DNA of 64,000 bases from Balanoglossus misakiensis (Eukaryota; Animalia; Hemichordata). Made by a program: the position numbers and the translations under genes. Location of the stretch: positions 2,542,001-2,606,000 of the forward strand of contig CM082598.2 in assembly GCA_040954595.2 (NCBI GenBank), given 5' to 3'. A model generated the notes under the pieces. That model was not told the origin of the DNA and made no database searches. It saw nothing but the letters and a program-made list of their open reading frames with translations. This document shows positions 1-64,000 of this stretch, one piece after another. Each line of letters begins with the position of its first letter. Within the stretch, counting starts at the first letter, position 1.

Positions 1-48
1 GTTTCTGTAAATGAAATTCAAACAAAGATATACTAGTGATATACTTAC

Positions 49-2195
49 TTTCCAAAACTGTCCGATAAAACATCCCAACTTTATAACGAGGTTTCTTGTG
101 TCCTTTGTCCTTTGTTGGAACTGCATAAAATAAATATGGATTAAGATTCAATATTTTAAGCTGATTATGAGTTAGAATGTGGATTAGTATGACTACATGT
201 TCCATTTATTTGTGTGAGCATCTCATTGGTTTTATTGATAAATTTAAGAATTCATTTTGCCTTACCAACTGAGCTAGACACTGTCCCATCATGAAAGTGC
301 ACGGCGTAGCAGTATGGAAAGTTCGGCTCCCCAAACTTTTCAATATCAGCACCTGTGTCTTTATCTGTCCTGTAGATTTGTGGGTCGTAGTAATGTAACC
401 AATAGACGTAGTCACCAGCAACAGCCAAGCCATAGGTGTAGGGCACCGGTAAATCAACCAATGTTTCGTGTGATCCCTTGATCAGGTCATAGACTCCAAT
501 CTGGTAGTAATCACTCCAGTAAAGTTTCCTATCTGTGAAAAACAACAGTACACAAACAATATGGGATATGAATACACAAACATGCCCCACTGATAACCAT
601 GTTTACTAACTAATTCAATATATTGACAACGGCTTGGCTTAATACGTACCTTTCTTATCCAAAGCAAGTCTGTAGGGATAGTGAAGGCCAGATGTCAAGT
701 TCTGTCTGTTATTTCCATCCAGATTGCTCTTCTCTATCTTGCCAGGGTAACAATCTGACCAGTAAAGGGTACTACGTAAATGAAATTAATAATAATAATA
801 ATAATAATAAATAATAATAATAATAATAATAATAAACATGTGCTGTTTTCAAGACAAGGTATTTTTTTTCTCAAAACAATAACAACAACAACAATAATAA
901 TACTGATACAAACAAAAGCGAGCACCATCCACCATCAGCATTTATCATCAACAGCATCACATTATTGTCATTACTGGAGAACAGCAACAACAACCACATA
1001 TATCACAATGAGAACAACAGGCTGTTGGAGAGCTATTGTTCTCTTTCATTGTGACAAAGTGCTACAATACGTGCCTGTCTTCACTGTCAACCAGGACATC
1101 ATACGGGCAGTTCAGGTCATCTTTAACCATAGACTCTCGATTTCCACCATCAAAATCTGCTCGTTCAATCTCGTGTCCTTCAAAGTCAGACCAGTAAATT
1201 TTTCGGTTCTTGTGATCCAGGGTTAAACCCCATAAGTCTGAAAAGAGATAATTTAGGAACGTATACTTTGTAATCATTCCATAAATGGTTGGGTCGAAAA
1301 ATACATGAGTGATCAGTCTTGTCCACGTCCCAAAGCATAATGCACCAGATGGTAATACATGTAGATGATCAAAATACTGAAAAAAATGGCAAAAACAACA
1401 GTTTATGTAGCTGTCGATAAAATGTTTTATGCAGTCAAATCACTGCATGATATAAGAACCATAGTAATAATTAATTGTGAATGGAAATAGTAATATTTCA
1501 ATCGCAAATATGATGTGGTTATATACATTGAAAAGGCACATAAATATTGTACCACACTTACATGATATATTATGCGAAATTATGACTTCTCGTCTAGCAC
1601 CATCCAATGCGGCCCTGTTTATTGTGTCAAAGTCCTGGTCAGCCCAGTACACCATGTTATCTACAGTGTCAAAATCGAGCCCGGTAGGCCTGTCGGTCAA
1701 GTCCAAGTTCATAGGTGTGTACTTCAGTGTTGAAGATTGAAGGTCAACTTTCAAAATGTCATGGTGGTAGTAACTTCCCACGAGCAGAAATTGTTCAGAA
1801 TTGTTGCCTGAAATGCAAATCAGATGGTGCAAGTCTTGTGGTAGCACTGACTCGCAAAGTTTGATAGAGTTTTGTATGCCCCCGGCCGCAGTAAAGCAAA
1901 GATTGCGTTGTCATTTCCGATACAGCTGTTGCAAAGATTGATCATTTGGGGGAAAAAACATCTGTGAATTAATTTATATATATGGCAACATTGAGTACGT
2001 TTCATTTCTACAGTAACAGCAAATGAACATCCAGTATTTGTTCCTCTCGATTATTTTGTTGTTTGTTTTGAAACATACATTCGTCTACAAATGTTACTTA
2101 CCTGCATTTTTCACACTTCTTTTGCCGGCTATGTTTAGACTACACAGCGAGAGAGTCGTTAAAACATAGAACGTTGCCGTTGAGCTTGGACACAT
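49..2195 (-). CDS. Secreted or membrane protein with YWTD (LDL-receptor class B) beta-propeller repeats, LRP-like; 3' end probably beyond the window
   Basis: Frame-consistent exons: 2195-2102 (MCPSSTATFYVLTTLSLCSLNIAG, signal-like), 1807-1562, 1237-1075, 771-650, 532-266, 120-49. Repeats DTVDNMVYWAD, DHKNRKIYWSD, DSEDSTLYWSD, DKKDRKLYWSD and GDYVYW. Exon 771-650 is not in the ORF track. The last exon boundary is less certain. Confidence 0.85.
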
Positions 2196-2710
2196 GGCGA
2201 TCAATGCACACCTGTCACATGCTGTCAGAAATCACTTTGTCATGTCAGCTGGACATGTAGTTTAAAAAAAATTTGCATGCAGTACATCACTCTGGTGTTT
2301 TGTTCATGTATAATTGCGATTCTCATTTGATTGCTGGTTTCCTCTTCATAATCTCCAAGTTCAGTAGCTATAAGGCTCATGGAATTTTGTAAGCTTCTAT
2401 GAAGCATTCGAACTGGTACACAGTCGCACTAGTTGGATATTTTTATTTATCAATGATGGAAAGTTATAAATCTGTGTTTTCTTTTTCTCTTTCTAAATTG
2501 ATGGTGAAAATTAACGTACGGTACATGAAAATCCAATAGAGAAAGGTCACCAATGTGAGATGTATGCATAAATGTATTTATTACAATAATTCTTCTACTC
2601 AGTACTGAGTCTACAGACCTGTCTGAACATTTCTAGGTTGAACTCTGACCCAGCGGTACATATCACGTGCCAAGGTCAGTTGTTCTAGATATACTGGTTA
2701 CAGTATAACA

Positions 2711-5680
2711 ATGGTTGTCTATGACATATGTGTTGTGGGTGCAGGTCTTATCGGCTCTGCTGCGGCCAAACATGCTACACTTAGTTCACCACAGTTAAAG
2801 ATATGTCTGGTTGGACCAAAGGAACCCAAGGTATATGTAGGGCTCGAAAAATCATCCTCACACCAGTGTTCTTGGTTGCTCCCCGTGGATTGTAAATAAG
2901 CATGTTTGTTTATTGTTGAGTTTATCAAGCATTTGACCAAGGTCGTATTCAGGTGTTGAATCAGGCAAATAGCTTCACCTCAACATCACCAAATTTTGTT
3001 TTATTGTACATGTACCGGTATCACCTATGCATAATAGTGTGTCAATCATGTTCATCAGACAGCTTTTTACATCTAGTACTGTTCAGTTTAAACTTGGTGA
3101 GGTATGAGAGTGTCATGTCATTTTTGTAGGCTTAACCCTTTCACCAACATGGTTCAGTCCAGATCCATTGTTTTCTATAGTGAAGTTGGACCTCTAAAAG
3201 AGGAAACTGGGTTGAAAGGGTTAAGGGGGAAGGGTCATATCATTTTTGAAGGGTGCAAGGCCAGCGAGGGTCATATAATTTTCTCAACACATTCGGGCAG
3301 TTCCTAATATATCAAATTTGATATAAACTGAAGGAGAAATGGTGAAAGGGTTAAACCACAGTGCCTAATGGCGTTATAACTACGGTTCAAACAGTCTGTA
3401 TTTAAAACCATATTAATCATCATTTTTCCGTTATTCCTATTAATTGCAGGACAGGCTTTCGTGTCATCATGGCATATTTGGATCGCATTTTGATGAAGGT
3501 CGCATCACCAGGATGCTTGATGAGGATCCAGTCAAGGCTGACCTTGCCAAGAGGTCAATTCAAAGATATAGGGAAATAGAGGCTAAATCAGGTACATATA
3601 AATAGTATTTTCAACAAATATACTTTAAGAAACAGTTATTGCATTAAATTTCAACTCTTGAAATGTGACCAATTAACACATGCCTTTTTTTAATTTTCAA
3701 GGTGTGAAGTTCTATACTGAGGTTGGCTTCCTGAAAGCTGTTGCAAAAGGCGATGCGAGCCTGCGCCAATATCTACAAAGTGCAGAAATCGTGAACGCCG
3801 AGTTTCAGCTTATGGAGAGTGATGAAGTCACTCAGAAGTTTCCCTTCCTGTCAGTCAAAGCCAATGCCCGCTGCTTATTACAATCTGAAAATGCCGGACA
3901 TGTTAGCCCCAGAGCCTTAGTGACCGCACAGCAAACAATCGCCCGACAGCAAGGCTGCACCATCATTGACGACGTGGTAGATCATGTGACTGAGACGACC
4001 CAATCAGACGGTTCCAAGATGATGAGAGTCACCACCGACCAGGGCCGGGTCTTGCACGCCAAGAGGGTACTTCTCACCACAGGGGCATTCACCGAATTTC
4101 GGAAGTTGCTTCCACTGGGAAAAATACTAGACACCAAATTATTGACGCAAACTATTGTACTGGTAGAAGTCACCAACACGGATGCAGAACGACTGAAACA
4201 CATGCCTTCTTTGAGTACAACGTCTCTCTATTTAAAGGATGGATTGGACTGCTATGTGTTGCCACCAATTAAATATCCAGATGGTAAGTTTGGCTTTGAT
4301 GGTTTTTTAACCCTTTCACCCCCAGTTCCCTCTTTAGAGGTCCAACCTTGCCGTAAAAAAACACTATGGGTTTGGACTGAACCATGGTGGTGAAAGGGTT
4401 TAAGTTTTAGAACAGAACATCCATGCCTTAGTCTCTGGACAGAGAGATTTAATTGTTTTGAACATTTCTTCAAATTTGTTTTCCATCATTGGGAACTACT
4501 GTATAAAATTTTGGCACTATGACACTCTTACTGATAATAACTTTTTGGGAATTATCGCAAAAGGGTAAATGTAATTGAATGAACATCGATAACAACATAA
4601 TATTGTAATGTACCGGGTAGTCATTAAGTTTAATTATAATCATGCCTTTTTCTCGTTTTCTGTACAGGCAAATATTATTTGAAAATCGGACATGGTGCTC
4701 AGTATGAACGAGAACTCAAAACTGCTGAAGAAGTTGCTGAATGGTTTCAAACAAACGGTGTCAAGGAAGCCTATCAGTCGCTCTGTGATATTCTGTTTGA
4801 TATAGTCAAAGGTAGGCTTGATTACAGAATGTTTCACCCTTTCACCACTGTGGTTCAGTCCAAACCCATTGCTTTCTAGGGTAAGGTTGGACCTCTTAAG
4901 AGGGAAGTGGGGGTTAAAGGGTTAAGCAGTATCTCATCTCACTTGTCAATTAAGTATTTGGAGTAATTAAGTCAGTTATGTGTGGGTATGAGATTTCAAT
5001 GTAGATGACGTATGATAGTAAGTTTAGGATAGTGTAATCCCCCTAAATTAGCGTATATTAGAGTAGATGGGTATCTTCTTATAATGATCACAGTAAACCG
5101 GTGGTGGTGGATAATTTCATAAAAAATACTGAGATAACTAGTATGTAATTTACTTGTTAATTGAACTGGGTAATCACTTAAACATGGCTGACCACACCAG
5201 CCTGCACAATCACTTTAATCTTAACATTCTCACTTCAAACTCCAAAATATTTAGTCTAGATTGTATTAGAGAAAATAAATGCTTCATTTCCATCGCAAAA
5301 TGCAGAATCATGACATAAAATATACCGACATAATAAGCATCTGATCATTCTGTAGTCCATTTTGAAATACAATCTTTGAGAGATTTCCAAATTTCCTTCT
5401 GTGTATTTACCTATATATAGGTGTTTCACCTGTGTCAATCCATGGTGATAGTTGTGTGACCACAATCACTCCGACTGGCCGGCCGTACTGTGACATGGTC
5501 ACTCCGACACTGGGTGTGACCGTTGGTGGAAACGGCTATGCGGCCAAATCGTCGGACGAGATCGGCCGTATGGGCGCAAGAATGGTCATTGCTGGCCGAT
5601 GGGATCACCACCAGCCGCGGGAGATCTTCAAAGCACAATTTAGAAAAGCGGGAAATCCAAGAATGGATTCTAAATTATAA
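2711..5680 (+). CDS. FAD-dependent oxidoreductase of the DAO/monomeric sarcosine oxidase-like family with peroxisomal PTS1
   Basis: Exons 2711-2830, 3450-3591, 3702-4283, 4668-4811, 5421-5680, all GT-AG and in phase. Rossmann motif VVGAGLIGSAAA, then HFDEGRITR, LLTTGAFT, YVLPPIKYPDG and GGNGYAAKSS; C-terminus -DSKL. Confidence 0.88.
3132..3224 (+). mobile_element. ~85-bp TTAA-flanked MITE (piggyBac-like CCC...GGG ends), family A
   Basis: TTAA-CCCTTTCACC...GTTGAAAGGG-TTAA; near-identical copies occur elsewhere in the window. Confidence 0.75.
4307..4402 (-). mobile_element. MITE family A copy, inverted
   Basis: Reverse complement of the 3132-3224 element, just inside intron 3 of the oxidase gene. 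Confidence 0.72.
4837..4925 (+). mobile_element. MITE family A copy
   Basis: CCCTTTCACCACTGTGGTTCAGTCCAAACCCATTG...AAAGGG-TTAA. Confidence 0.72.
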
Positions 5681-5795
5681 GAATTATAACTGTCAGCGTT
5701 TAAGGGCAAATTGTCATGTGGATCAGTTCTGTGTGGATGATATTACCCAAGAAAAGAATCAGACATTTGTTACCACCATGTTTAATAATGTAGAT

Positions 5796-6050
5796 AGGAA
5801 AATGATAGTGTCATGAAATAAATACTTTATTGACAATGTGATCAAAAGCATGCAGGGATAGAGATACAATTGGTATGAATTAGGAATGTACTTAAAATAT
5901 AATCTGAAAATGTATATAAGATTACAGACAGGAAAATGATTATGTCATGAAATAAATGTACTTTATTGATAATGTGATCAAAAGCATGCAGGGATAGAGA
6001 TACAATTGGTATGAATTAGGAAAGACCTTAAAATATAATCTGAAACAGTA
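5796..6050 (+). repeat. Tandem duplication (~135 bp x2) in the oxidase 3' UTR, each copy with AATAAA
   Basis: AGGAAAATGAT..TGTCATGAAATAAA...TGTGATCAAAAGCATGCAGGGATAGAGATACAATTGG occurs at ~5796 and ~5930. Confidence 0.75.
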
Positions 6051-6674
6051 TACTGTACAAGATGACAGACTTTGTTGTAGTTAAAAAAAAGCAACTTTTT
6101 GATGGACATGAAGTTTGAAACCACCACCATAATTACTGACTTTGTTATTCCCCTTATTTCTTGCATAATATAATTGTGTCATAATTTACATTAAATCAAT
6201 AATATTTTATCAATCAACTTCAACGTTGTCCTAATTTGTCTTGGTCAACCTTAAGAAATTTGAGGTTTTTGTGAATTTAGAATTTGAGAAATTGACTTGA
6301 CTTAAAGTCTGAAATTAGCCCACAAAATTATTTTCTTGGTTGAATTTTTTATTCTTTCATAATTGAATGATACATTCTTAGTACATTAAATTCAATTTTA
6401 CAGATTGTCAAAATCATAAATGATATTTTGTAAATAATTAACACTGTTGTCCAATTTTATCCAGGTGCTTTCCATCCGGAACGATGCGGTGCCATGACAT
6501 GGTGGGAGTCGAGTTCTCCGGAATGTAAGAAGTGTCCGTTGTGGTGAGCTGAGATCACATAAACCTCCAGCGAGTGTTCTGCCCTGTGAGTGAAAAATGA
6601 CATTTGGTGAGTTTACTTTACACATAATATTTGTATAGTTGTCATTAGGGTTTGGTTACATCTGCTACTTCTGT

Positions 6675-9600
6675 TCTGGACATTTTTCATGGGTTATAGC
6701 TCAAGAAAATTTTCCAAACATGACCAGTTCCCAACTTTGAGAACTTTGGTGATTTTGTCATTTCTGGACATTTTTCGTGGGTTATAGCTCATGAAAATTG
6801 TCCAAAAATGACCAGTTCCCAAATTGGAGAACTTTGGTGATTTTGTGATTTCTGGACATTTTTCATGGGTTATAGCTCATGAAAATTGTCCAAAAATGAC
6901 CAGTTCCCAACTTTGAGAACTTGGGTGATTTTGTGATTTCTGGACATTTTTCATGGGTTATAACTCATGAAAATTGTCCAAAAATGACCAGTTCCCAAAT
7001 TGGAGAACTTTGGTGATTTTGTCATCTCTGGACATTTGTCATGGGTTATAGCTCATGAAAATTGTCCAAAAATGACCAGTTCCCAACTTTGAGAACTTGG
7101 GTGATTTTGTGATTTCTGGACATTTTTCATGGGTTATAGCTCATGAAAATTATCCAAAAATGACCAGTTCCCAACTTTGAGAACTTGGGTGATTTTGTGA
7201 TTTCTGGACATTTTTCATGGGTTATAGCTCATGAAAATTGTCCAAAAATGACCAGTTCCAAACTTCGAGAACTTGGGTGATTTTGTCATTTCTGGACATT
7301 TTTCATGGGTTATAGCTCATGAAAATTGTCCAAAAATGACCGGTTCCCAACTTTGAGAACTTTGGTGATTTTGTCATCTCTGGACATTTTTCATGGGTTA
7401 TAGCTCATGAAAATTGTCAAAAAATGACCGGTTCCCAACTTTGAGAACTATGGGGATTTTGTCATCTCTGGACATTTTTCATGGGCTATAGCTCATGAAA
7501 ATTGTCCAAAAATGACCAGTTCCCAACTATGAGAACTTTGGGGATTTTGTCATCTCTGGACATTTTTCATGGGTTATAGCTCATGATAATTGTCCAAAAA
7601 TGACCGGTTCCCAACTTTGAGAACTTTGGTGATTTTGTCATCTCTGGACATTTTTCATGGGTTATAGCTCATGAAAATTGTACAAAAATGACCGGTTCCC
7701 AACTTTGAGAACTTTGGTGATTTTGTCATCTCTGGACATTTTTCATGGGTTATTGCTCATGAAAATTGTACAAAAATGACCGGTTCCCAACTTTGAGAAC
7801 TTTGGTGATTTTGTCATCTCTGGACATTTTTCATGGGTTATTGCTCATGAAAATTGTACAAAAATGACCGGTTCCCAACTTTGAGAACTTTGGTGATTTT
7901 GTCATCTCTGGACATTTTTCATGGGTTATTGCTCATGAAAATTGTACAAAAATGACCGGTTCCCAACTTTGAGAACTTTGGTGATTTTGTCATCTCTGGA
8001 CATTTTTCATGGGCTATAGCTCATGAAAATTGTCCAAAAATGACCGGTTCCCAACTTTGAGAACTTTGGTGATTTTGTCATCTCTGGACATTTTTCATGG
8101 GTTATAGCTCATGAAAATTGTCCAAAAATGACCGGTTCCCAACTTTGAGAACTTTGGTGATTTTGTCATCTCTGGACATTTTTCATGGGTTATAGCTCAT
8201 GATAATTGTCCAAAAATGACCGGTTCCCAACTTTGAGAACTTTGGGGATTTTGTCATCTCTGGACATTTTTCATGGGTTATAGCTCATGAAAATTGTCCA
8301 AAAATGACCGGTTCCCAACTTTGAGAACCTTGGGGATTTTGTCATCTCTGGACATTTTTCATGGGTTATAGCTCATGAAAATTGTCAAAAAATGACCGGT
8401 TCCCAACTTTGACAACCTTGGGGATTTTGTCATCTCTGGACATTTTTCATGGGCTATAGCTCATGAAAATTGTCAAAAAATGACCGGTTCCCAACTTTGA
8501 CAACCTTGGTGATTTTGTCATCTCTGGACATTTTTCATGGGTTATAGCTCATGAAAATTGTCAAAAAATGACCGGTTCCCAACTTTGACAACCTTGGTGA
8601 TTTTGTCATCTCTGGACATTTTTCATGGGTTATAGCTCATGAAAATTGTCAAAAAATGACCGGTTCCCAACTTTGAGAACCTTGGTGATTTTGTCATCTC
8701 TGGACATTTTTCATGGGTTATAGCTCATGAAAATTGTCAAAAAATGACCGGTTCCCAACTTTGAGAACCTTGGGGATTTTGTCATCTCTGGACATTTTTC
8801 ATGGGTTATAGCTCATGAAAATTGTCAAAAAATGACCGGTTCCCAACTTTGAGAACCTTGGGGATTTTGTCATCTCTGGACATTTTTCATGGGTTATAGC
8901 TCATGAAAATTGTCAAAAAATGACCGGTTCCCAACTTTGACAACCTTGGTGATTTTGTCATCTCTGGACGTTTTTCATGGGTTATAGCTCATGAAAATTG
9001 TCCAAAAATGACCGGTTCCCAACTTTGACAACCTTGGTGATTTTGTCATCTCTGGACATTTTTCATGGGTTATAGCTCATGAAAATTTTCAAAAATGACC
9101 AGTTCCCAACTTTGAGAACTTTGGGGATTTTATCATCTCTGGACATTTTTCATGGGTTATAGCTCATGAAAATTGTCCAAAAATGACCGGTTCCCAACTT
9201 TGAGAACTTTGGGGATTTTGTCATCTCTGGACATTTTTCATGGGTTATAGCTCATGAAAATTGTCCAAAAATGACCAGTTCCCAACTTTGAGAACTTTGG
9301 GGATTTTGTCATCTCTGGACATTTTTCATGGGTTATAGCTCATGAAAATTGTCCAAAAATGACCAGTTCCCAACTTTGAGAACTTTGGGGATTTTGTCAT
9401 CTCTGGACATTTTTCATGGGTTATAGCTCATGAAAATTGTCCAAAAATGACCGGTTCCCAACTTTGAGAACTTTCGTGATTTTGTCATCTCTGGACATTT
9501 TTCATGGGTTATAGCTCATGAAAATTGTCAAAAAATGACCGGTTCCCAACTTTGAGAACCTTGGGGATTTTGTCATCTCTGGACATTTTTCATGGGTTAT

Positions 9601-10761
9601 AGCGCATGAAAATTGTCAAAAAATGACCGGTTCCCAACTTTGAGAACCTTGGGGATTTTGTCATCTCTGGACATTTTTCATGGGTTATAGCTGATGAAAA
9701 TTGTCCAAAAATGCCCGGTTCCCAACTTTGAGAACCTTGGGGATTTTGTCATCTCTGGACATTTTTCATGGGTTATAGCTCATGAAAATTGTCAAAAAAT
9801 GACCGGTTCCCAACTTTGAGAACCTTGGTGATTTTGTCATCTCTGGACATTTTTCATGGGTTATAGCTCATGAAAATTGTCAAAAAATGACCGGTTCCCA
9901 ACTTTGAGAACCTTGGTGATTTTGTCATCTCTGGACATTTTTCATGGGTTATAGCTCATGAAAATTGTCAAAAAATGACCGGTTCCCAACTTTGAGAACC
10001 TTGGGGATTTTGTCATCTCTGGACATTTTTCATGGGTTATAGCTCATGAAAATTGTCCAAAAATGCCCGGTTCCCAACTTTGAGAACTTTGGGGATTTTG
10101 TCATCTCTGGACATTTTTCATGGGTTATAGCTCATGAAAATTGTCCAAAAATGACCGGTTCCCAACTTTGACAACCTTGGTGATTTTGTCATCTCTGGAC
10201 ATTTTTCATGGGTTATAGCTCATGAAAATTGTCAAAAATGACCAGTTCCCAACTTTGAGAACTTTGGGGATTTTGTCATCTCTGGACATTTTTCATGGGT
10301 TATAGCTCATGAAAATTGTCAAAAAATGACCGGTTCCCAACTTTGAGAACCTTGGGGATTTTGTCATCTCTGGACATTTTTCATGGGTTATAGCTCATGA
10401 AAATTGTCAAAAAATGACCGGTTCCCAACTTTGACAACCTTGGTGATTTTGTCATCTCTGGACATTTTTCATGGGTTATAGCTCATGAAAATTGTCCAAA
10501 AATGACCGGTTCCCAACTTTGAGAACTTTGGTGATTTTGTCATCTCTGGACATTTTTCATGGGTTATAGCTCATGAAAATTGTCCAAAAATGACCAGTTC
10601 CCAACTTTGAGAACTTTGGGGATTTTGTCATCTCTGGACATTTTTCATGGGTTATAGCTCATGAAAATTGTCAAAAAATGACTGGTTCCCAACTTTGAGA
10701 ACTTTCGTGATTTTGTCATCTCTGGACATTTTTCATGGGTTATAGCTCATGAAAATTGTCC
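6675..10761. repeat. Satellite array, 88-bp unit, ~46 copies
   Basis: Unit TCTGGACATTTTTCATGGGTTATAGCTCATGAAAATTGTCCAAAAATGACCGGTTCCCAACTTTGAGAACTTTGGTGATTTTGTCATC; period measured from 7555 to 7643. Confidence 0.97.
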
Positions 10762-11544
10762 AGTTCCCTTTGGTGATTTTGTTTAATTGCTAGCATCATT
10801 ATACTTACCCTGATTTTGTTGTTTGCATTGCAGTGATCGAGTTCAGACGATGTGAAATCAACTCAATGCTCAGATGGTGGCTGATAGAATCCAAGAACGC
10901 TGTACAGGTAAGACTGAATCAATTTCAATCTGACTCCCACACCCCTTCATTTAATATCATTGTCATTATCACAACTCCGACATTCCTTCTGTAATCTCAC
11001 TATCATTAACACGACTGGCATCCAGCGAATACTTCGGCGATGGTTTATGGAACCCAAGATGGCTTTTTAGGTAGTTTAGGTAAGACTCATTCATTCCTTC
11101 TTTTAATCTCATTTTCATTAACACAACTGGAACTACTGTTGTTGTTTTTTTTTATTGAAAGTAGAGTAAACCCTCAAAAATTTTCTAAGTTTTTTTTTTT
11201 TTTTTTCAAATTCACAGTAGAGTAAATCCTGAAAAATATTCTAAGTTTTTTTTTCGAATTGACAGCAGAGTAAATCCTGTAAATTATTCTAAGTTTTTTA
11301 CTTCTTGTATCATATACTCATCCTCAACTTCACTCAAAACATCACAGTAGAAGATCATACTTTATTTAATATCATTTTATTTCATTTCTATAAAATCATG
11401 ACAAAACCAAAATGTTGAAATTCAACTTGTATTCTCTTTCTGTTTCAGGTGGAGGAGTCCGACCAATTCTGGATAATCTGAAAAGTGTCAAGAGGAAAAC
11501 GAAGCAAATTAGAAACTAAGTATAATGTTAGGTCATAAAACAAC

Positions 11545-12395
11545 TTTGCTTTTCTATTACGTATCAATGTCATCACTACCAATAGTGATAGACATTGATA
11601 TGTAGTAGAAAGCAAAGTTAAATACAAGTAGAGGGTACACTTTCAAAATAACTTTTGAAAGTGTACCCCCTACTTGTATTTAACTTTGCTTTCTACTACA
11701 TATCAATGTCTATCACTATCACTATTGGTAGTGATGACATTGATATGTAATAGAAAAGCAAAGTGAAATCATCACTACAAATAGTGATAGTGATGATATT
11801 GATATGTAGTAGAAAGCAAAGTTAAATACAAGTAGGGGGTACACTTTCAAAAAAATTTCTAAGTTATTTTGAAAGTGTACCCCCTACTTGTATTTAACTT
11901 TGCTTTCTACTACATATCAATGTCATCACTATCACTATTTGTAGTGATGACATTGATATGTACTAGAAAGCAAAGTTAAATACAAGTAGGGGGTACACTT
12001 TCAAAAAAATTTCTAAGTTATTTTGAAAGTGTACCCCTCTACTTGTATTTAACTTTGCTTTCTACTACATATCAATGTAAGGAAGTAGGAACACTTTCAA
12101 AAAATTTCTAAGTTTTTGAAAGTGTACCTCCTTCCTTATATATTGGTCAAAAACTTAGAACTTAGAAGTTTTTGACCAATATATAAGGAAGGAGGTACAC
12201 TTTCAAAAACTTAGAACTTAGAAGTTTTTGACCAATATATAAGGAAGGAGGTACACTTTCAAAAACTTAGAAATTTTTTGAAAGTGTTCCTACTTCCTTA
12301 CGTATTGGTCAAGAACTTAGAAAATAATTCTAAGTTCTTGACCAATACATAAGAAAAGAAGGAATACTTTCAAAAATTTTCTAAGTTTTATTAAA
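11545..12395. repeat. Chain of long inverted repeats (foldback-like region)
   Basis: Module TAGAAAGCAAAGTTAAATACAAGTAGRGGGTACACTTTCAAAA alternates with its reverse complement; hairpin centres near 11650, 11860 and 12015, followed by shorter derived modules. Confidence 0.85.
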
Positions 12396-12522
12396 GTTCC
12401 CGCCCACGCCACCCACACCACCCTTACCAACCCACCGAAATCGGCAAAAGACTAATAAAGTTGGGGTATAACTCTTACTGTGGTTGAGTAACTTGTTATT
12501 TTTTGGACAACTGCATCATGGG

Positions 12523-12657
12523 TATCCTAATCTATGCAGGATCTTTTCATATGCAAAAATAATCTGCATATTATGCATAATACTCAGATTATCTGAATAT
12601 TATGCATAATATGCAGATTATTTTTGCATATGAAAAGATCCTGCATAGATTAGGATA
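12523..12657. repeat. Near-perfect palindrome with ~58-bp arms
   Basis: TATCCTAATCTATGCAGGATCTTTTCATATGCAAAAATAATCTGCATATTATGCATAATA ... TATTATGCATAATATGCAGATTATTTTTGCATATGAAAAGATCCTGCATAGATTAGGATA. Confidence 0.9.
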
Positions 12658-12803
12658 CACCATGTACAGTTAATTCCACACACACTCCAATCATACACTA
12701 AACAGTATACAGTAAATGTTATCAGTTTTCAAAATTGCTAAAACAAATTTTTCAAATAGCATTGATATTAATTCTTTTAAAGAAATTAATCACGAAATTT
12801 TGA

Positions 12804-13500
12804 CTCAATCCACTATCAGTTAAGCAGAGTACAACTTCACACACCTCTGGAGAACCGAAGTTCCTCAGTTGACTGTCCAGGTCTTCCTGCAACAGCCACA
12901 GAGATCAGTAATTCCCTCAAACCGATAGTGGTTGTATATTTTGAAATATGCCAGAATAATTTACATGAGGTTTACTGTATACTGTTTATCCTAACTAATT
13001 TTTAAACCTAGCTAACTGAGTGTTTTCAAGTTTGTCAAGTTTTGCGCTTTTTCAAAGGTAATAAAATAGTCTTACATTTAAAATTCAAAATGGCCGCCAA
13101 ATTTAGTGGTGGTGAAAAATTTTGTTTGCCAAACAATTGCATTGCAAATTTACAAACGAAATAGTTGCTCAATCCACTATCAGTTAAGCAGAGTACAACT
13201 ACACACACCTCTGGAGAACCGAAGTTCCTCAATTGACTGTCCAGGTCTTCCTGCAACAGCCACAGAGATCAGTAATTCCCTCAAATAAAGCGATAGTGGT
13301 TGCATGGAGATATAACATTTCCAGCAATTTCATTACAATTTGCCTGAATAATTTACATAAGGTTTACTATATACTGTCTATGCTAACTTATTTTCAAAGC
13401 TATCTAACTGGTTCTTCTCAAGTTTGTCAAATTTTGTGATTTTGCAATGCTAGTAAAATTGTCTCAAATTTAAAATTCAAAATGGCCGCCACATTTAGTA
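12804..13500 (+). repeat. Local direct duplication (~300-365 bp x2)
   Basis: CTCAATCCACTATCAGTTAAGCAGAGTACAACT...CTGCAACAGCCACAGAGATCAGTAATTCCCTCAAA at ~12804 and ~13168; both copies end in AAATTCAAAATGGCCGCC. Confidence 0.8.
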
Positions 13501-14060
13501 GTATGGTGTTTCATCATAGACCAAAGCCCCAATAAATTTAGGAAAATTCATTTTTTTTTAAATCTAGTTTGCCAAACAATTGCATTGCAAATTTCCAAAC
13601 GAAATGGTTACTTGATTTTTTTGTACTTTTTCAACTGATTTGCCTATTGTTGGTACTGACAATGTCATTTGGTTAAATTCTAATCTAACATCTGAATTCT
13701 AATCTAACATCCTTGATGATCGTGCACACCAAATACAAAGATCTTTTGATTTTTCCTAAAATTCTTGCTTAGACATACAGAAAGGGAAATGATGGACTCA
13801 AATCAGAAATGTACTGTGAGCTTCGTGTCAATTGTTCATTAAAAATTTGTAATAGTTTGATATTGCAGTGTATCATATCTGTTACAATTTGTACTTCAAG
13901 GTATTTTTAAGGTTGGTCACAGTAAAACGTGAATTGTTAATTTGTTGAAATTTGATAATAAATGTGAACATTTTCTTTTCTTTTAGTACAACATTAATTG
14001 CGAAGTTTTGTTTGTTTGTTTTTCTGATTTAGAGAATGTCATAGGGCTGGGGGATATTAA

Positions 14061-14892
14061 GTAGTATGCACCTTGAGAATACAGGTCTTATACTGAAACA
14101 GGTTTTGTAAATTAAGATTATTTTCTCCCAATATGAAGAATTAAAATTAGGGGTCACTATGCATAATTTTAAATGCTAGTAAAATTGTCTCAAATTTAAA
14201 ATTCAAAATGGCTGCCAAATTTAAAGTAGTTTTTAATGAAAACAATATAGTGAAACACAGGTTTGTTAACTTCAGATTATTTTCTCTCAAGATCGACTAT
14301 AAAAATTAGGGGTCACTATGCATAATTTTGAATGCTAGTAAAATTGTCTCAAATTTAAAGTAGTGATTTTAATGAAAACAAGACAATGAAACAGGTTTGG
14401 CAACTTCAGATTATTTTCTCTCAAGATCAAGAATAAAAATTAAGGTTACTATATGGGAATTTTGAATGCTAGTAAAATTTAAAATGGCCGCCAAATTTAA
14501 TATTCAAAATGGCTGCCAAGTTTAAAATTCAAAATGGCTGCCAAATTTAAAGTAGTGATTTTAATGAAAACGAGACAGTGAAACATGTTTGGCAACTTCA
14601 GATTATTGTCTCTCAAGATCAAGAATAAAAATTAAGGTTACTATACATAATTTTGAATGCTAGTAAAATTGTCTCAAATTCAAAATGGCCGCCAAATTTA
14701 ATATTCAAAATGGCTGCCAAGTTTAAAATTCAAAATGGCTGCCAAATTTAAAGTAGTGGTGAATGAAAACAAGATAGTGAAACAGTTTTCATTGTTTTTT
14801 ATAAATAAAAGGCTACTATTTATTAAATATAGCGAAAAACTGAAAGGTTTAGAGGATAATTATTTTTCTGAAATGTCAGAGGTGCATACTAC
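14061..14892. mobile_element. Non-autonomous DNA transposon with 13-bp TIRs (possibly Kolobok-like), internally repetitive
   Basis: GTAGTATGCACCT (14061-14073, preceded by TTAA) and AGGTGCATACTAC (14880-14892); interior has many TTCAAAATGGCYGCC motifs. The right-hand TSD is not intact. Confidence 0.65.
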
Positions 14893-15576
14893 CGTACAAA
14901 CTTAGGGTCTAAAAGCAATTTGACCAGTAATATCAGGGTTTGGATTTTGACTATTTTCAAAATTAGGGGTCACTATGCTTAATTTTGACTGCTAGTAAAA
15001 TTATTTTCAATTTTTTTCCTGCTGATTTGCGTATAATTGGTGGCAACAACTTCACAAGGATGTAACCCTATAGTGTACTTTTGCACTTTCTAAACTAAAT
15101 TAATCCTTTCCTAAACACACACACGCACACACACACACACAACAACGTCGAAGCACCACATAAAAGTATTTCTATTCAATATTTATTTTATTGATAACTT
15201 CCTACCATTAAAGGGACGAAATCGCTCTCTGTTAACCTTTTTTAGTCAATTTTGTGTTAAACAAACATTTGATCATTCAGCAAAAGAATTAAAATTTTGA
15301 CACTTGAAATTATGAATCATTGTTATAGTACAGTTTTTGCAAAAAATTCATGTATTTTTGATAGAAATCACAGAAGGGTAAAAAAAGAGCGACTTTGTTC
15401 CTTTAAAGGTGGCACCAAAAGTTTTTCCTTTGTCACTGCGATATTTTTGGTTGTCTGCGGACAAACCTCCAATCTGCTTCGATGAACAGGCAACGAGACT
15501 AAATTGTACTAGCTAATCTCATGGCAAGACAATAATATATTTCGCGACGTCATATGCATCCAGTTCAAATTCACCT

Positions 15577-16186
15577 TCATCTCAACAGGTCACTGTCATT
15601 TGCTTTTAGAAGGACTTGTCCTGAGCAACTTTTTTGACGTCGCCCTGTAAAAATTGATGATGGACAACTGCCCCAATGTACATAATAAAAACATCTAGTA
15701 AATCAACAATTACATGAACAACACGATTGTCTGCCATCAATGCATCTGACTGACTGAATCCTAGCGAGTAAGTGAAATGAGTGACGTACCTTCACTGCTC
15801 CATCGAAGACCAGTTCTCATGTCACCATACCAAAATTCACACTCAGTTGGAATTGGTGAAGTGTTGCATCCACAAGCTTGAAATAAAATAAAAGTACATG
15901 TGATTAAATTCATGTAGAAAAATAAACTACTAAAATGACACAAATGAAGTAAATTTTGAATTTGAAACTTTCCAGTGACTCAAAGTTGGACAAAAGGGGT
16001 TTAGCCACTGGCAAAAAATAAACAACAAGCAAAACCATATGTGCTTTCAGAAAAGTCCCCCCCCCCCCCAACAACAACAACAAAGGAAGCATGAAGAAGG
16101 TTTCTAGAAAATTCTCCTGGACTTTCCAACATGGGTTCTCCTTACAGAGAAAAATAAAGCCATGACTTACCTTCTAAAGGTGACAT
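15577..16186 (-). CDS. Possible three-exon small ORF (56 aa) or spliced non-coding RNA
   Basis: Exons 16186-16171, 15876-15790, 15644-15577 with donors AAG|GTAAGT and AAG|GTACGT and pyrimidine-rich acceptors. Peptide MSPLEACGCNTSPIPTECEFWYGDMRTGLRWSSEGRRQKSCSGQVLLKANDSDLLR. No family recognised. Confidence 0.3.
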
Positions 16187-16516
16187 CTTCAGGAACAGGA
16201 AACTCCATTGTGGAAGACAGAAAGGGCAAATTTAGTTTTTTTACTGGGAAATTCAGAGCAAACGTGGACATGAAAAAAACACAACCACCAAAGATGGCCG
16301 CCTCCAATGGTCTGATGAGGCATTATTCATAATTTTTTGGGTGTCTATTGTTAAACAAATTTGGCCTGGAAAGCCTGACCATTCAGAGACTGTTGATAGG
16401 AAATTTAGCATGAGATGATTTACATGTGTATGGCAATGGAAAGCCAACACACCAGCTGTACATTCATGCGAGAGATAGCTAGCCAATCAGGGACTTGCAT
16501 TTTTTAAAAGGGAGCT

Positions 16517-16605
16517 CCTTTTCACCACAATGGTTTGGTCCAAGTCCATTGTTTTCTATAGTGAAGTTGGGCCTCTGTACAGGGAACTGAGGGTGAAACG
16601 GTTAA
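16517..16605 (+). mobile_element. MITE family A copy
   Basis: CCTTTTCACCACAATGGTTTGGTCCAAGTCCATTGTTTTCTATAGTGAAGTTGG...GTGAAACGG-TTAA. Confidence 0.7.
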
Positions 16606-18271
16606 ATCTTCAATGCACCCCCCAACTGTCAATCAGATCTCCACATATAGGCAAGACACAGAATTTACTCACATGGATTGCAATTTTCATGAGCAACTTC
16701 AACAATAGCGCCCTCTACATGACCCCCTTGACTAAAGGGGCAAAGTTACTCACTTCTGTCATTCAAAGGCAGATCTTTAATAAAGACCACAACAGAGAGA
16801 AACAAACACAGAAATGGTGTTTTTCAATATATCTGTAATTACCATATGCAGGAAATAGTTGCATACAGACATCTTATTGGACGGTAAATAAACTCAGCCA
16901 ATGAAATTGCTCTATACACTCGAATGTGTATACAAAACCAGCACAGAACTTGTGAGTAGCCCCAGATTGACCCTTTTAAAACAGCAAGCTGCAGAAAAAA
17001 TACAAACACTTAATAAACATGAATTGGAAGATGTTCACTTTCTTGAGTTTTCATTAAATATATACAGAATATTTCTCCAAAATCCACATCTATGTTGAGC
17101 TGATAATATTTAAAGTCTCTTTTTAAAAGCAGTGATCGAGGAAGCAAAGTGATAAAATGAACAGAATTAAAAAAGTTATCAGCTGTGATGAAAATTCGAT
17201 AAGTGCTTTTACTGTTCTGATGTGCGAGAGTATAAGAATTAGACAAGTTGGAACTCTCACTATCAGATAAAGAGTAATTTTGTCACACAACACAGATATT
17301 TTTGTAAAAGCCATAACAACATCGCAAGACCAAGTTAATTAATCTGATAAATAGAAAACCTGTAAGGGAGTTTTAAGTTACAGTTCTGATTTCATTAGAC
17401 TATATTTTCGATGAAATTTAAAACCTTGGGGAAACAAGTCTTTTGTATGACTTCAATATCACATTGTTTAAATATTCGGACAATGTGCATAATTTGGAAT
17501 CATAAATATTGACATATAAATTTAAACTTACGTAAATTTAAACACCAGACTGACATAACACAAGTTACATAGTTGTAACATGCAAAACTGGCTGTGTGTA
17601 TACATGTAAGGTAGCATACAGTAGTGGCTACTTGCAAAAGTTTTGATGCAAAATATTACACTGGGTTTTAAAATGTTAACAGCATCAAAACAATTTGTGT
17701 GATGATTTTCCTTATTGGATTTGCCAAATCATTGTGTGCTTTTAATGGAAGAATATTCGAAAAGCTTTTAGTATTTGCATGCTGATGATAAATATATTTT
17801 AGCTGCATGAGAGAAGTAAAGAAGTGAATTCAAAAACACTATATCGAAACAGGTGAATTTTCTACAAACTTGTGAATTCTGCTGTTTTGTTCTGAATTAA
17901 AGTAAATGCCAAAGAAATTATGTTACTCGAAAAGATGTAAATCCAGCGTGTGATATTTTATGGAAATTTAACTGTGATAATTCTTGTGTTCAATGCATTT
18001 GATGTGCATGAAATCTTCGTGAAAAGGACGGTTCCTAGTTTCGGACGGACTACTCTATTGCTATCAAGTTTTGTTTTTTCAAAATACAGTTTTGCATAAC
18101 GCGGTATTCCAGTTAGATTAGCCAATTATTCGAATGAGTTGTGACAACTGGGAATTCTTTAGGAATGTATAGGATTAGCACAAGCAAGAAGAGAGAACTT
18201 TGGTTCGATTTCTTTGCTAATGTCTAAACACACATGACGTTTCAAAGCAAGGGTGACAATCTATAATGATA

Positions 18272-18426
18272 CAGTCAAACCTGTGTTAGTGGTCACCTCT
18301 ATATAATATACCGGTAGTGGCCACTTTGTTACAGTCCCTGTGCATAAACATGTACATTAACTGACCTGTCTATGAAGGCCAGTTTAGGAAAGTCCCTTGA
18401 CTGGCCATTATTGACAGGTCTGACTA
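18272..18426 (+). mobile_element. Tc1/mariner-type MITE, family B
   Basis: TA-CAGTCAAACCTGT...ACAGGTCTGACT; related copies at 43001-43160 and ~60092-60237, fragment at ~23269. Confidence 0.7.
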
Positions 18427-20076
18427 GTTCCAATCGGTGCAAATGTGTCCATGTGTTTTGGGAAAGTTAGAATTTAATGCTGTCACTGTACGGATGTATT
18501 TAAATTGATACATGTTACTCATGGCCACATTGACTGCTTGGTTCTAGTAACCTGCACCTCGATAAAAAAATCAGAAGAAATCAAAAACATTTAAAAAATT
18601 ATTATCATTTTCCAAGTGATGAATAGTACAATAGAGGGTTTCTATTTATGGTTGATTCATTTTGATTACTACAAGCTCATAAACTGATATCTGTTAGAAT
18701 CCTTTTTCACCACCATGTAATTTCCAAGCACCCTATTCTTGCAACTGGTTCTGAAAACTGAATGGTCCCACCATTTAAATCAGGGCACGGTCTGCTCACT
18801 CTATTAAGATAAAAGGGGTGGACTGCCATAATTTACTGGACGGTCAATGCAGCAACTTCGAATTTCAACATTTATACATTATCGGCAGGAATATTAACAC
18901 ACAGGATGACCTGTGTTTGTAAGAAAGAGAAATTTTGTGACTTACAGAAAGTTTTCCAGTGTGAGCAGCTTTGAACTTTTAAAGCCAGAAAAAACTGTGT
19001 CAAGTACTTTTACAACTTCTATTTGTACATCGCCAAGCAAGAAATTGCATAATTAAGTAATTATATTTGAACCTTTGCAGATATTAGACTATATCTAATG
19101 GAATGTAATGTGATGAGACAAAAGTTATTATTCTATATTTTAAAGGTACTATGTGGTCACCCCTATAAACTTAGTCATTTTCTGATAAGCTTGGCGATCA
19201 GTTTTTCAACTTATTTATAAACAATTTATCTAGATCTTTCATTTTTTGGTCAGCTGGCTGGCTTTATGGATGGGTGAATTTTAAACACAGTGAATCAATA
19301 GAATATTAGAATTAGCAACAGCTTGCCAATACATTTCTGTCCTTGTCTTTAAAACATATCCATATAATAATCAAAGAAAATAACACTTCTTTTCGTAATA
19401 TTGACAAGACTGGTTCAGACCTAAACACAACTTCTAAAACGAGACCTGTGCAATAAACCAACAAAAAAGAGCCTTGGAAAATAAATGTTTTGCAAACTGA
19501 AAATAAAATGACAAAAAGTAACCATCAGACCTACTACACAAAGAATGGCAGTTTACAACATAACAAGACACCAATAGGTTACTTTCGTTGAATATCCGAG
19601 AAAAAAAAACTCAGCAAATAACACATTAAAATATTCTGTACACAAAAGGAAATAATTTTTTTACAGTCACAAAAAATGACCGATGCAACTTGAGATTCTT
19701 TTCAGTTATATCACTTCCAGGGTTGTCTTGAAAATAATATTGTTCAGTAGGTCTTAAAATATCTATTGAAAAATCGGCCATTAAACACACAAAAAAGGAA
19801 ATCTTGTCACCACTTGTAGTTTCACCATTCTGCCTGGCCAGACCCCTACCCCTTTTATCTACGTAGATTGGTCCATCCATCCAGCGTAAAGAACTGAACT
19901 TTCCAACGAATGACCATAAAAGAGTTACAAGTGATACTTTTGTTGAGGGATAGAATCCAACCCGGCTGACATGCAATGTATACATGGATGAGATTTAGTT
20001 TCCTGTGCAAAGGGCGTTGTACTGGGTCATTTTGCGACGATATATTAACTTCCGAGATTAAAACTGATGTCCTTTA

Positions 20077-24441
<4,365 letters not shown>

Positions 24442-27400
24442 TGTGTCAAAGGTTATAGGTCAGAGGTCGGCTACAGTGCGCATTAGTCTCACCAGACCTG
24501 TTAGAATCAAACAGAGAGAAAATATGGTACGTTTAGAATAGTGGCATTATCAATGACAAGTCAGTAACACTCTTCGAGGTTTTGCTTGTAAATCAACATG
24601 TACATTCAAAGTAGCAAATTACAGCAGACACACATTTCACATAAAATACACTTATATTCTGGTTTGTTCTTTGAAACAATTCCTCCATAGTCGACCTTTC
24701 ATTCTGATCACTGCATGTATGTCTGCATGTAACCCTGTTCATAGCCAATAATGGTAGAACCCAATATTGTTTCCCATGGCACAGTTGGAACCACACAACA
24801 CAGATAGGGATGAGTGAGAAACGCGTTCCCTGATATACACACAGAAACTTGTTTAACCATAACTTTCACACACTACATGTTCCACGTACGAGACTCCACA
24901 TCTCAAAGGCATGTATTATCACCATCTAGACGAGCAAACAAGAATTTTAAGAGCTTCGTAGATTCCATTGAACCTCGGACTGAAACCAGAATCAACAGGT
25001 CTCCAGCAAGCCAAGGTATTCAAAATGGCCGACGTGTCTCTGGTTTCAGATCACAAGTGACCAAAACAAAGATACGCAGCCTGTGCTTTGGTATGGTGCC
25101 GACGCTGGCTACCTACCCCCTACACAATACTGAAAACATAGACAAGAGGCCTACACAATGTATATCCCGACCCCTGAGAACAATTATCAAGATTCTAGAA
25201 TGATGTAGAAATGATATTTGACAACGTTTGTGAAGGAGGGAAGTGCCGTAGTTTTATTTTGAAACGATATCCGAGATAGGTCTCTTTGCCACACATACCA
25301 AAGTTCAGTGCTCGTTGATTTACAGTGTATACCGTACATGTACATGTAGTTCATTCGCTGGCTAGGTCAGTGATAGATTAACCGTTGTCAGCTGGTTAAA
25401 ACCAGTGCTGCTACTGGTACATATATGTACAACTGCACACAACTAACATTTGCATGCAACAACAGAATCGTAGCGGTCACATCACAGTGGTCATGGAAAA
25501 AACCTGTGTTGACACTACACACACTAGAGCATGAAGTCACTCCTTGTGTGTATTTTGCGATTGTACGTGTCTTGGAAAACGAATTGAATTCATTCCTGAA
25601 TAGCGTTGTTACATGTACAAACATGAAACAACATTAACCCCTGAATTAATCGGCAGAATCAAAACTGCCGGTCTTTGATCAGAATTGCATGGCAGTTCTC
25701 AATCGAAATCCAATCTACACACTCAAAAAAACTCGTCCATTCTTATAATTTGTATGCATTATTCACTCTGGTGTATTTACACCCCAGCGGGGTTGATTCC
25801 ATCAAACGTCTATCAAGTGTTCTATACTCACATTGCTGATAACTAGGTCAATACATTTATTCACATTTGTGACACGCAGGGTAAACAGTAGCTGGAATAA
25901 CGCTGCAATCAATACACAAACAGTGGCCTAATTACAGCTATCCCTAGATATGTATGTATTGTTTACACGTTTTCTACAGTACATACCAGAATTAAGTTTC
26001 CAAGTGGATCAGCTCTGGGCTAACCCAAGGCTGGCCCAGGTTTGCAAACTTAGCATCCCAATCATATGTTGCATGTCACAAGCTTTAGTACAATACATGT
26101 ACAGGCTACACCAGGTTGCATGTAAGATGTACAACAAGGTACATGAACAGTGGCAATCAGCTAGTACACACATCAGGGTAATCTGTTGTGAGCTCAGTGT
26201 TAGGTAATTGGAATAGATTTGATCTACACTGAAGGTACATGTACAAGGTTAGTGTAGATGGCTAGAAATACATGTACATGTAAGACACAACTGGGCTAAC
26301 ACCAGGTGTGTGGGGGCAAGGCAAATATTAATGAACTCCAACCTTCCTCATCAGCAGTACATTATCGAGGAACACAGAACTCAAACAGTCTGCATGTAGA
26401 CCACTTGACTTGATCCTTCGGAGATAACACAACAATTCACATGCCGGCATTATCCGGAACACTCGAAAAAACCCAAGCAATAAAAAAAAACAGGTGACAG
26501 TGACCTTCAGAGTAAAGAAGGTCACCGTACTAAAACTTCACAAGGTCCGACACCCTACTAACAACACCGGTTGTTGCCGTGGCAACCAGAACATTCTCAC
26601 ACTGTGAGAATAATTCACCTGACAGTATCAATTTAGGACAGACTAAATAGTACTTATACAATATACCCCTGGGGGCTCGATCTCTTCAAAGATGGGTTTT
26701 TTCTATTAATCATTGATGGACTAAATTCAATCTTGCAATTTATGGTCGACGGCCTCGCTGAAAAGAATCTCCTTCAAGACTTGCATCTCGTATTACTTCG
26801 CATAAAAAGAAGCTGAATTCTACATTGAGTAATGAAAGTCACAAATTGCACAGGTAGATGTATGTCACTGAAAAGTAATATAGTGTACACATGTACAAGT
26901 TTCCTTCAATTTTAGACGTTATATTTTGGCCATAAAAAGAGAGTCACCTTTTGGCATTATAAATTTTCAACGTTATTAAACCAATTTATGTTGTGTCTAA
27001 TGAAATGAACCTGGACTTCATGGGACTTGACTTCACTCCCACAATTTGGTTTAGCCCATCAGTTTTCAATGGCACAGACCGGCCCATATGCACAGAAATA
27101 GGGGTGACCAGGTTAAAGAATTTTGCACTTTGAGCCAAAAAGGGGTATTAAAAAGTTTGTACAAGTGTGCACTTTCAGAAATGTATTCTGCTTGGTCTTG
27201 TGGGACCATCGTAACCCATTAAAAAACATTTGGCATTTCAAATTGATTCTAATCTCTTCAGGAAACAGTAGCTTAATGCAGAATTGCTTTTAGAGTGCCG
27301 TGCTTTGTTGAACGTAAAGCTCGGGTAAGTACACAGTGAAAACTCATAATGCACTAATTATAGACTTGTACATAAATCGAATTCTGTCGCAAAACAAACT

Positions 27401-29478
27401 GCACAGAAAGTGTACGGCCAAAAGCAGCAAACATTAGACTTTACTTAGAGTGTCAACAGAGTTCATACCGGTATGTTCAAAGTCACTCAGAATTCCAGGA
27501 CTTCTTGGGAGTTTGTTCTGATATTTAACAGGATTTTTTAAAGTCAAAAATACGATTTGTGGCCTTTTTTCAAAGCGTGTGGGAGCCACATTAATCTGAT
27601 CAAAATCAGATGAAGGGTTGGCTCCATCTTTACATTTGCAGGTTCTTAGCTGTTCTGTTCTCGGATGAAGTGAGGCGGATATCTGAGAACAGAGCAGCCA
27701 AGAATCATACAAAGATATACATGTAGATCGAGTTTTAATACAACCACTGCCAGTATTTGTTAGGTGATCACAGGCAATTAGGAAGCAGAGGTGTAACTGC
27801 AGAGAAACGATTCTGAATGCATAATGACACACAACAACAGTTGACTACAAGAGAACGTGTGAATACAGGAGGCCTAACTTGTTAAACATTTAAACTTTAT
27901 TGATTGGTCAGCTGCTGCATTGATTAACATCAAGGTTCCACTCTGACCGTGAACAATGAACAATTACTCCGAAGATAAGGTTCCCTCATATTTTAGTTCC
28001 ATTTTCAATTATTGTTTTATTTTGGTGCATGTATATTTTTTCAAAGTTTTCCCCTCATTTTTGAGACGATAGGGAAGTCGTGAAAGAGGAGTTTGTCAAC
28101 ATTCCAGGGATGTAGACAATTTTTGTGACAGGTGGCCAAGTACAGTATACGTCCCGGTAGTTGGTTACAGGCAGTACACGTATGTGAGCGCACGTGCATG
28201 CATGTATGTTTTGTAGTTGACATCACAGGTGTATACAGGTCGGTGGGCTTGGCAATTGGGAAAGACAGCAGAAAACCTCTGATGAATGGAAACAGTTCTG
28301 CTTGATAGAATACACAGCAGTTGTTTCTGGATGAATGGAGATCTAGTAATTACATGTAAGGTCATGCAAATCGTTTGAATTCAATGTATGTGAATTTCAA
28401 TGTGTAATCAGACTACATACATGTACGGTACATACACTTAGAAAAGATTTTCAGCTGTGGAATTTAAAATACCAGTAAATATATGACAGTGAGATAGATG
28501 TGTTTTGTAACATGTGGTCAAGAGGAACTAACAGCCAGTCAAGGCACTTGAAATTTGCACATTAATATAATGTGTTACTACATGTATGGGGGTTTGGAAA
28601 CATTATAGACAGTTACATGCCGAGTTTTGGCAGGTGTTTTGATCAGTGACCAGTATTATCTACTTATGATAAAGTTCTGTATGACTCTTCTAGGGAACTG
28701 TTGTAATGTTTACACCATCGTCATGGAAATTGAACTGTTTACATCCTCGTCATGGTAAATATGCAAATTATGTATTGGCAGGTGCCCCTGCATTTCTGTT
28801 TCGTTAAGGAGAAACAAGTGATAACAAGTAATTTCCGACACGAACTTTGTTATTCAGTCTAAAGATTGGCGATAGCATGCAGAAATCTGTGCCTATAATC
28901 ATTCTCTCTAGGTCTGTGTCAATTGTGTGTTAATCAACATTCTGATACTGAAACAATTTGCACTGTTGTGTTGAATGTATGTCGCGCCACCATTTTTATG
29001 TACATTTGTACAGTTAGGCAAATATAATGGTGTTTGTTTGAGTGTGTGTGTGTGTGCATGGTACAAGCATGTTTCTGTATACGATTTCATATGTTGTATG
29101 TGTTATTGTCTGTCTTTGTATATGTCAACAGGTCTGTCAGCTTCTGCACAAGTAGATGAAAATGTGGTTGTATCTGTTCATGTACATGTATGTCTGTCAG
29201 GGTATATGCTTGCCTGTCTGTCTCCAAATGTTCATGAACTGTGTCTGTATGTCTGTACCATGTATATGTCAGGGTACATGTATATACATGTATGATTGTT
29301 TGTGTTTATATACACCTATCTTCTGTCATCTCTCATATCTCTCCCAACTTTGATCTGAGAACCAACTTTTTAAAAACCAATCACCCCACTTGATTCCCAG
29401 GTCAGATGTGTTCAATCATTACGCACGATTAGGTAAATTGTTTTCTTGTGATAGGTGATGCACCAATGCAATCATTAA

Positions 29479-31436
29479 AGAGCCTATCTTACCTCGAAAC
29501 ACACTTTTGAGGATAAATAATAATTGGGCTTGTGTGTTAAATGCTGGTGTCCTTTTACTTATTTCATGTGGATAAATAAATGTTAAATTTAAAAATGTTC
29601 AGGGCCTGAGAAAAAAGTTCTGTTTTGGCCACGCCCATTTCCGTGACGTCACAAGAGGAACCATTTACGTTTGCAACAGACTTAGCACTGTACATTGCAG
29701 TGGTTGAATTGCAACCATACATGCCTGTGATCTAAACGGCTTTGCTGTGTCAGCCTGGGTACAACTCTGTATCCCCCGTCCCCTTCAAAATAAACGTACA
29801 TATGTCTACCTTATCATCTAGGGGAGATGCGATTATGAAAAAAAAACTCGGCCCGGTTAGGCTACGGCTTCGCATTGCAAGCAGTACACAACATGCAATG
29901 GCAGCGGATGTGTATAGGCACCTTACACATACAATGATTGCTGCCTCGATTAAACCGTCGAATATTGCCCAGAGGCTTAGGTCTAGAGTGGTGGGACTAA
30001 ATCTACTTATCTTGGACAATGTCAACTTATTGATAACTGATCGTGGTCTTTTTGGCGATTTTCAATGACTGCCTTAACAGACAAAATACGCGTGTGTTAT
30101 TGTACAAGGTCAAGGGAACTCCATCAGCGCCGATCGGCAGTGATGACACATATCGCGCCGCGATGTATATTTACTACCAGCACTAAAATTCTGTCTTTTG
30201 AATTACATGTAAGCTATGCCTTTTTGGTGATGACAAACAGAAACATTTATGACTTGTCGCTGTAATCATGGAAGTACCTTGACATGCTTCATACTGCATT
30301 ATAACAAAATGAAACCATACAACCAACAGCAACAGGCGATCATGCCAGGCCGACCCACTCACGCTCACAAAGCATGAAACATTTTCATTGATACACACGA
30401 ATATCTAAGTTTGGAAACAGTTTTCACTCACACGAGGCAAAATTTATTCAACATATTTTGTTTCAAAATTTGTACAGTGTGTTTTGGAGCCGATGAGTCG
30501 GACATAGCGCGACGTAAAACTTGTAAACAAAGAAATTAGAAAAGAAAGATGGCGACCATTCAGCCGAAGCCATACAAAGGTACGACTGAAAAAAAACGTG
30601 AAATAGTAACGGTAATATTTTGAACGTTCAAGTTTTTACATCGATTGCTGTCAACCTTAATTATCGTAGTTTGCGGTCACTGGGTACCGGTTAGCCAGAC
30701 GGAAGCGTGAATAATAATAAACAATCTCAACATGATGTCGGCCAACGCAAAATTGTGTTTACGCATCCTGCCAGTTCACCTACTACATGTACTACTTGTC
30801 TACAGTACTGTGTAAATCGCGGTCGCTGGAACATTGTATGAACACCAATACCGGGCATAAACGATCTGTTGGTCGACCTCTCCTGCTGACAGGCTTCTAT
30901 TTTCCTGTATGGGTGGGGATTGTCTTCTCGTGATTCGAACCTGGCCGATTATCGTTCAACCATGGTTCAACGGTCATGCATTGACAGTTACGGCCGCGGC
31001 CGTCACCGGTGCCGCGCCGGCTTCATATCCACCGTACGATGTTGATGATCGTGGCATAGACTTTCATTCGTTTTTGTGGAACTCACACGGGTGACTCCCG
31101 TCTAGGTAATGTGTTGCTGCAACCACGGCAAACAACTCCTTTCCCCATTGTGGTATTACACAGAAAAGCACGAAAACACCGTATGACACCTGTGAGCATC
31201 GCTAAAGCTGGTCTACCTGACCGGTTCCTCTTGTGACGTCACGTCACGTGACCAAAATGCAGCAAATCTGAACTCGGACTTTTCAGGACGGGGTGGATTT
31301 TGAAGCATTTTATGAGAACAAAACAAATATTATAGAAATCGATACCCGAAAAATATTGTCACTTTTGGAAAATAGTATATTTCTTTTGAACATTTTTTAA
31401 CCTTCTGATAAGATTTAAAAAGGCAAGATATGCTCT
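29479..31436. mobile_element. ~1.96-kb non-autonomous Kolobok-like DNA transposon
   Basis: TTAA on both sides (29475-29478, 31437-31440). Imperfect TIR AGAGCCTATCTTACCT / AGGCAAGATATGCTCT. Perfect 20-bp subterminal inverted repeat GTGACGTCACAAGAGGAACC (29643-29662) / GGTTCCTCTTGTGACGTCAC (31223-31242). Confidence 0.8.
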
Positions 31437-33847
31437 TTAAACATTAACGATCTGTAAGTCAATCTAAGGCCTCCAAAAACTGAGGAATTAGGTAACGGCT
31501 ATTAAAAGTGGCAAGGTTAATGTTTTCTGTGGTGTTTTCTTCTCTCTGTTGGTCCATAGTTTTTAAGCAAAACAATGTGACTCTCATAGAGTCCCATGCA
31601 ACAGTCCAAGCACGTTAATCAAACCCATTTCATTCCACCACTCTGAGAACATCTGTAGCATTTTGAAATCAACTTCCACCATCAATATAGACTCGATCGC
31701 ACATGAAAAGTTCAGATTATACTCCACTGTGAAGTTGTATTCTGAGAACAGATCCAGAAACTGTTTGTTGACTGGCTATATTAAAGCGAGTCTCTGACTG
31801 CTGGTCACAACAGCTAAGTAAAATCTAATACAAATATGCGGAGTAACGCGATACATGAATGTACATAATTAACACAGTCCCCACATACATAATGGAGCAT
31901 GTTTGCTATGTGCCGAGACTTGTAAATGAGCCTGCCTCCAAAAGAAACTAACGAGAACGGAACCCACATGAGGGAGGGAGGGAGGGTAGCTACCCACCTG
32001 TTGCCCCAAACACAGCAGAAACACCATTCCAACTTCCTTAAAATCCTGACGACGGGATTAAGATTAAGAACCATGGATTAACAAGACGTCCTGAGAAGCT
32101 ACAACTGCAGTAACGGAACACTGGCGAACTGTGGCATCTCAGAGACGCATACTGAAAAATCTATATATTGATGTACATGTTCAACGCGATGTTCTGCATA
32201 GAATTCCTAATGGTCTATTGTCACGCAAATCTCGCGTGAGGTCATATTATAATGAAGGTCGTAGGAGTATAAATACTGCAGGCAGTATACTTTAAAATAT
32301 ACTCAATCCTAAATCATTTCTATCGCTTTCATTTTCTCAAATCATTAAACAGCAGACTAAATGCATTTTCCTTCATTGGCCAGTCCATTCCAAGACCACA
32401 GTTGACAAACTCAAACAGTACGCGATGAACCAGATTTTCAACAAAACTAGTGGATTTCAACTTCAAGGCCAAACACCTGATCCCTGTCTCTCTATCAAAG
32501 ACTGCATTGATCAACCTTTGTTCTCTCTCACGATTTCAGGATAGTTTTCTGGACTTGTCCTGCTGTATATATATACAAAGAATGTCTGACGTTAAACATG
32601 TCATTTTCCTTAAAATTCCCTCACTCCCATACTCCATGTAGTTTTTGGGTTTTTTTGTCTCTTGCGATTAGTGGTACAGAAAGCTTAAGAAGCGCTGATA
32701 CAAACTACTTGTAAAGTGGAAATTGTGAAAAAAAGTCGGCCGTCCCACTACGGACCAAGCCTTTTGTTGGTGAGAAAACTACAGCACTTTGAAAACACAG
32801 AGAAACAAGGGCTGAACAAAAAAGTCTTGAGAAGAGACCAGAGTGTGGGGTTTAATCTCATTGTTGGCAAAACATGATCGCCTCAGAAAGGGCGGCGTTT
32901 GTTGCAGGTACACACAAAACACCGCCAAGCAGGCAATTTGTAAGATGGATGGCAGACTGAGGGATTAGGCCGACTTGGGGACAATGCACACTGGCTCAAT
33001 GATGCAACAGTTGTGGTAGACACAGAACGCGATACTTTCATGTCAAATCTGTTGTGTGTTGTTGTATCTATGCGAGTCTTTCATCTAAAATATCCAAATG
33101 CAGATGGCGTGCAATGAACATTTATATGTTTGTTTCACTGTAGCACAGGTTGCTAGCCAATATACAAGTCGGGTTTTGTGTGAAAATTGATTGGCCATGT
33201 GGTGTATGACCTAAGTCACATGAGAATGTCCTCTCATACCTAACCACGCGAGATCTCCCTGGGTCTCACTCTCATAGAGTTGGAGAATGGTCTGGTCATC
33301 TTGAAATCACATTTTAGCTTGCTAGAGGGCACATTCCTGAGACGCAGGAAAGTTGACTCGAAATTCGCAAAAGTTTGCGTTGATCACCAAGTGTTTTTAG
33401 CCAACTTCTTTTCTTAAAAAACAAGATGGCAAACACCTTTGTATTGAAATGTCTCAGATGTCGTACTATGCAAACATGAAGAGAATCTTCTCTCATTAGT
33501 ATTCTTCACCACGCTTCCGAAGCAATGTACTTTTTTAATGCTCAGTAACTCCTGCTAAACACACAATCGATGCTCTCAGATACCTTTTATTTTTGTATAA
33601 TCTGACACCGACTCAAGACACAATGTTGGTTGTCTTGAAGAAGGCACACTCGGATTTCAATCAATCAATATGCTAATTCGACAACAGTCGAATCTTTTCA
33701 CGAGTGGGAAGTCATAAGTTGCCAGGGTTACCAGTCATTTTACCCAGCATCACTTGCTGGCATGCCCAAATATGGAAACCACCAACTTAGTACATGTACC
33801 CTGCTTTACAGGTATGTCTGGCAGTTCCGCCTAACATACAACCTCAT

Positions 33848-33939
33848 TTAACCCTTCCACCACTATGGTTCAGTCCAAACCTATTGTTTTCTACAGTAAA
33901 GTTGGACATCTATAGAGGGAACTGGGGGTGAAAGGGTTA
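33848..33939 (+). mobile_element. MITE family A copy
   Basis: TTAACCCTTCCACCACTATGGTTCAGTCCAAACC...GGGGTGAAAGGGTTA. Confidence 0.72.
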
Positions 33940-34788
33940 CACTCAGCAAGTCCCATTTGTGGTTGTACAGCATGTGTCTTTTCTGCCAACAGGACTAAAA
34001 GCAGTTCGGGTCTGCAAACAGGTTAAATATAGCAAAGTAAGCCAATTCTATTTATCGGACACTGGTTTCTCTGCCCTCCAGTATTTCTCGCTTTTCTTTG
34101 AAAAGCCCACTGGAGTGAACGGAGAGTAAATTTACCCAGCAAACACACGCCGACAGTGACCACACCGCCTCTACCTTGCGTTGTTTACTTGAACGAGACA
34201 AACACAACAGGATGACACACCTTCTCTGAGTCCAGGAAGAATGCAGACGTTTTGTAAATATTTGAAATAACACAGATTTTAAGCAAATGATGTTGTGTGT
34301 GGTTTAAACACACCCATGGGTCAGTTATCTTCTAGGATACCCAAACCTCCACTGTTCATAGTATCGTACAGTCCAGGTGATGTAGAATGTGCTTGTATTG
34401 CTTTAGCACGCCACTTGCATAAACTTTGCATCAGTGTGCCTTCTAACATAATTTTTAAAAGCTTTGAGCCAATTTCAGCAGTTCTAAAAATTTCTCTGAC
34501 AATGACTTAATTCCTGGTATGGGAGTGAGGAAATAAAAAGAAGTACTTTACGAGCTTCCCTTCATTCGTGTTACAAACACCACCATAAAACATCTTGTCA
34601 GTAACGACAATGACATCAGAAACTTCCAATAGAATTTGTCAGAAGAAACAAACGCATCGGTAAATGCAGGATCGATACTCCCTTATCAATGGGGGGAAAA
34701 AAAAAACTTTTATGGAAACACCCTTTTCTCTTCCCCTTATCCACTCAACCTAACAGCAGCAATTTTTTGTAACATTGAACCCCACCTG

Positions 34789-34945
34789 TTAAAGGGACAC
34801 TAGGTATAACTTTTGGCTTTATTTTTAGTATTTTTGTTCTTTGTACCAAATGCAATTTCTTGTTCTACTCAAAACAGCATGCTTATATACACAGTACTCA
34901 GCTTGTCAACGTACATTGTTATTGTTGACAAATGAATTCTAGTCT
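34789..34945 (+). repeat. Dispersed repeat fragment beginning TTAAAGGGACAC
   Basis: Shares TTAAAGGGACACT...TAACYTTTGGCT...CCAAATGCRATTTCTTGTTCTACTC with 53109-53225; probably a transposon end. Confidence 0.6.
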
Positions 34946-37900
34946 GAACTAGAAAACAAATTTTGCACAATAACAATGTTGACTGTACACATATAGGTTG
35001 TGTTGATAAGCTGGATACTGGGCATTTCATCGTGCTTCAGGGATTTGAACAAGAAACTGCTGTCGGACAGAACAACTAATAAACCCCAAACTCTCCTGAG
35101 CTTAGCCGGGCAAATACATACCAACTCTACCACGGATATCGCCAGCCTTATCACCCGGTCTGACAAACGCAATAAATTCTCCCACCTGGTCCACTGTGAC
35201 AGCCGGTTAAACTTTGACCGAATGCTTCTGAAATCTCGTCAGTGGGACTCGATTGTGCCCCATATCACAAGGTCGGTTATTGACCTGAATCTCCTAACTT
35301 TCTAGTGGTATGGTCTGATTTGATTATCTAGATCAACCAAGTTGCATTTACTAATAGGGGTGGAAGCGGGCATCCTACTTTTTATAGGGTACGCTGCTGA
35401 CTAGCCTGGCAAGAGACGTTGATTTCATTGTTGTGTCAATTTCAGAAATGTATGTCTATAATCAGCACATGAACAGAGACATTTTCAAAATCTTGTTTAC
35501 CTGTCTCCTGAGTCGAATTTCATCCTACAACATTTTACATGCCCTTGAAATTTTTTACATGGCTATGCCAATTTCCTATTTCAATTACCAAACCAAACAC
35601 TAATTTCTTAACCAATTTCACCACAGAGGCTCCTAACAGATTCCAATCAGCCTTTGCCGTCTCAGTTTACACTTGTCTCCGCAAATTGTGCCTTGTAGCG
35701 AAAATGCTATCAAAACCCCAAATCACTTGTTCTCAGAGGTGGGCATGTATGTTTACAATGCTAAATTGAAATTCTCTCTACACTTGGCAATTGGGGAATA
35801 GCAAATTGTGTTTATTCTGCATTAGTGAACAATTTAATAATTTTCCACACAGGGAAAACCAGTTTGCAATTTAGAATATTTACATGTGTAGTGGTCCGTC
35901 AAAGGAATTGGTCAACCTGCACATATCGTGGGAAGGGGTAGGGTGGTTTACATGCACTATCTGACAAAGTGCTGAGGTTTATCCCAACCACATAAAGCCC
36001 TAATTAGCACACTCATTCAAATCTACATACATGTACTTGTTAATGTTGATTGTTCCCAGTTGTGATATCACATGTACATGAAACCCTATAAAAAAAAGAG
36101 GTTATTGGCCTCTTTAGATCAGTCAGATCTTGAGAATTCAATATTTCACAATATTACTACGTATACAGACATGTTCGTTTTAAACTTATCCTATATCACG
36201 GCAGATACAGATGTAACCATTACTGGCATGTAGCACAATGTTTCCATGAATTATGTTGCCACGGTAACCATCCATGACACATCCTGACGCTGGTAAGAAA
36301 AGATCGCAGTGCAACTTACGAAATGGCAATGACCTTGTCCCTTAGACGAGCGTGTCAATGCAGAGTCAAAACATCCAGCCAGGTGGTTTTGTGAACAAAA
36401 AAATTATTCAAAGACAAACAATGGAGACATTCCTGTCAGAGGAGCTTTCCGAGGACAACTGCGCCTGACCACACACGGGGAATCCAGTCCTCTGCCCTGA
36501 CACTGCTGGCTGAGGACTTTGGAAAATAAAACAAACACACTGTGAATGGGCTTTGGTGTGGGGATTTCTGAACAAATACCAGCATACACGCTATTGTCTG
36601 ATTTCAATAATACACTAAACCACTGGATTAGGGCCACCTTTCACAGCCAGTCGACAAAATTCTAACAACTGAAATATCTGTGCTTCAAAACAGTGCTTGT
36701 TGAAAATCTGTCATAATACATTATTTTCACAGTCTATACCAATACAATATCTACTAAGGTACTAGTACATCATATGCAGTGGAAGTAACAAGGGCTAAAT
36801 TTTAAATTAATCTGTTCTCCAGAAAAGTTGGATTGTTTATGTTTCAATCAGCAAGTGATTTACAGAGCCACAACAGTACCTTGATTTTTCTATTGACAAT
36901 AATTTAAATTGGTACAACACCGATATGCAGGCCGATCTCTACTCACATAATTTATATGTATGCATAATCGGATACAAAATGTCAAAATAAACTAGCACGC
37001 GACTGACTGACTAGTACATTAAAAGTGAAATGTACATGATGTCACTTTCACAACGATCACGCTTATTTTAAAAGCATAATAACACATTTCTAACTACAAC
37101 CACGATCAAAAACCGACATTGCCATGCTAGAAGTAAACACGGCTTGCCTTACAAGCTGTGAGGTTACACTGCGGTCACAAGATCAATTTTTAAGTCATCG
37201 TTTACAATGGTTGGTATGGGTTACCGGGTAACTTTGGTCTTCACTGGCGTGTTGCCTGTGGCGGCACTTCAGATATACTGAAAATTCGACGTATTTTTTA
37301 TTCGTCACGAGATTGTTTGATGACGATCAACAAAACTTCATAGAAAGCAACGTCGGTGACTTCGATGGGGTCTATCGATTTGCCCGGAGTCTGGTTACTT
37401 CGGACTGGAAACTATATGGGGTACTGAGTATCGACCGTCATGACGTGGTATGTCGTGGCGATCGGACAGCGTCCTTGCACTGCGCTTGTTCAACAGTGTT
37501 GCCATGGTTTTAGGTTTGTTGACACGACGTGAACAGGGGGGCGTGGCAAGGAAAACATTGATGTGTGAGGGGTAACAAGGATCTAGCAGACATCCAAGGT
37601 TTCGCGTTGATGTAATTCAGATAAATATTACAATCCCGACCCCCATGACAGGTGTCAGAAGTATTATCGACCTACCCCGTTCCGTTGGTGACTTCCACGC
37701 TCTACTCTCCTGGTTTCAACAAAATCACGGCACACCGACACTCAAGGGAAGACTTGAATCCACTGGACAAGCATATTCGGGACGGAATACGATCGGAATT
37801 GTCGCAATCCTTCACTGAAATACGGCTAGCTGATCGATTTCTTACCCTGCGACGGCATTTCTTCGAGATTGTTATGGTTATCTGCGCAACGGTACTGCGC

Positions 37901-37967
37901 AATGAACTCTTGATTGGCTGACAGTTTTCAAACAGCAGAGGGCGCACTACAAGGTCGACTACGGCGA

Positions 37968-38450
37968 ATTTATACACGTGGCCGTGGTTCTTAACAAAAA
38001 TCGTGGTTCTTACGTTGTTCTGCCTTAAAAGTCAAAAATATTAGCAGTTCTAGCTTACAAAGTCATATTTTTAGTCGATGCGACGATAATTTCTCATTAT
38101 TAACTAACAATTATTGTAATTTATCACTCCTATATCATCAAGGTTCTTAGATAGGAATTTATACACGTGGCTGTGGTTCTTAACAAAAATCGTGGTTGTT
38201 ACGTTTTTCTGCCTTTAAAAGTAAAAAAAATTCGAGGTTCTAGCTTTCGAAGTCATATTTTTAGTCAATGCGACGATAATTTCTCATTATTAATTATCAA
38301 TTATTGTAATTTATCCCTCCGACATCATCAAGGTTCTTAGATAGGAATTTATACGTGGCCGATATCATCAAGGTTCTTAATAGATAGGAATTTATACGTG
38401 GCCAATATCGTCAAGGTTCTTAGATAGGAATTTATACACGTTGCGTGGTT
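37968..38450 (+). repeat. Tandem duplication (~187 bp x2) followed by ~41-bp repeats
   Basis: GAATTTATACACGTGGCYGTGGTTCTTAACAAAAATCGTGG is repeated, then ATCATCAAGGTTCTTAGATAGGAATTTATAC repeats. Confidence 0.8.
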
Positions 38451-38452
38451 CT

Positions 38453-40860
38453 TGGTTTTTAGCTCATGAAAGTTTTTCATGGGTTATACTTATAGCTTAT
38501 GAAAAATTTTCATGGGTTATAACATGAAATTTTTCGAGAATTGAAATTTTCATTTTGGACATTTTTCATGGTTTATAGCTCATGAATTTTTTTCATGGAT
38601 TATAAGTCATGAAAATTTTCAAGAATTGAAATTTTCGTTTTGGACATTTTTCATGGTTTTTAGCTCATGAAAATCATTCTCGCCCCACCAGACTACGGAT
38701 TTCTTTCGTTTCAATATCGAAATCACGTACTCTGGTTAAAATGGAGTACCGCGCTGGTATTTGAACATATTGGTAATGCATATTCATGAGATGACATCAT
38801 TATAATCTGGCCAATCAAACTTCACGTTCTTCGCTCTCACTCAGACTCTGAGCACTGCCACTGCTGGAAGCCGCCATGTTGTTTAGAATGAGATGTAATG
38901 AGATGCGTGAATGGGATGTAACAAGCAATCTGATTGGTTGTTGGTTGTTGGTTGATTGGCCGTATTATACCACGGCCTTTTTTGCGGGAGCAGAGCGCTG
39001 CCGTAAAAGGGCTGTGGTTTGCGACGATGATGAAAATTTTTCATGGGTTATAGCTCATGAATTTTTTTCATGGGTTATAAGTCATGAAAATTTTCAAGAA
39101 TTGAAATTTTCATTTTGGACATTTTTCATGGTTTTTAGCTCATGAAAATTTTTCATGGGTTATAGCTCATGAATTTTTTTCATGGGTTATAAGTCATGAA
39201 AATTTTCAAGAATTGAAATTTTCATTTTGGACATTTTTCATGGTTTTTAGCTCCTGAAAATTTTTCATGGGTTATAGCTCATGAATTTTTTTCATGGGTT
39301 ATAAGTCATGAAAATTTTCAAGAATTGAAATTTTCATTTTGGACATTTTTCATGGTTTTTAGCTCCTGAAAATTTTTCATGGGTTATAGCTCATGAATTT
39401 TTTTCATGGGTTATAAGTCATGAAAATTTTCAAGAATTGAAATTTTCATTTTGGACATTTTTCATGGTTTTTAGCTCCTGAAAATTTTTCATGGGTTATA
39501 GCTCATGAATTTTTTTCATGGGTTATAAGTCACGAAAATTTTCAAGAATTGAAATTTTCATTTTGGACATTTTTCATGTTTTTTAGCTCCTGAAAATTTT
39601 TCATGGGTTATAGCTCATGAATTTTTTTCATGGGTTATAAGTCACGAAAATTTTCAAGAATTGAAATTTTCATTTTGGACATTTTTCATGTTTTTTAGCT
39701 CCTGAAAATTTTTCATGGGTTATAGCTCATGAATTTTTTTCATGGGTTATAAGTCACGAAAATTTTCAAGAATTGAAATTTTCATTTTGGACATTTTTCA
39801 TGGTTTTTAGCTCATGAAAATTTTTCATGGGTTATAGCTCATGAATTTTTTTCATGGGTTATAAGTCACGAAAATTTTCAAGAATTGAAATTTTCATTTT
39901 GGACATTTTTCATGGTTTTTAGCTCATGAAAATTTTTCATGGGTTATAGCTCATGAATTTTTTTCATGGGTTATAAGTCACGAAAATTTTCAAGAATTGA
40001 AATTTTCATTTTGGACATTTTTCATGGTTTTTAGCTCATGAAAATTTTTCATGGGTTATAGCTCATGAATTTTTTTCATGGGTTATAAGTCATGAAAATT
40101 TTCAAGAATTGAAATTTTCATTTTGGACATTTTTCATGGTTTTTAGCTCCTGAAAATTTTTCATGGGTTATAGCTCATGAATTTTTTTCATGGGTTATAA
40201 GTCACGAAAATTTTCAAGAATTGAAATTTTCATTTTGGACATTTTTCATGTTTTTTAGCTCCTGAAAATTTTTCATGGGTTATAGCTCATGAATTTTTTT
40301 CATGGGTTATAAGTCACGAAAATTTTCAAGAATTGAAATTTTCATTTTGGTCATTTTTCATGTTTTTTAGCTCCTGAAAATTTTTCATGGGTTATAGCTC
40401 ATGAATTTTTTTCATGGGTTATAAGTCACGAAAATTTTCAAGAATTGAAATTTTCATTTTGGACATTTTTCATGGTTTTTAGCTCATGAAAATTTTTCAT
40501 GGGTTATAGCTCATGAATTTTTTTCATGGGTTATAAGTCACGAAAATTTTCAAGAATTGAAATTTTCATTTTGGACATTTTTCATGGTTTTTAGCTCATG
40601 AAAATTTTTCATGGGTTATAGCTCATGAATTTTTTTCATGGGTTATAAGTCACGAAAATTTTCAAGAATTGAAATTTTCATTTTGGACATTTTTCATGGT
40701 TTTTAGCTCACGAAAATTTTTCATGGGTTATAGCTCATGATTTTTTTTCATGGGTTATAAGTCATGAAAATTTTCAAGAATTGAAATTTTCATTTTGGAC
40801 ATTTTTCATGGTTTATAGCTCATGAAAATTTTTCATGGGTTATAAGTCATGAATTTTTTT
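38453..40860. repeat. Satellite array, 112-bp unit (~16 copies right of the insertion, ~2 left), interrupted by a MITE
   Basis: Period measured from 39451 to 39563. The unit contains three TTTTCATGG...CATGAA sub-repeats. Confidence 0.95.
38675..39029. mobile_element. 355-bp MITE with CAT...ATG ends and 8-bp TSD (P-element or hAT type), family C copy 1
   Basis: TSD ATGAAAAT at 38667-38674 and 39030-39037; ends CATTCTCGC and GCGACGATG; strong subterminal hairpin. Confidence 0.85.
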
Positions 40861-41330
40861 TTCAACGAAACAGTAGAGTAGATGGGTACCTGGCTGGCCG
40901 GATGCAAATTTGGGAACTCAAATAACATTGATGAAGAGGAAAATAAGTGCATTTAATACTTTTATTTAAATACATATCTGAAATCAATACACACAAACAC
41001 TTCAATAACTCTAATAACACACTTTAAACCTCTTCACACCTTTTTCTTGCTTCAGGTAGCGGAAGATGAAACCACACTTGATGGACAGAACAAAAAGGAT
41101 GAAGAAATAATGAAACATTACAGATAGTGAGCGTTTACATCACACAGAGTTATCAATTATCAAATATAGATGTATTTTACATTGATTAGTATCTTTGTAT
41201 TTAAATAAAAATCGCTGGTCTAAATGAAGTCAGATGGTTACACGTACACACAGTGGATGTTATATTTGACGCTGGTGATATCTAGAGATAGACAGAAATA
41301 AAAGAGAACAATTAGTTATTTAAGAAATGA

Positions 41331-41818
41331 CATTCTCGCCCCACCAGACTACGGATTTCTTTCGTTTCACTATCGAAATCACGTACTCTGGTTAAAATGG
41401 AGTACCGCGCTGGTATTTGAACATATTGGTAATGCATATTCATGAGATGACATCATTATAATCTGGCCAATCAAAGCCCGTCTCTCACTCAGACTCAGAG
41501 CACTGCCACCATGTTGTTTAGAATGAGATGTAATGAGATGCGTGAATGGGATGTAACAAGCAATCTGATTGGTTGTTGGATGTACTATGAAAGAATGAGA
41601 TGTAATGAGATGCGTGAATGGGATGTAACAAGCAATCTGATTGGTTGTTGGATGTACTATGAAAGAATGAGATGTAATGAGATGCGTGAATGGGATGTAA
41701 CAAGCAATCTGATTGGTTGTTGGATATACTATGAAAGCGCCTAGACCAAATACTGAATACATGGCCTTTTTGCGGGGAGCAGAGCGCTTCCGTAAAAGGG
41801 CCGTGGTTTGCGACGATG
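41331..41818. mobile_element. 488-bp MITE family C copy 2, with an internal 72-bp x3 tandem expansion
   Basis: TSD AGAAATGA at 41323-41330 and 41819-41826; same termini as copy 1; 72-bp unit starts at 41521, 41593 and 41665. Confidence 0.87.
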
Positions 41819-42488
41819 AGAAATGACTTTACCCAAATACACTGGACTATTTTTTGATTAACATTCAATTAATAATTACAATTTCTTAGTCTGATGTTAG
41901 TAACTGCTGTACTTCAAGCGTTTATGAAGGTTGGACATAGAATAAGATACAATAGAGAAAGATGGGTTGGGCTGTTTGAGCAATGAAAACAAATCAATTA
42001 GCTGTCAGACAGGAATTTTGGACAGCTCCAATAGACTTTTGTCTTGCGAGATTTGAAAGAAATTCATCTTCGCTTGTGGGAGGAAGGACGCACCTGGATT
42101 GACAGATCCAATTTGTACCCCCCCCCCCCCCCCCTACTGGAACATTCCCATGGGAACAAATAAAACAATTACCTCACAACTATCATTGTTCCAAGTGCCA
42201 CTTTGTTCTTTCAAGTAACCGCATCTGGCTTGCTTCACAGTCATTGCGAATTTGACTTTCCTTTCTGCATCAGGAAGAGAAAAATCCATATAGAGTTATA
42301 TATACCGGTATATCGCTGTAAAGATATTATATTCAAGACAAACAAAATAAAATCATTGTATGCATAATTTACAATGAATAAAGTTTATATGCAACTTGCA
42401 CTTTGTTCTGTAGAGTTTATTATTGACTTTTTAGTCACATCTCTGTACATGTACCAGTGAGTATACAGTTGTATACAGATCGTCCAAA

Positions 42489-45009
42489 ATGGGGAGATCT
42501 CGAATCAGATGTTTCGTCACAGAAACCCTCCTTTTCCTTCTGTTTTCCTGTACTATTTCAACTGAGGCCGGGCTCAGTGGGCTCCCAGAATGTATCTCTG
42601 GCCACAACTATTGCCACAGATCTGACGTCTGTGCTTATGTGTTCACCATCGAGAGGAACAGCGATGACACCTGCCCTGCCCTGGCACAGGCCATGGGTAA
42701 ACTCGAAGATATACATGCCGATGTCGACTTACTGAACGAGAAACATCAACAGACAAGCGTTCAGATAGACGGTGTGGAAGGAGAAGTTGACTCCTTACTT
42801 AGTATGATTTATCAGCTCAACGAAGGCCTCAACAGACTGGGCGCCGGAGTTGACCTCCAACCACATCAACTACCCAGACACGAGACTCAAATCACTGACC
42901 TGCAGAACCAAATTGACAGACTGAACTGTCTAGTAGGTGGGTGAAAATGGCAATTATGTATCACTACTTTTAACACATTTTCAAGTTACTTTGATTATTA
43001 CAGTCAACATGTCTATAGTGGCCAGTCAAGGGACTTCCCTTAACTGGCCTTTATAGACAGGTGGCCTTTACATGTGAATTGCACAGGGACTGTAACATTA
43101 AGTGGCCACTATATAGAGGTAACCACTATATAGGGGTGGCCACTAACAGAGGTTTGACTGTACATGTATTGATTGGCAGGGTCTCCCATGAAAAAGGGGA
43201 ACAATTCTGATGGTGTTTACAAACAGAAACATAATTGCACATGAGCAGTTCAGACAACACTTCCCCTTTAAAGAACAACTTTTGCCATATCGCGTTATTC
43301 TTTTGAACTGATTCAAACTCTCAAACCCACACCCACAATTCCAGACAGCATCACGTTCCTCATTAAAAGATCTACCATCTAACGGTACAAGGGTTTAGTA
43401 ATAAGTAAACAAAATACATTTTGGTTCTTTGTGACTTCAGTGTATTTATCAAGTATTCAGTGTAATCACCACAAAAATCACAGGACGTCAAACCTTGACT
43501 CACTGAGACATATCGGCTGAGACAATAGTACAGGGGTTACAATGCACTATAGATAAGAAGATATGTTTGTATGTCAAGGCTTGCAATAATGGGTCACTAT
43601 ATTCTTCGATATCAAATAACGTCAGACGTGCTCAGGCGGCAGTTACGTTCGCATTCAAATTTCCAGCTGACGGGCAACTTCAACAACGTGGTCCAGGCAA
43701 AGACTGTGCAGACGAAACTCCATGAGGCAGATAAGGCCCCATACCTGATACACGTTACGTGTCTGACGGTTCTTAAGTAAAAACAGTCACAGAAAAACTT
43801 TAACTGGATGCCGAAATATTGCTTGCCCGTCATCTGGAAATGACAACGCCGTTGGTCACATGGCCAGATCACGTGATTGATAGTAGAGAATAGTCTCAGG
43901 TTCCTGTGCCCCAAATCTACAACTAGCTGGCTGGCGGTAAGTGCAACAGTCAGGAACCCAGATATGGTTCAATGCACTCTGTAGATGCAAGTTACAGTGT
44001 CCAATGTATTGTTTGCGATGAGTGAGTTCCCTTTGACCTGATTGTAATATGGTGCATCTGTCCCTCGGTGATGCGGACTTAAAGATATACGTTCTGTTCA
44101 CCTTTGCATAATGAGCCAGTACAGTTAGAGGTGATGGTATGTCTAATAAAGATGTCAGTTCCCAGCATTCATCAGAGAGTGATTATCCTACTGTTCGTTA
44201 CATCAGGGTTCATACTCTAATGTTAAACCCAACTTGATTTCATTGCGAATCCACATTCATTGTCTGAACATATTGATTTCTCCTGATTTCAGAAAGGAAA
44301 ACTCTGGAGTTAGGGAGTACAGATACCAATATAGTGCCTTCTGTGTCTGTTCCTCCCCTCACTGCTTTGACATCTTGCATCCGTGCAAAACCTGTAGAGG
44401 CCAGCAGATCCCCATCCCTTGTGTCGTATGCTGTGACAGGCGATTACAATGAATTCATCATGCACGACACAGCCGGTCTTATGGTCTTCATCAAATCAGC
44501 CAATCAAGCAACGTCATTGAATGTAAACGATGGCACCTGGCATCACCTGTGTGTCACATGGTCTTCCAGCGGCGGGACCTGGAAATACTACCACAACGGC
44601 GTCTTATTCGACAGTGGCACGGGTCTCAAGAGTGGCCAGACTGTAACTGGTGGTGGTACTATCGTCCTTGGACAGGAGCAAGATTCAGTTGGTGGTGGAT
44701 TCACCTCGGATCAAGCTTTCCTTGGCAGTCTGTCCGAATTCAACATGTGGTCCAGAGTTCTCAGCGATGACGAGATTGCTGAAGTAGAACACGACTGCTC
44801 CGTTGGTGGCGACATATTTGCATGGGGTACTGATCAGCTGCAAGTATCGGGCGATGTAACCGAGAAAATCGGATGCACTTGTAAGTACCAACTGCACTTT
44901 TTCACCATGTCATTCAGGCAAAATGAAAACACCAGCTACTTTACTTAACGGCTTTATCTAATACATGCATTATGTCTTTATATTTTGTTTTATTTTCACA
45001 GGCGAATGA
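42489..45009 (+). CDS. Secreted protein: signal peptide, Cys motif, coiled coil and C-terminal pentraxin domain
   Basis: Exons 42489-42936, 44293-44880, 45002-45009 in phase. Pentraxin signature WHHLCVTWSS, plus IVLGQEQDSVGGGF and AFLGSLSEFNMWSRVLS; heptad-rich linker. Confidence 0.9.
43001..43160 (-). mobile_element. Tc1/mariner-type MITE family B copy
   Basis: TA-CAGTCAAC...GGTTTGACTG-TA with TA on both sides. Confidence 0.75.
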
Positions 45010-47134
45010 ATGGTGCACCACAGACTATGGGCGAATGGGCAAACATCCAAGAATTATGTTGTTGGTCTCCATAGTAACAAGGCGTTCTTTTTTCATATTC
45101 ACCGCGTTTGAAAGAATTACTGAAAAATCTTGGGAATTGTTGATTCAATGATTATCAGGCTATGGAAAACAATCAACATGTGTTGTCATGAGATTAATAA
45201 TTGTAATTTTTTCCCTCAAAGTTTATTAAACTGTTAGGCTTCTGCAATTTTTGAATCCAGTTGTGTTATTGTTGTTTGCCTATGGAAGCTGTTGATGGCG
45301 AAGATTTTGTATGTTCATCTTGTGTGTGTGTTGTTGTTGTTGTGTGTTTTTTTTTTGGGGGGGGGGGGGGGGTCTACCTTGACCTGGGATTTTTTTCTGG
45401 ACAAGTATACCGGTATGGTCGCAAAAATTTTTTTTCATCTAGTCTTTATGAGATTCACAATTTTAAGGTCCTATTAAAAGTAATCTTGTCTAGTGATTTT
45501 GAAAATGGCATTTGACATTTTTCAGGTGGTAAACGGACACTATATGAGCGACCGATTTTCCAAACACAATTATAGTTATTTACAAACAGGTCGGAAAAGT
45601 CAAGCTGGGTTACATGAGTTTAGGTAGTCACCACTGTTTCCTGGCGTGTCTACCCTCAAACAATATCTTGCGTAAGAAATTATTAAACTACACTATTCTA
45701 TCCAGTACGGTGTGGCAAAGGAGAGGGTACCCGTAATAACACATGACAACTACCAGCAACTAATATACTAACACTGTATATGCTATTATCGAAGTTCTTA
45801 CTCACTATGACATCATACCCTGTCTACGTTTGCCTGCAGCCGTTTACAAGGAAATTCTAAATGGATCTAAGACGAAAATGATTTATGTGTCACTGAAGGG
45901 AATACTCTACTTGATAAAGTGAAAAGTTAACTATGAAAGTTTTTCATTGTGTAAAAAGTTGCGTGACTCAGGTACCAGCCGAAGTTATACATGTATGTAC
46001 CGGTATACTCACTTTCTGTGTTTAGAAAATGTGTACCAGCACATTGTCCTGTGTAAATCTTACCCACGTCACAAATACAGAAACCCACGTCCTCACCAAA
46101 TCAATTACTTAAATGATTCACACAGTTAAATTTGCTCATGTGATGGCCGTGGGATTTTCACTGAACTTGATGAATAAAAAAATAGTTAAATTTTAAGTTT
46201 TGGACGATTTCAGGAACAAATCAAACTGCAACTTTTGGCTGATGTTTGTTGTGTGTTTATCAACCACACAATTTCTTCTATTTCCTATATGCGAGAATGC
46301 CTAGTATTGTACGAAATTTCATCATATGTATATACCAACTTGTTAAGTGTTTGTTTTCAACGAACAAACTTAAAATATCAATATTTTACAAGGAAATATG
46401 TCTTTGAGAGGAAGTGTAGGTGTTGACATATAACGAAGTTGAACAAAGACTCGGTAAATAATTCCTCCCTGTTCTAGTTCAGCAGATTTTCTGCCCGAGT
46501 TGACAGAACTTCCCTACGTACACATTGCCACACGCGCCGTATGGTCATTTTGTGCAAGACAAACTTGCCTCTCTGGTGGGCGTGCCAGATTGTCGATTCA
46601 AATCAGGGGGTGAACTCCCCAACATCCTTGGACAGACTCCACTATCCATCCCATGTACACATGTCCACTCAAAATATTGTGTCAAATGCGACACCCCAAC
46701 AAAGTTGCCAAGGATTCAAGTCTGCCAGGATAACACTCCAAACAGCAGTCAGTCAGCACGTTCAAAACTAGTGGACAGCTACTTGGTGTTAGAGTTACTA
46801 AATTCATACTGACAGCATTTCAGGTAAGCATACGACTCTTAACTAAAAGTTGTTGTCCTCTAAATACCACCCGAAATTTGCAGATATTTTGAAATAATCT
46901 CATTTCTTTATCTGTGCCATTTGTGGCAAGATGGGAAAGTAAATTTATAGTTTTCACTTTATTTTAAACTTTAAATATTGGCCATAAAAGCTGGGATATT
47001 GCATTGCATTTTTGTCCTGTGACGTTATGTGTACTGGTACACCGATACGATACTTTTTTAAACTTGATGTCTGGCAAGAAGTTATCAAGTTATTTATCAA
47101 GGGTGGGTGTCATCCTTCTCTTTTAGTGACAGCG

Positions 47135-49538
47135 ATGATGTCCAAATTGATCAGCGTTCTGATTGCCATGGCTACAGTAACAGCAGTAGCTGCCATGCAG
47201 GTGAGAATTTGTGACGTACTACGCCATGATGAAACAAACCTTCTGCTGTGGTTGCAAAAAATGTTTAGGAGAATTAACTTGCCTAGCTACCACAAGCTGA
47301 TTTTCAAGCATGTTGGTATACCAGTATATAGACAGATAGGACGGTAGACAGACAGAATGATGGATGGATGAATAGATAGATATAGATCGATAGATAGATA
47401 GATAGATAGACACAATGCTCTCATCTGTCTTCTCTTTAGGAAGGGCAAAGTGATGAGGACATTGCACGGCGTTCGTTCGAGGCAGAGGATTGTATAGTAG
47501 GTGTACCTTTTTTGATGGTGCCTTTGCAAATCATTAACTACAACTGGCTGAATATTGGGGGCGGTCATAAAAGCTCAGTTCATTTCAGACACATTTTAAA
47601 GTTTATGCAGAGACCATTTCACTCATGCAGTTATAGATGTAGTAGTACATCTCTACTTTTCTGGGTGTAAATATTACCCATATGTTTTACCAAAGTTCTG
47701 TCAGCTGTGAGAGTATAACCTGCATCTAAAAGTACGGGAGCGTGGGACTTATTTTATCAAGTAGTTTGCTTCAAAAGTGCTACATTTTGTTGGTGAAAAA
47801 TACTTAGTAGCACATTTCTGCGTACGGTACAATAAATTCAATCTGATTAATATCAGATGTAGGGAACGGCGACATGTTTTTTTTTATGGTGTCGCCTCAC
47901 AAACGACACCATAAAAAACCAAGTCGCTGTTCCCTATATATCTGATTTTAATCAGATTGGCCGCGACTTGCATTCTGTGTCAATAATGTGAAATAAACTT
48001 ACCTTAGTAGTGGAAGTGATAGTCGTACATGTACTGGTAGTAGAGGTGGTGGTGGAGGTAGTTGGTGGCCCACTTCTCTGCAAGAGAAAATCCTCATTTA
48101 GTAACAACCACACACATAATATAATGCAATAATATATTATCACAAAATCTGAACATGGTCAAATAACAGTTTCAACTGTATTCTTAAAAGAACAGCAAAG
48201 ACGAAAAGTCATTGTTTGTAACAATTATAAACATTTGAAAGAAGATTTGAATAAATACTTACGTTTTATGGCTCAGTCTAAATCCTTAATGGTGACATTT
48301 ATTTCATTTCCTGTAATAAAATATGAAATTATTTATTATATCTCATGCAGCTTGATGGTTGCGTACGTAAGTACTACACTGTTTTCGATTTTTCCTCCCT
48401 GTTTTAAAATCCATGAATTTCATTCATGGTAGACCAGCGTACATCAGTTGTTATATGTCAATGAAAATTATGCGAACACTCGCATCACAACAAAGAATAT
48501 AAAATCTTAATATATTTTATTAAAGGTATACAGTCACTGATTGCTGCAGTTACAATGAAAAGTTAAAATCTAGCCAATGACAGAATTTCAAGTGGTGACT
48601 ATGAAAAAAAGTATAAGACACCACAAAGACTTTCTGAACATTTTGCCATATGAACATTTCAAAATTAGAAGTGACTGTATACTTTTTGAAGTATTGCTTA
48701 CTTATTTTCTAACTTACTTACTACTCTCAAACTCACTCACTCACTCACTCAATCAAACTGGAAAGATCAACACTTAATACGTAGGAAGTATACACTACCT
48801 TTAACTTGATCCATATTGTTTCTCAGCATCATTTTGCCTGTGCAAGAAATACGAGGTCCACTGTGATTCAGATGACGGCAAGACATCGATGGACGCACAG
48901 AAATTCTGCGAAGGCCGCGGGGGTACACTGGCCAACCTGAAAACAAAAGAGATAGACGACGCCGTTCGTGAGTTCATCTATGAGCAGGGGTTGGCCAATA
49001 CAGAATGTGCCAAAAACTATGGCTTTTGGTTCGGACTGGGAGATAAGAACGAGGAAGGGAAGTATGTCTGGAGTGATGGTACACCTCTGTGTGACAGTTA
49101 CACCAACTGGGCTCCTGGTGAACCGAATAACAATGACAAGCAGGATGACGATGGACAGGACTGCTCGCAGTTATGGTACGCAGGCTAAAAAAGGTTTCTC
49201 TTTGATGTACCGTCATTTGTATATCTGAGAATAACGTACAGATCATGTGTTTCTTATTATTTATGCTGACTGTTATAAATTTTCTCATAGGTTCAAATCT
49301 GGGAAAAACTTGAGATGGGATGATGAATATTGCAGCTACAGGCCAAAGGGTATTATTTGTGAAATACCAAGTGAGTATAGTCTAAGTGTTAGATTGGTCA
49401 AATGGGATAAAGGGCATGTAGATATGTGTTGTGAAAGATAGGTGGATGGGGAGGGGAGTGTGAGAGATTTCTTTTTGAAAGGAATAACTATCATAATTTA
49501 TTTTGTCACTTTCAGAGAGATGTTGTTGCTCCTCATAA
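47135..49538 (+). CDS. Secreted single-domain C-type lectin (EPN motif)
   Basis: Exons 47135-47200 (signal peptide MMSKLISVLIAMATVTAVAA), 47440-47496, micro-exon 48351-48366, 48827-49175, 49291-49370, 49516-49538. Motifs AQKFC..GGTLA, FWFGL, WSDGT, NWAPGEPNN, QDC, WDDEYC, ICE. Confidence 0.88.
47843..47955. repeat. Imperfect hairpin (~50-bp arms) in a lectin intron, probably a MITE
   Basis: CTGATTAATATCAGATGTAGGGAACGGCGAC..ATGGTGTCG / CGACACCAT..GTCGCTGTTCCCTATATATCTGATTTTAATCAG. Confidence 0.75.
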
Positions 49539-50244
49539 GAATATCCTAAGACGCTCAACAGTAAGATCTGCCAAGTACACATTGCGATTATGAGGAACAA
49601 TTTCTTTATTCTGATTGTCATTGTGATGTAGTAATACTATAACAATGACAAAAGATGTTTGAAAATATACAATTATTGACTTGACCTATTGGATTTCTGA
49701 CTCCTTTATTGTATATCACCCCTTTCCAATCATGCAGTCAAAAAATTTGTAAACACAACTGCATAAAAATAAAAATACAACAAGATTGATGATGAACACA
49801 TACTTGTTTTATTTCATAAATACCACTTGATAGGTGTTTCCAGTTTTACAATTCAGTGACACTATTTAAAAAACAAAATTCAAATGACTATTTGTCTCGC
49901 TCGTATTTCAACTTCATACATTAAAACAATACAATACACATTGGAGTTGCAGTCTTTAAGGCACAAGTCAAGAAAAGCAACATAAAAATTGAAAGTAACG
50001 CGATTCAGCCAGTAAAGAGAATGTAATTACTTTTTTCCACTTTGGAACAAGCATAGAAGCCACTTACAACAGATTTGGGAGAGGTGTGTAATCGGTTTTT
50101 AATGCCTTATTATATTACACTAATATTTGGCTTATAAATTCACAAATTTCTCCATGAAATTTCGGGAAAACGTACAGGCCAAAGACCTGGACAAGATGAA
50201 CAAACCGAACAATGAACGTCAAGGAAATGCTGCCCTCTGCAGTT

Positions 50245-50311
50245 ATCAGGACGACATCAGTCACATAGACTTCCAAATAAGGAGTTACTCCATGTGACAT
50301 CATAAGCTGAT
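50245..50311 (-). promoter_or_regulatory. SECIS element (type II) of deiodinase-like gene 1
   Basis: Minus strand: AUGAU-GUCACAUGGAG-UAA-CUCC-UUAUUU-GGAA-GUCUAUGUGAC-UGAU. Ten-pair helix II, AUGA/GA core, AA in the apical loop, mini-stem, helix I AUCAG/CUGAU; about 400 nt after the stop codon. Confidence 0.9.
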
Positions 50312-50710
50312 TGGTGCAAATGGCAGCCATCTTGAATTCGATTGGTATGATTTGGACAAATCTGTGAATTTCCTCAAGCTTTGCTGAAATCCAAATTCGT
50401 GAAGAATGATTTTCAGTTTGAATTACAAAATACTTCAATGAAAGTGAATAATTGCTATAGATATTTTCTTCCTGAATTAATCTGAAAAATATATCTAAAT
50501 GTAGTACAAAAAAAGTGTGTGAGGGATGTGTATTTCTAGAGCAGCTGTTTTTGATTGTACCGTGTAGCATATGAAATCTGGGTATCACCTATTATAGATC
50601 AGTAATAATTGTTATTACAAAAATTCTGTCAAAACAGGGAAACATCACTGTTCAATTTCATGGTTGTGGCCAAGTGCAGTTTAGAAATCTCCATCTGGGA
50701 TACGTGATAC

Positions 50711-53700
50711 TTAAAGTTCGTCTCGCGTAACATTTTTAAAATAACTCTCCAAAAAAGCATTTGCTCCTTTCGTCATGATATTTTGTGGGTTCTTCATGAC
50801 TTCAATCACATGATCACTGACATATACTACGCGGGTTTGCTTGGCGATAATGATTCTGTCTGGCCAAGCAGCGTAGCTCATGGCAAAGGCATTTTCCATG
50901 CTGTCCACAAGAACTCTCACTTTATTGTGAGCTGTGTGGTTGGTGGTCAACAGATCGCTGTTCAACTCCACCAATTGTCTGCAGAAAAAAAGGAAATCTT
51001 CGTTAAAATTTGGCAAAGATTACAAGGGGAAACTTGCAGTGATGTAGATATGCTTTGTAACAGATGGCAAGAGGCACAACAGCCAATCAAGGCATGCTCT
51101 TTGATAACTGGTATGACCTCACAAAAATTTGCCCACAGTGCAGACTGCCCTCTACAGTTCAATATACCAAAACTTTTGTTTATCAGAAACTGAATAGAAA
51201 TCTATCAAACTTTTGTCTCTCTCTCTGAAGAACTTACTTTGCAGCTTCAATTCTATCTTCTAAGGTTTGATGTTGTTTGACAGAGGCAAACCTGTCTCCA
51301 AAACTCCAACCGTCTTTTGGGTGAGCCTCCAGCAGATAGATGAACAGAAAGTCCACTCTATCGCGGTAGCGCTTAAACATTTCAAGAAGAGGACCACCCT
51401 CGATGATGGTCTGAAAGAAGAAAACAAAATCATCCTATTTTAAAACCAAGTTGTCGGCAAAGAGTAGCTCTCACAAGTTTATTTTGCTGCCTTTTACTGA
51501 AAATTCATCCTCAGATATCAATGGCAATGGGTATAAGTAACTACTCTTACAAAATATCTAAAAGCTGCGGCACACATTGAACAAAAAGCCATTAAAGGAA
51601 CCCGACTCAACTAACTTTTGTAGCGTGTGGCAGTCTAGGTCTAGGTCCACACAGTTTAACAAAAATCAGCAATGTTTTGTTTGTCCTGTGATACATGAGA
51701 ATGTTCACCCAAGTAAACTCTATAGCCACGCGAGATCTCGCAGGATCTTGTAGAGTTTGGAATATGGTCTATATCTGTGATAAAAGATCAATTACTTACC
51801 CTCATTATGGGTCAGCTTTGTGATGATGCGATTACAACTAATAATTTGTCTGGGCTGCTCTGTAAGTGTGATATTTTTATCCTCTGCCTTGTGTTTATCG
51901 TGATGACATCAACATTGGGTCTTTTGTCGCCGACGTAAAGTTCAGCTTGCAAGAGGTCACTGACTCCTTTGCCAACAAAATCAAAGCACTGCATTACCTG
52001 CGGATGAAATCAACCAGAAAAGAGAAAACATGATTAGGACCATCATTGACATTTCTATAAAACACAAGTAAAGGTTTAAGACTTTGATTTTCGAGGAGCA
52101 TACTGCCTTAACCCTTTTCACCACCGTGGTTCAGTCCAAACCCATTGTTTTCTGTGGTAAGGTTGGACCTCTAAAGAGGGAACTGGGGTGATAGGGTTAA
52201 ACTCATGCTAATTCCTGGCAAAAGGAAAAACAAGTGGAAGACAATAAGAAAATTTACTCAAGCAACAAAGGCTCTCTCTCGCTGCCTTTTTTCCATTAAT
52301 TATGTTTGATACAAGACACTGTATCTGATACAAGACACTGGATATATAGAGAATCAACATTCAACCATACACAACTTCCATCCAACTTGTAGACACGAGA
52401 GTGAAAAACTCGCCAAAATGAATAATCGGTGTTTACCTTTATTCAGTTTGGCAAGAGTTTTACTCTCATATCCTACAAACAGAATGGAAGTTGTGTGTGG
52501 TCGAACATCGATTCACTATATATCCAGTGTCTTGTATAAGATACAGTGTCTTGTATCAAACATAATTAATGGAAAAGGGGCAGCGAGAGAGAGACTTTGT
52601 CCCTTTAAAGACAAAACTACACTATACATAACACACATAAACGTTTTCTTACCTCTGTATCGGTTTTATATTTCGGTACGATGAACGCAAAATAAGGCAC
52701 TCTTCCGGGCATGATATCCGGGTCCACTCCGTACGTTTGTAAAACCTGCCTCTCTGCATCCCGGCAAACGTCGAACATCTCCACATGAAACTGGCTCTTG
52801 TCAACGTTCTCCACACGATCGTTGAATTTCTCAAAGAGCACCTCTGATAACATCACTTCACGCATTTTCTTGGAAACGTCCAGGACGAGGGATCGGTTCG
52901 CCAGAAAGTCAAAGGCCGATATCCCTGTTTCACACAAAAAATAAAATACAATGGTAACTGTAATGATATATGCTAGTGGAATAGCACCCCCAACCTTTCT
53001 ACGCCACTTCCATTGTACTTGCTAATAAAGTATAAGTTGAGTTACAGTTCAACTTGACAAGTGTGTGCCTTTTCATGTAGAATATCGACGCATAACATTA
53101 CAGTAACATTAAAGGGACACTCGCTGTAACCTTTGGCTATATTTTCAGTATTTTTATTCTGTGTGCCAAATGCGATTTCTTGTTCTACTCCACACAGCAT
53201 GCTAATATACCCAGCAATTGTCAATGTAATGCTAATCTAGTTCAAAGGAAGGACCACCTAACCATTATCACTGATTAACATCAATGCACACACTTAGTCT
53301 GGGCATGTTACTGACCTTTGAACTTTGGATCGAATCCCTTATCGCACCCTCCATTGAGGCCGTTCACGTGGGTTGCAGGCGTCTGCGGTGGTGGTTTAGA
53401 TAACCGCAGAACATCCTCTACGACGATACCGTTACCTTGGCAACCATTACCGCCATTGGCCACAAAGGGGCAGCTGAAAATAAAATGGAAATATGTAAAT
53501 GAAACAATCCATTACTGAATGTCAAGCAGTGGTACATGTACCAACATGATGCTAGCTTAAGTGGTCACGTGCTAATTGAGAGCAGGCCTAAAAAAATAAT
53601 TTCATATTAAAATTAATAACTGCAGGTACATGAGAACTATTTATTTCCAGCCAGACAATTTTATTTTGCACAGTGCCTGGCATTTATTCTATTTAAAATA

Positions 53701-55109
53701 TAAACCATTAAAATACTGGTTGATATTTTAGCACTAAGCCACTAGTATTTATTAATAGCAAACAGTAAAAAGACAATGCTTTCCAGGGAAGGGGAAATGT
53801 TGCGGTCTAATGTTTTTATTTTTAGATACCATGAGAAGTAGAATATTATTATTATTATAATTTACATTTGTCTTAATTGAAATATTTCATGATTCTAACT
53901 GTGATGCGAATGTGATAGTATAAAAAATGTCATTTTACAAGTTTGCAAAATCGAACCAGCTGATGCAGAGACTAGTTGATAGCATTGTGATCATCCAATA
54001 GTACCAATCCATTAGGGACAATGGCTTTTAACTCCCGTTCAACACCACTATGTGCACAGTGCAAAGTGCTTTTGTGTCCGAAGTATTGACAAAACTGGCC
54101 ATGTGGCAATGCATAAATTTCTCCCAGTCTTAGATTGTGACCACTCAGGTGATCTTCACTGTGATCTTGACATCAAGGTCAAATTTTAACAATACTAGTA
54201 CATTACATTCTACACAGGTCAGTGACAGGTCATGTGTACATTTCCGCTGCGCAGTGCTCCACATAATCAACAGTATTGTGAAATATACTATTGAAATTAA
54301 CACCTGGGACAATATGTTCAGTGCAGTATAGATACACTGACTCAATTAACAGGCACGGGAATATACATTGTACTCTAAAACACAATCGTTACCGAGCCCC
54401 GGATGCAATCAAACCTGCCGGACGTTTGTCATGTCAACATTGTATCTACTGATGAAATCGGTTTGTAATTTATAACAGTACAATAGGGGGCGGTGGTTCG
54501 AAATGGTCTAATCTCTTTCACATTAAAGACTAATCACACGCCCGAAATTACTTGACAATAGAGAGTAGCAATATTTCCCGTTAATGTGGTAATACACAAT
54601 CAAGAAATAGTCAAAGAAACCAAGGAAAACAGACGATCGCGTCAGCAAAAGTGATGCAACCAATGTTGATGGGGTCGATCACAATGAAAGTGGAAACCAA
54701 CGTCAAAAGAAATTGACATCTTTATTCGGATACGTTTCATTTTCATCCGATCCTATTTCCTATGTATTATCAGATTATTAGATCTCAGAATTTATCGGAT
54801 GGTAGTGACATGCCGATAGTTTTATCTATTGTAATTCTACCATATGTGTTCTGTCATCGGCTTTGCCTATCTGCTTATGTAAATTGTGTATAAACAGTCC
54901 CTGACGTGACCTGGCTAGTCTATTACTATCGCATGATATTAAAAGGCGGAATTTTCCATTGACATACTAGCAGGCAAATACAACAAGAATAAGAAGACGT
55001 ACCTGTCTCCAAAGGCTTCGACTGTCACGCAGTACTGTCCATGGTGAAGCAAAAACTCCGGCAAAAGGGTGAAAATCGTCAAATACACGATCGCCGACGC
55101 ATGGCTCAT
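50711..55109 (-). CDS. Iodothyronine deiodinase-like selenoprotein 1 (Sec UGA at 51814-51812), ~391 aa
   Basis: Exons 55109-55003, 53473-53316, 52924-52653, 51997-51800, 51410-51238, 50978-50711 join in frame with one internal TGA. Motifs LVVIASSQS-U-PIMR, FLFIYLLEAHPKDGW, HQTLEDRIEAA, VLVDSMENAFAMSYAAWPDRIII match the deiodinase thioredoxin-fold family. The first exon is less certain. Confidence 0.9.
52108..52200 (+). mobile_element. MITE family A copy
   Basis: TTAA-CCCTTTTCACCACCGTGGTTCAGTCC...GGGGTGATAGGG-TTAA. Confidence 0.78.
52266..52599. mobile_element. Foldback/MITE with ~80-bp terminal inverted repeats
   Basis: CTCTCTCTCGCTGCC...CCATTAATTATGTTTGATACAAGACACTGTATCT..TACAAGACACTGGATATA is mirrored at 52520-52599. 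Confidence 0.78.
54216..54232 (+). promoter_or_regulatory. Perfect DR5 nuclear-receptor element (AGGTCA-gtgac-AGGTCA) in intron 1 of deiodinase-like gene 1
   Basis: Exact consensus match; TCAAGGTCA lies nearby at 54173-54181. Function not demonstrated. Confidence 0.4.
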
Positions 55110-57880
55110 GGTTTGTCAGCTGTTTCCTCAGAATAATAGGAGGCGGCCGGGCCGTACACATGTGCATATACACTATGTCACCTCATTAATTATTCGGCCT
55201 CGTCTTGGGGACGCGCGACGGGAGCAAATCAGGTCATCTGAAATCCGCGTCGTCGTCAAGGCGATCGCGCACACCTGCCACGTCATCTCGGTACGCGTCT
55301 TGGCCCAGTGCGATACGTCGATATCGCGATGCAAGAATTTGAACACAAATTTTAAAGCAATAAAATTGTTTTTGCGCTTTTATAGAGCGTAGGCCCAGTA
55401 GGTTTCCGACTTTGAAGTGGGCGGGGACACACGAATAGAAAGTCGACGTAAAAAGCAGCCTCGCAAATGCCAATATCGCACAGTCGTTCTATGACACGAC
55501 GGACGCGCGACATGCGTGTCGATAACGTAGGTTTTCTTACCTATAGACACGATGATGGTCGTCAATAAGCATTTTCAGCTTATTTGCACGACCACTACCG
55601 TATCGATAAATAAAAAAAGACACGTTATCGTTCGCGCGTCAAAGAAAAACTAGAAAGTTTGAATAAATTTGTTCTTAGGCCTATACCCGGGGCCTATAGT
55701 AGTTATGACAACCTGTACGTCCCAGTAGTGGGGTCCATAGACCGTTTCAAGCAATACATACAAGTTCAAAAAACCTGCACGAAAGTCCGAAACGGTTCTA
55801 TGTACTAAAGCGTTCCAAAAAACAACTTACGTCAGTGATACAGCTCATTTTCAAGACTCCAAAGATGATGATAATGATGAGAATGTCGACGTCAAGATGT
55901 CGTCTGCTCCAAAACGTGTGCCTTGCACGCAATGCATTGTGGAACAGGAAATAGGACGTAGGACGCGGGCACGCGCACGCACGCGCTCAGACATCAAATA
56001 TCGCTTTCTTCTCCAGTTATCCCAGTTTTTCTCCCCTGCTAGCAGAGGAAACAAATTTAACTCACTTCATGATTATGTTTCCTTGGACTTATTCTAGTAG
56101 CCAACAAATCCCCCAAGCCTAAAGCCCAACTATTATGAATAAAATAGCAAAATTGAAACGACTTTCTACAAGAAATGTTACTATCACACTGATGTCACAG
56201 ATTAATATCCAGACATATTTTGTTTTCCATTTCACCCAGCCTATTCAATTTAACATTTCTTTGTTTAAGCCCCTTTTCAGACATTCACAGGTTGCCTACT
56301 TTTGTACACACCAAACCGAATAGATACAGTAATAAGAATTGATAGAGAACAGATTCAAAGGTCATATACCCCCCTCGAGTAAATACACGCCCACCACTTA
56401 AAGGCAGTAAAAAGAACTCGCCCCATACTTAGAGATATCGCCAACAGGGTTTAGTAGTCGCTTCTGCATACAATACAACATGCAAAAGCTCCAGTTTTTG
56501 CGGTAAAGTAAAATAGACAGGTCAATCGATGCACAGGTTTTTTTGGTGTCATTCTATTAAAGGGAGAACCATTCGATTTGAAGGGGGGTCATTCTAAACA
56601 GAGAATTCATTTCCATGTTTGTAGAAACACTCGACCTCAGAGATTTAGAAACCACACACATAACACAGATATTGCAAGTCAAGTAATGTATTTACTGGCT
56701 CATCGATGGTACTCTCCAGAAACGCTCAAAGACAAACAAAATTACATTTACAAAACCGTAACTCTTACTCCGGTGTAAAGTGCCACTTTTATATCTACAG
56801 AAAGGCTTTCAAAACCGTTTACGTACAGGTCTTTCGCTCAACATATTCGTGTTGATGACTTTATCAAGCAGTTATCCTCAAACATACAAACTTCAGAAAG
56901 ATAGTCACGTCTCATGCCATTATGTGAGAGTGGTGAAATTTACATCTCAGATCATGTTTAACCAAATGTGCGTTTTTCCTCAACATTTGGTTGTGACAAA
57001 AAATGTAACAAGTTATTCAAAACACAAAAATTCGCAAGGAAACCACTCAAAGATGATATGAATTTCCTCAAAACAGGCAAGAAAGACATAATTTTTGTCG
57101 TAAAATTATGAATAAAATTAGTATGCTACATGTTGTTTTATGGATACAATTAAAACCTGTAGACTAGCATTTGGCACATTTTCGCCACCAACACCTACTG
57201 TAGTAGATAGAGACTTGCATTTATAGAATATTTTTAAGTAGTACTTCCAGGTGTAACAGAGTACACGCCAGTATGCAAATATGTAATTTGCATATGCGGG
57301 CTATCGTCAAGTATTGTTGCGTTATCAGAATCAGGATTGGACCCTTACATTAAAGTTAAGCATTCAAATCAAAACAGTAACGTCTTACAAACTCGCAGGG
57401 AATTCTTCTGAAAACCTGACAAAAGATCTTTCCTTAGAACTTTATATCTCCTGCGTTCTGATACGCAACAAACCTTGAGGGTGACAATACACATATTAAT
57501 GCCAGATAATTACATCTCTCCCTGATTATATTTAATCATAAACTGCTTTCTGATCACAGTATGTAACAAAAACATTAATAAAATGACCAAAAATCTTTCA
57601 TTCATGATGGTTTTCATTTTACCATTTTCAGCTCATGACTTAAGTCTTAGACTTTTTCCTTTTATAAATAAATATCACAGTTTTCCTGATATTATTTCAG
57701 TTTAACCTGAATCTGTAAATGGTGTCTGACAATAAGATTGTCGAGAATTCAACAGACTCTTCAAGCAGTATGGAATACAAGATAATTTAGCTCACTAGTA
57801 CTATACGCACTATGCGTGCATTATAAACGTACCAAAGTTGGTAAACATTTCCAGTTTCATGGTGTAAATATGAATAAAAT

Positions 57881-58265
57881 TTCACAACATAACTTTTGAT
57901 GGAGCGATGTTTTTACAAACTCCTTAAAAAACTGCCTTACAAGTTCAAGCATTGTTCAAAAATCGAGTCGTAATACTAAACAGGTCATTAACAGAAAATC
58001 CATCCATTTTTTTCACAACATAACTTTTAGTGGAGTGATGTTTTTACAAACTCCTTAAAAAACTGCCTTACAAGTTCAAGCATTGTTCAAAAATCGAGTC
58101 GTAATACTAAACAGGTCATTAACAGAAAATCCATCCATTTTTTTCCACAACATAACTTCTCGTGGAGCGATGTTTTTACAAACTCCTTAAAAAACTGCCT
58201 TACAAGTTCAAGCTTTGTTCAAATATCGAGTCGTAATACATAACAGGTCATTAACAGAAAATCCA
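57881..58265. repeat. ~131-bp tandem repeat x3
   Basis: CACAACATAACTT...TTTTTACAAACTCCTTAAAAAACTGCCTTACAAGTTCAAGC...AACAGGTCATTAACAGAAAATCCA at ~57881, ~58012 and ~58144. Confidence 0.9.
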
Positions 58266-58662
58266 ATTTTTTTTTAAATGTGCTAAATAAAACTTAGCAG
58301 AAAAAATACAGTTCCATGTCATTCTACCATCTTATCTGAAATTCGATCAAATTTTTTCATTTTTAACGCCGACAAAAACGTCAGAATGTGAACTTTTGTG
58401 CATCAGAAGGATAAAACATCAAACTCAAGGATTCCTAAATGATAGGATTTAACCATAGAGTCTTCAAGGGTCCCCTGTATGCATCTTATTCACAGACCAC
58501 ATTTCGTCACGAAAAATACTCAATGACTAAAAATAAAGCCAGACGTCACATTAAAGACACCTGTCCAATTTGAGTGAAAAAGTATTTTCCCTTCCCCTTA
58601 AAGATTAAAAAAATCGTGTGAGGCCACATGGAGGAAAGAAGTCACGAACCACTTCTGTCAGG

Positions 58663-58724
58663 AAATAAATCTCGAACACACAAACTTCCTGTGGAGCTGA
58701 TTTGCATGTTGTCATAGTACCATC
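58663..58724 (-). promoter_or_regulatory. SECIS element (type II, non-canonical AG apical loop) of deiodinase-like gene 2
   Basis: Minus strand: AUGAC-AACAUGCAAAU-CAG-CUCC-ACA-GGAA-GUUUGUGUGUU-CGAG (core to core 58715-58671). Eleven contiguous pairs in helix II; aligns position by position with the gene 1 SECIS. Helix I is weak. Confidence 0.8.
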
Positions 58725-59186
58725 AAGTAGTCCATAACTTCTTTTAACTCCGATGACATCACCACTTCAAAATTCTCTCTCTCCCCTTTTTGTTCACTAA
58801 GGCAACACCTCCATTCTATGGAGGTCTTGTGTTAAAAGCAACCAAGGAAAAAAGCAGCATCCAGGACCGAAATCAACCCCAATATGCCACATTTCCTCGA
58901 TCGCACCATCAACACATGTGCCAGGGATATTCACAGCGAAATTTCATCACATGTGAACTTTCTACTTTTTTTCATCGCATTATTTTGACAAGGAATGATA
59001 AACTCAGCCTATCATTATCAACTTCGTGTCGTTATCATGTTAGAAAACAAACAAATCGCCGACTACAATGAGCCGTATCTATCACTCCTGCGCCAAATGT
59101 TTATTTTCTCTCCCAATGTCTGTGGTAGTGTACATGGAACCAGTTTTGTGACCGATCTATTCTTCGGCTAGTCATCTGACAGCCAA

Positions 59187-62085
59187 TCACTCTTCCTTGC
59201 CGGGGAATCTGACTTCCAGATATTTCTGGACTCCCTCGGTCATGATGTGATCGGGGTGTTTCATGACTTCCGTGACGTGCTCGCTGACGAAGACAATTTC
59301 GTTTTTGTCGACGATGAGGATGCGATCGGGCCAAGCGGCGTAGTTGAGCGCAAAATCGTTTTCCATGCTGTCTACGACGACGCGAACTTTGCTCTCGTCT
59401 TTGTGGTTGGTGGTGAGGAGGTCAGGTTGGAGATCTACCAGCATTCTGGGAAAGAAAAACAAAAAGATTTTTTTGTTAATAGGACTATAGAGGGAAGAGA
59501 ATGTAGCTTGCAGACTTATGACTATACAGTGTTCTGTGGGCAAACTGTCAGAGATTGGTTTAAATTAAAATCTTTATCAAATTAGATGTCATCCAGCCAT
59601 ACTGGCACCCCTATGCAATTTTCCAAGGGGGACTAGCCCTGCTTAAAATGTTACTCGCATGTTGGAGATGTTGCAGCCCCCCCCCCCCATGCAGGAATGG
59701 AATCACCCCCCCCCCCCACACACACACACAAATGAAGTAGTCTTGCTTACTTGGCAGCGTCGATCCTTTCCTGGAGGGTAGTGTGGGCACTGACCGAGGA
59801 GAACTTGTCGCCGAAGCTCCAACCATCTTTGGGGTGAGCCTCCTGCAGATAGATGAACACAAACTGCACTCTATCGCGGTAGTCTTCAAAGAGGTTGAAG
59901 AGAGGACCACCTTCGATGATGGTCTGCGGAAAAACAAACAAACAACAACAATGTTAGAGGCTAAACATGTGACTAACAAATGCAAAACATGATCCAGTCA
60001 TGTGATCTATCCAAAATATCACGTGACAATCCAAACAAACATGACGACTTCAAATTTTGATTTTGCAAAATTTGAGTAAAACCTGCAGTTGTATCAAACC
60101 TGTGTTAGTGGCCACCTCTACATAGTGGCCACTTTGTCCTGTGCAAGTTATATGTGCATATGTCTATAAAGGCCAACTGTGTATAAAGGCCAGTTTAGGA
60201 AAGTCCTTTGACTGGCCGATATAGACAGGATCGACTTTTGAAATGCAATTGTCTACAACTTACCCTCATTATGGGTCAGCTTTGCGATGAAGCGATGAAG
60301 ACGATGGGTTGGTCCTTGTGGGAGTGGAGTTCAGTGACGGAGATGTGTTCCTGGGTTTCTATGCTGTACAAGTCGATATCCGGCGATTTGTCTCCGACAC
60401 TGATGTGGGCGTTCAACAGATTGGCAACACCTTTGCCAACAAACTGAAACTGGGTCATAACCTGTAGAAGAGAAAACAGATTTGAAAATCAGGTTATATG
60501 AGAATCCTCAGTATTTCTGAAGCAAACTGCCTTTATTGACGGCAAAATGGCATGGCGTGCACATTGATTACAGTCGACCAGGAAGTGATGTCAGGTGTTT
60601 CGAAATAAGCGAAATCACACGTACCTCTTTGTCAGTCTTGTACTTGGGGACAATGAAAGCAAAGAATGGGACTCTGCCTGGCATGATGTCGGCACTAACG
60701 CCGAAACTCTCCAAGACTCTCTTCTCCGCATCCCGACAGGTGTCGAACATCTGCATGTGGTACTTCTTCTTGTCGATGTGGTCCACGGTGTCGTCGAACT
60801 CGTGGAACAGAGTCTCCGACTGCATCACTTCCTTCATCTTCTTGGACACATCCAAGACCAGCTGGCGGTTCGACAGGAATTCTTCGGCAGATGTAACTAC
60901 ATGGAGAAACAAAAATTTGAAATTATTACACGAACAGAACGATGTAAAACCTAACACTGATAACACAAGCGCTGCCATGCAAAAATTTGAGGCAACAGAA
61001 AATCAGCAATGCTAATGCAATTTAATCTCATAAAATGCATAATTATCCTGTAGGCAAGGTTTCATTCTTGTTATAGAGGATGTTCACAGACGCAAAATCA
61101 ACACATTGTCATCGCAAATGCAAAGTTGATTTCATTCACTGGAAATACCGATTATACACACACAAGTTAGAATGCTTGTAGAAAAACAGAAGTGCAAGTC
61201 AAAGAAAACAAGATGCTGGCACAAAGACAAGTTAGAGCACACATAGGACAAACAACTAAAATAGTAACAAGATCAAGGGTCAATATCTTGATATTAATTA
61301 GTCATCTTTGTTCTGTGAGAGAAGTTGTGTTATTCCGCTAACAGCGAAACAATAACTTCTCTCACAAAAAAGAGAGTGAGAAATCAATATCATGAAAAGA
61401 ATTCAAGCTCAAGGACATCAAAGGCATGCATAATCACCAAACGTAGAAGGGAGAAGGGCAGAAGAAATAGTAGTGTACAGAGAGTACAGACCCCACACTA
61501 AGGACGGATACAGAAGATTCCAAAACAGGAAGCCGGCAGCAGAGTTTTATTTTGGATTTTGGGGGTTACCTGTAATTTTCCTATCAGTACTAGGGCTGGG
61601 CTTTTTCTCGTCAACTTGGTGCTCAACTTTCGCTTTTTTAACTGGCGGTTCATGACCGTTTTGTGCATGCACCGTATCAAGGCCATTACCCAAAGCGCCG
61701 TTGGTCTTGACATGTTTGGGTTCGTCGACATCGTAACCATTTTTCACAGGTTGTACGTCTTGCTCCTGCTCGATCCCTCTCTTCCGAGAGACCACAACTG
61801 AATTCTGCAGAGAAACAAAAACAAATACTGTCAAAATACCATACTGAACGACTAAAATGACCTTCAAAGCGAGCAGAATCCCCTAGAAACTAACCTAACA
61901 TCAACGCGAACCTCGTAAACGAAGTGTAGATTAAAATCACGTGATAGTTGAACTCTGACCCCGGTGTTATTCGAGGTCAAATTCGGTCAGTGCAAACTCG
62001 TTTGTTATGTGAATAACAACCTCACAATATGTTTGCATTGGCGCAGGATGCGTACGTGTGACTTCATTCCGCGGGCTTGCGCCAT
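59187..62085 (-). CDS. Iodothyronine deiodinase-like selenoprotein 2 (Sec UGA at 60278-60276), ~388 aa
   Basis: Exons 62085-62056, 61804-61570, 60896-60625, 60461-60264, 59923-59751, 59445-59187. Internal exon sizes (272, 198, 173 nt) and phases equal those of gene 1. Motifs PIVFIASSQS-U-PIMR, FVFIYLQEAHPKDGW, HTTLQERIDAA, VVVDSMENDFALNYAAWPDRILI. The first exon is less certain. Confidence 0.9.
60092..60237 (+). mobile_element. Tc1/mariner-type MITE family B, degenerate copy
   Basis: TCAAACCTGTGTTAGTGGCCACCTCTA...AAGGCCAGTTTAGGAAAGTCC..TGACTGGCC matches 18272-18426. Confidence 0.65.
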
Positions 62086-64000
62086 GCTAAGCGATCACGA
62101 TCTCCGAAATTTCTGGGTTTTTAGGGAGAATTCGACGTAGTCTGGTCGATGAAAGGTGGGGAACAGACGCGCGCGCGGAAACGCGATCAAAATAAACGCT
62201 CAACTGAAACGCGTCTATTTTGCAGTTTACAGCATCGTCACTGGTAGATAATGTGACGTAGATCTGGTAGAGTTCCAACAAACGGTAAGTTTATCAGTTT
62301 TCAGTCGTTTTTTTTTCACTTTTACGTATTGTTCTGTGCGTTTCCGAAGACATTCTGAATGAAATTGACGTGTGAAATTAATTACACCCGCGACCGAAAT
62401 CGTATTACACGCGTACGCGCACAACGAAATGGGCGCCTGCTCAACCCAGATCGTGTCCTGCATTCGGTGTCAGATAGTTTCAACTCTTTCAGTCTTTGCA
62501 AATGTGCGTATTGCATCATCAATGAATGTCAAACATTATTCTTTAGCTGCTCAGACCGACAAACCAGAGAAATTCCGATGCAATAACGTTCAAATGCACG
62601 AAAAAAAACTTTTTAAAAACTTGATTGAACATATTTTAAAAATGGCAAAATGCGAGCGTGCTCTGTCTGCGCCTGCTGTATACGTCGCTTGTCCTCGATT
62701 TGGTGTCAGTCTGGATACCAGACTACCCCATAATGCATCAAAAATACATGAAATTATATGATTGATATCCAAGAACGAATTTTATATTCGTGTTTTCTGA
62801 AATTCGAAGGCGTGTCCGTCGCATTTCGTAAACACGTACGCAAGTTCAAGTTAGGATTGTATCGTGCGCCCCCCACGATTATGGCCTATAAAGTCGCGTA
62901 TCGTCGAGAAAACTTATTGAAAACGTGTAAATTTACACTTCCGTAAATCTTACAAACATTGCCTAATTTTCTTCACGTTAAGTATTTGTTTTTATTCATA
63001 GTATTCGAGGCCAGATTTCAGATTGTGTAAACTTGATTAGCATATAGATAAGCTTCGGCCCAAATTCCATGTGCGCATGACCCATCCTGTGATGTCACGT
63101 TTCTATGAAGATTGTACTTTGCGCGGGGGGGGGGGGGGGGGGGGGCACGATTACGTCAACGGACGTAATGTGCATTTCAGAGTTCCGAGAATGACGAGTT
63201 CTTAAAAATTCGAGTACATGTATTACAAACTTTATAAATTCTTTTTCAGACCCTGTCAGAAGCTGGATCCCGTTTGATGAAGAAAAGATTAATCAAACTT
63301 GAAGGATGTACGCGCAGAACATAAACCGGAAAACTGCGCGCACTCGACTTTTCCCCATAGGATTACATTGATAATTGCTACTTCTTCCCTCCAAATCTCA
63401 AATAATTGATCAGAGTGTATAATTATAACTTGGGAAACTCACACTGTCTGGCATCTTAGTTGTTGGCGCGGCTTCTGTTGTCTTGAATTGTAGTATTTCC
63501 TCTTAAGTTATCTGTTGGTTGTACAGAAAAGACAGTTCATGAAGTTTATTGTTTTATTTCAGAAAATAAAGACGAATGAGAGAAAACATCGGCTTGTATA
63601 CAGCAACACCTGGTCCTGCGTAAAAAGAAGAGAACGGATTCCATGTTGACATCATGAAAACGCTAAAAGTAAATGCTATCCGATGTCGTCTTTACTATGT
63701 ATAAAAGAAATATGGTCTCGAAACGTTGAGAAGTTGGTGCGTCAAAATGACGTGAAATCTGCTGCCTGGATGTGAAATAGTTGATGGGATTTTGCAAGTC
63801 ACGAGATGCTTGTGAAGATTGTCAATTCCACCGCTGTGGATCACGTTTCTCTGACGATGTTTTGTACAAGAGGATCTTGACAGATCAAGTCGCCTGAGTT
63901 GTGCCTTCAGTTCTATACACGTACTGGGAAAACCACAGACCAGGAGAGAGAGAGGTGTGGTCAAGAAATTTGGCGGAAAAACGCATATGCAGCGAAATTG

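Follow-up and report, generated by a model that had tools for sequence, protein, structure and literature searches.

The 64,000-nucleotide stretch of Balanoglossus misakiensis DNA analysed here (the window) contains two neighbouring minus-strand paralogues, which we call genes A and B; all features given below lie on this strand. They were modelled with six coding exons each and encode proteins of 391 and 398 aa. All introns in both models are GT-AG, and each gene forms a single open frame when an in-frame TGA is read as selenocysteine (Sec). This TGA lies at 51814-51812 in gene A (U241) and at 60278-60276 in gene B (U251), followed in both by CCC ATA ATG AGG and a GTAAGT donor, and SSQS-UGA-PIMR splices in frame into the deiodinase exons.

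Exon structure and the in-frame UGA

In gene A, exon 1 (55003-55109, ATG at 55109) was placed by its GT donor and frame and would encode a signal-peptide-like hydrophobic N-terminus, and exon 2 (53316-53473), placed by AG/GT sites and frame, a Gly/Asn/Pro-rich linker. Exon 3 (52653-52924) encodes most of an N-terminal helical domain, with 67% identity to exon 3 of gene B and a tblastn match to the protein of L001, a spliced sequence of a gene-B orthologue (E 1e-39). Exon 4 (51800-51997) carries SSQS-U-PIMR and matches PF00837 at E 0.035; exon 5 (51238-51410) encodes Tyr270, Glu273, His275, DGW, and His292 and is 89% identical to Saccoglossus kowalevskii XP_077870148.1, a model that begins at the Met right after the UGA. 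The coding part of exon 6 (50711-50978) ends in RDEL (50725-50714) and TAA. In gene B, exon 1 (62026-62085, ATG at 62085) has no hydrophobic stretch, and exon 2 (61570-61804), placed by splice sites and frame, encodes a charged linker that includes KKAK, which is basic and NLS-like. Exon 3 (60625-60896), again most of the helical domain, is 74% identical to the L001 protein. Exon 4 (60264-60461) carries SSQS-U-PIMR, exon 5 (59751-59923) the catalytic-network residues, and the coding part of exon 6 (59187-59445) stops at TGA 59189-59187 with no ER-retention tail. Exon 4 is phase 0-0 in both genes.

Exons 1 and 2 of both genes were predicted solely from splice sites, reading frame, and the CpG richness of the 5′ ends (CpG o/e 1.48 in 55001-56000 for gene A and 1.70 in 62001-63000 for gene B), and exon 2 showed no significant likeness between A and B (E 0.07). 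Exons 3 to 6 are supported by L001 and by XP_077870148.1. The two genes are likely to be old tandem paralogues.

In L001 the UGA is retained, and the exon junctions covered by this sequence, three in number, all agree with the models; splicing that includes the UGA exon is thereby seen for a gene-B orthologue. The TGA occupies the DIO Sec position in A, B, and L001, and a homologue in Apostichopus has a natural Cys there (SSSIS-C-P), so that a conserved in-frame UGA stands where homologues have Sec or Cys. Codon differences between gene B and L001 fall mostly at third positions (34/17/77 before the UGA and 33/18/82 after it), indicating purifying selection on both sides. By these sequence comparisons, A and B are Sec-encoding paralogues. 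An earlier note on this DNA had described a pair of genes hidden by UGA, with six coding exons each, and had proposed a check for splicing through the UGA exon; the frames, the shared TGA context, and the exon 4 with TGA in L001 bear the pair out, and the exon count holds for the models, exons 1 and 2 being predicted.

SECIS elements and a splice-dependent hairpin

The 3′ UTR of gene A contains a type II SECIS (50256-50303) with AUGA..AA..UGA and a 10-bp helix II, which folds strongly (z -3.58, equalled in 0 of 200 shuffles). In gene B the corresponding type II element (58671-58715) has a G-U-rich 10-bp helix II, and its apex carries AG, not AA; its folding energy is unremarkable (z +0.56, 141 of 200 shuffles), and its minimum-energy fold is a different structure. 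This call rests on covariation, not on folding energy: L001 has the element too, and all 39 of 39 cells are paired, with four two-sided changes, a result reached by 7 of 500 shuffles in a comparison of only three sequences. Pairing held in A, B, and L001. A scan requiring AA did not find the gene B element, and Rfam gave no SECIS match for either gene; only the SECIS quartet is termed invariable in a description of the element (PMC2647825). The UGA/GA quartet and helix II are thus present in A by fold and in B by covariation and geometry. Both SECIS-like hairpins of the earlier note could be assigned to type II, but that of gene B is weak by energy and has the AG apex.

A conserved 10-bp, SRE-like hairpin, missed by the earlier note, lies 8 nt 3′ of the UGA and forms only after splicing. 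It is made of 51803-51800 (exon 4) and 51410-51389 (exon 5) in gene A and of 60267-60264 and 59923-59902 in gene B, exon 5 supplying most of it. Within each coding sequence it is the most stable 45-mer, and equal stability was reached in 2 of 2000 synonymous recodings. Of its 12 codons, 10 were identical in the three sequences, against 37 of 132 codons outside it (Fisher p 2.5e-4), in a window picked after the hairpin had been noticed. The stem is invariant and therefore without covariation support, and some of the conservation is owed to constraint on the splice sites. The SREs of SELENON and SELENOT, as described in PMC8704476, are likewise stem-loops shortly downstream of the Sec UGA, whereas the present putative SRE straddles two exons and is found in spliced mRNA alone. 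The literature searched yielded no precedent for a splicing-dependent SRE or for a luminal ER deiodinase-fold protein.

Fold, active site, and N-terminal domain

The Pfam search proposed by the earlier note matched PF00837 (curated cut-off, 27 bits) to exon 5 of gene A with 50.8 bits and of gene B with 42.9 bits; the L001 protein scored 75.2 bits. In the AF2 model (pLDDT 93.9, pTM 0.91), the protein has a thioredoxin fold with the deiodinase insertion. The best PDB matches of this predicted model were Dio2 (9h48, E 5e-12, TM-score by target 0.78) and Dio3 (4tr3, E 2e-11, 0.77), and the next best (4e-5) were peroxiredoxins and thioredoxin-like proteins. The DIO proton relay is intact in the alignment: Ser(U-3), Ser(U-1), Tyr, Glu, and both His. 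These residues match Ser123, Thr125, Tyr153, Glu156, and His174 of DIO1, whose T125S variant retains activity (PMC9141512, section 2.6). The second His or the DGW Trp is lost in several members of the clade to which A and B belong, and this clade may therefore not share one chemistry.

Vertebrate DIOs have the motif G-S-(C/A)-T-U-P-(S/P). A and B have S-S-Q-S-U-P-I instead, with neither Cys nor Ala at Sec-2. The Gln noted earlier at this position is present in both genes but counts for less as a novelty: DIO2 has Ala there (PMC9141512), homologues have Tyr, Val, Ile, or Trp, and, in the sequences compared, a non-Cys residue is common outside DIO1/DIO3, so Gln is not itself diagnostic. The absence of a distal Cys, defined as lying 69-76 residues after Sec (PMC9141512), stood: its column is Val, the proximal Cys is missing as well, and neither protein has any Cys beyond Sec. 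One Cys in the N-domain is common to A, B, and L001, and no CxxU or UxxC motif was found. Compared with DIO1-3 (PF00837; 4tr3, 9h48), A and B share the thioredoxin fold with its insertion, the Sec position, the Ser/Thr-Tyr-Glu-His-His network, and a 3′ SECIS; they differ, beyond the motif and cysteines, in two additional insertions (one following Sec, the other ahead of the last strand motif), six coding exons, a separate clade, and a helical domain of ~100 residues in place of the membrane anchor and linker.

By simple hydropathy, gene B and the full-length clade models have no N-terminal transmembrane anchor. In gene A, residues 6-16 are signal-like (11-residue hydropathy, 2.41). The 19-residue mean of its hydrophobic stretch is 1.56, against 1.72 for the anchor of the DIO1-type P0099, and this N-terminus, encoded by a predicted exon, could be an anchor as in that protein. 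Gene A ends in RDEL and its orthologue in KNEL, both of which conform to the ER-retention pattern; among the 159 proteins compared only one, the orthologue of A, has such an ending. Gene B has neither a signal-like N-terminus nor a retention tail. These signals suggest that the gene A product is probably in the ER lumen.

The helical domain also occurs in two DI-like Logan proteins, P0044 and P0052. ESM features of exon 3 of gene B had Protein C10 as top matches (0.87, 200 of 256 features), which was not repeated with the sea-cucumber domain, and Pfam PF14974 gave no match above cut-off in any member scanned. Protein C10/C12orf57 is described as a five-helix bundle of ~100 residues (PMC13478489), a form that the N-domain model may share; on this one ESM match, the N-domain weakly resembles C12orf57/C10. 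The earlier note had missed the helical domain, the family expansion, gene B's AG-type SECIS, and the ER-targeting signals in gene A.

Family and predicted function

A and B fall in a clade (support 99/96) with 16 named database members, all hemichordate or echinoderm: four paralogues each in Saccoglossus, Ptychodera, and Glandiceps and one each in four echinoderms, counted from 50%-identity representatives and not from genomes. By sequence, A and B are members of an expanded family of deiodinase relatives from acorn worms and echinoderms. Gly is replaced by Ser at Sec-4 in the four clade sequences that show this position. The best trees separate this clade from animal DIOs (99/95 split), with P0044 and P0052 on its side; DIO types of the reference rows were labelled in this analysis, and no DIO2 was identified among them. 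Nesting with DIO1-type rows (p 0.0003) or one DIO3-like row (p 0.002) was rejected. A single clade with all 14 animal-DIO rows was not rejected (AU p 0.27; similar test p 0.29). The distinct deiodinase-like subfamily proposed earlier is thus upheld, and the phylogeny suggested as its check rejects the nestings but leaves sisterhood to animal DIOs standing. The expected annotation damage is real: of the clade's 26 database models, 25 are without the Sec position and one has Cys, and most database models skip exon 4 or splice around it.

DI-like selenoproteins of fungi, protists, invertebrates, and bacteria, as described in 10.1101/314781 and NCBIfam NF038285, also have a non-Cys residue at Sec-2, but the present clade is distinct, with Ser at Sec-4 and a putative ER-targeted paralogue; all scores were far under the NF038285 cut-off of 250. 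Tandem DI selenoprotein duplication has likewise been described in invertebrates (Jiang 2012, PMC3473315). The sampling given there covers sponge, placozoan, cnidarian, mollusc, annelid, and amphioxus with no hemichordate or echinoderm, and its cluster section describes no soluble subfamily.

Our preferred reading, to which we give a probability of about 60%, is that A and B encode soluble deiodinase-fold selenoenzymes, predicted to be aromatic dehalogenases dependent on an outside thiol, the latter because both resolving cysteines are absent. The SECIS and the 10-bp hairpin at the exon 4/5 junction would recode the UGA; A would be imported into the ER lumen and retained there by its signal-like N-terminus and RDEL, and B would be cytosolic or nuclear. 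The selenolate would take the halogen while the Ser-Glu-His relay protonates the ring, and the oxidised Se would be reduced directly by a small thiol or a partner reductase, or the enzyme would act in a single turnover. The last has been proposed for DIO2, which also has no proximal Cys and may serve as a model, although it retains the distal Cys and a membrane anchor that A and B do not have; it is not reduced by GSH, Trx, or Grx (PMC11592359, section 3.2). DIO dimers are described as required, with help from the N-terminus (PMC11592359), which counts against this reading. The weakest step is the substrate, which may be natural halophenol-type compounds besides, or in place of, T4/T3; we lean to these because the family has multiplied in acorn worms, which contain bromophenols (PMC11496907).

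Three other readings were weighed against this one. A and B might be ordinary Ambulacraria thyroid-hormone deiodinases, acting on T4, T3, or acetic-acid analogues, in an unusual soluble package. The complete relay, the Dio2 and Dio3 folds, and the joint clade that the trees allow all agree with this, as do reports of thyroid-hormone signalling and deiodinase expression in echinoderm larvae (PMC10083991, PMC11304627) and of a divergent amphioxus Cys enzyme acting on TRIAC (PMC8143656). Yet the 99/95 split, the rejected nestings, the missing anchor of gene B, and the two extra insertions make it rather unlikely. A role as thiol/selenol oxidoreductases, peroxidase or disulfide-isomerase-like, using the fold without dehalogenation and with A as an ER-lumen redox selenoprotein, would suit the next-best folds, the ER signals of A, the shared N-domain Cys, and the DI-like relatives of fungi, protists, and bacteria without a thyroid axis (10.1101/314781; NF038285 matches). 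A generic oxidoreductase, however, has no need of the conserved EAH/DGW insertion and both His, nor is there a CxxU or UxxC motif, and we consider this reading doubtful.

It is very improbable that the UGA is a true stop or exon 4 is left out, so that the products are truncated or without Sec, or that the genes are decaying pseudogenes. Loss of exon 4 would not shift the frame, this exon is omitted or spliced around in most database models, and SECIS B is weak; against this stand the TGA at the DIO Sec position in three sequences, the selection on both its sides, its exon in spliced L001, the Cys homologue, and the SECIS pairing in all three. We also regard as improbable in its entirety an extended form of the dehalogenase reading, namely an ancient second animal lineage in which a C12orf57/C10-type domain replaces the anchor, a family of debrominases expanded in acorn worms, in the ER lumen and in the cytosol or nucleus, acts on the animals' own bromoaromatics, and Sec decoding is gated by splicing by way of the hairpin at the exon junction.

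Current acorn-worm and echinoderm annotations hide a predicted multi-gene selenoprotein family, and claims on invertebrate thyroid hormones drawn from "DIO1/2/3-like" genes may concern another lineage with damaged models. Deiodinase-fold enzymes in soluble form would be much simpler to produce, and to crystallise together with a substrate, than the membrane-bound DIOs. Members without either resolving cysteine offer a direct test of how an oxidised deiodinase is recycled. A bromoaromatic substrate would link animal selenium biology to marine organohalogen turnover, and the C10-domain fusion, if true, would provide the C10 domain with its first hint of a function.

Two genes modelled across an in-frame UGA

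The minus strand carries both deiodinase-like genes. For gene B, the model has exons 1 and 2 at 62085-62026 and 61804-61570 (predicted from GT-AG sites and frame), exons 3 to 5 at 60896-60625, 60461-60264 and 59923-59751, where the junctions of L001, the spliced sequence of its orthologue, agree, and the coding part of exon 6 at 59445-59190 (stop, 59189-59187). Gene A has exons 1 and 2 at 55109-55003 and 53473-53316, predicted in the same way, followed by exons 3 to 5 at 52924-52653, 51997-51800 and 51410-51238, and the coding part of exon 6 at 50978-50711. All 10 introns have GT-AG sites, and exons 3, 4, and 5 are equally long in the two genes (272, 198, and 173 nt). The products, of 398 aa with U251 (B) and 391 aa with U241 (A), are 54% identical (206/384 aligned positions). 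Exon 5 of both genes passed the cut-off of the deiodinase Pfam profile PF00837, the check proposed in the earlier note; exon 6 of both fell below it, and exon 4 matched weakly in gene A only. No further paralogue was found within the window.

L001 was the sole locus returned from 240 candidates in a scan of metagenome contigs. It is intron-less (2413 bases), joins exons 3 to 6 exactly as in the gene models, retains the TGA within ASSQS-U-PIMR, and runs on into a 3' UTR homologous to that of gene B. The earlier claim that the TGA is spliced in frame into deiodinase exons was thus borne out, the UGA exon being kept rather than skipped in this orthologue. Exons 1 and 2 stay predicted, as L001 starts at the exon 3 boundary. 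Differences between B and L001 by codon position were 34/17/77 before the UGA and 33/18/82 after it, third positions dominating in both. The Saccoglossus kowalevskii RefSeq protein XP_077870148.1, orthologous to gene A (89% over exon 5), was modelled from the Met directly following the UGA, and a sea-cucumber homologue has Cys at the Sec position, as does a GenBank model.

Hairpins in the 3' UTRs and beside the UGA

When both strands were scanned for elements with the apical AA, the SECIS of gene A (50303-50256, minus strand) came out as the top match; it folded more strongly than 200/200 shuffles. That of gene B (58715-58671, minus strand) aligns with those of A and L001 and has an AG apex; its minimum-energy fold is another structure, and its energy was unremarkable, being equalled by 141/200 shuffles. 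Across these three sequences only, 39/39 cells of 13 pairs were paired, with two-sided changes at four pairs (a level reached by 7/500 shuffles), and slid-alignment controls went down to 18-54%. The SECIS-like hairpin that the earlier note read in each gene was upheld for A by folding energy and for B by pairing in the three sequences, but not for B by energy. A geometric rule, framed post hoc with the elements already known, gave three perfect 10-pair matches in 128 kb (0.13 expected), two being SECIS A and B. Rfam returned a SECIS match for neither element; a passage of PMC2647825 terms the quartet alone invariable. The third perfect hairpin (36773-36732, minus strand; AUGA, 10 pairs, GA) is probably a chance match, no selenoprotein-like frame being seen beside it among frames of at least 75 aa. 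The gene B 3' UTR is also 67% identical to L001 (58743-58312, minus strand, against 1278-1708) over ~430 bases, well past the SECIS, and may hold additional regulatory elements.

A second hairpin, with a 10-bp stem and a 6-nt loop, straddles the exon 4/5 junction in L001 and in spliced A and B, its start lying 8 nt past the UGA. Its codons are identical among the three at 10/12 positions, versus 37/132 other invariant-residue codons (Fisher p 2.5e-4, for a window picked post hoc, with conservation owed partly to splice signals), and other 12-codon runs reach at most 6. Its stability was equalled by 2/2000 synonymous recodings and by 0/356, 0/362, and 0/264 other in-frame 45-mers of the three coding sequences; no covariation was found in the stem among A, B, and L001. 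It resembles the Sec redefinition elements of SELENON and SELENOT described in part of PMC8704476, and by analogy with the exon-junction model set out there, failed Sec decoding might leave the mRNA open to decay.

A hemichordate and echinoderm clade of deiodinase-like proteins

HMMER against 1.84 billion representatives gave 1227 matches, with a listing of the best 150. A first tree of 137 stored proteins of 110-330 residues plus A and B (139 rows) placed both in a 29-row clade (SH-aLRT 99). Taxa were looked up for 18 of its 26 database members, and the 16 named are 12 hemichordates (Saccoglossus, Ptychodera, and Glandiceps, 4 each) and 4 echinoderms. The suspicion that annotation truncates or mis-splices such genes proved right: the Sec position is missing from 25/26 database models, which start downstream of it, leave out the whole exon (phase 0-0), or are spliced so as to bypass it, and the remaining one has Cys.

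In a second tree (52 rows, 188 columns, mixture model), the clade was supported at 99/96, A with its Saccoglossus orthologue at 100/97, and B with L001 at 97/78, from which we infer that the A/B duplication is older than the divergence from Saccoglossus. A 99/95 split separated the clade and other deiodinase-like rows from 14 animal-DIO rows. Reference rows were labelled by us from motifs and the first tree, with no DIO2 recognised among them. AU tests rejected nesting within DIO1-type (p 0.0003; three such rows) and joining to DIO3-like (p 0.002; one such row). Joining to all animal DIOs was not rejected (p 0.27, reference rows lacking an identified DIO2), nor was nesting on the 139-row set (p 0.29). 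The proposed distinct subfamily holds as a clade outside these two types and, as the 99/95 split would have it, may stand apart from animal DIOs as a whole. A chiton deiodinase-like model (P0033, Liolophura; noted together with P0057), apparently mis-spliced at the Sec position, groups with the deiodinase-like rows despite clade-type insertions and may mark a related mollusc lineage.

AlphaFold2, run with a 40-row alignment (pLDDT 93.9, pTM 0.91), modelled a thioredoxin-type domain preceded by an all-helical one (~residues 1-110). The helical domain is found in full-length clade models. A profile of 12 clade domains, searched against 159 stored proteins, matched P0052 (27.7 bits) and P0044 (16.8 bits) outside the clade, scores reached by 0/1000 shuffles, with no other notable match. 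For exon 3 of B, the top family in the ESM Atlas was Protein C10 (0.87, 200/256 features, 10/10 family hits alike), a recognition under the tool's threshold that was not reproduced with the sea-cucumber domain; Pfam found no PF14974 match among the proteins scanned, and no solved structure stood out. C12orf57 (Protein C10), modelled as a five-helix bundle of ~100 residues in PMC13478489, is alike in size and shape. Homology to C10, judged partly from resemblance, is tentative, at slightly less than even odds. The bacterial model NF038285 aligns with the helical region plus the catalytic domain (P0159 residues 19-264, P0044 residues 10-237), which may reflect alignment extension or a common helical domain.

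Putative function and neighbouring features

The top PDB matches were Dio2 and Dio3, also recovered by sequence, with peroxiredoxins far behind. Ser(U-3), Ser(U-1), Tyr270, Glu273, His275, and His292 (A numbering), counterparts of the DIO1 relay residues, are kept in A, B, and L001; in DIO1, Thr-to-Ser at U-1 retains activity (PMC9141512). The proximal position is Gln and the distal-Cys column Val in A and B, with no Cys after Sec in either; the earlier note had read the Gln and the missing distal Cys. Its atypical active site stands as to Gln at U-2, but not as a novelty, since homologues commonly lack Cys there. One N-domain Cys is common to A, B, and L001. According to PMC9141512, the DIO1 proximal Cys is required for recycling by GSH and dispensable with DTT, and a passage of PMC11592359 gives DIO2 an Ala there and proposes a single turnover.

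Protein A starts hydrophobic (11-residue mean 2.41, in predicted exon 1), carries three N-glycosylation sequons, and ends in RDEL; its Saccoglossus orthologue ends in KNEL, a unique ending among the 159 stored proteins, with no sequon in its known half. B and L001 have neither sequons nor such a tail, and predicted exon 2 of B encodes a basic KKAK. These signals suggest that A would reside in the ER lumen and B in the cytosol or nucleus.

We consider A and B, with a probability of roughly 0.6, to be putative soluble Sec-dependent reductive dehalogenases, in which an external thiol would restore the oxidised enzyme and the two paralogues would act in different compartments. Classical thyroid-hormone deiodination appears less likely, and redox roles without dehalogenation slightly less likely again. 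Bromophenols are present in hemichordates (PMC11496907), whose endocrinology is scarcely studied (PMC10083991), as stated in passages of these sources. Non-vertebrate deiodinase-like selenoproteins and tandem clusters are already known from parts of PMC3473315, PMC8143656, 10.1101/314781, and PMC13134290; our literature search found no account of the soluble acorn-worm/echinoderm clade or of its N-domain, nor of a hairpin spanning the exon junction or a member in the ER lumen, and supplement-only predictions of members may exist.

Convergent with gene A lies a C-type lectin gene (47000-49381, plus strand; PF00059, E 2e-12), and a pentraxin gene, which opens in a signal-like stretch and includes a coiled-coil exon, occupies 42435-44945 (plus strand; PF00354, E 3e-36). 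The intervals 1065-1910 (minus strand), 3677-4390 (plus strand), and 21483-21857 (minus strand) hold LDL-receptor class B repeats, an FAD-dependent oxidoreductase, and, recognised by eye, a kinase-like exon with no Pfam match at 0.001. A ~120-bp unit occurs in three near-identical copies downstream of gene B (57890-58260), and gene A intron 3 holds a pair of inverted repeats (52300-52565). The long, near-perfect inverted repeat in gene B intron 2 (61304-61376), with sub-threshold microRNA-family matches, is probably a MITE-like element.
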